A stretch of DNA of 64,000 bases from an uncultured Ignavibacterium sp. (GCA_937125135.1 CAKZLD010000146.1:1799-65798); one strand, 5' to 3'; shown: positions 1 through 64,000, counted from the stretch's first letter. The notes: generated from the letters alone by a model not told the origin. Numbers and translations: made by a program.

Positions 1-395
1 AAAAGAGCGATAATTTTTTTGAATGACTTGAAGGATGAAATGTGAAAACCGTGTAAAGTATAAATTACTTTTATTTTTGGCTTAAATATTTTTAACAACC
101 TGCCATAAATTCCAGCACCTCTTCCGTGAGCGTGAACAACTTTGATTTTATTCTTTCGTGAAAAAGATTTTAATCTCATCAGATATATCAGGGAAAGTTT
201 TCTGTGAGGTAATTCCAGAAATTTGTTAGTGGATTTTAGTTCGTTATGCCATTTAATTCCGTAAGGCTCTTCAATAGGAGATGCTACGAATAAGTTGAAA
301 TTATTTTTAAGATTATTAAAAATCGAATCTACGTGTCGAGGGCCACCGCCAATATCAGCTCTCAGAGTTATAAGTAAAATATTTTTATCTGACAT
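1..395 (-). CDS. Glycosyltransferase (GT1/GT4-like), N-terminal part, truncated by the window edge
   Basis: Not in the ORF track because it runs off the left edge. My reverse-complement translation from ATG at 393-395 gives MSDKNILLITLRADIGGGPRHVDSIFNNLKNNFNLFVASPIEEPYGIKWH...KVVHAHGRGAGIYGRLL...IYTLHGFH, open to position 1. This resembles the N-terminal Rossmann half of GT-B glycosyltransferases. It is divergent from a GT2 gene. Confidence 0.55.
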   Translation of the reverse strand, partial: MSDKNILLITLRADIGGGPRHVDSIFNNLKNNFNLFVASPIEEPYGIKWHNELKSTNKFLELPHRKLSLIYLMRLKSFSRKNKIKVVHAHGRGAGIYGRLLKIFKPKIKVIYTLHGFHISSFKSFKKIIAL

Positions 396-451
396 AAAAA
401 GTAATTCTTCGGATTCTTGTATTATTTTTGAAAATCAATTACACAAATGAA

Positions 452-1255
452 ATGAAAATCAGCATAATTACTCCAACGTTTAACTCTGAAAGAACTATTT
501 CTGAGAATGTTTACTCTATTTTAAATCAGAATTTCAGAGAGTTTGAACATATTATTGTTGACAATTGCAGTAATGATTCAACGCTGAAAATCATTTCAGA
601 GCTCTACAAAAAAAATAACTGCATTGAAAAACTAATAATAATTTCAGAGAAAGATGAAGGAATTTCAGATGCTTTTAATAAGGGAATTAAAATAGCTTCG
701 GGGGATATCATTACAATTCTCAATAGTGATGACAAATATTATTATAGTGAAGTCTTTCAGGATGTTGTCAAAATATTTTCAAATGAACAAATCGTTTTTG
801 TGCACGGAGATATTTTATTTATTGATGAAAAATTCGGAAGTAATTTAAGGAGACCGTTATTGTGCGATGTGAGAGTTGCTATGCCACTTAATCATCCAAC
901 TATGTTTATACGAAAGAAGCTATTCGAAGAAGTAGGAGAATTTAATTTGTCTTTCAGATTTTCAATGGATTTTGAGTTTGTTTGTAGACTTTCCAAAAAG
1001 TATGATTTGAAAAAAATAGGCTTTTATTTTTACGAAAAGCCATTAGTTGTAATGAACGCTGGAGGAGCTTCGTGGGAGAATGAAATCGCATCTATTAAAG
1101 AAACCAAAAAAGCATTGAAAACTCATAATCTTTGGAATTCTAAATCTTTCTTTCATTATAGTTTAAGAATAATTCGAACCTTTATAAAAAAAATACTTAG
1201 TCAAATCGGATTAAATTCAATTGTTAAAATTTGGAGAAATCAAAAGTGGTCTTAA
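452..1255 (+). CDS. Glycosyltransferase family 2
   Basis: MKISIITPTFNSERTI..., DNCSNDST and LNSDD (DxD-like) motifs are typical of GT2. The track ORF starts at TTG 428; I prefer the in-frame ATG at 452, which places the conserved IITPT motif at the N-terminus. Confidence 0.85.
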   Translation: MKISIITPTFNSERTISENVYSILNQNFREFEHIIVDNCSNDSTLKIISELYKKNNCIEKLIIISEKDEGISDAFNKGIKIASGDIITILNSDDKYYYSEVFQDVVKIFSNEQIVFVHGDILFIDEKFGSNLRRPLLCDVRVAMPLNHPTMFIRKKLFEEVGEFNLSFRFSMDFEFVCRLSKKYDLKKIGFYFYEKPLVVMNAGGASWENEIASIKETKKALKTHNLWNSKSFFHYSLRIIRTFIKKILSQIGLNSIVKIWRNQKWS

Positions 1256-1286
1256 TATCTTTTGAACAAATACTATAGAGAAGTTT

Positions 1287-2072
1287 ATGGAAATAATTAA
1301 ATGTAAAATTTGTGATCAAAATTCTGACATTGCTTTTGTTACAAAAATCTTGAATAAGTATGACGTTAAATATTATCAATGCACTGCTTGTGGTTATTTG
1401 TTCACAGAAAAACCATTTTGGCTTGAAGAGGCGTATAAAAATCCAATTAATCTTTCTGACACAGGAATAATGTTGAGAAATATTTTCTTCTCTCGTGTTG
1501 CTTCAATAATTCTCTTCTTCCATTTTAATAGAACAAAAAAATTTCTCGACTATGCAGGAGGTTATGGAATTTTTACAAGATTGATGAGAGATATCGGATT
1601 TGATTTCTATTGGCACGATGACTACACTCAAAATCTTCTTGCAAGAGGATTTGAAATGAAAAACGATCACATTAAATATGAATTGCTCACAGCTTTCGAA
1701 GTATTCGAGCATTTTGAAAACCCAATTCAAGAGATAAAAAAAATGTTAAATCTTTCAGATAATATTTTGTTTTCTACTGTTACTTATTCCTGCAAAATTC
1801 CGGATATAGATTGGTGGTATTATGGATTTGATCACGGGCAACATATTTCTTTTTATTCAACCAGAACTTTCGAAAAGATTGCGTCTTTACTTGGTTTGAA
1901 ATATTCCAATCTTGGTGAATTACATCTTCTTTCAAGAAACAAAAAGATCAATGTCAATCCTATTTTAATAAAAATTTCTGTAAAGGCGGGTTTGTCTTCA
2001 CTTCTTAAGATTTTTATGAAAAGCAAAACTTTTTCAGATCATCTTCTATTAAAAGATAATTCTGTTTTATGA
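1287..2072 (+). CDS. Class I SAM-dependent methyltransferase with N-terminal zinc ribbon
   Basis: CKICDQ...CTACGY forms a 4-Cys ribbon. LDYAGGYGIFTRLM is a glycine-rich SAM motif I, followed by FEVFEHF. The gene sits in a polysaccharide gene context. Confidence 0.7.
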   Translation: MEIIKCKICDQNSDIAFVTKILNKYDVKYYQCTACGYLFTEKPFWLEEAYKNPINLSDTGIMLRNIFFSRVASIILFFHFNRTKKFLDYAGGYGIFTRLMRDIGFDFYWHDDYTQNLLARGFEMKNDHIKYELLTAFEVFEHFENPIQEIKKMLNLSDNILFSTVTYSCKIPDIDWWYYGFDHGQHISFYSTRTFEKIASLLGLKYSNLGELHLLSRNKKINVNPILIKISVKAGLSSLLKIFMKSKTFSDHLLLKDNSVL

Positions 2073-3241
2073 CCTTAAAACTGATAAAAATAAAATTCTT
2101 CAATCTCATCAAATATTTGATTTATCTGATTTTGGATACTATCCTTTCTTTTCAGAAGCAGGAAAAAACACCAAAGACTTTATTACTAATCAAACTTGAT
2201 TCGATAGGAGATTATTTATTATTCAGAAATTTTTTGAAATTCTTTAAAACAAGTGACAGCTATAGGAATTATAAAATTACTCTTCTTGGAAATATTGTCT
2301 GGAAAGATTTAGCTGAAAAATTTGATAAAGAATCAGTTGATAATTTTCTTTGGTTGGATAGAAACAAATTCAGCAATAATCTCTTCTATAAATTTCAACT
2401 TCTGAATTCAATCTACAAATCCGGTTTTGAAACCGTTATTGATTGTGCTTATTCAAGAGAAATTCTTTTTGGTGATTCTATCATTAAAACCAGCCGAGCA
2501 ACCAATCGAATTGGAAGTGTTGGTTCTCCGGATAACTATGTTAAATGGAAAAGAAATTTACTTACGGATAAATTTTATACAAATTTAATTTCAACATCAG
2601 ACAAAATAATTTTTGAATTTGAAAGGAATAGAGAATTCATCTCAAAGATTTTGAATTATAATCTGGATATCAGAAAACCAAATCTTGACACTAATGAAAT
2701 TGATTCATTTGATTTTGAAGAAAAATACATAGTAATTTTTCCGGGGGCTAACGATACAAAAAGAAGATGGTCGGTAGAAAAATTTTCAAAAGTTATTTTC
2801 CATATTGTTAATAATTATAAGTTTCTGATTGTTTTGGCTGGCTCAAACTCAGATGTTAAAATCGTTGAGAAAATATTCAAACACTTTGTAACTAACAGAG
2901 TAAAAAATTTTGTTGGTAAAACTAATTTACCTGAATTTGCAAAACTCATAGCAGGTGCAGAGTTGCTCATCACAAATGAAACTAGTGCAGTTCATTTCGC
3001 AGCAAGTGTCAATACTCCTTTTGTTTGTATTTCAAATGGAAATCATTTTGGCAGATTTCATCCATATCCGGAAGAAGCAGGCGTAGAAGGAGTCTTTATT
3101 TATCCAAAAGAAATAAAAAACAATTTAGCTAATATTGATTACTTAAAATCCAAATATGGATTCGGTTCCAATCTCGATATAAATCTTATTGATGAAAACG
3201 AAGTAATTTCAATTGTGGATAAGTTCTTGATAAAAGATTAG
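2069..3241 (+). CDS. Glycosyltransferase family 9 (heptosyltransferase-like)
   Basis: LLLIKLDSIGDYLLFRNF is the hallmark GT9 N-terminal motif, and the C-terminal half has ...LITNETSAVHFAAS. The start overlaps the upstream stop as ATGA (2069-2072). Confidence 0.75.
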   Translation: MTLKLIKIKFFNLIKYLIYLILDTILSFQKQEKTPKTLLLIKLDSIGDYLLFRNFLKFFKTSDSYRNYKITLLGNIVWKDLAEKFDKESVDNFLWLDRNKFSNNLFYKFQLLNSIYKSGFETVIDCAYSREILFGDSIIKTSRATNRIGSVGSPDNYVKWKRNLLTDKFYTNLISTSDKIIFEFERNREFISKILNYNLDIRKPNLDTNEIDSFDFEEKYIVIFPGANDTKRRWSVEKFSKVIFHIVNNYKFLIVLAGSNSDVKIVEKIFKHFVTNRVKNFVGKTNLPEFAKLIAGAELLITNETSAVHFAASVNTPFVCISNGNHFGRFHPYPEEAGVEGVFIYPKEIKNNLANIDYLKSKYGFGSNLDINLIDENEVISIVDKFLIKD

Positions 3242-3270
3242 TTAATTTTAAATAAGAAAAATTAAAAACT

Positions 3271-4167
3271 ATGAAAGTTGGAATAGTCGCAAACATTACT
3301 AAAGAAAATATAATTGAAATTGTATCTTCTTTCACAGCCAAATTAAAAGAGAACAATATAGAATATATTCTAACCAAATCTCTTTTCGAATTTAACGGAA
3401 AGTTCAAGATCGAATTAGCGGAGGAATTTATTGCAGAAGATGATGAGTTGTACCAAAAATGTGATGTTGTAGTTTCAATCGGCGGTGACGGAACAATGCT
3501 CAATACAGCTTTTAATGCTCTAAAGTATGACAAGCCAGTCCTTGGTTTGAACGTGGGAAAGCTTGGCTTTTTAGTCGAAGCCGAATTATCACAAATGGAT
3601 TACATTATTGATTGTTTGAAGAATAAGAAATATGTAATTGATGAAAGAATAGTAATTTCTGGAAATATTTTTGGCAGTAAAGAAGAAGAAATAATTGCTT
3701 TTAATGACATTGTAATTGATAAAGGCGGCTGGCCCAAAATGATTGAACTTAATATCTGGGTTGATAATGAATATGTTACTACTTTTAATGCAGATGGAAT
3801 TATAGTAGCAACACCAACAGGTTCCACTGGTTATTCAATCTCTGTTGGTGGTCCTATAATAAGTCCCAAAGCTGATGTTGTTTCACTTTCTCCGATTTCT
3901 CCTCATAGCTTGACAGTCAGACCACTTGTTCTGCCAAGTTATCAGGAAATTCTTATTAAAGCTGATTCACTTCATATTGATGTTCAAGTTAGTTGTGATG
4001 GACAAAGAGCATACAGTGTTCCTCCGCCTTTGGAGATAAGAATTAAAAAAAGTGAGAAGAAACTGAAACTAATTCAAACTTCGGTTTCAACTTATTTTTC
4101 AACACTTAGAAAAAAATTACTATGGGGAATTGATACTAGGCATTCAAATAAGGATAATTCTAAATGA
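3271..4167 (+). CDS. nadK: NAD+ kinase
   Basis: VVSIGGDGTMLNTA (GGDGT motif) and NADGIIVATPTGSTGYSISVGGPI are present. The length of 298 aa fits. Confidence 0.92.
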   Translation: MKVGIVANITKENIIEIVSSFTAKLKENNIEYILTKSLFEFNGKFKIELAEEFIAEDDELYQKCDVVVSIGGDGTMLNTAFNALKYDKPVLGLNVGKLGFLVEAELSQMDYIIDCLKNKKYVIDERIVISGNIFGSKEEEIIAFNDIVIDKGGWPKMIELNIWVDNEYVTTFNADGIIVATPTGSTGYSISVGGPIISPKADVVSLSPISPHSLTVRPLVLPSYQEILIKADSLHIDVQVSCDGQRAYSVPPPLEIRIKKSEKKLKLIQTSVSTYFSTLRKKLLWGIDTRHSNKDNSK

Positions 4168-4670
4168 AAATTTTCACTTTAATTTTATTGTTGTTTTCAT
4201 TCAGTTTAGTTGCTCAGGATTATAATCATTTTACAATTGATACAGTAAAAAACAAAAAAATGTTGATAGGTTATTGTACTCGAGAAGCATTTAATGATAC
4301 TGCATTTGTTGGCTGGTTTGAAGAAAGTTATAACAACTATCAATTCGAAAATGAAGTTCTAAATCAGCTTAAGGATTTTTTGAACGACATAAAAATCAAA
4401 ATTGTTTTGGGAACGTGGTGTAGTGATAGCAGAGAATTTGTCCCGGCATTTTTAAAGATTCTTGATAATATTAGTTTTTCGGAAAGTAATTATGAAATAA
4501 TCAGCGTTGACCGAAAGAAAAAAGGTTTTGGAAATGAAGCTGATCATCTCGATATAAATTTCGTCCCGACTTTTATTTTTTACAGAAATGAAACAGAAAT
4601 AGGAAGAATTATTGAACTTCCAAACGAATCATTGGAAAGAGACTTTTTAGAAATTCTCAAAAACAATTAA
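4164..4670 (+). CDS. Secreted thioredoxin-fold protein with a monothiol WCSDS (CxxS) motif
   Basis: Signal peptide MKIFTLILLLFSFSLVAQ. GTWCSDSREFVPAF occupies the position of the thioredoxin WCxxC motif, and a cis-Pro-like FVPTFIFY lies downstream. The start overlaps the nadK stop as ATGA. Confidence 0.6.
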   Translation: MKIFTLILLLFSFSLVAQDYNHFTIDTVKNKKMLIGYCTREAFNDTAFVGWFEESYNNYQFENEVLNQLKDFLNDIKIKIVLGTWCSDSREFVPAFLKILDNISFSESNYEIISVDRKKKGFGNEADHLDINFVPTFIFYRNETEIGRIIELPNESLERDFLEILKNN

Positions 4671-4747
4671 TATTGCGTACGAAACAATTTTTTAGTTAAA
4701 TCATCTAAAAGAAAAAATTTGATTCGATAAAAACAAAGGGAGTAAAT

Positions 4748-5593
4748 ATGAACGCAATTAAAACAGTATTTTTAATGGCTTTAATGATGGCTTTGTTCCT
4801 TCTTGTTGGATACGCTATCGGAGGAAATTCCGGAATGACTATAGCATTTATCTTCTCACTTGCAATGAATTTTGGTTCTTATTGGTTCTCGGATAAAATA
4901 GTTCTTTCGATGTACCGAGCTAAACAGATAACCCGAGCCGAAGCACCTAAATTTTATGATATGGTTGAAAGATTAGCTCAGAATGCAAACTTACCAATGC
5001 CGAAAGTTTATATTATTAATGATCCAACTCCAAATGCTTTCGCAACTGGCAGGAATCCTCAAAATGCAGCAGTAGCAGCAACAACAGGAATTTTACAAAG
5101 TCTTAACGATGATGAAATTGCGGGTGTAATGGCTCACGAATTAGCTCACGTAAAAAATCGAGATATTTTAATTAGTACAATTGCTGCTACTTTGGTTGGA
5201 ACAATCTCATACATTGCTCATATGGCAGGTTGGCTTGCAATGTTTGGAAGAGGAAATGACAGAGATGGTGATAGTGGATTAGGAAGTTTATTACTCATTA
5301 TTCTTTCACCCATAATTGCTACATTACTGCAATTGGCAATTTCACGTTCGAGAGAATATATGGCTGATGAAGGTGGAGCAAGAATTAGTAGAAATCCTCT
5401 TGCATTAGCTTCAGCTTTAGCGAAAATTTCAAGATCGAACCAGCTACATCATATGAGAAATGTTGAACCTTCAACTGCTCATATGTTTATTGTAAGTCCG
5501 TTGTTTGGTGGAATTGGAAAATTGTTTTCGACACATCCACCAATTGAGGAAAGAATTAAAAGATTACAAAAATTAGCTGCAGGAAGAATCTGA
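4748..5593 (+). CDS. htpX: Zinc metalloprotease HtpX
   Basis: Two N-terminal TM helices, HELAHVKNRD (HExxH), the NAFATG motif and a C-terminal THPPIEERI. Confidence 0.92.
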   Translation: MNAIKTVFLMALMMALFLLVGYAIGGNSGMTIAFIFSLAMNFGSYWFSDKIVLSMYRAKQITRAEAPKFYDMVERLAQNANLPMPKVYIINDPTPNAFATGRNPQNAAVAATTGILQSLNDDEIAGVMAHELAHVKNRDILISTIAATLVGTISYIAHMAGWLAMFGRGNDRDGDSGLGSLLLIILSPIIATLLQLAISRSREYMADEGGARISRNPLALASALAKISRSNQLHHMRNVEPSTAHMFIVSPLFGGIGKLFSTHPPIEERIKRLQKLAAGRI

Positions 5594-5748
5594 GAATTTC
5601 ATTTAAATATTCTTTAAGAGCTGGAATTAAATCTTCATTATTCCAGCTTCTTTTATTTATTTTAGTTTTAAGTAATCTCTCTTCAGGGCAAGTAAAAACC
5701 AATCTTCAGATCTTTAATATTCTTACGGATTCTCTATCAAATAAAATA

Positions 5749-6216
5749 ATGCAGGTTTTATCAAACAATATTTCTAAGCTGGAAATCAACTCCAATAATC
5801 AAAATGAATTAAATATCCTTTATGATTTTATCCGAGCAAAGTTAATGAGAGATGGAATAAAATTATCTTCAAGTGATGAATATGATGAAAAACTTTCTTT
5901 ATTTTTTACTGATGCTAAAGTAGAATATAAAGATTTGTTCAAAGAACATTTATTCGGAAGTTATTTAATGACAAGAGAGATAACACTTGCAGGCAATTTC
6001 ATCTTAGAAAGAAAAAACGAGGTTTTTAATTTTAATATAACTTCTTCAGATACAGTTGGATATGATAATTATACAGATTTAGAAAATAAGATTTATACAA
6101 TAACAGAAGGAATTCCTCCTAAAGAGCCTTTTATATCGAGTATAATTGAACCTGTAATTGCTGTTGCGGCTACGGCTACTGCAGTTATTCTCTTTTTTAC
6201 AATTCGTTCAAAGTAA
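5749..6216 (+). CDS. Hypothetical protein with C-terminal TM anchor; true start probably upstream
   Basis: The ORF has a C-terminal hydrophobic helix, PVIAVAATATAVILFFTI. The same frame is open from 5560 and encodes a textbook signal peptide with no ATG/GTG/TTG (see findings). Confidence 0.4.
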   Translation: MQVLSNNISKLEINSNNQNELNILYDFIRAKLMRDGIKLSSSDEYDEKLSLFFTDAKVEYKDLFKEHLFGSYLMTREITLAGNFILERKNEVFNFNITSSDTVGYDNYTDLENKIYTITEGIPPKEPFISSIIEPVIAVAATATAVILFFTIRSK

Positions 6217-6286
6217 TTTTATACCTTTTCAGCCAATGCAATTTTAATTATAATTGTCAAGTTTTTAATAAAAAATATATAAATAG

Positions 6287-7051
6287 ATGAAAAAATTTTT
6301 TGTTGCTTTATCAGTTATAATAGTATTAGTTATCATTTCTTCGTGCTCTTCATCTATAGATACTGTAAATCTTCCTCCTGAAGAAAGGTTAGCTGTTGCA
6401 CTAAAACTTTATGAAAATGAAGACTATCTTGATGCTATCAAAGAATTCGAAGCAATATTACTTCAGTTTCCGGCAAGTGGAATCAACGATGATGCAATTT
6501 ATTATCTAGGAATGTCTAGATTTAACAGAGGAGAATATATACTTGGTGCTTATGAATTCAGCAGATTGATAAAAAGTATTCCTACCAGTGAATTCCTCAC
6601 CAAATCTCAATTTATGCTCGCAGAGTGTTATTATAAACTTTCTCCAAATTTTGCTCTTGACCAAAGATATTCCAAAAAGGCAATTCAGGAATATCAGGCA
6701 TTTATTGATTTCTTTCCACTTGATGAAAAAGTTTCCGAAGCTGAATCGAAAATTTCTGAGCTGAATAAAAAATTGGCAAAAAAGGAATTCGAAACTGGCA
6801 GAATTTATGAAAAGATGGAATACACTGCCGCAGCACTTTTTTATTATGATAATGTAATGCAGATTTATCACGATACTGAATTTGCTCCCTTAGCTCATTA
6901 TAATAAGATAAATATTTTACTATCCAAGAAAAGATTAGACGATGCTTTGGAATCATCAAGATTATTTATTCAAAACTATCCAAATGATTCCAGAGCAGGA
7001 GATGTACGAAAAATAATTTCTAATTTGGAAAAAGAATTTTCTTCCAGATAA
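6287..7051 (+). CDS. bamD: Outer membrane protein assembly factor BamD (TPR lipoprotein)
   Basis: Lipoprotein signal with Cys (VLVIISSCSS). TPR-like repeats are present, including DAIYYLGMSRFNRGEYILGAYEF and QFMLAECYYKLSP. The ~250 aa length fits. Confidence 0.75.
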   Translation: MKKFFVALSVIIVLVIISSCSSSIDTVNLPPEERLAVALKLYENEDYLDAIKEFEAILLQFPASGINDDAIYYLGMSRFNRGEYILGAYEFSRLIKSIPTSEFLTKSQFMLAECYYKLSPNFALDQRYSKKAIQEYQAFIDFFPLDEKVSEAESKISELNKKLAKKEFETGRIYEKMEYTAAALFYYDNVMQIYHDTEFAPLAHYNKINILLSKKRLDDALESSRLFIQNYPNDSRAGDVRKIISNLEKEFSSR

Positions 7052-7055
7052 TTAT

Positions 7056-7523
7056 ATGAAAAGCGTTAGTAATTCACAGATAGAAATGACAGAATTGGTG
7101 CTGCCAAATCACACTAATCAGCTTGGAAATTTACTTGGTGGTCAGTTAATGCATTGGATTGATATCTGTGCAGCTTTGAGTGCAGCAAAGCACGCAAATA
7201 AAATTTGTGTTACTGCTTCTGTGGATAGAATTGATTTTCACCATCCGATTAAATTGGGTGATGCGGTTACTTTAATAGCATCGGTTAATAGAGTATTTAA
7301 TACTTCTATGGAAGTTGGTGTGAAAGTGTATGCTCAGAATTTTCGACTTGGAACTAGAATTCATACAAATACAGCTTATCTTACATTCGTAGCTGTTGAC
7401 GAGAATGAAAAACCAGTTCCAGTTGACCAGATTATTCCGGAAACAGAGGATGAAATCAGACGATTTGAAGATGCACTCAGGAGAAGAGAAGATAGACTTA
7501 AAAACAGATCTAAAACTATTTAG
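7056..7523 (+). CDS. Acyl-CoA thioesterase (hotdog fold, YciA-like)
   Basis: MTELVLPNHTNQLGNLLGGQLMHWIDICAALSA and SVDRIDFHHPIKLGD are typical of the acyl-CoA hydrolase hotdog family. Confidence 0.8.
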   Translation: MKSVSNSQIEMTELVLPNHTNQLGNLLGGQLMHWIDICAALSAAKHANKICVTASVDRIDFHHPIKLGDAVTLIASVNRVFNTSMEVGVKVYAQNFRLGTRIHTNTAYLTFVAVDENEKPVPVDQIIPETEDEIRRFEDALRRREDRLKNRSKTI

Positions 7524-9594
7524 TTTTTTAATTATCCTCATTTTTTCTTCCAGTTTATTATTTGCTCAAATTCCTATTAATGGTTTTACGAACTTTTCTG
7601 AAATTGAAACTATTCCTGATCAAAACAAAATTTTTAGTTTAAATTTTAATAAAGATCCCTATTCTGATATTCTGATTTATAATCAGGAAAACAAGGTGGG
7701 TTATTTATTAACAGGACAACCAAACCTTAAATTTTCAAAACCTCAAAAATTATTTTTCCAATTTGAACCAAATTTCTTCAAACCAATTTACAACTCTCAA
7801 AATCAAATTATAGAATACGCTTTTACATCAAGAAAGTCTCGAATTTTTGGATTACTTAATTTTAATCAATATGGTTATCCAAGAATTTCGAAAAGTATTA
7901 AGTTGAGTTCTTTCCCAAACAGAATTGATGTCGAAGATGTTGACTTAAATAACTCAAATGATTATTTAATCTCAGGCGAAGCATTCGAAGGATTGTCAAT
8001 TATATTTGAAAAAAATAATAAATTAGAAGAGAAGAAACTCTTCAAAGGTCATTCATTCCTTGATGCATTTTTCTTCAATATCAATGGTGATGAATATATT
8101 GATATCTTAGCCTTCGATCTGATAACTCAAAAACTTTTTTTTATCTATAATAAAGATGGAGAGAGATTTGAAAAGGAGAGAGAGCTGAGCATAAATCAGT
8201 CTGTTAATAAGTTTCAGATTATTGACCTCAATTTTGATGGATATAAAGATTTGATTTTTTCCACTAACACTGGACTACAGATTTACTTTGGTGATAATCT
8301 AAGCACATTTAATCAGACAGTAAAAATTAGAACCTCATCCTCAATAAAAAATTTTACTGTTGGTGATTATAACCACGATGGTAGTTTTGATTTTATATGT
8401 CATTCAACTTCAGGCAATTACTTGTCAGTAATATTTGCAAAAGATGTAGATGAATTTTATGAGGAAATTATTTTTGATTTTGGAAATCAAATTGATGAAA
8501 TAATCCCTTTCTTTTCCAGATTTGTTTATGGAGTAACCAATCTTTCAAAAGATGGTAAAATCAAGATTGTATATGAATTCACTTCGTTTAAGGAGGATGT
8601 TAATCTTATTTTCGGAATAAAACCAGTTGAAATTCATGCATTTGATTTGAATAATAACAGTCTCTCTGACTTTATTTTTATAGATAGATTTGATAACAGA
8701 CTGAAAATTATTCTAAAGAATAACAGAGGAATTCCTTCACAATATTTTCACATGAACTTGAATGGTATTCATTCAGAGATATTAATTTCAAAAGTATCTG
8801 ATTCGCAAGTGATTTTTTATCTCTACTCTCTGAATGAACGTTTAATAGAAATAATAGAATTTGATTTTAATGACTTTACTTTCAAAAAGAATTATCTCTA
8901 TGCAGAAGGGAAGATTCAGGATTTGTGGAGTACAAATTTTAATGGCTCTGAGGAAATTAAAATTTTATATTCGAATAGAAATCAACTCAATTACGGTGTT
9001 TTAAGACTTTCACTTGATAAAAAGTATAAATTGGTTAAGTATCCGCTCGTTGCTGATAATTTTATTATTGCAAACATCACAGCTGAGAATGAAAATAAAA
9101 TAATTTATTGGAATAAAAACGATACTGTTGCTCACCTCAATTTATCAAACTATTTTTTTGACAGCAAACAGGAGAAAAAACTATTTTCAATCAATTATTC
9201 AGGAGAAATCAATTTCTTTAACAGCATTCCAAAACAGGTAAAAAATCATGACTACTTCTCATCGCTTATTCAAATGCCTGATAAGAAATATTTGCTTATT
9301 TTTAATCGTGATTTAAATATTTTAATTAATACTGATTTGCTGACAAATCACTCTTTGGAATCAAAAAAACCTTTAGTTCATGACAATGAAGGATTTCTTT
9401 ATTTTTTTGACTCAAAGTCTAAACAAGTTTTCAGAATCATTTACGTAAAGAGATTGAATAAAGTTATTATAAGATCAGTATTTGAAAATGTTAATGTGGA
9501 AGAATTCTCAATTTCCAAACTTGATAAAACCAATAAGCATTTAATTTTTATTGATTCTGAAGATAAAAAAATTAAAGTAAGGCAATTGAATTGA
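7471..9594 (+). CDS. Secreted FG-GAP/VCBS-like repeat protein
   Basis: Signal peptide KLFSFLIILIFSSSLLFAQ. Ca-loop-like repeats recur: NINGDEYIDILAF, DLNFDGYKDLIFS, GDYNHDGSFDFICHS, DLNNNSLSDFIFID. The start is uncertain: the track start 7396 lies deep inside the thioesterase gene, and I chose the last in-frame ATG (7471) before the signal peptide. Confidence 0.5.
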   Translation: MHSGEEKIDLKTDLKLFSFLIILIFSSSLLFAQIPINGFTNFSEIETIPDQNKIFSLNFNKDPYSDILIYNQENKVGYLLTGQPNLKFSKPQKLFFQFEPNFFKPIYNSQNQIIEYAFTSRKSRIFGLLNFNQYGYPRISKSIKLSSFPNRIDVEDVDLNNSNDYLISGEAFEGLSIIFEKNNKLEEKKLFKGHSFLDAFFFNINGDEYIDILAFDLITQKLFFIYNKDGERFEKERELSINQSVNKFQIIDLNFDGYKDLIFSTNTGLQIYFGDNLSTFNQTVKIRTSSSIKNFTVGDYNHDGSFDFICHSTSGNYLSVIFAKDVDEFYEEIIFDFGNQIDEIIPFFSRFVYGVTNLSKDGKIKIVYEFTSFKEDVNLIFGIKPVEIHAFDLNNNSLSDFIFIDRFDNRLKIILKNNRGIPSQYFHMNLNGIHSEILISKVSDSQVIFYLYSLNERLIEIIEFDFNDFTFKKNYLYAEGKIQDLWSTNFNGSEEIKILYSNRNQLNYGVLRLSLDKKYKLVKYPLVADNFIIANITAENENKIIYWNKNDTVAHLNLSNYFFDSKQEKKLFSINYSGEINFFNSIPKQVKNHDYFSSLIQMPDKKYLLIFNRDLNILINTDLLTNHSLESKKPLVHDNEGFLYFFDSKSKQVFRIIYVKRLNKVIIRSVFENVNVEEFSISKLDKTNKHLIFIDSEDKKIKVRQLN

Positions 9595-11264
9595 TTAACA
9601 AATTAATATTATTGATTTTTTTTATATCTGTTTCAAAAATAATTGGACAGGAAATTTCGCAGAGTAAATTGGATTCGATTTACAATTTGTATGTTCTAAT
9701 AAGGACTGGTGAGCAAATTGGAGAAAAACCGATCAGTATTTCTCACGATCAACGAAAATGCGGTTTCGAGGTTGCCGCAAGTGTAGTTTCTAATTTTAAT
9801 AGATTTTCCAAATTGCAACAATCGGTACTAACTTCTCTTTTTCAGAGACCAGTTCTTGATACGAGTATTGTAACCCCTTCAGGATTTTTCAGAATTCATT
9901 ATAATAAATCAGGCTCTTCAGCTCCGAGTTATTCCCTTCAAGAATTAGCTAAAGCACTTGATTCTGTTTATAATTTTGAAGTCCGATATCTCGGCTATCC
10001 GCCCCCTCCGCCTGATAATGGGATCGGTGGAGATAATAAATTTGATATATACATTACTAATCTTGGTGCGGATTATTATGGATTCACGCAACCAGAAACT
10101 CATCTTGGGAATGAACGTTATACAAGTTTTACAGTAATAGATAATGATTATTTGGGATATCCAACTACCGGAATAAATGGTGCAAAAGTTACTGTTGCAC
10201 ACGAGTTTCATCACGCTATTCAAATTGGAAATTACATTTACAGAGAGTCAGATATATTCTATTACGAAATAACTTCCACTGCTATGGAAGAATTTGTGTT
10301 TGATGATATAAACGACTACTATTTTTATTTATCCGATTACTTTAATAATCCATCGAGACCTTTTTTGCTAAATAATGGATACAATCTTTCTATATGGAAT
10401 TTATTTCTCCAAAAAAATTTCGATCATCAACTTTTAAAAAGAATCTGGGAACTGATGCCTAATAACAGAGCTTTAACATCCATTGCTTTGGCTATAAATG
10501 AAAGAGGTTCAACATTTAAAGAACAATTAAGCAAATTTGGAATTTGGAATTATTACACCGGCTACAGAAATTTCCCCGGCAGATACTACGAAGAGGCACA
10601 AAATTATCCGATGATAAAAACTACAGATCCGATGCCTTTCTCACCACCATCGCGTTCTTATACAATGAGAAGTCGGGCAACTACAAATTACTATTTAAAA
10701 ATAAATTCAGGTTTAGATTCATTGGTTGTGATATTATCTAATTCCGACATCGTTAGTGGAATTGACAGCACTGAAAAAACTTTTCCTTTTGTTTACACAC
10801 TTTATAATGATACTTCGAAGGGCTCAAGGAAACTTGCGGGCATTTTTTCTGCAGATTTTGAAACTTTAAATCCTCTCCATCAATCGTTTTATAGCGTTTC
10901 TGAAATTCTCAATGATATAGTTGTTAATGGGGACACAAGCTTTTCCCCACAAAAGAGTGATAAAGAGATATTTCCTTTTCCCAATCCATATCGTTTTAAT
11001 GAAAATTATATTCTTGGAAAAATTTTGAATATTCAAGTGAATAAAAGTTTTCATGATGAAGTTGATTTTTATGTTTATTCTTCTTCTATGAATCTGATTT
11101 ATAACAATTTTCACAAATTGGTCTTCCTCCCAAATGGTACAAAAGGAATTAAGTGGGATTTAAGAGATAATAACGGGAACTATGTTCCCTCCGGAGTTTA
11201 CTTCATATCAATAAAAGTTGGAGTTAATGTTTTCAAAGACAAAGTTGTGATTTTCAATGAGTAA
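9591..11264 (+). CDS. Secreted putative zinc metalloprotease (HExxH) with T9SS C-terminal sorting domain
   Basis: Signal peptide MINKLILLIFFISVSKIIGQ. HExxH occurs in VTVAHEFHHAIQIGNY. The tail, FPFPNPYRF...DFYVYSSSMNLIY...GVYFISIKVG...VVIFNE, resembles the Por secretion tail. The TTG start overlaps the upstream TGA. Confidence 0.6.
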   Translation: MINKLILLIFFISVSKIIGQEISQSKLDSIYNLYVLIRTGEQIGEKPISISHDQRKCGFEVAASVVSNFNRFSKLQQSVLTSLFQRPVLDTSIVTPSGFFRIHYNKSGSSAPSYSLQELAKALDSVYNFEVRYLGYPPPPPDNGIGGDNKFDIYITNLGADYYGFTQPETHLGNERYTSFTVIDNDYLGYPTTGINGAKVTVAHEFHHAIQIGNYIYRESDIFYYEITSTAMEEFVFDDINDYYFYLSDYFNNPSRPFLLNNGYNLSIWNLFLQKNFDHQLLKRIWELMPNNRALTSIALAINERGSTFKEQLSKFGIWNYYTGYRNFPGRYYEEAQNYPMIKTTDPMPFSPPSRSYTMRSRATTNYYLKINSGLDSLVVILSNSDIVSGIDSTEKTFPFVYTLYNDTSKGSRKLAGIFSADFETLNPLHQSFYSVSEILNDIVVNGDTSFSPQKSDKEIFPFPNPYRFNENYILGKILNIQVNKSFHDEVDFYVYSSSMNLIYNNFHKLVFLPNGTKGIKWDLRDNNGNYVPSGVYFISIKVGVNVFKDKVVIFNE

Positions 11265-11886
11265 TTATTCTCTCGAAATTAAAAATCTTACAAAGAATTT
11301 TGGCAGAAGGTTAATCTTTCGTGATATAAATTATCTCGTCAGCTCTGCTTCCATTGTTGGAATTTCAGGTAACAATGGTTCAGGCAAATCAACTTTTATG
11401 AAAATAATTGCAGGGGTTTTATCGCCTAATAAAGGAGAAGTAATTCATTCATTAAATGGTAAAAAAGTCATCAACGACAAATTATTCAACCATATTGGCT
11501 TTGTATCACCTTATCTTGTTCTATATGAAGAATTTTCTGCTGAAGAGAACCTGATAATCTTTTCAAAAATCAGAGGAATTAATTACGATTCAGATTACAT
11601 TAAATTACTTTTTGAAAAAATGAACTTATTTAATAGAAGAAGAGACGCCGTAAAAACTTATTCCTCAGGAATGAAGCAGAGACTGAAATACTTATTCGCT
11701 TTAATGCACAAACCCGAATTATTGCTTCTGGATGAGCCGACTTCCAATCTTGATAATGAAGGCAAAGAAACAGTATATAATTTGGTTAATGAATATTCAA
11801 AAGATCAAATTGTTATTATTGCATCGAATGAAGAGCAGGACTTGAAATTGTGCGGTGATATTATTTACTTAGAAAACTATAAATGA
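11257..11886 (+). CDS. ccmA: Heme exporter ATP-binding protein CcmA
   Basis: Walker A GNNGSGKST, signature YSSGMKQRL and Walker B LLLLDEPTSNLD. The protein is ~209 aa and precedes ccmB/ccmC. Confidence 0.8.
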   Translation: MSNYSLEIKNLTKNFGRRLIFRDINYLVSSASIVGISGNNGSGKSTFMKIIAGVLSPNKGEVIHSLNGKKVINDKLFNHIGFVSPYLVLYEEFSAEENLIIFSKIRGINYDSDYIKLLFEKMNLFNRRRDAVKTYSSGMKQRLKYLFALMHKPELLLLDEPTSNLDNEGKETVYNLVNEYSKDQIVIIASNEEQDLKLCGDIIYLENYK

Positions 11887-12563
11887 CATTCAAAAAGATG
11901 ATTAGTAAATCTTATAATTTATGTATTAAGGATATCAAATCTGAGCTAAGAACCAGATACGCTATAAATGCTTTGGTTATGTTTATCTTAGTTGCGATAA
12001 GTGTGATACTTTTTTCTATCGGAAATGAGAAAATACAACCCGAATTAACTGCAGGTTTGTACTGGGTTGTAATTTTTTTCTCTGCTATGAGTGGGCTTTC
12101 AAGAGCTTTTGTTTCAGAAGAAGAAAAAGGAACAACCCTTACCTTACATTTAATAGCTACCCCTGATACTATTTTTTCAGGGAAGCTTTTCTTTAATCTT
12201 ATTCTTACTTTTTTCATTAACATTATAATTACTCTACTTTATGCGGCATTTTTTGAGGGTTTTGTAGTTAATAATTTCATCTTATTTTTAGTTACGTTTA
12301 TTTTTGGCAATATCGGGCTTGCTATTTCCTCAACGATAATAGCTTCAATTATTGCAAAAGCTGGTTCGAAAGGAACTCTTTATCCAGTTCTTTCATTTCC
12401 GATTTTATTGCCACTTATACTTACTTGTGTCCAACTGACAATTTTCTGCTTTGATGGCACAAGCTTTGACAATGCTCTTTATGAGATGGCAATTGTTGTC
12501 AGTTATGATATTATTATGGTTACTATTTCTTATTTATTATTTGATTTTATTTGGAAAGAATAA
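11883..12563 (+). CDS. ccmB: Heme exporter membrane protein CcmB
   Basis: A 226-aa polytopic membrane protein in the ccmA-ccmC position. The start overlaps the ccmA stop as ATGA. Confidence 0.72.
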   Translation: MTFKKMISKSYNLCIKDIKSELRTRYAINALVMFILVAISVILFSIGNEKIQPELTAGLYWVVIFFSAMSGLSRAFVSEEEKGTTLTLHLIATPDTIFSGKLFFNLILTFFINIIITLLYAAFFEGFVVNNFILFLVTFIFGNIGLAISSTIIASIIAKAGSKGTLYPVLSFPILLPLILTCVQLTIFCFDGTSFDNALYEMAIVVSYDIIMVTISYLLFDFIWKE

Positions 12564-12592
12564 AAAACACTTTTTACTTAAATTCTGAAATT

Positions 12593-13288
12593 ATGTACTG
12601 GAAAATTTTATTATTTGTTTTAATGACTTTTGTTTCAATTGCAGGAATTGCATTTCCTATTGTTGAAAAGCCCTCAGTTTGGTATGAATTTCCATTTATT
12701 CCCGGATTAGGAGAAAATGCGAAAATTATTTTCTTTCACGTACCAACAGCTTGGCTAACAGTAATAGCTTTTTTAATGTCCTGTATTTATGGATTTAAAT
12801 ATCTTAAAAGCAAAAATCTGAATGATGATGTAAAAGCTTATGTTGCTAATCAGTTGGGAATAATTTTCTGTATTCTTGCAACTGTTACTGGTGCAGTTTG
12901 GGCAAAATTTGCATGGGGTGCATTTTGGAGTTGGGATCCAAGACAAACAAGTATTTTCGCTCTCCTATTAATATATGGTGCATGGTTCGCATTGCGATCG
13001 TCAATTGAATCTGAAGAAAAACGTGCAACTCTTTCTTCAGTTTATTCTATAATTGCTTTCGTTACTGTGCCGTTTTTTATTTTTATTATGCCTAGAATTA
13101 TGACTGGTTTACATCCCGGTTCTGCGGATGATGAAACTTCAGGTCCTATTGTTAACTTTAAGATGAATGAAAATATGTTGTTGATATTTTTTATTTCTCT
13201 AATAGCTTTTACAATTTTATATTTTTGGATGTGGAATATTGGTTATAAATCAATTTTACTAAAAGAAAAAATTCAAAAAAATTTTTGA
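12593..13288 (+). CDS. ccmC: Heme exporter protein CcmC
   Basis: Trp-rich heme-handling motif WGAFWSWDPRQT and conserved His (FFHVPTAW). I prefer ATG 12593 to the track TTG at 12551. Confidence 0.85.
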   Translation: MYWKILLFVLMTFVSIAGIAFPIVEKPSVWYEFPFIPGLGENAKIIFFHVPTAWLTVIAFLMSCIYGFKYLKSKNLNDDVKAYVANQLGIIFCILATVTGAVWAKFAWGAFWSWDPRQTSIFALLLIYGAWFALRSSIESEEKRATLSSVYSIIAFVTVPFFIFIMPRIMTGLHPGSADDETSGPIVNFKMNENMLLIFFISLIAFTILYFWMWNIGYKSILLKEKIQKNF

Positions 13289-13296
13289 GGTAGTTC

Positions 13297-13446
13297 GTGA
13301 TTCAATTTTTAACAGATAATGCAATTTATATCGTAATGATAATTGTCTTAATAGTTTGGACAGGTATATTCTTCTACCTTTTAGGTGTGGATAGGAGAAT
13401 AAAATCAATTGAAAAAGAAATAAATGGAGATAAAAATGAAGAATAA
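13297..13446 (+). CDS. ccmD: CcmD-family small membrane protein (49 aa); absent from the ORF track
   Basis: My translation from GTG 13297 is VIQFLTDNAIYIVMIIVLIVWTGIFFYLLGVDRRIKSIEKEINGDKNEE*. It has a single TM helix followed by a basic/acidic tail and sits exactly between ccmC and ccmE. Confidence 0.6.
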   Translation: MIQFLTDNAIYIVMIIVLIVWTGIFFYLLGVDRRIKSIEKEINGDKNEE

Positions 13447-13828
13447 ATATGTAATTGGCGGATTTATTATTGTTTTGTTTTTAGGTATCATGGGATATCT
13501 CTTTACTCAAAGCAATATAAAATATGAAAACAATTTTATTGTTGTAAAATCAACTAACAAAACAGTTAAAGCAACTGGCAGTTGGGTCAAAGAAAAAAAA
13601 TATTCCTATGACGCCGAGAATAATCTTTTCACCTTTTATATAAAAGATGATAAAGGTGAAGAAATGATGGTTGTATATCGGGGCGCTATGCCAAACAATT
13701 TTGAATCAGCTACGAGTGTTGTTGTTACAGGTTCATATCAGCAAAATTATTTTTATGCAAAGGATATTTTAACTAAATGTCCAAGCAAATATCAGGAACA
13801 ACCAAATACTCAGTCATCAAGTTTGTAA
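13436..13828 (+). CDS. ccmE: Cytochrome c maturation heme chaperone CcmE, Cys-type (CxxxY) variant
   Basis: N-terminal TM anchor MKNKYVIGGFIIVLFLGIMGYLF, an OB-fold-like body (VVYRGAMPNNFESATSVVVTG) and LTKCPSKY where canonical CcmE has HxxxY. I prefer ATG 13436; the track start 13424 overlaps ccmD more deeply. Confidence 0.8.
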   Translation: MKNKYVIGGFIIVLFLGIMGYLFTQSNIKYENNFIVVKSTNKTVKATGSWVKEKKYSYDAENNLFTFYIKDDKGEEMMVVYRGAMPNNFESATSVVVTGSYQQNYFYAKDILTKCPSKYQEQPNTQSSSL

Positions 13829-13869
13829 AAATGTTAAGGGGAGTGATTATTTAATTAAATGGAGTATCT

Positions 13870-16272
13870 ATGATTGGAAGTATCATATTAACATTTGCTT
13901 TAGTTTTTAGTATAATTTCTATGATAATGTATTACCTTAACTTTAAAGGTTATGGTAATACAATTTCTTATGCAAGAATATTTTATCATCTTACATCAAT
14001 TTTTGTAATTGTCGCTTCTACTTTTTTGTGGTATTATATCTTAACTCATCAATATCAGTATAAATACATTTTCAGTTACAGCAATAATTCCCTATCAACC
14101 GGATTACTACTTTCTTCTTTTTGGGGCGGGCAAGAAGGAAGTTTTATGTTGTGGATTTTGTTTACAGTAATTGTAGGAATTATTCTTCAATCCTATACAT
14201 CCAAAAGAGGAGATCTTGAACCAAGAGTAATGGCAGTGTTTACACTAGCTATTTCGTTTTTACTTTTGATGGTTTCTCCCTGGTTCAAAAATCCATTCGA
14301 ATATATTTGGACAACGCCAATTTTTGTTGATTTAAAATCTATAAACTCAAATTATTGGAATCTTCCATTTCTTCAACAATTTCTATTTCCTGATCCTCAA
14401 ACTAACACTACTTATGTTCAGGTTTCGTCTACTTTATTTGCATCTTTAGTTCAAAATGGAATTGATCCTAACACTTTCATTGTAAATGGCAGAGGATTAA
14501 ATCCGCAGTTACTTAATTTCTGGATGCAAATTCATCCACCAATTTTATTTGTTGGATTTGCAATGGCTACAGTTCCATTTGCATTTGCAGTTTCCGCACT
14601 TATGAAAAATGAATATAAAGATTGGGTCAATCAATCTTTCCCATGGTTATTGGCTGGTATCGGAATTTTAGGCTTAGGCATTATGCTTGGTGGATATTGG
14701 GCTTATGAAATGCTCGGATGGGGTGGATATTGGGCTTGGGATCCGGTTGAAAATTCTAGTTTGATTCCCTGGCTTATTGGAGTAGCAGCAATTCATACAA
14801 TGCTGGTACAAAAGAAAAGTCAATCTCAATCTGGCGAAATCGGAAGATATGTAAAAACAAATCTGATACTTAGTATTCTTGTTTATATATTAGTTCTTTA
14901 TAGTACATTTCTTACAAGGAGTGGTGTTTTGGGAGATGCATCTGTGCATTCGTTTGTTGATCCGGGAATGTTAGTCTATTTATTCCTTATAATTTTTATC
15001 AGTTCATTTACTCTACTGGGTGTTGGATTAATAGTTTATAGATGGAAAGATTTGCAATCTGAAACCCCGCAAGATGAAGGACTATTCTCACGTGAATTAT
15101 CATTATTTACAGCAGCAGTGGTTTTATGTGCCTCTGCAATCATAGTTTTTGTCGGAACATCTGCACCAATTGTAGGCAGGTCTGTTGACATTTCTTTTTA
15201 CAATGAAATGCACATTCCTTTGGCAATTATTATTGGGTTATTGAATGGACTAAGTCTTTTATTGAAATGGAAAACTACCTCTACTCTAGAACTTCTTAGT
15301 AATTCAGTCAAATATTTAGCAATAAGTATTGTCCTTACTGTTCTGATGATTCTTTTGGGTGGAATTTATGATGTTATGATGATTTTATTGGCTTTCTCCT
15401 CAATATTTACAATTATTGTAAATGGTGAAATAGCATTTAAGATTATTAAAAATAATCTTGATAAACTGGGAGCTTATGTAGCCCACATCGGATTGGCTAT
15501 TTTCATTTTAGGTGTGATTGGATCTTCAGCTTATAGCAAAGAGAAAACTCTGAATTTAGTTAAGAATAAACCAGTTGAAGCATTCGGTTACCAGATGGTT
15601 TTTACTGGTTATGAACCGATTGAAAATGCAACAAAGTATGCATTCAATATCAATATGAATAAAGATGGAAAAACTTACAATGCTTCACCGGTTATGTATA
15701 TTGCTGAATATAATAATAGTCTGATGAGAGAGCCGTCGATTGTAGTTTTGCCCACGAAAGATATTTACATCGCTCCATTAAGTTATGAACAAACCGGGGA
15801 CCATCATCACTCTGGATCAGTTTTAATTGAAAAAGGTAAATCAACTAAGTATGAAAATATAACTTTGACTTTTGAAAAATTTGAAATGGATTCCGATGTA
15901 ATGCAAGCAATGCAGGAAGGACGAGATTTTCAATTAGGAGCTGTTTTATCAGCTGTTTCAGATGATAAAAATATTACTTTCAAACTCTACAGAAAACAAA
16001 GTGGTAATAATGTTGAGTTAACATCTTTCGAATCAAAAGAACTGAATCTTAAAGTTGAATTACTAAATCTTTCTGCTCGAGGAGTTGAACTATCTTTATC
16101 GAAATTGGATCAACCGACACAAACCACAAAAAGAGAAACCGAAGAAGTTTTGGTTGTAAATGCAAGCATAAAACCTTTCGTTAGTTTGGTTTGGATTGGT
16201 GTATTAATAGTAGTTATCGGATTTTTTATTGCATTCAGCAGAAGATTAAAAGAGTCTCAAACAAGCAGTTGA
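13870..16272 (+). CDS. ccmF: Cytochrome c heme lyase / biogenesis protein CcmF
   Basis: An 800-aa polytopic protein with the WWD motif WGGYWAWDPVENSS, a periplasmic C-terminal domain and a final TM helix. Confidence 0.85.
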   Translation: MIGSIILTFALVFSIISMIMYYLNFKGYGNTISYARIFYHLTSIFVIVASTFLWYYILTHQYQYKYIFSYSNNSLSTGLLLSSFWGGQEGSFMLWILFTVIVGIILQSYTSKRGDLEPRVMAVFTLAISFLLLMVSPWFKNPFEYIWTTPIFVDLKSINSNYWNLPFLQQFLFPDPQTNTTYVQVSSTLFASLVQNGIDPNTFIVNGRGLNPQLLNFWMQIHPPILFVGFAMATVPFAFAVSALMKNEYKDWVNQSFPWLLAGIGILGLGIMLGGYWAYEMLGWGGYWAWDPVENSSLIPWLIGVAAIHTMLVQKKSQSQSGEIGRYVKTNLILSILVYILVLYSTFLTRSGVLGDASVHSFVDPGMLVYLFLIIFISSFTLLGVGLIVYRWKDLQSETPQDEGLFSRELSLFTAAVVLCASAIIVFVGTSAPIVGRSVDISFYNEMHIPLAIIIGLLNGLSLLLKWKTTSTLELLSNSVKYLAISIVLTVLMILLGGIYDVMMILLAFSSIFTIIVNGEIAFKIIKNNLDKLGAYVAHIGLAIFILGVIGSSAYSKEKTLNLVKNKPVEAFGYQMVFTGYEPIENATKYAFNINMNKDGKTYNASPVMYIAEYNNSLMREPSIVVLPTKDIYIAPLSYEQTGDHHHSGSVLIEKGKSTKYENITLTFEKFEMDSDVMQAMQEGRDFQLGAVLSAVSDDKNITFKLYRKQSGNNVELTSFESKELNLKVELLNLSARGVELSLSKLDQPTQTTKRETEEVLVVNASIKPFVSLVWIGVLIVVIGFFIAFSRRLKESQTSS

Positions 16273-16284
16273 TTTTATACAAGT

Positions 16285-16308
16285 AGAGACACGCAAAAGC
16301 GTGTCTCT
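16285..16308. terminator. Hairpin between convergent ccmF and kamA (possible bidirectional terminator)
   Basis: agagacacgc-aaaa-gcgtgtctct is a perfect 10-bp stem with a 4-nt loop. No clean U-tract follows on either side. Confidence 0.55.
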
Positions 16309-16315
16309 GTTAATT

Positions 16316-17479
16316 TCATAGTTCCTGAAGTATTTGAATTGGCGTTTTTTCTTTGTTTGTTTCTGATTTTTTTGACTTACCGTTTCCGTTTTTCCCATTC
16401 TTTCTTGAATCAGGACCGTAACCATTTATATTATTTCTATCAGCATAATTTTTATAAGTGAACAATTTATGTTGATAATTACGCATAATAATTTTTTCTT
16501 CATCGTGGTAGAGAACATAATTTGGAAGCAGAGGTATTTTTCCACCACCGCCGGGAGCATCAATTACAAAGTGAGGAACAGCTAATCCGGAAGTATAACC
16601 TCTGAGTGCTTCGATTATTTTTAATCCCGTTTCAACTGATGTCCTGAAATGATTTGCTCCTTTAGTTTCATCAGCCATATACATATAATAAGGACGAACC
16701 CTGATCTTCAACAATTTCTGAACGAGTTCCTTTACAACTTCCGGATCATCATTTACGCCTTTCATAACAACCATTTGATTACCGATCGGAATTCCTGCAT
16801 CAGCAAGCATTTCACAAGCTTTAGAACTTTCTGGAGTGATCTCCCATGGATGATTGAAATGAGTATTGCAATAAATCGGATGATACTTTTTAAGCATATT
16901 ACAAAGCTTCGGAGTTATCCTATGTGGGAGAACACAAGGCATTTTAGTTCCAAGGCGAATTATCTCGATGTGTTGAATTTGTCTTAATCTTTGTAGAATT
17001 TTTTCGAGCATTGCATCAGTCAACATCAAAGGATCACCTCCGGAGAGAATCACATCTCTGATTTCGGTATGTTCTTCAAGATATTTGAATGCGCTTTCAA
17101 GTCCACGCATAGAAATTTTTTTGTAGTTGCCGACTTTTCTTTTTCTCGTACAGAATCTGCAATACAAACCACATTGACTTGTAACAAGAAAAAGAGCTCT
17201 GTCTGGATAGCGATGAGTAATATTCGGAACAGGACTCATAGCATCCTCTAAAAGTGGATCTTCTTCGGCATCATAATCTTCTAATTCCTTTTTATCAGGA
17301 ACGCATTGAAGCCAGATTGGATCTCCCGGGTAACGGATTAGACTCAAATAATATGGATTGATACGAGCCTGAAAAAATTCATCCAGATCTTGAGCAACTT
17401 GTCTTTCTAAACCAAACTTTTCGACAAGCTGATCAACTGTGTGGACGCTGTCCCGTATCATCTGTTGCCATAGTTCCAT
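16316..17479 (-). CDS. kamA: KamA-family radical SAM aminomutase (lysine 2,3-aminomutase-like)
   Basis: CGLYCRFCTRK (CxxxCxxC), SGGDPL and FVIDAPGGGGKIPL are present. Both Asp positions that I align by eye to the lysine epsilon-amino-binding Asp residues of clostridial LAM are retained (YMYMAD, VIDAPGGGG). The tail is rich in Lys, Asn and Gly. Confidence 0.85.
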   Translation of the reverse strand: MELWQQMIRDSVHTVDQLVEKFGLERQVAQDLDEFFQARINPYYLSLIRYPGDPIWLQCVPDKKELEDYDAEEDPLLEDAMSPVPNITHRYPDRALFLVTSQCGLYCRFCTRKRKVGNYKKISMRGLESAFKYLEEHTEIRDVILSGGDPLMLTDAMLEKILQRLRQIQHIEIIRLGTKMPCVLPHRITPKLCNMLKKYHPIYCNTHFNHPWEITPESSKACEMLADAGIPIGNQMVVMKGVNDDPEVVKELVQKLLKIRVRPYYMYMADETKGANHFRTSVETGLKIIEALRGYTSGLAVPHFVIDAPGGGGKIPLLPNYVLYHDEEKIIMRNYQHKLFTYKNYADRNNINGYGPDSRKNGKNGNGKSKKSETNKEKTPIQILQEL

Positions 17480-17487
17480 TTTTATCC

Positions 17488-17970
17488 TCAGTTTTGCTTT
17501 TGATTGAAAAACTTCCCGAATATCAGAAGGTTATCTCCAACTGAATAAAAATCTTTTATCTCTCCAAGTATTGTGTAGTTATTTCTGAAATAAAAATTTT
17601 GTGTTGACAGATATTCTGCTTTGGATGATGTCTCGGCTATAATCCATCTGCCTTTTCTTTCTGAAACAAATTTCTCTGCATGTTCCAATAATTTTCTACC
17701 AATTCCTTCTCCTGACTTTTCAGGATCAGTAACAATCCAATATAAATCGTAAACAGCATCTGTTAATGGTCTTCTACCTGTGCAATGATATCCAACTATT
17801 TGATCTTCTTCTTCATAAACAAAAATATTATAATCAGTTTGATTCGGATCGTTTGCAGCAATGTTTACAAGTTCCATTGCAACTTTAATCTCTTCCTGAT
17901 TGAAGTTCGGAATCTTTTTCAATAACATCTCAATACTATTTACATCAGATGGCTTTAATGAGCGAATCAT
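17488..17970 (-). CDS. GNAT family N-acetyltransferase (160 aa)
   Basis: Acetyl-CoA motif A-like GEGIGRKLLEHAE within a typical GNAT length. The start overlaps the upstream ATP-grasp gene by 26 nt. Confidence 0.8.
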   Translation of the reverse strand: MIRSLKPSDVNSIEMLLKKIPNFNQEEIKVAMELVNIAANDPNQTDYNIFVYEEEDQIVGYHCTGRRPLTDAVYDLYWIVTDPEKSGEGIGRKLLEHAEKFVSERKGRWIIAETSSKAEYLSTQNFYFRNNYTILGEIKDFYSVGDNLLIFGKFFNQKQN

Positions 17971-19006
17971 ATTTCTTTCTTTCTAAAGCAAAACTTGTAA
18001 TCGTTTTTAATAGTTGATTGTAACTAATTCCTGCAGAGTTTGCAGCTCTTACAAAACCTGAATCAGGTGATATGTCAGGATTTGGATTTACTTCGATAAC
18101 GTAAGGAATATTTTCATTCGAAAGTCTTATATCCACACGAGCATAATCTCTGCAATTCATTACATCGTAAGCTCGCAAAGCTGTCTTTTCAATTTTCGAT
18201 TTAATTTTTTTATTAAGTTTAGCAGGACAAATCGGTTTAGTAAAATTGTAATATTCACTTCCTTCAATCCATTTACCTTCGTACGTCACGATTTTGGGAA
18301 ATTCTTCTGGTAATCCGGTGAAATCAATTTCAGATAGGGGAAGAACTTTACCGTTCAATATTGCAACGTTGATCTCTCTTCCTTCAATATATTCTTCGAG
18401 CAATATTTTTTTATTATATGTTTCAGATAAAAATTCGTAATGCTTTTTGAGTTCACTGAAATTTTTAACTACTGAGAATTCAGAAATTCCAATGCTTGCG
18501 TCCTCTTCATCTAACTTCATTATGATTGGAAACTGAAGTTTTATTTTTCTTGAGTTAATTTTTTGATTCGGATTCAACACATCAAATTTTGGAGTTTGTA
18601 TCCCGTATGAAGACAGAATGATTTTGGTTCTTTCTTTGTTAAGACAATTGCCAAGAGTTGAGGATATGTTTCCTGTAAATTGAATATTCATTATTTCAAA
18701 CAATCCTGCCACACAATATTCATAATTTGTAATACCTTCTACTGACTCAATGAAATTAACTACAGCATCAGGATTAAAGTCTTTTAACTTATCAATAAAA
18801 TTTTTAATGTTTTTATCAACTGCAAAAGTTTCAACTTCAGAAAACTCTTCGGATAAAATTTTTTTTATGTTATGAATCTGATCAGCAAAAGAATATTCAG
18901 AAAGATCAAGTGAATCAGAATTATTTGAAACAGGTTTCCCATTGTAAATGGAGAAGACACTTACAGGAGCATTGTAACAGACCAATATTTTAGCATTACG
19001 TTTCAT
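17945..19006 (-). CDS. ATP-grasp ligase, D-Ala-D-Ala-ligase-like (paralog 2)
   Basis: Ddl-like architecture: PDAVVNFIESVEG...FTGN, PIIMKLDEEDASIGIS, LLEEYIEGREINVAIL and ARVDIRL...YVIEVNPNPDIS. The start overlaps the paralog 1 stop as ATGA. Confidence 0.72.
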   Translation of the reverse strand: MKRNAKILVCYNAPVSVFSIYNGKPVSNNSDSLDLSEYSFADQIHNIKKILSEEFSEVETFAVDKNIKNFIDKLKDFNPDAVVNFIESVEGITNYEYCVAGLFEIMNIQFTGNISSTLGNCLNKERTKIILSSYGIQTPKFDVLNPNQKINSRKIKLQFPIIMKLDEEDASIGISEFSVVKNFSELKKHYEFLSETYNKKILLEEYIEGREINVAILNGKVLPLSEIDFTGLPEEFPKIVTYEGKWIEGSEYYNFTKPICPAKLNKKIKSKIEKTALRAYDVMNCRDYARVDIRLSNENIPYVIEVNPNPDISPDSGFVRAANSAGISYNQLLKTITSFALERKKYDSLIKAI

Positions 19007-20058
19007 AATAAATTATATCGTTTGCAAGCTGATATTAAAACCTGATTTATCATTTCGTCATAACTCATTCCAGCTGCTCTTGCAGCTTTTGGAAAACTTG
19101 AATTTTCTTTCGGGTCAGGCATTATTCCCGGAAGAGGATTAATCTCAATGATATTCGGAACTCCGTTTTTGTCGAGACGAACATCAATTCTGCTCCAATC
19201 TCTGCAGCGTAAAACTTTATAAGTTCTCAGACATACTTCTTTAATTTTTTCTTCAAGCTCTTTTTCAATTTGAGCAGGGCAATCGAATACATCAAAATCA
19301 TTTTCTTTTGTATCTAAAATCCATTTTGCTTCGTATGAATAAATTGGTTTAACTTCTTTCGGATATTTATCAAAACGAACTTCGATTATTGGCAAAATTT
19401 TTATATCGTTTCCGTTTCCAAGTAATGCAACAGTAAATTCTCTTCCCGGTAAAAATTCTTCAACTAATGCTGGTTGATCGTATAAATTATTGATTCTTTC
19501 TATCTCTGATTTCAGTTCAAAAAAATTATTAGTGATAGAAGAAGAAAAAATTCCCTTTGATGAACCTTCACTAATTGGTTTTACGAACATTGGGAAGTTA
19601 TAAGTTTTTCCGTTCAACTCAGATGAATCTTCATAAACAGAAAACTTTGAGTTTGGAATATTGTGATAACTTAAAATTTCTTTTGTTCGTGATTTATCTA
19701 GACAAATTCCTAAAGTAAGTGAGTCGCTTCCGGTAAAAGGAATATCCAACATTTCCAACATTGCAGGAATTTGTGCTTCACGACTAACTCCTTTTAATCC
19801 CTCTGCTATGTTAAAAACAATATCAGGACGAATTGATTTAAATTTTTCAAAAGCATTTTGATCTGCTTCAATTAAATTTACATCGTGATAAATTGATAAA
19901 GCATCTTTAACAGCATTTATTGTTTCCCACGTATCCCATTCAGCGAATTGATCAATTTGAGTGTTTTCGATTTGAGATGATTGTTGAAGATTTGAGGACA
20001 CTGATTCGGAGAAAGTTTCACTTTCTGGTTTTACATTGAACGTTAATGCAACATTCAA
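19003..20058 (-). CDS. ATP-grasp ligase, D-Ala-D-Ala-ligase-like (paralog 1)
   Basis: PDIVFNIAEGLKGVSREAQIPAMLEMLDIPFTGS, PMFVKPISEGSSKGI, LVEEFLPGREFTVALL and SRIDVRL...NIIEINPLPGI. The track start is TTG 20058. A strong AGGAG (20091-20095) is better spaced for an in-frame ATT at 20085. Confidence 0.72.
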   Translation of the reverse strand: MNVALTFNVKPESETFSESVSSNLQQSSQIENTQIDQFAEWDTWETINAVKDALSIYHDVNLIEADQNAFEKFKSIRPDIVFNIAEGLKGVSREAQIPAMLEMLDIPFTGSDSLTLGICLDKSRTKEILSYHNIPNSKFSVYEDSSELNGKTYNFPMFVKPISEGSSKGIFSSSITNNFFELKSEIERINNLYDQPALVEEFLPGREFTVALLGNGNDIKILPIIEVRFDKYPKEVKPIYSYEAKWILDTKENDFDVFDCPAQIEKELEEKIKEVCLRTYKVLRCRDWSRIDVRLDKNGVPNIIEINPLPGIMPDPKENSSFPKAARAAGMSYDEMINQVLISACKRYNLL

Positions 20059-20115
20059 TCTCTTACTGAACCGATCTGATAAAATAACTTCTCCTAAATT
20101 TTTTTTTCGAAAGCA

Positions 20116-20143
20116 AATATAATGTTTATAAAAATCTTGTCAA
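20116..20143 (-). promoter_or_regulatory. Putative sigma70-type promoter of the ATP-grasp/GNAT/kamA operon
   Basis: The minus strand reads TTGACA (20143-20138), a 16-nt spacer, then TATATT (20121-20116), about 55-60 nt upstream of the first ATP-grasp start. Confidence 0.35.
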
Positions 20144-20296
20144 GAAGTTTTGAAGATGATAAAAATTTTTTGAGATGAAAAAATTATTGTAGAATGAAAC
20201 AAGTGAACGAAAAATTTTTTTATTTAAAATTTATCACACTCATTTCAATATTGATTTCAGGGGCTGCAACGCATCACAATAATTTATCATTTATAC

Positions 20297-22507
20297 TTAA
20301 CCAATCTTTGAGAAAATAAAATTGTCTTTAAAGTCATTAATTATTTTTTTCTTCAACAAAAAATTTTTTTCTGAATTCAGATTTGAATCGTTTCTTATAA
20401 TTTCAAATGCTGATTGCTTTGCTTCATAAATTAATTTTTCATCTTCAATAAGATTGATGTACTTAAGATCAGGAAAACCACTTTGCTTGATTCCAAAAAT
20501 GTCTCCGGGTCCTCTGAGCTTCATATCAATCTCTGCAATTTTAAATCCGTCGTTATAATCAACCATAGATTGTAATCTTACATAAGCAGTATAATTTTCT
20601 AACTGAGATTGAGATAAATACTCAAGATTAAGTTTGTTAAGATTTTGCTTTGCTGAAAGACTATCAAAAGTAACAAGAATACAATAAGCTTGTTTATCGC
20701 TTCTGCCAACTCTTCCTCTTAGTTGATGAAGTTGTGATAAACCAAAACGATGTGCATCATTTATAAGAATTATATTTGCATCGGGGATGTCAATTCCAAC
20801 TTCAATTACAGTTGTAGCAATTAAAACATCAAAATCTTTTTTTAGAAATTTTAACATCATCTCTTCTTTTTCTTGCCAACTCATTCTTCCGTGAATTAGC
20901 CCGACATTCAAACCCTGAAGAAAAGTTGTTCGTAATTCATCATAGTATTTTGTTGCCGCTTTTAAATCAAGTTTATCTGATTCTTCAACAAGCGGATAAA
21001 CAATAAACGTCTGATAATTTTCTTTCGCTTTATCTTTAATAAACTTATAAATCTCAGGAAGTTTTTTTTCTCCTCTCAGCACTGTAATAATTTTTTTTCT
21101 GTTTTTAGGCATTTCATCAATAATTGAAACATCCAAATCGCCATACAATGTCATTGTCAGAGTCCGTGGAATTGGTGTGGCACTCATAACTAAAACATCT
21201 GTGTCAATTCCTTTTGAAATTAAATCAGCTCTTTGACGAACACCGAATCTATGTTGCTCATCAATGACTACAAAAGATAAATTTTTGAAATTAACATTTT
21301 CTTCAAGTAGTGCATGAGTACCAATGATGATGTCAGTTTCTTTTTCTTCAATTGATTGGAGAATTTTATTTCTCGTTGTTTTATTCTGTCCACCAAGAAG
21401 AAGACTTGCTTTTATTTTTCTTTGAGGATTGATTGCGTTTAATTTCTCAAGCAGTGATGAGATATTTTTATAATGTTGGTCTGCAAGAATTTCTGTCGGA
21501 ACCATTAGAGCAGTTTGATAACCATTATCAATTGCAATCAACATCGAGATAAGTGCCACAATTGTTTTTCCACTTCCAACATCTCCCTGAAGCAATCGAT
21601 TCATCGGAAAATCTGAAAGCATATCTTTTTTTATTTCAGAAAGAACTTTCAATTGTGATTGTGTTAATTGGAATGGAAGAATTGATAAAAACTTTTTTAT
21701 TAAATCAGAATGAATTGTGTATTTATGAGTTTTCCTTCTTTTCTGAATTTTATTTTTTTTAAGTGCAACTAATAATTCAAGGAAAAATATTTCTTCAAAT
21801 TTCATCCTTCTTTTTGCTTCGATGAGTTTTTCTTTGTTCTCAGGAAAATGAAAATTCAATATTGTTTTCGGAAGTGAAAGCAAAGAATGTTTTTGTAAAA
21901 TATATTCAGGCAAAGTTTCTTCAATCTTATCAGCATATTTTTCAGCAGCATTGTGAATGATTTTTCTGATTCCAAAATCGCCAAGATTAGTCAACTTTAA
22001 TTCTTTTGGTATTCTGTAAAAAGGAATAATTTTTCCTGTATTAAGAAAACTTTGCGATTCCTCTTCAGTTATTTTATCATAATCTGGATGAATGAATTTG
22101 AAGTGATCGTATTTATCTATTTCCGGTTTATTACTTATCGCAAAAAAATCATTCTCGTTGAAAACCTGATAAAAATATTTTACTCCTGAAAACCAAACGC
22201 ATTCAAAAAATCCTGTCTTATCTTTAAAAAAAACTTTCAGGATTTCTCTCTTTCGAGTTTTGATAATTTCCTTGTTTACTACTTTTCCAATGACTGTAAT
22301 TTCTCCATCAAATCCATTCAATGCGTATTGATATGCCTGAGCAACTGTCAAAACGGTTGTTCTATCGAGATGACGTGTTGGAAAATAAAATAGTAAATCA
22401 CGAATAGTTTGTATTCCAGCCTTTTCAAAGGCTGATGCTCGTTTGGGACCGATTGACTTTATGTATTTTACTGAAGTATCTAAAATGTTCGGTTTAGATT
22501 CAGCCAT
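20297..22507 (-). CDS. recG: ATP-dependent DNA helicase RecG
   Basis: Wedge/OB N-terminal domain, GDVGSGKT (Walker A), VVIDEQHRFGV (DEQH), SATPIPRT and QLRGRVGR. Length 736 aa. Confidence 0.93.
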   Translation of the reverse strand: MAESKPNILDTSVKYIKSIGPKRASAFEKAGIQTIRDLLFYFPTRHLDRTTVLTVAQAYQYALNGFDGEITVIGKVVNKEIIKTRKREILKVFFKDKTGFFECVWFSGVKYFYQVFNENDFFAISNKPEIDKYDHFKFIHPDYDKITEEESQSFLNTGKIIPFYRIPKELKLTNLGDFGIRKIIHNAAEKYADKIEETLPEYILQKHSLLSLPKTILNFHFPENKEKLIEAKRRMKFEEIFFLELLVALKKNKIQKRRKTHKYTIHSDLIKKFLSILPFQLTQSQLKVLSEIKKDMLSDFPMNRLLQGDVGSGKTIVALISMLIAIDNGYQTALMVPTEILADQHYKNISSLLEKLNAINPQRKIKASLLLGGQNKTTRNKILQSIEEKETDIIIGTHALLEENVNFKNLSFVVIDEQHRFGVRQRADLISKGIDTDVLVMSATPIPRTLTMTLYGDLDVSIIDEMPKNRKKIITVLRGEKKLPEIYKFIKDKAKENYQTFIVYPLVEESDKLDLKAATKYYDELRTTFLQGLNVGLIHGRMSWQEKEEMMLKFLKKDFDVLIATTVIEVGIDIPDANIILINDAHRFGLSQLHQLRGRVGRSDKQAYCILVTFDSLSAKQNLNKLNLEYLSQSQLENYTAYVRLQSMVDYNDGFKIAEIDMKLRGPGDIFGIKQSGFPDLKYINLIEDEKLIYEAKQSAFEIIRNDSNLNSEKNFLLKKKIINDFKDNFIFSKIG

Positions 22508-22514
22508 TTTTATA

Positions 22515-23114
22515 TTAAGTAAAAGTTGTATTTGTGTTGTAAGATTTTATTAAAAGGTCGTAATACTCATCCCACTCAATTTCAATTGCTCCAAACATTT
22601 TTAAATGATCTGTTAAATATTGAACATCAAGCAAAACAAAATTTCTTTCTCTGAGACGTTCAATCAATTTAATCAAAGCAACTTTTGAAGCTCCTGTAAC
22701 AAACGAAAACATTGATTCACCGAAGAAACCTCCTCTGAAAGCAATCCCATACAAACCACCGACGAGCTGATCATTTATGTAAGTTTCAACAGAGTGAACG
22801 AATCCGCGCTTATGTAATTTTTTATATGCCTCAATCAGTTTATTTGAAATCCATGTTGAATCTCTTTTTGCACAATTATAAATAACATTCAGATAATCAA
22901 AATCATATCTAATTTCAAATTTATTTTCGTTTATAAGTTTTTTAGTTGAGCGGGGAATATTAAAATTATCAAGTGGAATTATAGACCTGATTGAAGGTAA
23001 ATACCAATTAATATTTCCGAATCCATCGTCCATCGGAAAAGCTCCTGAAGCATATAATCTTATCATATTATCAGGCTCTAAAGTAGAATCAATATCTAAT
23101 AATCTAAAGTCCAT
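22515..23114 (-). CDS. aat: Leucyl/phenylalanyl-tRNA--protein transferase
   Basis: LYASGAFPM, the INWYLP..R pattern, GGLYGIAFRGGFFGESMF and VLLDVQ are characteristic. The gene ends 7 nt upstream of recG. Confidence 0.85.
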   Translation of the reverse strand: MDFRLLDIDSTLEPDNMIRLYASGAFPMDDGFGNINWYLPSIRSIIPLDNFNIPRSTKKLINENKFEIRYDFDYLNVIYNCAKRDSTWISNKLIEAYKKLHKRGFVHSVETYINDQLVGGLYGIAFRGGFFGESMFSFVTGASKVALIKLIERLRERNFVLLDVQYLTDHLKMFGAIEIEWDEYYDLLIKSYNTNTTFT

Positions 23115-23208
23115 ATAACGAAATTTTATTTCAGTAAAACCTTAATTAAGTTTGCCATGTAATTTTAAAAAACTTTGTTAAGAATGCTAATGAATTATAA
23201 GGAAATTT

Positions 23209-24153
23209 ATGACCAAAATTGCAGTTGTAGCATTAGGCGGAAATGCATTGCTTCGTGGCAGCGAAATAGGAACAATTCAACAACAAGAAAAAAATACTTA
23301 CGATACCTGCGTTAATCTCATCAATCTTATAAAAAAAGGGTTTGAAATAGTAATTACTCACGGAAACGGACCTCAGGTTGGAAATATTATGCTCAGAAAT
23401 GAAGCCGGATACAACACTTACAAAATTCCAAAAATGCCTTTGGACATTTGCGTGGCTGATTCTCAAGGTGGAATTGGATATATGATTGAAAGGCAAATGA
23501 GAAATATCCTTTCAAAAAATAAAATTAGAAAAAATATTGTAACAGTTGTAACTCAAGTTTTAGTTGATAAAAATGATCCGGCATTTCAGAATCCAAACAA
23601 ACCAGTTGGACCTTTTTATCTTAAAGAAGAAGCTGATTTATTGGCAAAAAGTAACAATTTTATTTTTAAGGAAGATGCAAGAAAACGAGGGTGGAGGCGA
23701 GTTGTACCATCCCCCGATCCGATTGAAATTCTTAACAAAAAAATAATAAAACATCTGGTGCAAAAAGGAAATATTGTAATAGCTTGCGGTGGCGGTGGTG
23801 TGCCTGTTTATCTCGATGAAGAAAAAAATCTACAAGGAACTGAAGCCGTGATTGATAAAGATTTGGCTTCATCATTACTCGCTTCTGAAATAGGAGCTGA
23901 TGAATTCTTCATTCTTACTGATGTTCCTAAAGTTTATTTAAATTTTCATAAACCGAATCAGATTGAACTTGATGAGGTTAAATTATCGCAAGCAAAAAAA
24001 TATTACGACGAAGGTGAGTTTGGCTCGGGTAGTATGGGACCAAAAGTTCTTGCTGCAATAAGATTTATAAGTGCTGGTGGAAAAGAAACTATCATTACAG
24101 AAGCCACTCAACTTGGCGTTGAAAATTGTGGAACTAAAATTATTCCTGATTAA
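23209..24153 (+). CDS. arcC: Carbamate kinase
   Basis: KIAVVALGGNAL, ITHGNGPQVGN, GGGGVPV and AVIDKDLASS. Length 314 aa. Confidence 0.9.
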   Translation: MTKIAVVALGGNALLRGSEIGTIQQQEKNTYDTCVNLINLIKKGFEIVITHGNGPQVGNIMLRNEAGYNTYKIPKMPLDICVADSQGGIGYMIERQMRNILSKNKIRKNIVTVVTQVLVDKNDPAFQNPNKPVGPFYLKEEADLLAKSNNFIFKEDARKRGWRRVVPSPDPIEILNKKIIKHLVQKGNIVIACGGGGVPVYLDEEKNLQGTEAVIDKDLASSLLASEIGADEFFILTDVPKVYLNFHKPNQIELDEVKLSQAKKYYDEGEFGSGSMGPKVLAAIRFISAGGKETIITEATQLGVENCGTKIIPD

Positions 24154-24179
24154 ACAATAAAAAATAAACGGAGTTATTT

Positions 24180-25112
24180 ATGGCAGTTAATATGAAAGGA
24201 AAAGATTTAATTTCTATTGCAGATCTTTCCATTGAAGAAATTTATGAAATTTTCGATGTAGCAAAATCACTCAAACAAAAACTTTATACCAATGAACCTC
24301 ACCGTCTTTTAGAAGGAAAAACTCTGGGAATGATTTTTACTAAGCGTTCAACGAGAACCAGAGTCTCTTTTGAAACAGGAATTTATCAACTCGGTGGGAT
24401 TGGTATGTATTTCGGACCAAATGATTTACAGCTTGGAACAAGCGAAAGCATTTCCGACACTGCAAAAGTTCTTTCAAGATATTTAAATGGAATTATGATT
24501 CGAACATTTGCTCACTCTGATGTAGTTGAGCTTGCAAAATATGCTGATATTCCTGTTATAAATGGACTAACCGATTTGCTTCATCCTTGTCAGGTTTTGA
24601 CTGATTTATTTACTGTATTAGAGAAGAAAAGAAAACTGCAGGGATTGAAACTTGCTTACATCGGCGATGGCAATAATGTGGCTCATAGCTTATTAAATGG
24701 CTGCTCAAAAGTAGGAATGAATATTGCAATTGCTTCTCCTTCAGGCTACAAACCAAACGAAGAAATTGTAAAAAATGCTAGAAAGTTTGCTGAATATATG
24801 GGAAGCAAAATCGAAATTCTTGAAGATCCGATTGAAGCAGTAAAAAATGCAGATATTGTTTATACCGATGTTTGGGCAAGTATGGGACAGGAAAGTGAAG
24901 CAGAAGAAAGAAAGAAAAAATTTGCTGCATTTCAGGTTAATCCAGAACTTGTAAAACACGCAAAAGATGATTACTTATTTATGCATTGCTTGCCAGCTCA
25001 TCGCGGAGAAGAAGTAGTAGATGAAGTCGCTGATTCACCTAATTCAGTAATTTTTGATGAAGCTGAAAACAGACTTCACGTTCAAAAAGCTATTATGGCT
25101 TTGGTAATGTAG
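24180..25112 (+). CDS. argF: Ornithine carbamoyltransferase
   Basis: STRTRVSFE (carbamoyl-phosphate site), TDVWASMGQE (ornithine SMG loop) and HCLPAHRGEE. Confidence 0.9.
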   Translation: MAVNMKGKDLISIADLSIEEIYEIFDVAKSLKQKLYTNEPHRLLEGKTLGMIFTKRSTRTRVSFETGIYQLGGIGMYFGPNDLQLGTSESISDTAKVLSRYLNGIMIRTFAHSDVVELAKYADIPVINGLTDLLHPCQVLTDLFTVLEKKRKLQGLKLAYIGDGNNVAHSLLNGCSKVGMNIAIASPSGYKPNEEIVKNARKFAEYMGSKIEILEDPIEAVKNADIVYTDVWASMGQESEAEERKKKFAAFQVNPELVKHAKDDYLFMHCLPAHRGEEVVDEVADSPNSVIFDEAENRLHVQKAIMALVM

Positions 25113-25139
25113 TTTTCACATATAATCTAAAAAGGAGTT

Positions 25140-26438
25140 ATGGAAAAATTTAATGATGTTTCGGTTTTTAGTATAATCCCCTTTGTATTAATGCTTCTTG
25201 CAATTGCTGTTCTGCCAATTACTTCGCCACATTTCTGGGAAAGTAACAGAAATAAATTAATTATTGCGATTACTTTAAGCATTCCGGAGATTATATATAT
25301 TTTTTATGTCGGAAATGAAGGCCATCTTTTTCACACAATATTTTTTGATTACATACCTTTTATAATTCTGCTTGGTTCTTTATTTGTAATTACAGGTGGA
25401 ATTCATCTTTCAGGAGATATAGAAGCAAAGCCTTTGACAAATGTTTTCATTCTTGGAATCGGAGCAGTGCTTGCTTCATTTATGGGAACAACCGGAGCTT
25501 CAATGTTGCTCATCAGACCCATTATTCAAATCAATGGAGAAAGAAAACTGAAAGTACATACAATTCTTTTCTTTATTGGAATTGTAGCGAATTGTGGTGG
25601 ATTGATGACTCCATTAGGTGATCCACCACTATTTATGATGTATTTGCGCGGTGCTCCTTTTTTCTGGTTCCTTGAGTTGTTCGTTGAGTGGTTTTTTGTT
25701 AATGCGATGCTTTTATTAATCTATTTTATTGTGGATTCGTATTATTACAAAAAAGAAAATCCAAAAGATATTTCTTTTGATAAAACAAATATTAAACCGC
25801 TGAAAATAGAAGGTAAGAGAAATTTTATCTTCTTATTAGGAGTAGTTCTTTCTGTTGCGTTCATCAATGAGCATTACTTCCCTTTAATACACGAAAGTGA
25901 ATATTATAGATTTGTAAGAGAAGCTGTAATTCTCGCAATGGCAATTCTATCTTTGTTATTTACACCTAAATTACTTCGTGTTTCTAATAATTTCAATTGG
26001 CATCCGATTGAAGAAGTTGCCTATCTGTTTTTAGGAATATTTATTACGATGGATTCAGCATTGATTTATCTTGTCAAGCACGCTAATGAATTAGGAATTA
26101 CCACTCCGACCCAATTTTACTATTATACAGGAATACTCAGCAGCTTTTTAGATAATACTCCAACTGCAGTTACTTTACATTCTTTAGCAGAAGGATTGAA
26201 TATTACAACTGGTGAGATGGTTGCGAATATTCCTGAAATTCTTCTGAAGGCAATTTCTGTATCTGCAGTATTTTTTGGCTCAATGACTTACATTGGAAAC
26301 GGACCAAACTTTATGGTTAAAGCTGTTGCAGAACAAAGTGGAATAAAAATGCCTGACTTTATCAGTTATATGATTAAGTTCTCACTTATCTTGTTGCTTC
26401 CACTTTTCATTTTAGCAGAATTATTTTTCATCCGATAA
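25140..26438 (+). CDS. Ion-transporter-superfamily permease (ArsB/NhaD / citrate-transporter-like)
   Basis: A 432-aa polytopic protein with IIPFVLMLLAIAVLP...FWE, GGLMTPLGDPPLFMMYL and NGPNFMVK. I recognise this as the family commonly labelled sodium:proton antiporter; the substrate is unknown. Confidence 0.65.
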   Translation: MEKFNDVSVFSIIPFVLMLLAIAVLPITSPHFWESNRNKLIIAITLSIPEIIYIFYVGNEGHLFHTIFFDYIPFIILLGSLFVITGGIHLSGDIEAKPLTNVFILGIGAVLASFMGTTGASMLLIRPIIQINGERKLKVHTILFFIGIVANCGGLMTPLGDPPLFMMYLRGAPFFWFLELFVEWFFVNAMLLLIYFIVDSYYYKKENPKDISFDKTNIKPLKIEGKRNFIFLLGVVLSVAFINEHYFPLIHESEYYRFVREAVILAMAILSLLFTPKLLRVSNNFNWHPIEEVAYLFLGIFITMDSALIYLVKHANELGITTPTQFYYYTGILSSFLDNTPTAVTLHSLAEGLNITTGEMVANIPEILLKAISVSAVFFGSMTYIGNGPNFMVKAVAEQSGIKMPDFISYMIKFSLILLLPLFILAELFFIR

Positions 26439-26443
26439 ATTTT

Positions 26444-26477
26444 AAACTGTCTCGGAAGTTATTCTGAGACAGTTTTT
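26444..26477 (+). terminator. Rho-independent terminator after the permease gene
   Basis: aaactgtctc-(12-nt loop)-gagacagttt followed by a T-run (tttttccc). Confidence 0.7.
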
Positions 26478-26617
26478 CCCAATCGAAAAAAAATTAACAT
26501 ACAAGTCAATCTTTTTTTTATTAAAATTGCATTAACTAATTCCATTCATTTCTGGGAATGAAATTCTTATCAAAATGAAAACTATTAAAAATTGAACATT
26601 AAACATTTTATCAAGTT

Positions 26618-29600
26618 ATGTCAGATTTTATTCATTTACATAATCACACTCACTATAGTCTTCAGGACGGAGCTTGCACAGTATCTGGACTTATAAATGC
26701 AGCAAAAAAATTTAATATGAAGTCAGTTGCTATCACAGATCACGGAGTTTTGTTTGGTGCAATTGAGTTCTACAAAAAAGCTAGAAAGGAAGGAATCAAA
26801 CCTATTATCGGAATGGAAGCATACATTGTAAAAGATGGAAGCAGATTCGATAAAGGCAAAGCAGAAGAGATTCCTAGCAGAAAAAAAACAAAGCATTATA
26901 ATCACTTGCTTTTATTAGCAAAAAATCAAACAGGCTATTCCAATCTCGTTAAATTATCTACGATCGGTTTTCTTGAAGGTTATTATTACAGACCAAGGAT
27001 TGATTTGGAAGTTTTACAGAAATATAAAGAGGGTTTAATTTGTACTTCTGCTTGTCCTGCAGGAATAATTTCATCTCACATTGTAAACGGCGATTTTGAT
27101 AAAGCCAAACAAACAGCAATAACTTATAAAGAAATTTTCGGAGATGATTTTTATTTAGAAATTCAGGATCATTCTTTAGAAATAGAACAACCCATTCTTG
27201 AATATATGCCTCGTTTAGCGAAAGAATTGGATATCAAATTGGTTGCTACTAATGATTGTCATTATATTGAAAAGGAACATTCAATCGCTCATAATATTCT
27301 TCTTCTTCTCTCTGAAAAAAATGATTACGATTATAAAAAACTTAAATATGGAACCGATGAAATTTATTTCAAATCACCTGACCAGATGAAGAAACTTTTC
27401 AAAAAGTATAAAGATGCTATAGAGAATACTTTGGAAATAGATGAAAAAACGAATCTTACTTTAGATCTCGATCAACACTTCTTTCCGAAATTTTCAATTC
27501 CATCAGATTCAAAATCTGAAAACCTTGATGAATATTTATACGAGCTTGCAGTCGAGGGTTTAAATAAAAAGATTAACGATGTTACTCCGGAAATTAAACA
27601 ACGATTTGAATATGAAATTGAAACAATTAAACAAATGGGTTTTTCTGGTTACTTCCTTGTAGTTCAGGATTTTATAAATGCAGCCAAAGAGAAAAAAATT
27701 CCTGTTGGACCCGGAAGAGGAAGTGCTGCCGGAAGTCTTGTTGCTTATGCACTCGGAATTACGAACATCAACCCTTTGGATTACGATTTGCTCTTCGAAA
27801 GATTTCTTAATCCATCAAGAAAATCTCTTCCGGATATTGATGTTGATTTCGCAGATGATAAAAGGGGAGAAGTAATAGAATATGTTAAAAATAAATATGG
27901 TCAGAATTGTGTAAGTCAAATTGTAACTTTCAATACTTTATCTTCAAAAGCAGTGATAAGGGACGTTGCGCGAGTTCTAAAAATTCCTATTCCTACAGTT
28001 AATAAAATTACAAAGTTTATTCCTTCAAAGTTTGGAAAAGTATATTCAATCGATCAGGCGTTAGCAGAAGTACCTGAATTAAAATGGGTGAAAGAATCCA
28101 CCGATCAACAAATTGTTGATTTAATAAAATATGCAAAAGTTCTTGAAGGAATGGTAAGAAATTCTTCGAAGCACGCTGCAGGAGTAGTTATCACGCCAGA
28201 TGATGTAAGCAATTATTCTCCGCTTGCAATAACAACTTCACAGGAAGAAGTTGTTACTCAATATAACATGAAAGATATTGAGTCTGCTGGTTTGTTAAAA
28301 ATGGATTTTCTTGGTTTGAGAACACTTACAATAATTAAAGATACTATTGAAATGGTTAAAAGAAATCACGGAGTTGAAATAGATATTGATAACATTCCAC
28401 TTGATGATGAAGCTACTTATAATCTTTTCAGAAAAGGTCAGACAACGGGAGTTTTTCAATTTGAATCTGCTCCGATGAGAGAATATTTGAAAAGACTGAA
28501 ACCATCTTCTATTAAAGATCTTGCTGCTATGAATGCACTCTACCGACCTGGACCAATGAAATTTATTGATGATTTTATTAAGCGTAAATTCAAGGAGCAA
28601 ACCACTGAGTATCTCCATCCGATGATGGAGCCAATTCTTCAGGAAACTTATGGAATAATTGTTTATCAGGAACAAGTAATTCAAATTGCAAATAAGATCG
28701 GAGGAATGTCTCTTGCCGAAGCGGATAATCTTCGTAAGGCAATGGGTAAAAAAGATTTATTGGCAATGCAAGAACAAAAAGCGAAATTCCTTCAAGGAGC
28801 AGAGAAAAATAACATTGATGAAAAAATAGCGGAGAAAATTTTTGATAACATTTTTGAATTTGCTAATTATGGATTCAATAAAAGCCACGCAATTGCATAT
28901 AGCATTGTTGCATATCAGACTGCCTATCTCAAAGCTCATTATACTGCGGAGTTTCTTGCTGCAAATCTTAAAAATGAATATGATGATACAAAGAAAGTAA
29001 CAAAGTTTTTGGAGGACTGCAGAAAACTCAAGATTAAAGTTTTACCTCCGAATGTTAATAAACCTTCAATTTATTTTGATGTTATAAATGGAGAAATAGT
29101 CTTTGGATTAGCGGCAATTAAAAATGTTGGTGTTAATGCAGTCAAAGAAATTATCTCTGCAAAAGAAAAATTAAACAGGGATTTTAAAAGCATCTTTGAT
29201 TTTTGTATGAATGTAGATACAAGAATTGTTAATAAAAGAGCTCTTGAAGGTTTGATTCTTGCCGGTGCTTTTGATACGCTTCATAACAACAGAGCACAGC
29301 TTTTTGAATCTGTAGAATTAATTTTAGACTTTGCTCATAAAAGTCAGAATTTCAAAATTAATTTATCAGATAGCTTATTTGCTGATGCTGATGAAATTAA
29401 ATTGAGAGAACCAAAATTAGCAGACGTTAAAAATTGGAATAAAGATATTCAGCTTTCAAAAGAAAGAACAGTTGTTGGTTTTTATATTTCTGATCATCCA
29501 CTTAGAAGATATGAATTAGAGTATGAAACTTTTTCAACTGTGCATTTGGGGGAAACTGAAGATTTTGAAATTGAAGGAGCTGTTACAGCATGCGGAGTTA

Positions 29601-30091
29601 TCACTTCACTTAAGACTAAATTAGATAAATCAAACAGAAAGATGGCATTTTTTAATTTAGATGATTTTACTGGTTCATGTGAATGCATTGCTTTCTCAAA
29701 AACTTTTGAAGAATATGAAAAATATATTCGCGAAGATGAAGTTGTCGTAGTAATAGGTAATCTTGAAAGCAGCGGTGACTCTGTTAAAATGCAAATCAAC
29801 AAAATTATTCCTATAGTAAAAGCAAATGATGAACTTGTAGAAAGCATTAAAATTCAGATTGATAAAAAAAATACAGCTCCGGAAAAATTTTCTCACCTGA
29901 AAAATATTTTTAATGAACATCAGGGTAATGTGCCTGTTTATATTGCGCTATCTGAAAATGGTTCTAAGGTTGATTTATACTCAATTGAAAATTTTCGAGT
30001 AAAGGTTGATTCTGATTTCATTCAAAAAGTCGAAAAACTTTTTGGTGAAGATTCATTAGTTCTGAAACCAAAGTCTTCAAATCTTGTATAG
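26618..30091 (+). CDS. dnaE: DNA polymerase III alpha subunit
   Basis: PHP domain FIHLHNHTHYSLQDG, polymerase core motifs (PDIDVDF, GLLKMDFLGL) and an OB-fold C-terminus. Length 1157 aa. Confidence 0.96.
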   Translation: MSDFIHLHNHTHYSLQDGACTVSGLINAAKKFNMKSVAITDHGVLFGAIEFYKKARKEGIKPIIGMEAYIVKDGSRFDKGKAEEIPSRKKTKHYNHLLLLAKNQTGYSNLVKLSTIGFLEGYYYRPRIDLEVLQKYKEGLICTSACPAGIISSHIVNGDFDKAKQTAITYKEIFGDDFYLEIQDHSLEIEQPILEYMPRLAKELDIKLVATNDCHYIEKEHSIAHNILLLLSEKNDYDYKKLKYGTDEIYFKSPDQMKKLFKKYKDAIENTLEIDEKTNLTLDLDQHFFPKFSIPSDSKSENLDEYLYELAVEGLNKKINDVTPEIKQRFEYEIETIKQMGFSGYFLVVQDFINAAKEKKIPVGPGRGSAAGSLVAYALGITNINPLDYDLLFERFLNPSRKSLPDIDVDFADDKRGEVIEYVKNKYGQNCVSQIVTFNTLSSKAVIRDVARVLKIPIPTVNKITKFIPSKFGKVYSIDQALAEVPELKWVKESTDQQIVDLIKYAKVLEGMVRNSSKHAAGVVITPDDVSNYSPLAITTSQEEVVTQYNMKDIESAGLLKMDFLGLRTLTIIKDTIEMVKRNHGVEIDIDNIPLDDEATYNLFRKGQTTGVFQFESAPMREYLKRLKPSSIKDLAAMNALYRPGPMKFIDDFIKRKFKEQTTEYLHPMMEPILQETYGIIVYQEQVIQIANKIGGMSLAEADNLRKAMGKKDLLAMQEQKAKFLQGAEKNNIDEKIAEKIFDNIFEFANYGFNKSHAIAYSIVAYQTAYLKAHYTAEFLAANLKNEYDDTKKVTKFLEDCRKLKIKVLPPNVNKPSIYFDVINGEIVFGLAAIKNVGVNAVKEIISAKEKLNRDFKSIFDFCMNVDTRIVNKRALEGLILAGAFDTLHNNRAQLFESVELILDFAHKSQNFKINLSDSLFADADEIKLREPKLADVKNWNKDIQLSKERTVVGFYISDHPLRRYELEYETFSTVHLGETEDFEIEGAVTACGVITSLKTKLDKSNRKMAFFNLDDFTGSCECIAFSKTFEEYEKYIREDEVVVVIGNLESSGDSVKMQINKIIPIVKANDELVESIKIQIDKKNTAPEKFSHLKNIFNEHQGNVPVYIALSENGSKVDLYSIENFRVKVDSDFIQKVEKLFGEDSLVLKPKSSNLV

Positions 30092-30147
30092 ATTTTTTCA
30101 ATTTAGTATTATTGTCTAACTGTTTACGAATAAGTAGGAATTAGTAG

Positions 30148-30972
30148 ATGAAAACAACAGAACGTTCAAATTGGGCTTTAATTCTTGGAGCTTCCTCAGG
30201 ATTCGGTGAAGCTATTGCTATTCAATTAGCTAAAGATGGTTACAACATTTTTGGAGTTCACTTAGATAGACAAGCAACTTTGCACAATGTTGAACGAATT
30301 ATTTCAGAAATAAAATCTTTCGGAAGTGAAGCTGTTTTTTTTAATGCAAACGCTGCTGATGATGAAAAAAGAAATGAAATAATTTCTTCAATAAAAAATA
30401 AATTGTCAGGAAAACCGGAAATTAAAGTTATTGTTCACTCACTTGCGTTCGGAACACTCAAACCTTACATACCTAAATCTACTGAACAGCCAATTACCAA
30501 AGCTCAGATTGAAATGACGATGGACGTAATGGCTCATTCACTCGTTTATTGGACTCAGGATATTTATATGAATGGCTTACTTGCACACGAATCAAGAATT
30601 TTTGCTATGACAAGTTCTGGTAGCCACACAGTTATTCCGTACTACGGAGCAGTGTCTGCTGCAAAAGCAGCTCTTGAATCTCATTGTCGTCAACTTGCAA
30701 TGGAACTCGGTCATATGAAAGTTTCAGTAAATGCAATTATGGCTGGGGTTACCGATACGCCAGCTTTGAGAAAAATTCCCGGTAATAAAGAAATGATTGA
30801 AATAGCTAAAAGAAAAAATCCTTTCGGAAAATTAACTGATCCAAAAGATATTGCTAAAATTGTTTCGTTATTATGCAAAGATGGAGGCAATTGGATTTCA
30901 GGTAGTGTTATCCATGCTGATGGAGGCGAAGACATTGTCAATTATGTCGGTCAGAACAATAGTTTAATCTAA
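30148..30972 (+). CDS. Short-chain dehydrogenase/reductase (FabL/FabG-like)
   Basis: LILGASSGFGEAIA (glycine-rich NAD(P) motif), catalytic YYGAVSAAK (YxxxK) and SGSVIHADGG. Confidence 0.72.
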   Translation: MKTTERSNWALILGASSGFGEAIAIQLAKDGYNIFGVHLDRQATLHNVERIISEIKSFGSEAVFFNANAADDEKRNEIISSIKNKLSGKPEIKVIVHSLAFGTLKPYIPKSTEQPITKAQIEMTMDVMAHSLVYWTQDIYMNGLLAHESRIFAMTSSGSHTVIPYYGAVSAAKAALESHCRQLAMELGHMKVSVNAIMAGVTDTPALRKIPGNKEMIEIAKRKNPFGKLTDPKDIAKIVSLLCKDGGNWISGSVIHADGGEDIVNYVGQNNSLI

Positions 30973-30999
30973 CTTATAATTTATACTTAAGGAAAATTT

Positions 31000-31326
31000 A
31001 TGAAACCATTTACTTTTACAGATCAAAATTTTGAGGAAGAAGTAATAAAATCTAATATACCTGTCCTTGTAGATTTCTGGGCAGTTTGGTGCGGTCCTTG
31101 CAAAATGATCGCTCCGATAGTTGAACAATTAGCGGAGGAACTCTCAGGTAAAGTTAAAATTGGTAAACTTGATGTTGATTCTAATCAGGAAATTTCTATT
31201 AAATATGGTATTCGTGGAATACCTACACTATTAATTTTTAAAGATGGGAAAGTTGTTGATACTATTGTTGGAGCAGTTCCTAAAGCTAGTATTCTAAGTA
31301 AACTTCAACCTTTTATGGGAAATTAA
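31000..31326 (+). CDS. trxA: Thioredoxin
   Basis: VDFWAVWCGPCKMIAP and GIRGIPTLLIFKDG. Length 108 aa. Confidence 0.93.
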   Translation: MKPFTFTDQNFEEEVIKSNIPVLVDFWAVWCGPCKMIAPIVEQLAEELSGKVKIGKLDVDSNQEISIKYGIRGIPTLLIFKDGKVVDTIVGAVPKASILSKLQPFMGN

Positions 31327-31408
31327 AAATTTTTGTGTATTTAAAAATGATTTGACTTTTAATTAAAAATTACTACTTTCAGAAAAAAAATAAAAATTAC
31401 CAAAAAAC

Positions 31409-31437
31409 TTGACTTAAATATATTTGGTTTATATTTT
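31409..31437 (+). promoter_or_regulatory. Putative sigma70-type promoter for the BNR/T9SS gene
   Basis: TTGACT (31409-31414), a 17-nt spacer, then TATTTT (31432-31437), within a 200-nt AT-rich intergenic region. An AAGGAG RBS lies just before ATG 31527. Confidence 0.3.
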
Positions 31438-31526
31438 TCAAGGTAAATTGAAAAGATTTTAATTAAAAGAATATTTTTATTAACTAATTAACCAAAACAT
31501 ATCATTCACAAAAAAAGGAGATCAAA

Positions 31527-33320
31527 ATGACTAGAAACATTCTTACAGTTATTCTAGTTACTCTTTTCATTGCTTCTTTAGCAATTGCTCAAAACAGCTC
31601 TGTTAAGGTTCACTACAAACAATTGGCTGACGACAATGCCAATGTTCCTGTAGTCGAAAAACAAATTACCCCTCCGACAATTCTTTCTGGTGAAAACGTA
31701 ATTACAACTAATTACGATTACTTCTCAAATTCCGTTATTAGAGATCAGATTGTTTTTGATGTAACAAATCAAAAACCACACTTGTTTAATATGATACGTC
31801 CGTGGCAAGGTGCTGCGACTCGACATGCAGCCCACATAAGAAGAGAGGGCACGAATTGGATTGCTCAATCAGTTAGCAATGGTGCAGGTGGTTGGCCACA
31901 TATAGATTTAGGACTAACTGGTGATGGTACCGGAACAATTGCATTAGTTTGGCACACCCCAAGCCGTCTATCTATTTGGGATGGAGGTACAGGATATCTA
32001 TCAGCTCAGTTTGATCCTTCAACTGACCCATCTGTTCAGATTAGTGGTAGCAGAATGTTTTTGGCTACTTCTGGTGGTAGAGTTCAGTATAAATTTTACA
32101 GGACTACTGATTTTGGCGTTACGTTTACTAATTGGGATAGTATTAAAACATTTATTCCATCCTGGACCAACAATGGTGGTGTTGAAGTTGGTATGAGCAA
32201 ATCTATGAATGAACAACATTTAGTTATGTTTGGAAATGCAGAGGGAACCCCTACTGGTGGTTCTGCTCACGTTTATAGTGGCGCAGTTCCAGATCAAGCA
32301 GATTGTTTCTGGGTAATGAGATCTACGAATGCAGGAACAAGTTGGACTGCTTCAAAAATTGCAATTGATGGCGAATTCGATAAAGTAGTCGGATATCATA
32401 CTCCTAATTTTGCTCCTATTATCGAAAACTTTGCTCAAACTGATATAGCTGTTGCAAATAATGGTGTTTTTCACGCAGTGGCAAATGGATATGGGTTAGT
32501 ATTTAATAATACAAGAGATACTGCTATTGGTTCTCATTTCCCATTATTATATTACAATTCACAATCGAACACATGGAGAGCTATCTCATCCAGAGCAATT
32601 GATACAATCAGAGCAATTGTAAACTACTATCCTACAAATGCAATTGGTCAGTCATATCCATCAGTTGCAACTAGTGATGATGGTTCAGTAGTATTTGTAA
32701 TTTGGACTGGTCCTCAGTTAAATGCTGCAGGTGGTTTAGACACAGCTTCAAATGGTGCTGCTACTCCTGTTATGTATTATTGGAGAGACTTATATCATGC
32801 ATATTCAACTAATGGCGGAAATACGTGGGTTTATGGTGGTAAATTCCCCGGAATGAGTAATACTGTCTCTGAAACTTATGGTACTGTAGCTCAACATTTA
32901 GAAAAAGTAAATGCAACTAAATATCGTGCACATATCGTTTACTTAGCTGACTTAACAACTGGTGTCGGTCCTTTTGATAACGTATTGACCGATAATCCAA
33001 TTGTTTATACTACTTTTGATATTGACGTTGTTTCAGCAGATAATACACCAGTAGTAAACAGTTTTGAACTTGGTCAGAATTATCCTAATCCTTTCAACCC
33101 AAGCACAAAAATTACATACTCTGTTGCTGAGAGAACAAATGTCTCTATCAAAGTATTTGATATGCTTGGAAAAGAAGTTGCTACATTAGTTAACGAAGTA
33201 AAAGATGCTGGTTCTTATGATGTTAATTTCGATGCATCGAATTTAGCTTCCGGAATGTATGTTTATACCATTACTGCCGGAAACTTTACAGCATCGAAGA
33301 AAATGATGTTAATGAAGTAA
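31527..33320 (+). CDS. Secreted BNR/Asp-box repeat protein with T9SS C-terminal sorting domain
   Basis: Signal peptide ILVTLFIASLAIAQ. Asp-box-like motifs are RSTNAGTSWT, YSTNGGNTWV and TTDFGVTFTNW. The CTD reads LGQNYPNPFNPSTKITYSV...VSIKVFDMLGKEV...GMYVYTITAGNFTASKKMMLMK. Confidence 0.65.
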   Translation: MTRNILTVILVTLFIASLAIAQNSSVKVHYKQLADDNANVPVVEKQITPPTILSGENVITTNYDYFSNSVIRDQIVFDVTNQKPHLFNMIRPWQGAATRHAAHIRREGTNWIAQSVSNGAGGWPHIDLGLTGDGTGTIALVWHTPSRLSIWDGGTGYLSAQFDPSTDPSVQISGSRMFLATSGGRVQYKFYRTTDFGVTFTNWDSIKTFIPSWTNNGGVEVGMSKSMNEQHLVMFGNAEGTPTGGSAHVYSGAVPDQADCFWVMRSTNAGTSWTASKIAIDGEFDKVVGYHTPNFAPIIENFAQTDIAVANNGVFHAVANGYGLVFNNTRDTAIGSHFPLLYYNSQSNTWRAISSRAIDTIRAIVNYYPTNAIGQSYPSVATSDDGSVVFVIWTGPQLNAAGGLDTASNGAATPVMYYWRDLYHAYSTNGGNTWVYGGKFPGMSNTVSETYGTVAQHLEKVNATKYRAHIVYLADLTTGVGPFDNVLTDNPIVYTTFDIDVVSADNTPVVNSFELGQNYPNPFNPSTKITYSVAERTNVSIKVFDMLGKEVATLVNEVKDAGSYDVNFDASNLASGMYVYTITAGNFTASKKMMLMK

Positions 33321-33367
33321 TTCTGAAATAAGTGAGAAATTTATTAAATAGGTTCTTTTAATTTTCG

Positions 33368-33420
33368 AAGCGGATGGAAAGGATTCCGGCAACTGAATTC
33401 AACCATCCGCTTTTTGTTTC
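33368..33420 (+). terminator. Rho-independent terminator after the BNR/T9SS gene
   Basis: The outer stem aagcggatgg/ccatccgctt and an inner stem ggattc/gaattc form a long interrupted hairpin. It is followed by tttttgttt. Confidence 0.7.
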
Positions 33421-33468
33421 TTAGAAATTTTAGTAAACTTTTATTAAACAATATATGGTGGAGATGAG

Positions 33469-36297
33469 ATGAAACGAATTTATACCGTTTTATTCGGTTT
33501 ACTCCTTATTACCTCAATTAATTTTGCTCAAACGGGTGTGGGCAAAATTAGCGGTAAGATTATTGATGCAGCCACAAAAGAACCTCTTGTTGGGGCTAAT
33601 ATCGTAATTCTTAACACCGATTGGGGTGCTGCCTCTAATGTCGAAGGCGAATACTTTATTTTGAACGTTCCACCCGGCACATACGACCTCCGGTTTAGTT
33701 ATGTTGGTTACGCTCCTAAAACAGTTCAGAATGTAAGAGTTGTTGGTGGTGTAACTTACGAGCTAAATGTTGATTTGAGCACCGATTTTACACTTCCTGA
33801 AATCGTTGTTCAAGATAAAAAGTTCTTCGAAGAAAAAGCAACAAATACTAAAAAAGTCATTGATTCTGAAGAAATAGCAAGGCTTCCTGTCAAAGGAGTT
33901 GAAAGAATTGCATCCTTGCAGGCAGGTGTAGTTATGCAGGAAGGTAGCGGAGGTTCAGAAGGTAATGCAACTATAAATGTTCGTGGCGGTAGAGGTGGTG
34001 AAGTTCTTTACATTGTTGATGGTGTTCCTCAAAATGACGTTTTTTTCGGTAATAATACTTCTCAGGTAAGTAATGCGGCTATTGAGCAAATCGCTTTTGA
34101 AATAGGTGGTTACGAGGCTAAATACGGTCAGGCACAATCTGGAATTATCAATGTTACTACTAAAACAGGTGCACCCACTTATTCAGTTTTTGCTGATGTG
34201 TTGACATCTTCTTTTACTGATAATTATGGATATAATCTTTATACCGGATCTATAAGTGGTCCTATTATACCAGGTTATCCTAAACAAACATTCTTTGTTT
34301 CTGTAGAAAGAGGTTGGTTCAAAGATGCTGATCCTAAAGCTGTAAATTATAGCTTCCCATCAATTGGTAAGTCTTATGACTTTATTCCTGAAAATGATGC
34401 TGGTGTTTACAGAATAACTGGTAGAACAAACTTCAGTATTGAAAATTGGTCTTTGAGATTAGGGACAAATATAAATACTAGGAATTCAAGAGGAGTTATA
34501 GGTACATATATTAAGAATAATCCTGAACACAATACTCGGAACGAATCCGGTAATTATTCATATACAATGAGACTTTCAAATAATCTTTCTAGTTCATCTT
34601 TCTGGAATTTTAATGCAGGATATAAATTATATACCAATGAGTCAGGAGATGGAATATGGTTTAGAAATCTTGAAGCATATGGTGATAGTATTTCAAATGC
34701 TAAAATTGGTGTGACTCTTCCTGGCAATGGTCAAAGATTACTTCAGGATTCGATTGGAATCTTTTGGCGTAAAGGAAGGGTTGTTAATTCTTACTCAAAA
34801 TACAAATCCGAAACTTTCAATTTTGATGTTGATTTTACTGCTCAAATTTCTAACCATCTTTTGGAAGTTGGTGGAGGCTTGAATACGCACACATTAAGAT
34901 ATTTTGCTATTGCTCCGGTAGGACTTTCAGCCAACAATATCAGAAATCTTCCTGCTAAAGAAAAATATTCAAGATTACAGCCCACAGTGTTTGGATATGA
35001 CATAACTGGTAAAACAGAAACCAATGCTGATAATGCTGATGATACAGAATTTGCACCTAAAAAACCATTATTAGCTTATGCTTACATTCAGGATAGATTC
35101 GAATTGGAAGATATAGTTCTTAATCTTGGATTAAGGATGGATTATTTTGATACTAAGACAGATATTTTGAAAAATCCTAAATTACCATATGCTGCAGGTG
35201 ACCCGAGTAAATTTGATGCTGCAGATTTTATAGTTAAGAAACCAGAATTAAAAATTTCCCCCAGAATTGGTTTGGGATTCCCTGTTACAGCTACTACAGT
35301 TTTCCATGCTCAGTATGGGAAATTCATTCAGCAACCAAGTTTAAATCAATTATACTCCAGTAAAATTGATTATAACGATATTATAAGAGATGCTTCTTTT
35401 ACTTTCTTAAATGGATATGTAAATAGTGAAGAAACTACTCAATATGAAGTTGGATTCCGACAAATATTGGGTGATGTAGCAGCCTTAAACATCACTGCTT
35501 TCTATAAAAATACTAGGGGACTAATAAATCAGCAATTGATATTTTTCCAAAGAATAGAGGGTGGTGAAGTATTAGAATATTACTCTCCGACAAACACTGA
35601 CTTTGGCACAATCAAAGGATTAGCTTTCTCATTGGATGTTGCTAGAATCAGCTATTTCTCAATGGCATTGAATTATACATATTCAATTGCTGAAGGAACT
35701 GGCTCATCAACTTCTTCTAACTTTATAGCTGCATTCAGAAATACTGGTCCTGATAGAATTCCAAAAGTTATTGCTCCTTTGGATTTTGATCAAAGGCATA
35801 CGGGAACAATTAATTTAGACATCAGTGTTCCAAAAAATGACCTTGGTTTATTAGAAATGACAAATGCAAATATCCTGGTTTCTTTCAACAGTGGTAGACC
35901 ATACACTCCGCTTCAAGAACAAAATCTTCTTGAAGGCTCCTCAAACTGGGGTGAAACAAAAGGTTATGTTAACTCAGCTTATGGACCAGGTAATTTTAGA
36001 GTGGACTTAAAGATTGAAAAAGGTATTCCTTTAGGTAATCTGGTAATTACTCCATATGTCTTAATTGAGAACTTATTTGATGCTGATAATCCGGTTGAAG
36101 TTTATCGTTCAACAGGTAGTCCATATACAACGGGATGGTTAAATACATCTCAGGCTAGGAGGATTAAAGAGGATCAACGTTATCCACAACTGTTTGAATA
36201 TGATTATAAATCCCTTGAATTAAATCCTTTTAATTTTGGTATTCCAAGATTAATCAAATTGGGTTTAAAAGTTAATTTCTCAAATATTTCCTTTTAA
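33469..36297 (+). CDS. TonB-dependent-receptor-like outer membrane barrel with N-terminal carboxypeptidase-regulatory-like domain
   Basis: Signal peptide, then GKISGKIIDAATKEPLVGANIVILN...GTYDLRFSYVGYAPK (CarboxypepD_reg-like). A plug-like segment follows (INVRGGRGGEVLYIVDGVPQND). The long beta-rich body ends in an aromatic residue (KVNFSNISF). Confidence 0.75.
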   Translation: MKRIYTVLFGLLLITSINFAQTGVGKISGKIIDAATKEPLVGANIVILNTDWGAASNVEGEYFILNVPPGTYDLRFSYVGYAPKTVQNVRVVGGVTYELNVDLSTDFTLPEIVVQDKKFFEEKATNTKKVIDSEEIARLPVKGVERIASLQAGVVMQEGSGGSEGNATINVRGGRGGEVLYIVDGVPQNDVFFGNNTSQVSNAAIEQIAFEIGGYEAKYGQAQSGIINVTTKTGAPTYSVFADVLTSSFTDNYGYNLYTGSISGPIIPGYPKQTFFVSVERGWFKDADPKAVNYSFPSIGKSYDFIPENDAGVYRITGRTNFSIENWSLRLGTNINTRNSRGVIGTYIKNNPEHNTRNESGNYSYTMRLSNNLSSSSFWNFNAGYKLYTNESGDGIWFRNLEAYGDSISNAKIGVTLPGNGQRLLQDSIGIFWRKGRVVNSYSKYKSETFNFDVDFTAQISNHLLEVGGGLNTHTLRYFAIAPVGLSANNIRNLPAKEKYSRLQPTVFGYDITGKTETNADNADDTEFAPKKPLLAYAYIQDRFELEDIVLNLGLRMDYFDTKTDILKNPKLPYAAGDPSKFDAADFIVKKPELKISPRIGLGFPVTATTVFHAQYGKFIQQPSLNQLYSSKIDYNDIIRDASFTFLNGYVNSEETTQYEVGFRQILGDVAALNITAFYKNTRGLINQQLIFFQRIEGGEVLEYYSPTNTDFGTIKGLAFSLDVARISYFSMALNYTYSIAEGTGSSTSSNFIAAFRNTGPDRIPKVIAPLDFDQRHTGTINLDISVPKNDLGLLEMTNANILVSFNSGRPYTPLQEQNLLEGSSNWGETKGYVNSAYGPGNFRVDLKIEKGIPLGNLVITPYVLIENLFDADNPVEVYRSTGSPYTTGWLNTSQARRIKEDQRYPQLFEYDYKSLELNPFNFGIPRLIKLGLKVNFSNISF

Positions 36298-36323
36298 TAG
36301 TTTGGATTAAACACGAGGAAAAA

Positions 36324-39300
36324 ATGAAAAAAAATATGAAAAATAGAACTTACATAATTACTCTGTTTTTGATTGCCGTTGTTTCTTTGGCTTTCAGAAG
36401 CGGAGAAGGTGGAAAAAACACGACCTACAAAGGAAATGTCCCTGCAAGAGATTCTTACAGATTATTTATAAATAATCTTAACATCCCATTAAACAGAATT
36501 GGAGTGCTTGGTGATGTTAGTATTGGAGGAAGTTCTGGCGGAAGATTAGATGGAAAAGAATTTCTTTATTCCGGCGGTTTTTTCCTAAGTGGCAAGACAA
36601 GAGGTATTCCTTGGGCAAATGGAGTTGCATCTGCTTCAAGGATAACAGATTATGAGCCAGGCACTTATAAATTTGGCACTAATGATCCAAGAAATCAGAT
36701 TTACGTTCTTGAACAAATGAAAGGTGATTTTAATGAACAGTGGGAATTTTGGAAATCGGCTGTTGATTTAGGAGCGTATTTTTATGATGGTGATGGTGAC
36801 GGGAAATACAACCCAGTTGATCTCAACGGAAATGGAAAATGGGATCCTACTGAAGATCGACCAGATTTGATAGGTGATGCTACTGTTTGGTGTGTTTATA
36901 AAGATTCAAGATCACCCGCTTTAAGAAGATTTAATGATGTTGACCCACAAGGTATAGAAATTCGACAAAGTGTATTTGCGTTTGCTTCAAAAGGTGTTGT
37001 CGGAAATATGATATTTATCAGATACAGTATCTTAAATACTGGTAGTGTTGCCGATACCCTTGATGATGTATATTTTGGAACTTGGGCTGATCCTGATTTA
37101 GGTAACATAAATGATGCTTATCTTGATGATCTTGTAGGATGCGATACTACTCTAAATGCAGGTTACGTTTATAATGATGGCGATGATAATGAATGGGGAC
37201 AAACTCCCCCTTGTTTCTTAATTGATTTTTTCCAGGGTCCAATAGCATATATACCAGGTGAAACTTTTGTTGATAATAATGGAAATGGTATTTTTGATGC
37301 AGGTGACACTCCACTTGATACTGCTTACAATGTTCAAGGGCAGGTTAGAGGAATAGCAAAATTCCCTGGCGCAAAGAATGAAGGACTTTCTTCTTTTGTT
37401 CATTACATGCAAAGCCATCCAACTCACGGTGACCCAAGTACTCAGTTTGAAGCTAGAAATTATATGTTAGGAAAGAACAGAGTAGGGGCTGCTCTTGATC
37501 CTTGTAGTTGGACTTTTGGTACTGTAAGAGGTGGTATTAACTGTGCTCTTGTTGATCCACGTTATTCATACAGTGGAGATCCTGTAACAGACGTTGGTTG
37601 GATAAATATTGCACCAACAGATCAGAGACAAATGTCTAATACTGGTCCCTTTAAACTAGTTAAAGATAAACCCGTTGATATTGTTGTAGCTTATGTCGTA
37701 GGTAGAGGAACAAACGCACTAAATAGTATTACAGTAGCAAAACAATATGATATAGTTGCGCAATTAGTATTTGATAATAACTTCCCTTCACCACCTGCCC
37801 CACCTCAGGTGAAGTATAATGTAAAGAATGGAATTGACTTTATAGATTTAGAGTTCAAAACTGCTGAACAGATAAATTATGTTGCACGCGATACAGTTTT
37901 GGATATTGAAAGAAGACTTCAAGGTTTTTATGTTACAGCATTTAGAACAAGATCGAAAGAACCAAGTATTCAGGGAATCCAAAATAGTGCTGTTATTGCA
38001 GAATATCAGGTAGATAACTTTATTAAGAATGTTTATCAGATATCTGGCAATGGTGGCAGGAATCTTGTTATCAAGGAAGTTGATTCTACTAATAAATTAA
38101 ACCCTGTTATTTACGGCAACCCAAATACTGGTAGAATTCGTGTTAGAATTAATAAAAATCCTTTCGATGGAGCACCACTTATTAAAGGTCAAGAATATTA
38201 TTTCACAATTACTCATTACTACTTAAATCATAAAGCGATTGTACATAATTCGGGCGCTCCTTTCGGAACATCTGGTGATTACTATGATCCAGGAGGAGGA
38301 GCAATTGAAGAGTTTGAAACTCAAAGAATTGATGTCGTTTTTGGTGAAGACCAATACGCACCTGCTTACTACGGAATTGAACCAGAAAAAACGGGTGCTT
38401 CCAGCGGTGCTGTTAAACCTTTAATTGTTAATAATGATGAATTGACCGGTGACCAGTACACAGTTGAATTCTTTGAGGATAAAAATCAAGCTCCGGCAAC
38501 TCTTTATGCTCCTTTCTGGAGATTAAAGAATAACCGAACAAATGCTGTTTTAATTGATTCATCAAAAGTGTATGACTTTGATACTAGTAAATATGCTGGA
38601 ACTGTTACCGAAGGTTTTATAATAAAAGTTAAACCTGTTGAAACAAGAATAGGTTCTGGATCTCAAATTACCTATACTCCATCAGCAAACAGATGGTACA
38701 CTACTTTTAGATCTGATTCAGGCACTGGTATCTTTTATGTTGGTCAGGATATACCACAAAGTAGTAAGATCCAAATTAACCAAACTTCGAATATAGCTTC
38801 TAATTACACTCGTGCAAATAAATTAAGAACAATTGAGTTACGTTTTGGTACCAATGGCAAAGCTTACAGATATCTAAATGGTTTCAAAGGAGGTAATCCT
38901 ATTCAAAAAAGAGGCTCATTTGTATATGCTTCATATGTAACAGCTGCAGAAACCACTAACACCGGATTAAAGAGGTTTGGAGAAGGTTTTGTTGATGTAC
39001 CATTTACTGCTTGGGTTAAAGATGACAGATATAAAGAAGAGAAACAATTAGCAGTGGCGTTTGTAGAAATAGCTGGAAATATGGGTGGTACACCTGATGG
39101 TGTCTGGGATCCGGGGACAGTTACATCACCAATAGGTAATGAAATTATACTAATTCTTGATGCACCTTACGATCCAAACGGTGGAAATATAGTTTATACT
39201 GGTGGAGCATCAACTGTACCAGCTGATATAGTCAGAGGTTATGCAACTAATGATGCTTCTGCAACAGTTGAACAAAAAGCTATCGCACTTTCACCTTTGT

Positions 39301-39809
39301 TTAATACATTATATGCTGTAAGTTTAAAGAAACGAAGCGCTACAAGCTTTTTCACAAATGGTGATGTTCTGCGTGTTCCGATGATCACTTATCCTTACAC
39401 TTCAGGAGATAAGTTCACTTTCAAAACTACTAATAAAGGATTGCTAAGTGAAGATGATCAAAGAGCACTTTTTAATAAAGTTAATGTATTTCCAAATCCA
39501 TTATTTGGATTTAACCCTGCAACAAGCTTTGCAAATACACCACCGGATGAACCTTTTGTAACTTTCTCCAACTTACCTGAAGAAGTTACGATTAAAATAT
39601 TCACTCTGTCTGGTACTAGGGTTAGAACATTAACGACTTCGGATAAATCTTCACCTAAGTCAACATTTTTAAGATGGAATTTGAAGAACGAAGATGGATT
39701 AAGAGTAGCTTCCGGTTTATATATAGCTATAGTAGAATCGCCCAAATTTGGTGAAAAGATTCTGAAATTCTCGATAATTATGCCTCAAAAACAAATAGAA
39801 AGATACTAA
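36324..39809 (+). CDS. Large (1161 aa) secreted protein with Ca-binding-like loops and T9SS C-terminal sorting domain
   Basis: Signal peptide YIITLFLIAVVSLAF. D-x-D-x-D-G-type loops include YFYDGDGDGKYNPVDLNGNGKWDPTEDRPD and VDNNGNGIFDAGDTPLD. The CTD-like tail reads VNVFPNPLFGFNP...VTIKIFTLSGTRVRTL...GLYIAIVESPKFGEKILKFSIIM. No catalytic motif is recognised. Confidence 0.6.
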   Translation: MKKNMKNRTYIITLFLIAVVSLAFRSGEGGKNTTYKGNVPARDSYRLFINNLNIPLNRIGVLGDVSIGGSSGGRLDGKEFLYSGGFFLSGKTRGIPWANGVASASRITDYEPGTYKFGTNDPRNQIYVLEQMKGDFNEQWEFWKSAVDLGAYFYDGDGDGKYNPVDLNGNGKWDPTEDRPDLIGDATVWCVYKDSRSPALRRFNDVDPQGIEIRQSVFAFASKGVVGNMIFIRYSILNTGSVADTLDDVYFGTWADPDLGNINDAYLDDLVGCDTTLNAGYVYNDGDDNEWGQTPPCFLIDFFQGPIAYIPGETFVDNNGNGIFDAGDTPLDTAYNVQGQVRGIAKFPGAKNEGLSSFVHYMQSHPTHGDPSTQFEARNYMLGKNRVGAALDPCSWTFGTVRGGINCALVDPRYSYSGDPVTDVGWINIAPTDQRQMSNTGPFKLVKDKPVDIVVAYVVGRGTNALNSITVAKQYDIVAQLVFDNNFPSPPAPPQVKYNVKNGIDFIDLEFKTAEQINYVARDTVLDIERRLQGFYVTAFRTRSKEPSIQGIQNSAVIAEYQVDNFIKNVYQISGNGGRNLVIKEVDSTNKLNPVIYGNPNTGRIRVRINKNPFDGAPLIKGQEYYFTITHYYLNHKAIVHNSGAPFGTSGDYYDPGGGAIEEFETQRIDVVFGEDQYAPAYYGIEPEKTGASSGAVKPLIVNNDELTGDQYTVEFFEDKNQAPATLYAPFWRLKNNRTNAVLIDSSKVYDFDTSKYAGTVTEGFIIKVKPVETRIGSGSQITYTPSANRWYTTFRSDSGTGIFYVGQDIPQSSKIQINQTSNIASNYTRANKLRTIELRFGTNGKAYRYLNGFKGGNPIQKRGSFVYASYVTAAETTNTGLKRFGEGFVDVPFTAWVKDDRYKEEKQLAVAFVEIAGNMGGTPDGVWDPGTVTSPIGNEIILILDAPYDPNGGNIVYTGGASTVPADIVRGYATNDASATVEQKAIALSPLFNTLYAVSLKKRSATSFFTNGDVLRVPMITYPYTSGDKFTFKTTNKGLLSEDDQRALFNKVNVFPNPLFGFNPATSFANTPPDEPFVTFSNLPEEVTIKIFTLSGTRVRTLTTSDKSSPKSTFLRWNLKNEDGLRVASGLYIAIVESPKFGEKILKFSIIMPQKQIERY

Positions 39810-39820
39810 GTTGAAAACTT

Positions 39821-39845
39821 GCAGCGGTCAGTTAAAGACCGCTGC
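39821..39845 (+). terminator. Strong hairpin between the T9SS cargo gene and the PorV-like gene (partial terminator or processing site)
   Basis: gcagcggtc-agttaaa-gaccgctgc is a 9-bp GC-rich stem. The downstream cttaaaatttt is only an imperfect U-tract. Confidence 0.45.
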
Positions 39846-39882
39846 CTTAAAATTTTGAAAATACTTGAGGAGAAAATAGAAA

Positions 39883-40902
39883 ATGAAAAAATTGTTAGTT
39901 TTATTAGTACTATCTGCTTGCATAGCAGTAAACTTTGCAGGCGATAAATCCAGAAAGGGAACCACTGGAGCTGATCAATTACTGATTCCAGTTGGGGCTC
40001 GTGGCATTGCAATGGGAGAATCATTTTTATCAAGTGTAACAGGGTTAGAAGCTATTTATTACAACCCTGCTGGCTTTGCTCATCAACAGGGCAGTGAAGC
40101 AATGTTTAGTTATATGAGCTACTTCGCTGATATTAATGTATCCTATTTTGCTGTTGGAACTAACCTTGGTGATTTAGGTTCATTTGCATTCAGTATAAAG
40201 TCTTTTGATTTCGGCAACATTCCCGTAACAACATTTGAAGCACCGGATGGAACTGGCGATATATATTCACCAAGCTTTTTAACAGCAGGAATAACTTATT
40301 CCAAAGTTATTACCGATAGAGTAAGTATTGGTGCTAATGCCAAAGTTATTAGCGAATCAATTATGGATGTTAGTGCAGTAGGTTTTGCTATTGATTTTGG
40401 TGTTCAATATAAATTCTCTGGCAATTTGAGCTTAGGTGCTGCAGTAAAAAACATTGGAACTAATATGCAATATGGTGGTCCTGAATTACAGCAGAGAGCA
40501 CCGATTCCAAATACTCTCCCCGGTTCACGTTCAGGAATGTACCAAATAGTTACTGAAACTTTCCAGATTCCAAGTTATTTTGAATTAGCCCTTGGTTATA
40601 AATTTGATTTGAATGAGCAAAATATGCTTCAGGTGGCTTCGACCTTCAGAAATAATAATGCTCTGGAAGATCAATTAAAACTAGGACTTGAATATGGTTT
40701 TAGTAATATGTTCTTCCTAAGAGGAGGATATGATTTGTTACTTGAAAACACAAATCAAAATACATTTGGTTTAACAGCTGGTGCTGGAGTAAATTATCAA
40801 ATGGCTGATGGAATCAATCTTACTCTTGATTATGCTTTCAGAGAAGTTAAAGAATTCCCAACAGCAAATCATATTATCACACTTAAACTTGGCATTGAAT
40901 AA
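39883..40902 (+). CDS. PorV/PorQ-family outer membrane beta-barrel protein
   Basis: Signal peptide, then TTGADQLLIPVGARGIAMGESFLS...AIYYNPAGFA, which matches my memory of the N-terminal signature of the PorV/PorQ family. Alternating beta-strand pattern throughout. Length 339 aa. Confidence 0.6.
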   Translation: MKKLLVLLVLSACIAVNFAGDKSRKGTTGADQLLIPVGARGIAMGESFLSSVTGLEAIYYNPAGFAHQQGSEAMFSYMSYFADINVSYFAVGTNLGDLGSFAFSIKSFDFGNIPVTTFEAPDGTGDIYSPSFLTAGITYSKVITDRVSIGANAKVISESIMDVSAVGFAIDFGVQYKFSGNLSLGAAVKNIGTNMQYGGPELQQRAPIPNTLPGSRSGMYQIVTETFQIPSYFELALGYKFDLNEQNMLQVASTFRNNNALEDQLKLGLEYGFSNMFFLRGGYDLLLENTNQNTFGLTAGAGVNYQMADGINLTLDYAFREVKEFPTANHIITLKLGIE

Positions 40903-40925
40903 TTTCTGATAAAGTGTATTTTTTA

Positions 40926-40962
40926 GGCGTTCAATTGAAAAAGTTGAACGCCTTATTTTTTT
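40926..40962 (+). terminator. Rho-independent terminator after the PorV-like gene
   Basis: ggcgttcaa-(9-nt loop)-ttgaacgcc followed by ttatttttttt. Confidence 0.75.
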
Positions 40963-40983
40963 TAAAGGAAAGGTTTGGAACTT

Positions 40984-42354
40984 ATGAAAAATATTTATCT
41001 AATATTTTTTCTTTTTATTACAAGATTTATTTCTTCTCAGGATATCGGTTTTGATTTTGATTATGCTCAGTTCGGCTACGATTCTTCATCAAACTTTGTT
41101 GAGTTTTATTACGTATTTGAGCAATCAAAACTGCTTCCGGTCAAGAAAGAAGAAAAGTCTTTCGTCGAAGCTTTCTTAAAAATTACAATTTTAGATTCAG
41201 CCAGCAATGATACAATAGTTAACAACAAATGGGTTGTTCAACACGAACTTAATATTCATTCAGAAGGTTCTCAAAGTTTAGTTGGAGTTATCAGTTTTAT
41301 TATTCCTGAAGGTGTTTATAAATGCTCTCTCGAAGGAAGTGACTTCAACTCTCCATTAAACAGAAAAACTATTGACGAATTTTTAAGAGTTAAACCTTTT
41401 AGAAAAGAAGATTTATCTATCAGTGATATTCAAATTGCTTCTAAAATGATTCAGGGAAGCGAAAATGTCAATTCAATTTTTTATAAAAATAGTTTCGAAA
41501 TCATTCCAATTCCAAATCTTGTCTTCGGTGAAAATCAACCAGTGTTGTTTTTTTATGCTGAAATATATAATCTCAAAGACAAATCATATTTGACTGAGAA
41601 CTTCAAACTGAATGAGATAATTTTGAACAGTCGTGGAAAGATAGTTTCCAGAAAAGATAAAATACTTTCCAGAAAAACAGATACTCGCGTTGAAGTTGGT
41701 TCATTCGTTTTAGCTAAGCTTCCAACAGATACTTATACTCTGATAGTTTCTATTATTGACACGATAAATAATACCGGAGTTAGTTCTACAAAAAAATTTT
41801 TCGTTTATAATCCAAACATCGTTGATACAGATACTTCATTTAAAACATTAAAACCAGTTTTAAGTTCAATTTTCGGAGCGATGAGCGAAGAAGAGCTTGA
41901 TGATATTTTTACAAAATCAAAATATATTGCCTCTTCTGCTGAAATTGATAAATTTAATAAACTGAAAGGAGAAGAAAGCAAAAAAGAGTTTTTATTTGAT
42001 TTCTGGAATGCCCGCGATAATTCACCTTCAACTCCCGAGAATGAATATTTCTATGAATATTTGAAAAGAATTGAATTGTCAAATCAGCGATATAATTCTA
42101 TGCAAAAACAAGGCTGGAAAACTGATCGAGGAAGAATTTATATTATTTACGGAGAGCCTTCAGAAATTGAGAGATACCCAAATCAAATTGAAAGCCGACC
42201 TTATGAAATATGGCATTATAATGAAATTGAGGGAGGAGTATTTTTTATCTTCGCTGATTTAACAGGTTTTTCAGAATATACTTTAGTTCATTCCACTAAA
42301 CGTGGTGAGCTTAGAGATGATAATTGGGAAAGGAGAATTATAATAGCAAAATAA
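40984..42354 (+). CDS. GWxTD domain-containing secreted protein
   Basis: Signal peptide IYLIFFLFITRFISSQ. The C-terminal region contains QKQGWKTDRGRIYIIYGEPSEIE...YEIWHY, the GWxTD signature. I prefer ATG 40984 to the track TTG at 40975. Confidence 0.7.
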   Translation: MKNIYLIFFLFITRFISSQDIGFDFDYAQFGYDSSSNFVEFYYVFEQSKLLPVKKEEKSFVEAFLKITILDSASNDTIVNNKWVVQHELNIHSEGSQSLVGVISFIIPEGVYKCSLEGSDFNSPLNRKTIDEFLRVKPFRKEDLSISDIQIASKMIQGSENVNSIFYKNSFEIIPIPNLVFGENQPVLFFYAEIYNLKDKSYLTENFKLNEIILNSRGKIVSRKDKILSRKTDTRVEVGSFVLAKLPTDTYTLIVSIIDTINNTGVSSTKKFFVYNPNIVDTDTSFKTLKPVLSSIFGAMSEEELDDIFTKSKYIASSAEIDKFNKLKGEESKKEFLFDFWNARDNSPSTPENEYFYEYLKRIELSNQRYNSMQKQGWKTDRGRIYIIYGEPSEIERYPNQIESRPYEIWHYNEIEGGVFFIFADLTGFSEYTLVHSTKRGELRDDNWERRIIIAK

Positions 42355-42378
42355 GAGATTAATCTCTTAATATTTTTT
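42353..42378 (+). terminator. Possible weak terminator after the GWxTD gene
   Basis: Palindrome aagagatt/aatctctt overlaps the stop codon and is followed by aatatttttt. Confidence 0.35.
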
Positions 42379-42397
42379 AAAGAAGCAGATATAAATA

Positions 42398-43267
42398 TTG
42401 AAAGACCGAATTGAATATCTACTATTTATTAGTCTGAGTTTATTGCTCAGAATAATGGGTTTTAATTTATCAAGAAAATTTGCCTATCTATTAGCTCTAA
42501 TATTCTATTACATCATCCCAATTCGAAAAAAAACTGTTTTTGAAAATCTTAATATTGCTTTTCCAGAAAAATCTTTTGAAGAAAAAAAGAAAATTGCCTT
42601 TAGTTCTTATCATAGTTTTTGTATCTCAATGGTTGAGATATTAATACTTCCATATTTAAGTAGAGAAAAGGTAAAATCATTGATTGATTTATTTAACTCT
42701 GAAATTATTACGAGAAAATTCAATGAAGGGAATGGTGTAATTGTTCTATCCGCTCATTTTGGTAATTGGGAATATATAGCTGCTTCTGTGTCCTTACAAA
42801 TTGATATCCCATTTAATATAGTTGTTAAAAATCAGAGAAATGGTTTTGTAAATGATTGGATGAACAGAGCAAGAACAAAATGGATTAATAAAGTCATTCC
42901 TTTAGGGGTTTCAATAAGAAGTGCATATTCAATACTAAAGAGTGGTCAAATTTTAGCTATTGTGGCTGACCAACGTGGTCCTGAAGATGGACTGAAGCTC
43001 GACTTTTTTGGAAAAAGAACTTCTGTTTTTACTGGTCCTGCAGTTTTATCATTAAAGACAGGTGCTCCAATTTTATTCGGAATTCCTATAAGAAAACCAG
43101 ACTATTCTTATTTTGCAGAAGTTGTTGAGATTGATCAGAGCAATCTACCGGAAGATTTTGATGAAAAGGTTAAGGTTATTTCTGAAAGAATGATTAAATA
43201 TCTCGAGGAGATAATTAGAAAATACCCTGAGCAATGGCTATGGATGCACAAAAGATGGAAACATTAG
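42398..43267 (+). CDS. Lysophospholipid/lipid A late acyltransferase (LpxL/HtrB family)
   Basis: N-terminal TM helix, VLSAHFGNWEY (H-x4-E/D acyltransferase motif), ADQRG and a C-terminal YPEQWLWMHKRWK. TTG start. Confidence 0.7.
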   Translation: MKDRIEYLLFISLSLLLRIMGFNLSRKFAYLLALIFYYIIPIRKKTVFENLNIAFPEKSFEEKKKIAFSSYHSFCISMVEILILPYLSREKVKSLIDLFNSEIITRKFNEGNGVIVLSAHFGNWEYIAASVSLQIDIPFNIVVKNQRNGFVNDWMNRARTKWINKVIPLGVSIRSAYSILKSGQILAIVADQRGPEDGLKLDFFGKRTSVFTGPAVLSLKTGAPILFGIPIRKPDYSYFAEVVEIDQSNLPEDFDEKVKVISERMIKYLEEIIRKYPEQWLWMHKRWKH

Positions 43268-44301
43268 AAACTCCAAATAAAATATTATTTATTCAGACTG
43301 CATTTTTAGGGGATGCTATTTTAAGTTTACCTGCTGTGGAAGTTTTGAAGTTAAAATTTCCCAATTCTTTTTTAAGTGTTTTGTGTATGCCTATCACTCG
43401 GGAGGTTTTTGCAAACAGCCCTTTTGTTGATGAGACAATTGTTTTTGATAAAAGGAATATTCATAAATCATTTTTTGCTTTGTTAAAATTTGCAAAAGTA
43501 ATCAGGAATAAAAATTTTGATAGAATTTACTCAGCTCATAGATCATTTAGAACCTCAATTTTAGTTCTACTAAGTGAGGTGATGGAAACATTTGGTTTCT
43601 CAAATTCCTCTTTCAGTTTTGTTTATAAAAATTTGGTAGAATATAATCAGCATCATCACGAAGTTCAGAGAAATGTTAGTTTGGTTTCTTTTCCTGATGA
43701 AATTGAAAATTGGAGAGTGTTGCCGAAAGTTAAAATAGACCAAAAAGTAAAAACTAAAATTGAAGAAATTTTAAGAGATTTCCAGGGTAAGAAAAAAATA
43801 GTCATTGCTCCTGGAAGCATCTGGACTACAAAAAGATATCCTTCAGAGAAATATTCAAAAATTGTAAAAATCTTGGACGATTTAAATTTCCAAATATTTT
43901 TAATAGGTTCAAATTCTGATAGAGAACTTTGCGAATCAATAAAAAATAAAAAGGAAAATATTGTAAATTTTGCAGGTGATTTTTCTTTTATTGAAACAGT
44001 TGAGTTAATGTCGAATTGTGATTTGTTAATTTCAAATGATAGTGCTCCAACTCATATGGGAATGTGTGCTAGTATTCCAGTTCTTACAATTTACTGCTCG
44101 ACTGTGCCTGATTTTGGTTTTTATCCTTACAATGAATTTAGTGAACATATTAGTTTGAATGGACTTAGTTGTAAACCTTGTGGCATTCACGGACATCAGG
44201 AGTGTCCTTTAGATCACTTTAAGTGTGGAAATGATCTTGATGAAGAACTAATCATCGCAAAAGCACTGGAGATCTTGAATAGACGTGAAAAATATTCTTG
44301 A
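43255..44301 (+). CDS. Glycosyltransferase family 9 (heptosyltransferase-like), second paralog in the window
   Basis: ILFIQTAFLGDAILSLPA, IAPGSIWTTKRYP and LISNDSAPTHMG. The start is uncertain (ATGs at 43234, 43240 and 43255) and overlaps the end of the acyltransferase gene. Confidence 0.72.
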   Translation: METLETPNKILFIQTAFLGDAILSLPAVEVLKLKFPNSFLSVLCMPITREVFANSPFVDETIVFDKRNIHKSFFALLKFAKVIRNKNFDRIYSAHRSFRTSILVLLSEVMETFGFSNSSFSFVYKNLVEYNQHHHEVQRNVSLVSFPDEIENWRVLPKVKIDQKVKTKIEEILRDFQGKKKIVIAPGSIWTTKRYPSEKYSKIVKILDDLNFQIFLIGSNSDRELCESIKNKKENIVNFAGDFSFIETVELMSNCDLLISNDSAPTHMGMCASIPVLTIYCSTVPDFGFYPYNEFSEHISLNGLSCKPCGIHGHQECPLDHFKCGNDLDEELIIAKALEILNRREKYS

Positions 44302-44926
44302 AAAAATTAATATAGACGAAAATCTTAATCATTCGGTACAAGAAGCAGCTAAATTATTCTTCAATGGTGGAGTTTTTATTTATCCGACTGATACTATTTA
44401 TGGATTTGGTGGCAATCCGTTTAATGAAAATGTTCTTAAAAAAATTTCTGAAATAAAAAAAAGAGAAGAGTGGAAGAGATATATTCATTTAGTTGCAAAT
44501 ATTGAAGTGCTAATGAAATATGTGGAAATAAAAAATGAAGAGCACTATGATTTCTTTTTGAAGATATGGCCAAATCCGGTTTCAGTAATATTGAAAGTTA
44601 ATTCTCAGACGAGAAAAATTTATAAATCAGATACAATGGCTTTTAGAATTCCCAATAACAAATTCTGTCTGAAATTGCTCGAGAATATCAAAATGCCTTT
44701 AATCTCAACCAGCGTAAACCATTTAGGTCAAGAGCCACTCAATAGTCCCGACATGATTATGCAAGAATTCGGGCAAGAAGTTGATGCAGTATTTTATTCA
44801 GAAAAAAAATCTTACTTTGTTGCCTCAACTCTTATTGATTTAAGTTCAGAAAAGCCAGTACTGATTCGTGAAGGAAAAATAAAGTTTAAAGAAATTTTAA
44901 GAATTTTTGAGAATCGAGATGAGTAA
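44285..44926 (+). CDS. tsaC: L-threonylcarbamoyladenylate synthase (TsaC/YrdC family)
   Basis: GGVFIYPTDTIYGFGGNP, the R.P...F pattern and ISTSVN. GTG start overlaps the upstream gene. Confidence 0.8.
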   Translation: MKNILEKINIDENLNHSVQEAAKLFFNGGVFIYPTDTIYGFGGNPFNENVLKKISEIKKREEWKRYIHLVANIEVLMKYVEIKNEEHYDFFLKIWPNPVSVILKVNSQTRKIYKSDTMAFRIPNNKFCLKLLENIKMPLISTSVNHLGQEPLNSPDMIMQEFGQEVDAVFYSEKKSYFVASTLIDLSSEKPVLIREGKIKFKEILRIFENRDE

Positions 44927-45740
44927 ATCTTACATAAAAAATTTTTTAAGAAAAATCAGTCATTTTAATGTAGTTCTTGTCCCTACAGAACCGTACATCT
45001 CTACAAAAAGTTATAAAATATCTTCTTTCAAAATCATTGCTTTTGTGTTGATTTATAGTATTATCATATCATTAGTAGTTTTTTATGCAATAAATTTTCT
45101 AAAGTTGAATTCAGTCTTTCTTCCTGAATCTTATTACCATTCTGAAAGAGACGATGAAATTAAAAAGTTGAATGAAAAAATAATTTTTTTAGCAAAGGAA
45201 GTTGAAAAACTTCAGGTCAGTAACAATAAACTGAGAAATATCTTTAATAAGCAGGATAGTATAAATCAAAAATCAAACACAAAAGATTCCCTAAAGAAAA
45301 AAATTCAAGGAAATATTTATTCGGTAATTCGTGAATTTATAGATAAGTTTTTGGTCAGATTGCAGAATGAACCCATTTTCCGAAAACCCGTTGAAGGTAT
45401 TCTGTCGAATAAATTTAATCCTGCACAAGGTCACTTCGGAGTTGATTTCAGTGCTAAAGAAAATACTCCTATTTTTGCATCTGCAAATGGATACATTAGT
45501 TTTGCTGGTTTCACTCCTGAATATGGAAATGAAATTATTATCGTTCACCAATCAGATTTTGTTACAAAATATAAGCATTGCTCAGTATTAGTTAAAAAAA
45601 TAGGAGAGTCGGTAAAGCAAGGTGAACTTATAGCATTGGTTGGAAACACAGGAATGAAATCACATGGTAGTCATCTGCATTTTGAGATATGGCGAAATGG
45701 TAAACCGGTTAACCCTGAAAATTATCTTTTAAATTTTTAG
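44919..45740 (+). CDS. M23 family (LytM-type) metallopeptidase, membrane anchored
   Basis: N-terminal TM helix, coiled-coil segment, HFGVDFSA (HxxxD), GNTGMKSHGSHLHFEIW (HxH). I prefer ATG 44919 to the track TTG at 44907. Confidence 0.8.
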   Translation: MSKSYIKNFLRKISHFNVVLVPTEPYISTKSYKISSFKIIAFVLIYSIIISLVVFYAINFLKLNSVFLPESYYHSERDDEIKKLNEKIIFLAKEVEKLQVSNNKLRNIFNKQDSINQKSNTKDSLKKKIQGNIYSVIREFIDKFLVRLQNEPIFRKPVEGILSNKFNPAQGHFGVDFSAKENTPIFASANGYISFAGFTPEYGNEIIIVHQSDFVTKYKHCSVLVKKIGESVKQGELIALVGNTGMKSHGSHLHFEIWRNGKPVNPENYLLNF

Positions 45741-45750
45741 GAGGAATAAT

Positions 45751-46128
45751 TTGAAATCAAAAACTAATGGAATAATTATGGACGATGTTACAATTATTAG
45801 CAATGGTGTTTCTATCGAAGGAAAAATTTCTAGCAAAGGCAACATAAGAATAGATGGAAACATTAAAGGCGATATCACTGCACAAGGAAACATTACAATA
45901 GGCGAAAGCGGATATGTTCAGGGAAATATTAATGGACAGAATATTAATATCGGCGGGAAAGTCGACGGTACGGCAACTGCAAAAGAGAAAATTACTCTTG
46001 AATCAAAATCGATTCTTAATGGGGATTTGATAACAAGAATTCTTGTAATAGAATCCGGGGCAATATTTGATGGGAAAAGTTCAATGACAAATTCTAATGA
46101 AAATTTGTTCAAAGATTCAACTAAATGA
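45751..46128 (+). CDS. Bactofilin (polymer-forming cytoskeletal protein)
   Basis: Repetitive beta-helix pattern ISNGVSIEGKISSKGNIRIDGNIKGDITAQGNITIGESGYVQGNINGQNINIGGKVDG... The TTG start is supported by GGAGG 6 nt upstream. Confidence 0.75.
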   Translation: MKSKTNGIIMDDVTIISNGVSIEGKISSKGNIRIDGNIKGDITAQGNITIGESGYVQGNINGQNINIGGKVDGTATAKEKITLESKSILNGDLITRILVIESGAIFDGKSSMTNSNENLFKDSTK

Positions 46129-46382
46129 ATGGTGATAAAAGTCCCTTAAATGATTTGAACCAAACCTTCAAAGAAGTTGGACCTTACCTTGGGATTGGGG
46201 TTCAACTTGCAGCAACTATCATTTTAATGGTAATTTTAGGGCAATGGCTCGATCAGAAATTTGAGAAAAACTACTTATTTACAATAATTTTTGCAGTTGT
46301 AGGAGTAGCATCCGGAATGTACAATCTTATACGAACTTTGAGTTTTCTGGAAAAAAGGAAAAGACGTATTGATAATGAGTAA
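46125..46382 (+). CDS. AtpZ/AtpI-family small membrane protein
   Basis: GPYLGIGVQLAATIILMVILGQWLDQKF plus a second TM helix, located at the head of the atp operon. The start overlaps the bactofilin stop as ATGA. Confidence 0.65.
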   Translation: MNGDKSPLNDLNQTFKEVGPYLGIGVQLAATIILMVILGQWLDQKFEKNYLFTIIFAVVGVASGMYNLIRTLSFLEKRKRRIDNE

Positions 46383-46770
46383 TAAAGTTTTCATTAAATT
46401 TTCCGCATTTTACTTTATTTTTTTAATCTTTCTAATATTTCTAATTCTTCTTTTTCTTAATTTTATAAATTTAAGAAGCTTCTCCTCTTTTGTTTACTCC
46501 ATCATTATTGCTTTCACAAACTTTTTGATCGGTTATTTCTCAATAAATTACGGAATAAACAAGAAGGATAAATCGTTTCTTTTAATTGTATTTGGGGCGA
46601 TAATTATCCGCTTTTTCATCGTATTTTTTATGATAATAGGCGTACTGTCTTTTTTGGATGTTAGGACTGATTATTTTATTTTTACAACCTTTATATTATA
46701 TTTTTATTACTTAGTGGTTGAAATTTTATACCTAAAAAACCTTAAAAATGTTGAAAAAATAAAGGAATAA
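46375..46770 (+). CDS. Small polytopic membrane protein in the ATP synthase subunit I position
   Basis: About four hydrophobic helices, placed between atpZ and atpB, with overlapping starts and stops on both sides. Assignment is by position only. Confidence 0.45.
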   Translation: MSNKVFIKFSAFYFIFLIFLIFLILLFLNFINLRSFSSFVYSIIIAFTNFLIGYFSINYGINKKDKSFLLIVFGAIIIRFFIVFFMIIGVLSFLDVRTDYFIFTTFILYFYYLVVEILYLKNLKNVEKIKE

Positions 46771-47612
46771 TGGATTCTTTAGCTGTTAATCAGGTAGTAG
46801 TGGATACAATTCACACGAGTCATTCTGAAAATGACAGTGGTTGGATTTTACATCATGTAATGGATGGAAATTATCTGGATTTTAGTCCGTTTTTTAAGGT
46901 TTATTTGCCACAGATTGAGCTATTTGGAATAGATATATCTATAACAAGACACGTAATTTTTATGTGGTTAGCTGCATTGTTGATGTTTATCATTTTTACA
47001 TCAGTAGCAAAATCATATAAAAAATCTCTTGCTCCGAAAGGCAGCAGTAATTTCTGGGAAGTTTTTATTCTATTTGTGAGAGACGAAATTGCTAAACCAA
47101 CTATTGGCAAAGGATATGAAACATTTCTGCCTTATTTATTAACGGCGTTTTTCTTTATACTTTTTGGAAACTTTTTGGGTTTGATTCCTTTTTCAGCTAC
47201 ATTCACAAGTAATATTGCAGTTACTGCTACTTTGGCAACTCTTTCGTTTTTGGTTATTCAATTCGGAGGGATTAAAAACAATGGATTGATTGGTTACTTC
47301 AAAGGGCTAGTGCCTCACGGAGTACCAATATTTTTATTACCAATAATGGCTGTAGTTGAGTTATTAGGATTATTTACAAAACCGTTTGCTTTGGCGATAC
47401 GTCTTTTTGCAAATATGACGGCTGGTCATATAGTGATTTATGCTCTCATAAGTTTGATTTTTGTGATGAAAAGTTATTTAATTTCACCAGTTTCTGTTGG
47501 TATGGCTTTATTTATTTATGGTTTGGAAGTGTTGGTAGCTTTATTACAAGCTTACATTTTTACAATGCTTTCTTCTTTGTTTATTGGGATGGCAGTTCAT
47601 CAAGATCATTAA
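46770..47612 (+). CDS. atpB: F0F1 ATP synthase subunit a
   Basis: LAIRLFANMTAGH (essential Arg motif). Polytopic, 280 aa. Confidence 0.9.
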   Translation: MDSLAVNQVVVDTIHTSHSENDSGWILHHVMDGNYLDFSPFFKVYLPQIELFGIDISITRHVIFMWLAALLMFIIFTSVAKSYKKSLAPKGSSNFWEVFILFVRDEIAKPTIGKGYETFLPYLLTAFFFILFGNFLGLIPFSATFTSNIAVTATLATLSFLVIQFGGIKNNGLIGYFKGLVPHGVPIFLLPIMAVVELLGLFTKPFALAIRLFANMTAGHIVIYALISLIFVMKSYLISPVSVGMALFIYGLEVLVALLQAYIFTMLSSLFIGMAVHQDH

Positions 47613-47643
47613 TAAAATAAATAATAATTTAAGGAGGTATTTA

Positions 47644-47862
47644 ATGGATTATGCATATTTAGCAGCAGGTTTGGGTGCAGGTTTAACAATTCTCGGCGGT
47701 GCTTTTGGAATTGGTAAATTAGCTGCATCAGCAATGGAAGCAAGTGGTCGTCAACCAGAAGCAGCAGGAGCAATAAGAACTTCTATGATTATTGCTGCAG
47801 CTTTGATCGAGGGAATCTCTTTGTTCTCATTGGTAATCTGTTTTATTCTTGCAAGTAAATAA
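47644..47862 (+). CDS. atpE: F0F1 ATP synthase subunit c
   Basis: A two-helix hairpin, GLGAGLTILGGAFGIG...AAALIEGISLFSLV, with the ion-binding Glu. ATG 47644 is preceded by AAGGAGG; the track start 47584 is an overextension. Confidence 0.9.
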   Translation: MDYAYLAAGLGAGLTILGGAFGIGKLAASAMEASGRQPEAAGAIRTSMIIAAALIEGISLFSLVICFILASK

Positions 47863-47878
47863 ATCTTAATTCTAAATT

Positions 47879-48427
47879 ATGATTGCAGAAATTTATTTTG
47901 CTTTGATTTCTGTCCTTGCAGCAGGTGGTGGGGGTGGAGGATTGCTTTCTGTTGACCAAGGCTTAGCTTTCTGGACAACACTTACTTTCTTACTACTTCT
48001 TTTCTTATTAAGAAAATTTGCTTGGAAACCAATTCTCACTGCATTAAAGCAAAGAGAATTAGCAATTAAAGAATCACTTGAACAAGCAGAAAAAGCAAAA
48101 GAAGAAGCCAAGAAGATTCTCTCGCAAAATGAAGCTAATCTTGCTAAAGCTGAAGAGGAATCTAAAAAGATTATCGAACAGAGCCGTTTATATGCTGAAA
48201 ATTTGAAACAGCAAATTCTCAGTGAAAGTAAATCTCAAGCTAAGAAGTTATTAGATGATGCTTCATTAGAGATTGAAAGAAAAAAAATAGCAGCTCTTGA
48301 TGAGTTAAAGATACAGATTGCTCAGATTGCAGTTGATGCCGCTTCAAAAATTTTAAGAGAAAATTTGGATTCAGAAAAAAATAAAAATCTCGTACAGAAT
48401 TACATTAAAGAAATATCTAAAAACTAA
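47879..48427 (+). CDS. atpF: F0F1 ATP synthase subunit b
   Basis: GLAFWTTLTFLLLLFLLRKFAWKPI is followed by a long charged coiled coil. The N-terminal 21 aa, including GGGGGG, may not be translated (alternative TTG at 47942). Confidence 0.8.
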   Translation: MIAEIYFALISVLAAGGGGGGLLSVDQGLAFWTTLTFLLLLFLLRKFAWKPILTALKQRELAIKESLEQAEKAKEEAKKILSQNEANLAKAEEESKKIIEQSRLYAENLKQQILSESKSQAKKLLDDASLEIERKKIAALDELKIQIAQIAVDAASKILRENLDSEKNKNLVQNYIKEISKN

Positions 48428-48429
48428 GT

Positions 48430-48984
48430 ATGAGTATTTCAAAAGTAGCAAATAGATACGCTGATTCGTTCCTTGCAAATGCGATTGAAAAAGGAATTTT
48501 AGATGAAATTACAAATGATGTAAACTTTATTCTTAATGTAATTAATTCGAGCGATGAACTTCAAAGATTTCTTGCAAGCCCTATAATTAAAACTGAGCTG
48601 AAAAAATCGATCCTTAGAGAAATTTTTGCTGATAACACATCTGCTCACACTTTAAAGTTTTTAGAATTTGTTGTAGATAAAAAGCGAGAGGATATTTTAA
48701 TTCAGATTTTCGAAAAATTCATCGAGTTAAAAGATGATTATTTAGGAATAGTTAGATTAGATATTAAATCTGCTTTCCCTTTGTCAGAAGATTTGAAAGA
48801 AATTCTTTTGAAAAAATTCGAATCAATATTTAACAAAAAAATTGAAGCTGTGTTTAGTCAGGAAGATAATCTCATCGGTGGATTTTTAGTAAAGTATAGA
48901 GACACTGTTTATGATGCTTCAATTAAACATCAATTAGAAAAGTTAAAACAAAATTTAATTAGTGGAAGTCTATCACTTAACTAA
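48430..48984 (+). CDS. atpH: F0F1 ATP synthase subunit delta
   Basis: OSCP-like 184-aa protein (VANRYADSF..., GGFLVKYRDTVYDASIK) in the conserved position. Confidence 0.82.
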   Translation: MSISKVANRYADSFLANAIEKGILDEITNDVNFILNVINSSDELQRFLASPIIKTELKKSILREIFADNTSAHTLKFLEFVVDKKREDILIQIFEKFIELKDDYLGIVRLDIKSAFPLSEDLKEILLKKFESIFNKKIEAVFSQEDNLIGGFLVKYRDTVYDASIKHQLEKLKQNLISGSLSLN

Positions 48985-49005
48985 TTTTTTAAGAAGGAAA
49001 TAATT

Positions 49006-50553
49006 ATGCCTGAAGTTAGACCAGATGAAATAACTGAAATATTACGTCGTCAATTATCCGGATTCGAAAGTGAAGTTGATATTTACGATGTCGGAACCGT
49101 TCTGCAGGTTGGTGATGGAATAGCTCGCGTTTATGGACTTTCGAAAGTAATGGCGAGTGAACTTGTTGAATTTCCTAACGACGTTTTTGGAATGGTACTC
49201 AATCTCGAGGAGGATAGTGTCGGTTGTGTGTTATTTGGTGATTCTACTCTTATTAAAGAGGGTGATGTTGTAAAAAGAACAAACAGAGTTGCTTCTCTTC
49301 CTGTTGGCGATAATATGTTGGGAAGAGTTATAACTCCTTTGGGAGTTCCTATTGACGGAAAAGGTCCGATTAAAACAGATCAGTTTTTGCCAATTGAAAG
49401 AAAAGCATTAGGAGTTATTCAACGACAACCAGTTAAAGAGCCACTTCAAACTGGTATCGCTGCTATAGATGCTATGATTCCAATCGGACGTGGACAAAGA
49501 GAGTTGATAATTGGTGATAGACAAACCGGTAAAACTGCTGTTGCAATTGATACAATCATTAATCAGAAATATACTCATACTGAAGAAGCTAAGGCTTTAG
49601 GGATTAAACCGGTATATTGTGTTTATGTTGCAATCGGTCAAAAAGAATCTACAGTTGCTCAGGTAGTCGCCAAATTAGAAGAATATGGTGCAATGCCTTA
49701 CACAACAATAATTTCTGCATCTGCTTCAGATCCGGCTCCTCTTCAATTTATTGCTCCATATGCAGGTGCTACGCTGGGCGAATATTTCAGAGATTCAGGT
49801 AGACACGCACTTTGTATTTATGATGATTTATCAAAACAAGCGCAAGCTTACAGAGAACTTTCATTATTATTGCGCAGACCTCCTGGTCGTGAAGCTTATC
49901 CTGGTGATGTTTTTTATTTACATTCAAGATTACTTGAGAGAGCATCAAAATTAAGTGAGGATTTGGGTGGAGGAAGTTTAACAGCATTACCTGTTATTGA
50001 GACTCAACAAGGAGACGTTTCCGCTTACATACCTACTAACGTTATATCAATTACTGATGGTCAGATTTATCTTGAATCGAATTTATTTAACGCAGGTGTA
50101 AGACCAGCTATTAACGTAGGTATATCAGTTTCCCGTGTTGGTGGTAACGCACAAATCAAAGCAATGAAAAAAGTTGCAGGCTCATTGAAACTTGATCTTG
50201 CACAATATCGTGAATTGGAAGCTTTCGCTAAGTTTGGTTCTGATTTAGATAAAGCAACTCAGAGAACTCTTGCTAAAGGTGCTCGTTTAGTTGAACTATT
50301 GAAACAAGGTCAGTATTCACCTATCCCTGTTGAAAAACAAGTTGTCAGCATATTTTTAGGAACTAATGGATATCTTGATTCAATTGCAGTTTATGATGTG
50401 AAAAGATTTGAAAAAGAAATTTTAGAATTCATAGAGATGAAGTACAATCAAATATTCCAAATTATAAAAAAGGAAAAAGATTTAAGTTCAGAAACAATTG
50501 AATTGATTAAAAAAGCTGCTGAAGAGTTTCTGTCTATGTTTAAAAAATCATAA
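49006..50553 (+). CDS. atpA: F0F1 ATP synthase subunit alpha
   Basis: GDRQTGKTA (P-loop), [41 protein letters not shown]. Confidence 0.97.
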
Positions 50554-50561
50554 AATTTAGA

Positions 50562-51440
50562 ATGGCAACACTTAGAGACATAAAACAAAGAATAAAAGGA
50601 GTTAAAAGCACTCAGCAAATTACTAAAGCAATGAAAATGGTTGCTGCGGCAAAGTTGCGTCGTTCTCAGGATGCTATCATCAATGCAAGACCGTATGCAA
50701 GAAAAATTCAAAATCTGCTTTCTGATTTGATTAGTGATGATGATATCAATTCCAATCCTTTGTTTTTTCAAAGACAAGTTAAAAGTGTTGCAATAATTGT
50801 TGTTACTGCAGATAGAGGTCTTTGTGGTGCTTTTAATACTAATATAATTCGTGAAGCAAACAGATTCATCGAAGAAGAAATAATTCCAGAGAAACTCTCC
50901 TATTCTTTATTTTGTGTCGGGAAAAAAGGTAAAGATTATTTTTCAAAGAGAAATTTCCCGGTATCGGATTCTTTTGTTGGTATTTTCTCTTCACTTGATT
51001 ATTCATTTGCGCAAAGACTTTCTGATAGATTGATTAATGGATTTTTAAATGGCGAGTTCGATAAAGTAGTTGTTATTTTTAATGAGTTTAAATCAATTAT
51101 TCAGCAAAAAATAGTTGTTGAACAATATCTTCCGATACTCGTTAAAACATCTTCTGAAAAATCTACGAATAATGAAACCAATTACATTTATGAACCAAAT
51201 AGAAAATCCATATTTGATTTTCTTGTTCCAAAAAATCTTAAAGCACAGATGTGGAGATTTCTTTTGGAATCTAACGCAGCTGAGTTCGCAGCAAGAATGA
51301 CAGCAATGGATAATGCTACCACTAATGCCAAAGAATTGATCAGAACTTTAAATCTAAAATATAATAAGGAAAGACAAGCCTCAATTACGAAGGAAATCCT
51401 CGAAATTGTTTCAGGTGCGAATGCTCTGAAATCAAGTTAA
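50562..51440 (+). CDS. atpG: F0F1 ATP synthase subunit gamma
   Basis: MATLRDIKQRIKGVKSTQQITKAMKMVAAAKLRR and C-terminal ITKEILEIVSGA. Confidence 0.93.
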   Translation: MATLRDIKQRIKGVKSTQQITKAMKMVAAAKLRRSQDAIINARPYARKIQNLLSDLISDDDINSNPLFFQRQVKSVAIIVVTADRGLCGAFNTNIIREANRFIEEEIIPEKLSYSLFCVGKKGKDYFSKRNFPVSDSFVGIFSSLDYSFAQRLSDRLINGFLNGEFDKVVVIFNEFKSIIQQKIVVEQYLPILVKTSSEKSTNNETNYIYEPNRKSIFDFLVPKNLKAQMWRFLLESNAAEFAARMTAMDNATTNAKELIRTLNLKYNKERQASITKEILEIVSGANALKSS

Positions 51441-51474
51441 GGATATTTGCTCTGTATTTTAAGGAATTGATGAT

Positions 51475-52800
51475 ATGTTTGAAGAATTATCTCTAAAATT
51501 AGAATCGGCTCTCAAAAAAATTACCGGTCAAGGCCGGCTTACCGAAAATAATATCTCCGATACTTTAAGAGAAATAAGAAGAATTCTTCTTGATGCTGAC
51601 GTCAATTATCTTGTTGCCAAAGATTTCATTGAAAAAGTAAAAATTAAATCTCTTGGTAAAGAAGTTCTCTCATCAATTTCACCAGGTCAGTTAATTACTA
51701 AAATTATTTATGATGAATTAGTTGATTTACTTGGTGGCGGTCACAGAGAAATTACTATCAATCCTACTGGTATAACCACAATAATGATAGTTGGTCTGCA
51801 AGGCTCTGGTAAAACTACTTTTTGTGGTAAACTTGCTTTACGTTTAAAAAATTTCAAAAGAAAAGTTCTTCTTGTTGCCGCAGATATTTATAGACCAGCA
51901 GCTATTCAACAATTGAAAATACTGGGTGGTCAAATTGGTGTGGAAGTTTTTTCAAGCGATATTAAGGATGCAGTAAAAATTTCAGAAAATGCTTTAAGTT
52001 ATGCTAAAGAGCATAATTATGATACTATTATTTTTGATACTGCGGGAAGATTACACGTTGATGAAGAAATGATGAATGAAGTAGCTGAAATAAAAAAAAT
52101 TGTTAATCCTACAGAAACTCTTTTCGTTGTTGATTCAATGACTGGTCAGGATGCAGTGAATTCTGCTAAAGCATTTAATGAAAAAGTAAATTTTGATGGA
52201 GTCGTTCTTACTAAACTTGATGGTGATGCAAGAGGTGGTGCATCAATATCTGTTCGTTCAGTAGTTGGTAAACCAATAAAGTTTATTAGTAACGGTGAAA
52301 AATTAGAAAATATTGATATTTTTTATCCTGAAAGACTAGCTTCAAGAATTTTAGGTAAAGGAGATATAATCTCATTAGTTGAAAAAGCTCAAGAAAACAT
52401 TGATGAACTTGAAGCAAAAAGATTGGAAGAGAAATTAAAGAAGAATAAATTTGATTTCGAAGATTTTCTTAAACAAATAAAAATGATAAAAAAAATGGGT
52501 TCTCTTTCCTCTCTTTTGGGAATGATACCCGGAATTGGTGCTCAGATAAAAAATGCCAACATTGATGAAAAGGCTTTAGTCAAAGTAGAAGCAATTATTA
52601 ATTCAATGACAAAAGAAGAAAGAGCTAATCCTAAGATTCTTAATGGCAGCAGAAGAAAAAGAATTGCACGTGGAAGCGGTACAACTATTCAGGATGTAAA
52701 CAGATTGATTAAACAATTTTCTGAAATGCAGAAAATGGTGATGACACTAAACAGAAAGGGTTTCTTCAATCAACAGAATAAAAATTTTAAATTTCATTGA
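51475..52800 (+). CDS. ffh: Signal recognition particle protein Ffh
   Basis: GLQGSGKTTF, DTAGRL, TKLDGDARGG and a Met-rich M domain. Confidence 0.95.
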   Translation: MFEELSLKLESALKKITGQGRLTENNISDTLREIRRILLDADVNYLVAKDFIEKVKIKSLGKEVLSSISPGQLITKIIYDELVDLLGGGHREITINPTGITTIMIVGLQGSGKTTFCGKLALRLKNFKRKVLLVAADIYRPAAIQQLKILGGQIGVEVFSSDIKDAVKISENALSYAKEHNYDTIIFDTAGRLHVDEEMMNEVAEIKKIVNPTETLFVVDSMTGQDAVNSAKAFNEKVNFDGVVLTKLDGDARGGASISVRSVVGKPIKFISNGEKLENIDIFYPERLASRILGKGDIISLVEKAQENIDELEAKRLEEKLKKNKFDFEDFLKQIKMIKKMGSLSSLLGMIPGIGAQIKNANIDEKALVKVEAIINSMTKEERANPKILNGSRRKRIARGSGTTIQDVNRLIKQFSEMQKMVMTLNRKGFFNQQNKNFKFH

Positions 52801-52826
52801 AAACGTTATAAATTCGGAGGTAAATA

Positions 52827-53213
52827 TTGGCAATTAAAATAAGATTACGAAGAATGGGAAAGAAAAAGCAGCCAATTTATAAAATTGTGGTTGCTGACGC
52901 CCGTTCTCCAAGAGATGGAAAATTTATCGAAGCTGTTGGATTTTATAATCCATTAGTTAATCCTCATTTAACTCAGGTAAATGAAGAGAAGATAAATCTT
53001 TGGTTGAACAGAGGCGCAATTCCAACTTTAACTGTTAAAAGTATTCTTAGTCAGCACGGTATTTTGTTGAAAAGACATCTTGAGAGAAAGAAATTTTCTG
53101 AAGAAAGAATACAAGCTGAAATAGCAAATTGGCAGAAGATTAGAGAAGCTAAGTTATCTCAGCCAAAAGCAAAGAAGAAAAAGAAGAAATCAAAAGCTGA
53201 AGGAAATAACTAA
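52827..53213 (+). CDS. rpsP: 30S ribosomal protein S16
   Basis: AIKIRLRRMGKKKQPIYKIVVADARSPRDGKFIE. TTG start with GGAGG upstream. Lys-rich C-terminal extension. Confidence 0.92.
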   Translation: MAIKIRLRRMGKKKQPIYKIVVADARSPRDGKFIEAVGFYNPLVNPHLTQVNEEKINLWLNRGAIPTLTVKSILSQHGILLKRHLERKKFSEERIQAEIANWQKIREAKLSQPKAKKKKKKSKAEGNN

Positions 53214-53346
53214 TTTCCCGATAATAATTTTTCTTAAGTACAGCAGAGGTATGGGTCGCTGCTTCTGTTTTACTATTGAAAAAATTCTTCAGTAGTATTG
53301 TACATAATTACTAAAGCACCCGGATAAATGATAGGAGGCAACTGCT

Positions 53347-53580
53347 ATGAAAGAATTTGTTGAGTACATTGCCAAACATCTGGTTGATCATCCGGATGGT
53401 GTTGTTGTTGAAGAAAAAGCTGTTGAGGAGAAGAAACTTGTTCTTTCTCTGAAAGTCAAGTCCGAAGACATTGGCAAAGTGATCGGGAAACAAGGAAAAA
53501 CCGCTCAATCAATTCGTACTTTGTTGACTGCTGTTGCAGCTAAAGAAGGTAAACGAGCTATCCTGAAAATTCAAGAATAA
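53347..53580 (+). CDS. KH domain RNA-binding protein (YlqC/UPF0109-like)
   Basis: A 77-aa protein with the KH motif GKVIGKQGKTAQSIRTLL, in the conserved rpsP-KH-rimM position. Confidence 0.8.
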   Translation: MKEFVEYIAKHLVDHPDGVVVEEKAVEEKKLVLSLKVKSEDIGKVIGKQGKTAQSIRTLLTAVAAKEGKRAILKIQE

Positions 53581-53584
53581 TATC

Positions 53585-54097
53585 TTGAATGATTTTGTTA
53601 CTATTGCTGTCGTAACTTCAATTTCGCGTAAAGACGGATTTTTGAAGTTAAAAATCTTTTATGAAGATGTACAGCAGATATTGAAACAGGATTATGTTTT
53701 TTTTGATTTCTTCGGTAACATAAGAAAAATTTTTATTGATGAAGTTATTTCGCGTAGTGGGAGTTATTTCATAAAATTTAAAAATTTTTCTGAAGAACGT
53801 GAATTAAAGATTTTTCTGAATAAGGAAGTTTTAATTCCTAAAAATAAGATTGTGCTTGATAAAGGGACTTATTTTATTTCTGATTTAATTGGTTCTGAAG
53901 TTTATTATAAAAAAAAATATATCGGCAAAGTTGAAAACGTTTTAGATGTACCGATGAATTACGTTCTTGAAATCATTCAAAAGAATAATAAAACATTAAT
54001 GATTCCTTTTGTTCTTAAATTTTTTGAAAGTATTAAGCCTGAAAAAAAAGTAATTTATCTCAGCAGGGAAAGTAAATTTTTATATGATGAGAATTGA
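53585..54097 (+). CDS. rimM: Ribosome maturation factor RimM
   Basis: A 170-aa protein in the conserved position between the KH gene and trmD. It has a PRC-barrel-like C-terminus (DLIGSEVY...[17 protein letters not shown]). TTG start. Confidence 0.72.
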
Positions 54098-54770
54098 TGT
54101 TATTTCTGCTGTTCCTGATTTACTTGTAAGTCCATTGAATTCAAGTATTCTGAAAAGAGCACAGGACAAAAAGAAAGTTGAGATAAAAATTCATAATCTT
54201 CGTGACTATGCTTATAATAAGCATAAACAGATTGATGATAAACCCTTCGGTGGTGGTCCCGGTATGGTTCTCAAACCGGAACCATTTTTTGAGTGCATTG
54301 AAAAATTAAAACAGGAAAGAAATTATACTCGAATAATTTTTACTTCACCGAAAGGAAAAATCTTCAATCAAAAATATGCGAATGAATTATCTCTTGAGAA
54401 GAATCTGATAATTGTCGCTGGTCATTATAAGGAGATTGATGACAGAGTTAGAGAATACTTTGCAACTGATGAAATCTCAATCGGAAATTTTGTATTAACT
54501 GGTGGTGAGCTTCCTGCTTTAATGATCATAGATGCAGTTGTTAGACTAATACCGGGTGTTCTTAATGATTCAGAAGCAGCACTCAATGATTCTTTTCAAG
54601 ATGGTGAAATTTTGGAAGCACCTTATTACACAAGACCTGCAGAATATCGTGGAATGAAGGTTCCTGAAATTTTGCTCTCGGGTAACGAAAAGGAAATAAA
54701 AAAATGGAAGGAGCAGCAGTCGGCTTTGTTAACTGAAAGATGGAAAAAAATAAATAATATGGAGAAATAA
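54084..54770 (+). CDS. trmD: tRNA (guanine37-N1)-methyltransferase
   Basis: [62 protein letters not shown]. Confidence 0.93.
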
Positions 54771-54772
54771 AA

Positions 54773-55117
54773 ATGATTGATTTAAATAACATTCAAAAAG
54801 ATCAGTTAAGAACTGATTTGCCAAATTTTAATGTAGGTGACAGAATAAAAGTTCACGTCAGAGTTATTGAAGGTGAAAAAGAAAGAATTCAACCTTTTGA
54901 AGGTGATGTTATCAGCATCAGAGGTGCAGGATTAAATAAAACTTTTACTGTCAGAAAAATTGCAAGTGGTGTCGGAGTTGAAAGAATATTTCCTTACAAT
55001 TCCCCAAAGATTGCAAAAATTGAAATCGTAAAAGAAGGAAGTGTCAGAAGAGCTAAGCTTTATTATCTCAGAAAGCTATCTGGTAAAGCTGCAAAAATTA
55101 AAAGCAAAAAGCCTTAA
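54773..55117 (+). CDS. rplS: 50S ribosomal protein L19
   Basis: [33 protein letters not shown]...[17 protein letters not shown]. Confidence 0.95.
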
Positions 55118-55134
55118 TATTTTTTTACAATCAG

Positions 55135-55893
55135 ATGCCAGATTTTTATTTGCCAGAGAATGTTTTTACCAAGCTTTTTTTAAGTGAAATTTCTGATATA
55201 TCTGATTTCAGTAAGAATTTTCTGCCTTCTGCAGTAATATCTAAAAATCTTTTAACTAATTATAATTCTCTTGGAATAATTCCGACTTTGGATTTGATAC
55301 ATCATCCTGAATTTTATATCTCATCCAAAATCGGAATTTCTTTTAATGCCTTACTATCAAATGCTTATCTACATTTCAAAGAGAATCAGCATACCATTGA
55401 GAAGCTATACCTAAAAGGTGATGTTTCCTCAAATGAAGTCATATTAAGTAAAATTCTCTTGAAGGAATTATATGATATTGACCTGACACCAAAACTTGCC
55501 ACACCAGATTTTTCTATTCAGGATGAGCACGCATTGATTGTTGGTGACGATAACTTCATAGACGAATTATTTCTCGAAGGGCTTAGCTTCTCAGAGGAAA
55601 TTATTGAACTGATTGATGCTCCGTATGTTAATTTTGTTTTAGCTTCTCAAAATGAAGATATTCTAAAGCATTTCACTGAAAAGCATAGAGATAATTTTAT
55701 CAATGGTCATCCAGAGTCTGATGATAAAATTTTTTCAGACTTCAGCAAAAATTCATTTGACTTTATTCTGGTTAATTTGCAACACGTGATTTTTAATTTT
55801 GAAGATCAAGATCTGGAGGGGATTAAAACACTTCTCCAACTACCATTTTATTATGGTCTCATAAAAAATATGATTGATTTAAAGTTCGTATGA
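55135..55893 (+). CDS. Hypothetical protein; possibly a divergent MqnA/MqnD-like (DUF178) fold
   Basis: By eye only, LGIIPTLDLI...ISSKIGISFNALLSNAYL..., SSNEVILSKILLKELY, HALIVGDDNF and DAPYVNFVLAS resemble the spacing of conserved blocks in futalosine-pathway MqnA-type proteins. Many canonical residues are not obvious. Confidence 0.3.
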   Translation: MPDFYLPENVFTKLFLSEISDISDFSKNFLPSAVISKNLLTNYNSLGIIPTLDLIHHPEFYISSKIGISFNALLSNAYLHFKENQHTIEKLYLKGDVSSNEVILSKILLKELYDIDLTPKLATPDFSIQDEHALIVGDDNFIDELFLEGLSFSEEIIELIDAPYVNFVLASQNEDILKHFTEKHRDNFINGHPESDDKIFSDFSKNSFDFILVNLQHVIFNFEDQDLEGIKTLLQLPFYYGLIKNMIDLKFV

Positions 55894-55902
55894 ACATAAA
55901 AA

Positions 55903-55932
55903 AACCTGAACTGATTTTACTCAATTCAGGTT
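55903..55932. terminator. Hairpin between convergent genes (hypothetical 55135..55893 and serA)
   Basis: aacctgaa-(14-nt loop)-ttcaggtt followed by ttcttc, with an A-run upstream so it could act in both directions. The large loop lowers confidence. Confidence 0.45.
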
Positions 55933-55950
55933 TTCTTCAATTCTAAGATT

Positions 55951-57141
55951 TTATAATTCGACGTGGCTTACACTTATAATATTAGGAAGTTCTCGTATTC
56001 GTTTTATCATGTCTGCTGAAGCGGCACTTCTTAGTTTCATCGTACAGCAAGCTGCAATTCCACCTTCGAAAATAATATTTTCAATTTCTTCAATATTGAT
56101 GTTCGCTTCTTTAATAATATCAAAGACGCTTGCAAGAACTCCGGGCTTATCATAATGTTTGACAACTAATTGATATTTCACATCAATTTGTTTTGCTCTG
56201 TTTACCCAATGGTCAATTACTCCGCTATGAACGAAATGCTTAATTATGTTAATCGTCTCTTGTGCAACAGCATCCTGTGCTTGTTCTGTTGAAGCTCCGA
56301 TATGATGAGTTACATAGATATTAGGATTATTTTGTAATATTGATTTAACTTCACCGCTCTTTCCTTCTGGCTCACCTTTAAAGACATCACAGGCATATCT
56401 AATATTTTTTTCTTTAATGGCTTCGAGCAAATCTTCCTCAATAACGATATCGTGCCGTGATGTATTTATAAGATAAGCGCCGTTTTTCATACAACTGAAC
56501 ATTTGTTTATTGAATAAACCTTTTGTCAATGGAGTTGCTGGAAGATGTATTGAAACGACATCACACAATTCCAGTAATTTATCCATCTCACTGAAATCTT
56601 TAATTGGTACTCCTTCAATTCGGGAAATATCTTTTCCATAAACATTCATCTCAAACGCAAGGGCTCTTTTTGCAACTTCTTTCCCTATATTTCCAACACC
56701 GATTAAACCAAGAGTTTTCCCTTTTAATCCTTTACCTTTTGAATATTTATCTTTATTCCAAATTCCATTATTAAAATCTGCAACATTATCTGGAATAAAT
56801 CTGTCGAGGGCTATCATCAGTCCCATGGTTAGTTCTGCCACTGCAACAGCATTCATCCCGGGGCAATTAGCAACATAAATTCCTTTTTTGTTAGCTGCTT
56901 GAATTGCAATATTGTTAACGCCTGAACCAGCTCTTATGATAAGATTTAATGTTTGACTCGAATTGATGGTTTCTTCATTCACTATTGTTGAACGAACTAC
57001 CAGAATATCAACATTCTCAGCTGCTTTTGGTAAATCTTTCTCACCAAGTTTTGGTTCATAAATAACTTCTAATCCAAGGTCTTTTAATTCCTGAATATAT
57101 TTTTCAGGGAATGTATCGGCGATTAGTACTTTTAATTTCAT
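55951..57141 (-). CDS. serA: D-3-phosphoglycerate dehydrogenase with C-terminal ACT domain
   Basis: GLIGVGNIGKEVAK (NAD motif), the catalytic region THHIGAST and an ACT-like C-terminus (VVKHYDKPGVLASVFDIIKEANINI). The start is ATG 57141 or 57147. Confidence 0.85.
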   Translation of the reverse strand: MKLKVLIADTFPEKYIQELKDLGLEVIYEPKLGEKDLPKAAENVDILVVRSTIVNEETINSSQTLNLIIRAGSGVNNIAIQAANKKGIYVANCPGMNAVAVAELTMGLMIALDRFIPDNVADFNNGIWNKDKYSKGKGLKGKTLGLIGVGNIGKEVAKRALAFEMNVYGKDISRIEGVPIKDFSEMDKLLELCDVVSIHLPATPLTKGLFNKQMFSCMKNGAYLINTSRHDIVIEEDLLEAIKEKNIRYACDVFKGEPEGKSGEVKSILQNNPNIYVTHHIGASTEQAQDAVAQETINIIKHFVHSGVIDHWVNRAKQIDVKYQLVVKHYDKPGVLASVFDIIKEANINIEEIENIIFEGGIAACCTMKLRSAASADMIKRIRELPNIISVSHVEL

Positions 57142-57167
57142 ATACAACCTCTTTTATTAAAATTAAA

Positions 57168-58832
57168 TTATTTATTCATATTAATCATAGGAATTTTGAT
57201 TTTCCAATTGTTTGCATTTTCGATTGCACGGGAATAACCTGCATCAGCGTGTCGGATGATTCCCATACCGGGATCATAGGTTAATACTCTTTGTAATCTT
57301 TCTTCAGCTTCTTTTGTTCCATCAGCAACTACAACCATTCCTGCGTGAATAGAATTACCAATTCCAACTCCACCTCCGTGATGGATTGATACCCAGCTTG
57401 CTCCACCAATACAATTTAACATAGCATTCAGCAAGGGCCAATCTGCAATTGCATCACTGCCATCAATCATTCCTTCAGTTTCACGATATGGTGAAGCAAC
57501 AGAGCCACAATCAAGATGATCTCTTCCGATTACGATTGGTGCTGATACTTTTCCTTCAGCGACAAGTTTATTGAAAATCAATCCCATCTTTGCTCTTTCA
57601 CCGTAACCAAGCCAACAAATTCTTGCAGGTAATCCCTGAAAGTGAACTTTTTTCTGAGCCATATCAATCCAGTTAATAAGCTGTTTATTCTCAGGAAAAG
57701 TTTCTTTTACTGCTTGATCTGTAACATAAATATCATTTGGATCACCGCTCAGTGCTGCCCATCTGAAAGGACCTTTACCATCACAAAAAAGTGGGCGAAT
57801 ATATTCGGGTACAAATCCGGGAATATCAAATGCATTTTCAACACCATTTGCTTTTGCTTCTCCGCGAATATTGTTTCCATAATCAAATACAATTGAACCG
57901 CGTTTTTGAAATTCCAACATTGCTCTGAGATGTACAACGATAGTCTGCTTTGAAAGTTGAATATATTTTTCAGGATCATTTTTTCTTAAGTCAAATGCTT
58001 CTTCTAAACTCATATTCATCGGGACATAACCGTTCAAAGTGTCGTGTGCTGAAGTTTGATCTGTAACAATATCAGGAATAATATTTCTTTTTAGAATTTC
58101 AGGAAGAACTTCAGCAGCATTACCGACTAATCCAACTGATAGAGGTTGTTTATTCTCTTTAGCGTTTAATACTAATTCTAAAGCTTCATCCAAGTCTTTG
58201 GCAATTATATCAAGATAACCAGTATCAATTCTTTTTTGCAATCTTGAAATATCAACATCAACTCCGAGGAATGCAGCACCATTCATTGTTGCGGCTAATG
58301 GCTGAGCTCCACCCATTCCACCAATTCCACAAGTAAGTAAAAATTTTCCTTTCAAGTCAGAGTTGAAATGTTTTCTCCCACATTCAGCAAAAGTTTCATA
58401 AGTGCCTTGAAGAATTCCTTGAGTTCCAATATAAATCCAACTTCCGGCAGTCATCTGTCCGTACATAATCAAGCCAAGTTCTTCAAGTCTTCTGAATTCA
58501 TCCCAAGTAGCCCAGTGTGGCACAAGGTTGGAATTTGCGATAATTACTCTTGGGGCATTTGGATGTGTTTTGAATATTCCGACAGGTTTACCGGATTGAA
58601 CTAATAGTGTCTCATCATTATCAAGATTTTTCAGAGAATTTACAATTGCTTCAAAACTCTGCCAATTGCGTGCAGCTTTTCCTTTGCCACCATATACGAT
58701 AAGCTCAGATGGATTTTCAGCTACTTCAGGATCAAGATTGTTCATTAACATTCTTAAAGCAGCTTCCTGAATCCATCCTTTGCAAGTAAGCTCTTTCCCT
58801 CTTGGTGCCGAAATAATTTTTTCTTCAATCAT
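57168..58832 (-). CDS. hutU: Urocanate hydratase
   Basis: [65 protein letters not shown]. Length 554 aa. Confidence 0.93.
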
Positions 58833-58834
58833 AG

Positions 58835-59170
58835 TTAGTTCTTAAAATATTTTTCAAATAAATTATTGTATTGTTTGTAAAGTGATTTATAAATCCATTT
58901 TTTTAAAAACCATCCTCTTTTCATTTCTTTTGCGATATGATCTATATTTTGTTTCAGTTGAAAAGTGAGTTTTGTTTTTTCGTCTTTAGTAAATTTAATT
59001 GTTTGCTCAGTACTATTGAGTTTTGCAATAATAGAATTAAACGCTCTTTCTTCGGAAAAAAAATTCGGATTACCTGAAATTTGTTTCAATACTTGTGAGC
59101 AGTAAGTTTTAAGAAGCTTTCTCTCATTCTTATCAAATTCAAAATTGTAATTACTGAATAACTTTTTCAT
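58835..59170 (-). CDS. Hypothetical small protein (111 aa, Lys-rich)
   Basis: The ORF fills the add-hutU gap, overlaps the add 3' end by 20 nt and ends 2 nt before hutU. No motif is recognised. Confidence 0.4.
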
Positions 59171-60269
59171 TTTCTATATTGGAGTTATTAAAAGATAAAA
59201 TTTGTTCTCTTATTTTCTGATATCCGGGTTTAATTACATTATAAATGTAATGAAGTCTCTCAGTATGAGGAATAAAAGCTGATTTCATAGAGTTGATGGT
59301 AATTTTTTCAAAGTCATCGAAATTCAGATTAAAATATTTTACTGCGGTAAGAAATTCCTTTGTCATTGTTGTATCGCTCATCAATCTGTCATCGGTATTA
59401 AGAGTAACGCGGAATTTCTCTTTGAAGAAAATTCCAAAAGGATGATTTTCAATTTTGTCAACTGCTCCTGTATGAACATTGCTCAATAAACAACACTCCA
59501 GAGGAATTCTTTTATCAAGAACATATTGGGCCAAATCTCCAAATGCAACAACATTTCCATCGGAATCAAGAACAATATCTTCAATTAATCTGGTTGCGTG
59601 ACCAATTCGATGAGCTCCACACCACTGAATTGCCTGCCATATAGATTCTTTTCCAAAAGCTTCTCCGGCGTGTATTGTTATATTAAAGTTTGATCTCTGA
59701 ATAAACTGAAATGCTTCAATATGTTTCTTGGGCGGATAACCACCTTCTTCGCCAGCAAGATCAAAACCTACAACTCCATCTCTGCGAAAGTTTACAGCCA
59801 ACTCTGCAATTTCTAAAGTATTTTTCATATTCCTCATTCCACACAAAATCAGTCCATAGCCAACTCCAAAATCTCTTTTACCTTTTTCTAATCCTTCTAT
59901 GACTGCTTTAACAGTATCTTCAAGATAAAGTCCTTTATTAGTATGAAAAACTGGAGCGAACCTTGTTTCAACATAAACAACTCCATCATTTTTCATATCC
60001 TCCATCATTTCGTAAGCTACTCTGCTTAAAGCTTCTTTTGACTGCATAAGAGCAGTAGTGTGTTCGAAGCCTTCCAAATACTCGACAAGATTTCCTTTGT
60101 TAGCTCCTCTGTGAAACCATTCGGCGAGTTCTGCAGGGTCTTTTGTTGGTAATTTGTTATAATTAAATTCTGAAGCAAGCTCAATGAGGGTTTGAGGTCT
60201 CACTCCACCATCAAGATGATCGTGAAGCAAAACTTTTGGAATCGAACGAAGGATACTTTCTGTAGTCAT
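59151..60269 (-). CDS. add: Adenosine deaminase
   Basis: PKVLLHDHLDGGVRPQT, ITIHAGE, RIGHA and LNTDDRLMS (metal and catalytic motifs). Confidence 0.88.
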   Translation of the reverse strand: MTTESILRSIPKVLLHDHLDGGVRPQTLIELASEFNYNKLPTKDPAELAEWFHRGANKGNLVEYLEGFEHTTALMQSKEALSRVAYEMMEDMKNDGVVYVETRFAPVFHTNKGLYLEDTVKAVIEGLEKGKRDFGVGYGLILCGMRNMKNTLEIAELAVNFRRDGVVGFDLAGEEGGYPPKKHIEAFQFIQRSNFNITIHAGEAFGKESIWQAIQWCGAHRIGHATRLIEDIVLDSDGNVVAFGDLAQYVLDKRIPLECCLLSNVHTGAVDKIENHPFGIFFKEKFRVTLNTDDRLMSDTTMTKEFLTAVKYFNLNFDDFEKITINSMKSAFIPHTERLHYIYNVIKPGYQKIREQILSFNNSNIENEKVIQ

Positions 60270-60393
60270 AATTTTAGATTTCTTTATAGCAAAAATAATC
60301 CTTAATCCCCTCTAAAAACAATTTAAATCATTAACTCAAATTTTTTTAACTTAACGTTGTTGAATAAAATCTAATATTGAACTGAGAAAGGTT

Positions 60394-61104
60394 ATGATAT
60401 TTAGGAAAAAATATTCATTCAAAAATTATTTTCTAATTTTATCTCTTTTGATTATGCAGGAAATGATTATGTCTCAGGATAACCCGAATTATAAAATTCA
60501 AACTGAGTTGTATAATATTTATAAAACGAAATCAGCTGATATTGTTATGTTTGGAAATTCTTTAACAAGAGGAGTTGATTGGAATGAATTATTGGGAAGA
60601 GATGGGATTGTTAACAGAGGAATACCTTCAGATGTTTTAAGTGGATATAAGAAAAGATTAGATTACATCTTCAGGCTTAATCCTAAAGTCGTTTTTATAA
60701 TGGGTGGAATAAATGACATTTATAATTGGACTCCGGTTGATGAAATATTTAAAACTTATCAGGAAGTAGTTGCTGCATTGTTATCGCGTAAAATTAAAGT
60801 AGTTATTCAATCGGTTATTTACTCGGGCGAAAATTGGGGTGAAGAATGGTTGAAGCTTAATAAGCCCGAATTAAAAGCTTATGATGTTAATCTTGAAAGA
60901 AATAAGGAAGTTGATAAACTGAATTTACTGCTGAAAAATTTTGCATTAAGTAATAAAATATTATTTTTGGACATAAATTCTAGATTAAAAACAGGTAATT
61001 TCTTAAATAAGAATTATCACTATGATGGAATGCATCTTAATGCAAGAGGTTACAAAATTTGGGGAGAAGAAGTTGAAAAGGCAATCAAAGAACTAGGTTT
61101 ATAA
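60394..61104 (+). CDS. SGNH/GDSL-family hydrolase (secreted)
   Basis: Block I VMFGNSLTRG (catalytic Ser), block III GGINDI and block V DGMHLN (DxxH). Confidence 0.7.
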   Translation: MIFRKKYSFKNYFLILSLLIMQEMIMSQDNPNYKIQTELYNIYKTKSADIVMFGNSLTRGVDWNELLGRDGIVNRGIPSDVLSGYKKRLDYIFRLNPKVVFIMGGINDIYNWTPVDEIFKTYQEVVAALLSRKIKVVIQSVIYSGENWGEEWLKLNKPELKAYDVNLERNKEVDKLNLLLKNFALSNKILFLDINSRLKTGNFLNKNYHYDGMHLNARGYKIWGEEVEKAIKELGL

Positions 61105-61128
61105 AACTAAATATTAAAGGTTATCTCT

Positions 61129-62574
61129 ATGAAAAAAAATCTTAATGACTATCCCCTCGTTCTAACGGCTACAGTTTTCTTATTTGTAGCAATTCTTTCG
61201 TTTTTCCAATTCCAATACGATTTATTCGGTTTTACTTTAAAGAATGTTGATATTTTCTCAGATTTGAAGTCTAAACCAGAAGAACAACCAAAGAACCCAG
61301 AAAAGCCAGTAGAGGAAGATGATTTCTTTAAACCGCAATATGATTTGGAGCCAAACAACGATAATTTAGATACTACAAAAGACAAAAATAAAATTCACGA
61401 AAAAATTAGATCTTCAATTTTTAATCTTTTGCTCTCAGTCAATCCTAATGATACAATTTTTGTAAAAGGTTCGAAATTAGTTTTAAAAAATCAACCGATT
61501 ATAGGAAATGTTCAGCAATTAAAATTTTTCTTCGACGGATTGAATAAAACCAAATCTGAAGTAGTTCGAATTGCACATTTCGGCGATTCAATGATTGAAG
61601 GCGATCTTGTTACTGCGGATTTGAGAGAAGAATTACAAAAACGTTTTGGGGGAAATGGAGTTGGGCTTTTACCTATAGTTAGTCAGGATATAAATTTTCG
61701 TCAAACCACAAAAATGTCTTTTTCGAATGATTGGAAATCTGGAACATTGTATTCAGGAAATCCAAATAGATATCCTATAGGATTTAATGGAGAAACATTC
61801 GTCCCTGTTGCAGGAAGTTGGGTTGAATATTCAACTCCTCATTTTTATCCTTATTTAAGAAATTTCAGCACTGTAAAACTTCTTTATACAAATGCAAAAG
61901 CATCAAACGTTAATTTTACCTTTAGTGGAGGCGAAAAGAAAAGTGTAAAAATTATTCCCGGTCGAACGCTTAATATACTTAATGTTACTCCATCCAAACC
62001 TGCAACAAGTGTTAAAGTTGAATTTCCGCTTGAAGACCAAGCACACGTTTTTGGTGTAAGTCTGGAGAATGGAAATGGCTTATACATAGACAACTTCGCA
62101 TTAAGAGGAAATTCAGGAGTTGATTTAATAAAAATTGATGAAAATCTTATGAAAGAATTTGCGAGTAAGATGAATTATAAACTGATAATCTTTGAATTTG
62201 GTTTGAATGCTCTTGGTGCTTCAAAAGGCAATTTCAGTTCTTATGAAAAAAATATGATTAATGTAATCGAAACAATTAAGAAAAATTTTCCTAACACTTC
62301 CTTTCTAATGATAAGCGTTCAGGATAAGGGATTAAAAACTGATCCATTAGTTAAACAATTACTTGAAGCTCAGAAGAATATTGTTAAAGCTACCAATATT
62401 GCATTTTGGAATTTCTATGAAGTAATGGGCGGAGAAAATTCAATGGCAAATTGGGTCGATGCTAATCCTCCTCTTGCATCGAAAGATTATACTCATTTTA
62501 ATGAACGCGGTACTAAGAAGTTAGCTACAATGCTTGCTGAATCTTTAATTCAGGCATACAACAAGCTAAGATAA
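61129..62574 (+). CDS. Membrane-anchored SGNH-type hydrolase/acyltransferase with N-terminal extension
   Basis: TM helix LVLTATVFLFVAILSFF, a Pro/Glu-rich linker, then RIAHFGDSMIEGD (block I) and DYTHFNERG (DxxH). Confidence 0.6.
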   Translation: MKKNLNDYPLVLTATVFLFVAILSFFQFQYDLFGFTLKNVDIFSDLKSKPEEQPKNPEKPVEEDDFFKPQYDLEPNNDNLDTTKDKNKIHEKIRSSIFNLLLSVNPNDTIFVKGSKLVLKNQPIIGNVQQLKFFFDGLNKTKSEVVRIAHFGDSMIEGDLVTADLREELQKRFGGNGVGLLPIVSQDINFRQTTKMSFSNDWKSGTLYSGNPNRYPIGFNGETFVPVAGSWVEYSTPHFYPYLRNFSTVKLLYTNAKASNVNFTFSGGEKKSVKIIPGRTLNILNVTPSKPATSVKVEFPLEDQAHVFGVSLENGNGLYIDNFALRGNSGVDLIKIDENLMKEFASKMNYKLIIFEFGLNALGASKGNFSSYEKNMINVIETIKKNFPNTSFLMISVQDKGLKTDPLVKQLLEAQKNIVKATNIAFWNFYEVMGGENSMANWVDANPPLASKDYTHFNERGTKKLATMLAESLIQAYNKLR

Positions 62575-62576
62575 TA

Positions 62577-64000
62577 ATGGAATACATCGAACAGCTTTAT
62601 AATTTATTACTTTACAACGTAAAAGAACCTCTACTTTTTAATTCAGGATTTTTTCTTTATTTCTTTTTATTTGTTCTCATCTTCAACAAACTTTTCTCGA
62701 ATTATAAAAGAGCCAAAATAATTTTTCTGACAGTTTGCTCTATCTATTTTTACTATAAATCCAGCGGAATTTTTTTCATATTAGTTATTATCAGTTCAAT
62801 TATTGATTATGTGGCGGGAACTGTAATTTATAAAACGGATTATAAATTAAAAAGAAAAGCATTCCTAATTTTAAGTTTAGTCGGTAATCTTGGGATTCTT
62901 GGATATTTCAAGTACACCAATTTTTTTATTAGCAACGTAAATGGAATTTTCCAAACAGGTATCCCATTACAGGATATATTCTTGCCTGTTGGTGTTTCTT
63001 TTTTCACATTTCAATCAATGAGCTATACGATTGATATTTATAGAAATCAACTTAAACCAGAGAATAACTTTACTGATTTCTTGTTCTTCGTATCATTCTT
63101 CCCTCAATTAGTTGCTGGTCCTATTGTAAGAGCATCAAATTTTCTTCCGCAGATTCATACAAGAATTGAATTATCCAAAGCAGATATCGGTAAAGCCCTG
63201 TTCCTGATTATAGCAGGTTTACTAAAGAAAGCAGTTATAGCTGATTACATTAGCATTAACTTTGTTGACAGAGTGTTTGATTGGCCATTGCGATATTCGG
63301 GAGTAGAAAATTTACTTGCCTTGTATGGATATGTACTGCAAATTTATTGTGATTTCTCTGGCTATTCTGATATGGCAATAGGATTGGCTTTACTGATAGG
63401 TTTCAGATTGCCTGATAATTTTAATTCTCCATATAAAGCTACATCAATTACTGACTTTTGGAGAAGATGGCATTTATCTCTCTCTTCATGGCTACGTGAT
63501 TATCTTTATATTTCATTAGGTGGAAATAGAATAAGTAAAGTCAGAACATATATCAATCTAATGTTAACTATGCTTCTTGGAGGTTTGTGGCACGGAGCCT
63601 CGTGGAATTTTGTCATTTGGGGCGGGATTCACGGGATTGCTTTATCATTTGATAAATTTCTTAATTTCCCTCAAAGAATTCTTGCAAATAGATTTACAAA
63701 ATTTTTGGGAATTGTATTAACGTTTCATATTTGGACTGTTTCAATGTTATTCTTCCGTGCTCAATCAACTCAGCACGGAATTGATATGGTAACTCAAATT
63801 TTTACTTATTTTAAGCCGGAAGTTTTTCTTCAGTTTGTAAGCGGATATTCTGTTGTTTTTGCTTTAATAATTATTGGATTTTTAAGTCACTATACTCCTC
63901 CAAAATTAGAAGAATATATAAAAGAAAAATTAACAAGTGCTCCTTTATTTGCTCAAGCTGCAATTCTGACTTTGGTTATATGGATTGTAGTTCAATTTAA
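62577..64000 (+). CDS. MBOAT-family membrane O-acyltransferase (AlgI/DltB/PatA-like), 3' end truncated by the window
   Basis: Not in the ORF track because it runs off the right edge. My translation from ATG 62577 gives MEYIEQLYNLL...VSFFTFQSMSYTIDIYR...FFPQLVAGPIVRA...YCDFSGYSDMAIG...FWRRWHLSLSSWLRDYLYISLGGNR...GGLWHGASWNFVIWG, which includes the conserved MBOAT His. Confidence 0.85.
   Translation, partial: MEYIEQLYNLLLYNVKEPLLFNSGFFLYFFLFVLIFNKLFSNYKRAKIIFLTVCSIYFYYKSSGIFFILVIISSIIDYVAGTVIYKTDYKLKRKAFLILSLVGNLGILGYFKYTNFFISNVNGIFQTGIPLQDIFLPVGVSFFTFQSMSYTIDIYRNQLKPENNFTDFLFFVSFFPQLVAGPIVRASNFLPQIHTRIELSKADIGKALFLIIAGLLKKAVIADYISINFVDRVFDWPLRYSGVENLLALYGYVLQIYCDFSGYSDMAIGLALLIGFRLPDNFNSPYKATSITDFWRRWHLSLSSWLRDYLYISLGGNRISKVRTYINLMLTMLLGGLWHGASWNFVIWGGIHGIALSFDKFLNFPQRILANRFTKFLGIVLTFHIWTVSMLFFRAQSTQHGIDMVTQIFTYFKPEVFLQFVSGYSVVFALIIIGFLSHYTPPKLEEYIKEKLTSAPLFAQAAILTLVIWIVVQF

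Follow-up and report, generated by a model that had tools for sequence, protein, structure and literature searches.

In the Bacteroidota, TonB-dependent transporters have lipoproteins as their surface partners. To our knowledge, dedicated type IX secretion system (T9SS) carrier-anchors are known only for type-B cargos, which use the SprF/PorP family, and for one pair, PorQ-PorZ. The dedicated carrier barrels of type-B systems anchor their own cargo (PMC10994853). In SprB-SprF and PG1035-PorP, a specific carrier encoded next to the cargo receives it from the translocon and anchors it at the surface (PMC10994853; PMC9143113). PorQ and PorZ form a stable pair independently of PorU and PorV, and the C-terminal sorting domain (CTD) of PorZ is left uncleaved (PMC10947112). 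In Myxococcus xanthus, the TonB-dependent transporter Oar is needed for the secretion of PopC (PMC6434023).

Here we describe a three-gene locus within a window of 64,000 nucleotides, the whole stretch of DNA that was analyzed, from an uncultured Ignavibacterium sp. (GCA_937125135.1 CAKZLD010000146.1:1799-65798). The trio encodes a 942-aa barrel of the TonB-dependent type, an 1161-aa cargo with a signal peptide, and a 339-aa barrel of the PorV/PorQ family. Together these probably make up a hitherto undescribed device for capture and import at the cell surface.

Organization, conservation and duplication of the trio

All three genes are on the + strand: the transporter at 33469-36297, the cargo at 36324-39809, and the PorV/Q barrel at 39883-40902. 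Spacers of 26 nt (transporter/cargo) and 73 nt (cargo/PorV/Q) separate them, and the open reading frames lie exactly where the original prediction had placed three co-directional genes. The clean terminator expected after them is also present: the trio ends at 40925-40962 (+ strand) in a 12-bp stem (five of its pairs G-C) with a loop of 5 nt, and a T run. The 5′ boundary of the transcription unit is set by the intrinsic terminator of the preceding gene (33367-33421, + strand), which folds at -28.5 kcal/mol (z = -3.6) and consists of an 11-bp outer stem and then UUUUUGUUU. This preceding gene (31527-33320, + strand) encodes a protein of 597 aa whose T9SS CTD is of canonical type A (Por_Secre_tail, 48.5 bits) and is the only part shared with the 1161-aa cargo. 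Orthologs with at least 80% coverage occur in only 21 loci. Since it is separately terminated and variably conserved, it is left out of the core trio. On the other side, a gene at 40984-42354 (+ strand) encodes a secreted GWxTD-domain protein (TIGR04514, 113 bits) with a signal peptide. It comes next after the PorV/Q gene in 67 of the 80 cases with room, is found beside the second trio type described below, and moves with the trio to a different neighborhood in a distant relative (L086). It is probably the module's fourth member, an accessory transcribed on its own.

The order transporter-cargo-PorV/Q is kept in all of the ~80 Ignavibacteria loci with room for it, and a cargo-family gene lies directly upstream of the PorV/Q-family gene in every case with room upstream (88/88). 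From dnaE through the ATP synthase genes, the surroundings are syntenic across ~80 Ignavibacteria genomes, and the trio locus is a vertically inherited core locus. In L086, the transporter is 46% identical, the cargo 33%, the PorV/Q barrel 50% and the GWxTD protein 30%, and the neighbors are unrelated. Another distant relative of the cargo (L085) has no adjacent PorV/Q gene. Related genomes hold a second trio, with a transporter of 991-1007 aa, a cargo of 1165-1174 aa and a PorV/Q barrel of 348 aa. Its cargo is 24% identical to the first over ~1000 residues (E 2e-48), and the L074 copy of its barrel is 41% identical to that of the window. In L055/L088 both trios share a contig, and in L090 the second lies in tandem. 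These genomes and L074 have PorV/Q-family genes in two or three copies, and each copy directly follows a cargo of its own and has its own transporter. An independent sample comes from the five contexts to which a PorV/Q paralog, and not the cargo, led (L088, L089, L090/L091, L092 and L093). Four of them show the same trio, and the remaining one, L089, is a contig of 2.5 kb that has space for the cargo-PorV/Q pair only. Cargo paralogs also occur in tandem, with four copies in L002. The three genes behave as one conserved unit, which has been duplicated as a whole. Conservation of gene order, put forward as a check in the original prediction, is seen in the Ignavibacteria loci and in L086. The trio was found only in genomes of the Ignavibacteria type, not across Bacteroidota or Chlorobi.

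The block had also been described as richer in G+C and different in codon choice, and only the first half of this stands. The trio genes have a G+C content of 0.35-0.36, where the average gene has 0.322 (sd 0.03), and the excess is located at codon positions 1 and 2. Their GC3 (0.20-0.22) is close to the window mean (0.23), which means that their codon choice does not differ. The slight excess reflects amino-acid composition and not foreign origin. A horizontally acquired island is rejected on the same ordinary GC3 and on the synteny of locus and flanks across those ~80 genomes.

Anatomy of the three proteins

The transporter has a signal peptide, a CarboxypepD_reg-like extension (residues 27-114), a plug (123-224), a barrel and a C-terminal Phe. 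The extension and the plug, both anticipated, exceed their Pfam cut-offs (CarbopepD_reg_2, 66.9 bits; Plug, 44.3 bits against 23.9). A TonB-box-like PEIVV is at residues 110-114 (33796-33810, + strand), and the motif (P/D)E(I/V)VV just upstream from the plug is kept across 68 orthologs, in which it and the plug are the best-conserved regions. The barrel model PF00593 does not match the window transporter. It does match an ortholog from an I. album-like genome, as well as a paralog (102 bits), and residues 121-750 of the window protein give a weak full-length match to TIGR01786. By its domains the 942-aa protein classes as a TonB-dependent transporter, and its TonB dependence is predicted from the plug and TonB-box-like motif. 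Its N-terminal arrangement of CarboxypepD_reg-like extension, TonB box and plug is that of SusC, and the nearest sequence in the PDB is RagA (E 2e-9, N-terminal 210 residues only). However, SusC/RagA identity is rejected, as the window transporter does not match TIGR04056 (cut-off 368 bits) at E<=0.01, and the transporter ortholog in L074 reaches just 80.9 bits, over its N-terminal 225 residues only. On this point the Sus-like locus originally put forward is not supported, and the earlier interpretation as a whole is supported in part.

The 339-aa protein is assigned to the PorV/PorQ family of FadL-like outer-membrane barrels, as its N-terminal signature had suggested. Residues 27-335 align to positions 1-323 of the 326 in NF033709 (181.4 bits, cut-off 90), and its only relative of solved structure is F. 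johnsoniae PorV (PDB 6h3i_F, E 7e-11). Among the three genes of the trio, this one is the most conserved. Within the family, PorQ is the best equivalog match (NF033711, 94.2 bits against a cut-off of 220), followed by PorV2 (NF052325, 82.7 against 325) and PorV (NF033710, 75.2 against 250), but these models were built on Bacteroidota, and phylum-level divergence may add to the shortfall. The PorP/SprF model TIGR03519 gives 22.7 bits (cut-off 90.6). Although it shares family and N-terminal signature with PorV, the general type-A carrier, the trio barrel is always tied to one cargo family and has several paralogs per genome. A housekeeping pair would mean one PorV and one PorQ per genome, unattached to any particular cargo gene. 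The second, diverged trio in related genomes indicates that the gene is not a lone housekeeping PorV or PorQ, and so do the two or three cargo-linked copies per genome in those relatives. The idea of a cargo-linked barrel is upheld, and the protein is predicted to be the cargo's dedicated carrier and anchor.

The cargo starts with a signal peptide and an N-terminal module, continues through uncatalogued β domains of ~560 residues in all, and ends in a T9SS CTD that is PorZ-like and has a tail specific to the family. It was expected to be secreted, to carry Ca-loop motifs and to have no lipobox. Indeed, it has a Sec signal peptide and DGDGDG and NNGNG loops, and the absence of Cys from its first 40 residues means there is no lipobox. 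The AF2 model (mean pLDDT 82.5) is almost entirely β. Close homologs number more than 1500, all named “hypothetical” or “T9SS sorting domain.” The body belongs to no Pfam or NCBIfam family, the PDB holds no sequence relative, and SusD-type Pfam models do not match its segments even at E<=1. SusD/RagB identity is rejected on that last result, on the missing lipobox Cys and on the all-β model. These Pfam, NCBIfam and PDB searches matched no characterized enzyme family, in agreement with the earlier impression that the cargo has no recognizable catalytic motif. On the three points where the original prediction might have failed, then, there is no enzyme match, gene order is conserved, and the barrel is multi-copy in relatives.

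The N-terminal module (residues 43-490; 36450-37793, + strand) is modeled as a β-supersandwich with inserted Ca-loop motifs (pLDDT 95, pTM 0.93). Its most conserved stretch, at about residues 153-191 (36780-36896, + strand), includes DGDGDGKYNPVDLNGNGKWDPTEDRPD. Foldseek matches this head to the N-terminal supersandwich domains of GH94, GH116 and GH65 enzymes with a probability of 1.0, but the matches are weak (TM only 0.34-0.38, 6-11% identity) and name no ligand. GH94/GH65/GH116 enzyme identity is rejected: the catalytic (α/α)6 domain is absent, and the rest of the model is β, without a helical barrel. The head, confidently modeled over the N-terminal 450 residues, distantly resembles the non-catalytic N-domains of glycoside phosphorylases. 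It recurs in T9SS cargos of ~570 and ~1000 aa, and is found elsewhere with a canonical CTD and with neither transporter nor barrel. The parts that go together are thus the stalk, special CTD, barrel and transporter.

The CTD (residues 1051-1161; 39474-39806, + strand) has family-specific insertions, a conserved tail (IIMPQKQIERY) and an aromatic end. It scores 16 bits against the type-A cut-off of 23 (TIGR04183) and has no Pfam match (PF18962), though a paralog in L088 exceeds that cut-off (28.1 bits). Despite the low score, homology speaks for the predicted T9SS sorting domain. Profile-profile comparison of the family with canonical type-A CTDs gives 95.6% and E 1e-8 (hhalign), BLASTP against the CTD of the neighboring gene gives E 3e-6, and Foldseek matches the PorZ CTD (5m11) with a probability of 1.0 at 27% identity. 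PorZ is also the sole specific Foldseek match for the full cargo model. The NCBIfam PorZ model (NF052228) gives only 24.3 bits against a cut-off of 260, with residues 1048-1137 aligned to model positions 668-740 alone. Across trio-type CTDs it gives 24-37 bits, and the canonical CTDs of neighboring genes are unmatched. Full PorZ identity is rejected, as only the CTD matches and the AF2 model contains a supersandwich along with β domains, not β-propellers. Homology to type-A CTDs is thus clear, but the domain is an atypical, PorZ-like subtype with insertions and its own tail. The type-B domain CHU_C has no match in the cargo. The tails differ by trio class, ending in ...MPQKQIQR[FY] in the first and ...IIQEQEVP[DE]VF in the second. 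The CTD is highly conserved, yet so is that of the canonical 597-aa protein, so this is not peculiar to trio cargos. Where tandem cargo paralogs have one common barrel, their CTDs are no more alike than their bodies.

A proposed capture-and-import device and its alternatives

The analysis establishes the anatomy of the genes, the families of their products, their strict conservation and their duplication as a unit, whereas contact between the proteins, retention of the CTD, the ligand and its import are inferred. Sec would take the 1161-aa cargo out of the cytoplasm, and by homology its CTD would then direct it across the outer membrane via the T9SS. Instead of using the general PorV shuttle, the PorZ-like CTD may be captured by the PorV/PorQ barrel encoded downstream, which would stay bound as a permanent anchor, as PorQ does for PorZ and SprF-type carriers do for type-B cargos. 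The anchored cargo could hold its Ca-loop β-supersandwich head on a long β stalk beside the transporter encoded upstream. The head would capture a ligand, most likely a glycan or other polymer fragment, and the transporter would import it using TonB energy; for these last two steps the indication is gene linkage, which also suggests the Sus-like uptake role. The barrel-anchored cargo would in this way do the job of a surface lipoprotein such as SusD or BtuG in Bacteroidota, with the secreted GWxTD protein as a likely accessory. That the trio is one outer-membrane device of this kind, its cargo held by its own barrel and serving the adjacent transporter, is our leading interpretation, held tentatively and at a little under even confidence.

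The closest precedent for the anchoring step is the PorQ-PorZ pair of the P. gingivalis T9SS attachment complex, in which a 14-strand barrel of the PorV/PorQ family holds a substrate with an atypical CTD. A similar pairing is predicted for the trio, whose cargo CTD matches PorZ and whose barrel is closest to PorQ. Unlike that pair, the trio genes are adjacent, co-duplicated, present in several copies per genome and always accompanied by a TonB-dependent transporter, and nothing indicates a role in sortase-mediated attachment. The logic proposed is also that of SprF and PorP, namely a cargo-specific carrier that becomes an anchor. However, the trio barrel belongs by score to PorV/PorQ rather than to PorP/SprF, the CTD is type-A-related and PorZ-like, the barrel gene follows the cargo gene, and the unit also includes a transporter. 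With SusC/SusD (RagA/RagB), the trio shares a transporter gene followed by a large partner, here predicted to be surface-exposed and to carry a putative glycan-type binding head. It differs in a transporter that falls outside the SusC/RagA model, an all-β partner without a lipobox, a proposed anchoring through the T9SS and a dedicated barrel in place of a lipid, and an obligatory third barrel gene.

The conserved neighbors of the window trio are LPS/envelope genes (LpxL-like, GT9 heptosyltransferase), as compatible with a part in the envelope as with one in nutrition. The trio has no linked glycoside hydrolase or other catabolic gene, nor is there a riboswitch or other regulatory pointer to a substrate. 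The envelope-biogenesis neighbors and the missing catabolic genes would suit a structural or adhesive surface layer, in which an abundant S-layer-like or adhesin cargo has the TonB-type barrel as a second anchor or assembly partner and not as an importer. The cargo itself is large, all-β and Ca-loop-bearing with no catalytic signature, and tandem paralog arrays like the four in L002 resemble surface-protein variation. We consider this unlikely, though it is the strongest of the alternatives. The conservation of the plug and TonB-box-like motif in 68 orthologs argues for a working TonB-gated channel, and the nearest folds to the head are accessory domains of carbohydrate enzymes. Moreover, the second trio is followed by a signal-peptide-bearing periplasmic deacetylase of the LmbE/PIG-L type, whose presence is compatible with the processing of imported N-acetylated sugars.

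The PorZ-like CTD and the barrel's preference for PorQ raise a second alternative, in which cargo and barrel are this lineage's housekeeping equivalents of PorZ and PorQ, bringing glycolipid to the sortase, and the transporter is a mere syntenic neighbor. The core locus looks single-copy, is vertically inherited and sits beside lipid A/core-LPS genes, and a glycan, for example an LPS sugar, could be a ligand of the supersandwich head. Still, the body is unrelated to the two β-propellers of PorZ, the PorZ model covers the CTD only, and the barrel falls well short of the cut-off for PorQ. A single machine part would not be expected in two or three diverged copies per genome, with tandem cargos besides, and the transporter has been duplicated along with the pair and accompanies it in L086. 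This makes the housekeeping role quite improbable.

It is more improbable again that adjacency means nothing and that three unrelated outer-membrane genes are held together by slow rearrangement of a conserved region. With the whole dnaE-ATP synthase region syntenic, order there is by itself weak evidence, but the block recurs in the different neighborhood of L086, a diverged paralogous trio occupies another conserved locus, and the unit has short spacers with terminators on both sides. The faintest chance is given to export of the cargo by the TonB-type barrel with the PorV/Q-like barrel acting only afterwards: like Oar for PopC, the transporter is a barrel of the TonB-dependent type that has a CarboxypepD_reg N-terminus and a link to a secreted protein, and the I. 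album-like ortholog weakly matches the Oar-like barrel family PF25183, but the window transporter does not, a 22-strand barrel is unlikely to let a folded β protein of 125 kDa through, and the cargo's own T9SS sorting domain and downstream carrier-family barrel already explain export.

Possible implications for type IX secretion and nutrient uptake

Taken as a capture-and-import device, the trio suggests a third solution to surface anchoring, in which a PorV/PorQ barrel is the private anchor of one large cargo and is linked to, and duplicated with, a transporter. A broader and more doubtful possibility is that Ignavibacteria assemble “utilisomes” without lipoproteins: a ligand binder delivered by the T9SS would cap the transporter, a PorQ-like barrel would anchor it permanently, and the parts would co-evolve and duplicate together. 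Genomes with two paralogous trios offer a clean test case of cognate against cross pairing.

If such utilisomes exist, PorQ-PorZ would be one instance of a general and older carrier-as-anchor mode of PorV/PorQ-family barrels, and type IX secretion would be linked directly to TonB-dependent nutrient import. Confirmation of the trio as a capture-and-import device would extend the carrier-protein view of type IX secretion to organisms outside the Bacteroidota, find a purpose for many unassigned “PorV/PorQ family protein” annotations, and give a function to thousands of “hypothetical” family proteins and to the unstudied GWxTD domain, in a lineage that is common in sediments, bioreactors and hot springs.

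The locus and its two barrels

The trio is embedded in a housekeeping stretch of a low-G+C (~32%) Ignavibacterium-type chromosome, where dnaE, an SDR gene and thioredoxin are followed by the trio locus, an LpxL-like acyltransferase and a GT9 heptosyltransferase, and further on by ATP synthase genes and ffh. The nearest relatives are Ignavibacterium sp. MAGs, with protein identities of 85-93%. The three ORFs lie on the + strand exactly where the original prediction placed them (33469-36297, 36324-39809, and 39883-40902), separated by spacers of 26 and 73 nt. The predicted terminator at 40925-40962 is real, and a second strong terminator (33367-33421) ends the upstream 597-aa gene. With these short spacers and a terminator on either side, the trio looks like a single transcription unit. 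The block had also seemed richer in G+C, with deviant codon choice. The excess is real but small (~1 sd). It sits at codon positions 1 and 2 and leaves GC3 normal, which points to amino-acid composition rather than codon choice as its source. Because GC3 is normal and synteny is deep, horizontal transfer of the trio was rejected. Rfam has no matches across the whole window, so there is no riboswitch ahead of the transporter to hint at a substrate. No further T9SS genes were found in the window, the remainder of which is housekeeping.

The upstream 597-aa protein (31527-33320) has a canonical type-A T9SS C-terminal sorting domain (CTD) and weak BNR/Asp-box signals, and its conservation at this position is variable among relatives. 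It was considered as a paralog of the cargo's N-terminal module and rejected, as the two proteins have the CTD alone in common. Between the thioredoxin and 597-aa genes, I. album-like and other genomes have a serA-like gene for a 527-aa dehydrogenase (1413-2996 and 3406-4989 in the relatives' loci L001 and L002), which is missing from the window (31327-31526) and from the closest MAGs (L004 and L005). Elsewhere, the window encodes a 732-aa FG-GAP-repeat protein (7396-9594) and proteins of 557 aa (9591-11264) and 481 aa (61129-62574), the latter two having no Pfam match at E<=1e-6.

The 942-aa product of gene 1 begins with a signal peptide, ends in Phe, and contains both the CarboxypepD_reg-like N-terminal extension and the plug that had been noted. 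A TonB-box-like (P/D)E(I/V)VV motif lies directly ahead of the plug and is kept in 68 orthologs. This N-terminal layout is like that of SusC/RagA, and RagA is the closest solved sequence, over 210 residues only. The protein fails to match the SusC/RagA family model and is not a SusC-family member, and the cargo bears no resemblance to SusD. The 339-aa product of gene 3 clearly belongs to the PorV/PorQ barrel family, as anticipated (181 bits vs. a cut-off of 90). It falls below the equivalog cut-offs of PorQ (its best match), PorV2, and PorV, and PorV is its only solved relative.

The cargo and its head module

The 1161-aa cargo begins with a Sec signal peptide that lacks a lipobox; the expected calcium-loop motifs are present (DGDGDG, NNGNG). 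Family searches with its body found nothing in Pfam (segments included, at E<=1), NCBIfam, or PADLOC, and the PDB holds no protein related to it in sequence. AF2 predicts the full-length protein with confidence (pLDDT 82.5), almost all of it as β structure. The N-terminal module or head (residues 41-495; pLDDT 95, pTM 0.93) is modeled as a β-supersandwich; the solved structures closest to it in fold are non-catalytic domains at the N-termini of GH94, GH116, and GH65 enzymes, of dextran dextrinase, and of cyclic glucan synthase. These matches have a probability of 1.0, but TM is only 0.34-0.38 and identity 6-11%; they come from a domain-level search, which alone was usable, the full-length search being swamped by Ig and macroglobulin-chain noise (TM ~0.06). 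No (α/α)6 catalytic domain follows the head. Conservation within the head peaks at the calcium-loop insertion, around residues 153-191.

An exhaustive HMMER search with the full-length cargo returns 4560 clusters, most of them matching only the head region (36450-37793). These sequences show the head to be a widespread, uncatalogued module with two modes of use. In the first, it is joined to a canonical Por_Secre_tail, either in proteins of ~570 aa or, with a BNR propeller ahead of the head, in ~1000-aa proteins; neither a transporter nor a PorV/Q barrel is encoded next to them (2534-4276 in locus L083; 8001-11072 in locus L084). In the second, the head belongs to a longer protein that also has a stalk and a special CTD, and both barrels accompany it.

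As for the T9SS CTD ascribed to the cargo, the final 110 residues of the protein score under the curated sorting-domain cut-offs, but their homology to canonical type-A CTDs is clear (hhalign 95.6%, E 1e-8; BLASTP E 3e-6). The domain has two insertions, and its conserved tail (IIMPQKQIERY) ends in an aromatic residue. It matches the PorZ model in the CTD region, whereas the canonical CTDs of neighbouring genes do not, and PorZ is the sole specific Foldseek match to the full-length cargo model. The CTD is also the cargo's best conserved part (0.65 vs. 0.56 and 0.40). The idea that this conservation reflects retention of the CTD was rejected, since the canonical 597-aa cargo behaves alike (0.66 vs. 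0.38).

Conservation and a second trio

In a scan of 185,579 species (one genome per species), the cargo has 307 relatives, and the best 80 of these all belong to Ignavibacteria or Melioribacteraceae-type MAGs, a few being labelled otherwise. Among the loci examined, the order transporter-cargo-PorV/Q is present in every one with room for it. Within 1.53 Mb of fetched loci, all of the PorV/Q-family genes with room upstream (88/88) lie directly 3' of a cargo-family gene. Ortholog conservation is highest for the PorV/Q barrel (0.60), followed by the transporter (0.57), the cargo (~0.48), and a GWxTD-domain protein (0.44) whose gene, followed by an LpxL-like one, is the usual 3' neighbour of the trio. 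In L086, a distant relative's locus, the whole block (transporter 46%, cargo 33%, PorV/Q 50%, GWxTD 30%) stands amid unrelated neighbours.

In some genomes, 1-3 extra cargo paralogs lie behind the barrel without extra barrels or transporters. Such tandem full-length copies, 60-74% identical within a genome, occupy 14822-23510 in L002 (three extra copies), 12846-16277 in L023, 12764-16207 in L026, and 2334-7642 in L038, which suggests either several cargos on one anchor or surface variation. The idea that paralogs sharing one barrel preferentially keep their CTD was rejected (body 0.60-0.74, CTD 0.62-0.71). The most distant full-length cargo relative (L085, 3816-11273; 30% identity, same CTD type) has no adjoining PorV/Q gene, and is found two genes past a shorter barrel (784 aa; CarboxypepD_reg, Plug) and a rhodanese-domain protein.

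A PorV/Q paralog in the relative's locus L074 is 41% identical to the window's barrel, and searching with it reveals a distinct lineage of ~348 aa. The contexts of this lineage, picked via the barrel and not via the cargo, contain a second trio made up of a 991-1007-aa transporter, a 1165-1174-aa large protein, and the PorV/Q barrel. Over its full length, the large protein is homologous to the window cargo (24% identity over ~1000 residues, E 2e-48), and it has the same special CTD with a tail of its own, IIQEQEVP[DE]VF. Both trios occur on one contig (L055/L088), and L090 has two cargo-barrel units in tandem. On a 1.9-Mb contig (L092, 6506-9969), the second-trio cargo is broken into ORFs of 808, 146, and 157 aa beside a short (841-aa) transporter; this could reflect assembly frameshifts or a decaying copy.

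The second trio is always followed by a PIG-L/LmbE-type deacetylase-domain protein of 746-841 aa with a signal peptide (L088 10131-12446; L090 10101-12617; L074 2285-4810; L092 11158-13500; L093 12298-14538), and behind it often come the GWxTD protein (in some loci), an NHL-repeat protein, and SSB. This secreted GWxTD-domain protein (window 40984-42354; L086 12709-14106; L090 12640-14010; L093 14583-15950) is found behind both trio types and stays with the trio where that lies in a different neighbourhood. Possibly, it is a fourth component. It has no relative in the PDB.

A putative carrier-anchor pair tied to a transporter

On the three points by which the original prediction could have fallen, the cargo matches no enzyme family (Pfam, NCBIfam, PDB), the gene order is kept, and, at least in related genomes, the second trio shows that the barrel is not the lone housekeeping PorV/PorQ. 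Of the readings considered, a dedicated carrier-anchor pair linked to a transporter has the best support; taken as a whole and with uptake included, we propose it tentatively. The T9SS would export the cargo, the PorQ-like barrel would capture its PorZ-like CTD and remain bound to it, and the anchored head would then work with the adjoining TonB-dependent transporter. A barrel staying bound to the CTD is documented for PorQ-PorZ (PMC10947112), as are dedicated carriers that stay bound to type-B cargos (PMC10994853). Cargo-barrel pairing is suggested by gene linkage, duplication as a unit, CTD tails specific to each class, and the resemblance to PorZ/PorQ. For the uptake step, the evidence is limited to linkage, conservation of the plug and TonB box, the head's weak match to carbohydrate-type folds, and the deacetylase beside the second trio. 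It is unlikely, though conceivable, that the trio instead forms a structural or adhesive surface layer. A housekeeping role equivalent to that of PorZ/PorQ is improbable. Deep synteny by itself could be inertia, but the L086 block and the second trio indicate that the conserved order is more than that, and a meaningless order is very improbable. Oar-like export by the transporter is the least probable reading.

Automatic annotation names these families "TonB-dependent receptor," "T9SS type A sorting domain-containing protein" or "hypothetical," and "PorV/PorQ family protein." Neither the trio nor the cargo family nor the GWxTD domain is described in any paper we found, and the searches gave nothing relevant on T9SS, PorV, PorU, or TonB in Ignavibacteria/Melioribacter or on PorV-like/PorQ-like proteins. 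The trio, with its putative function, is not a new category: it joins two known kinds of arrangement, a T9SS cargo-carrier pair and a transporter with its surface partner.
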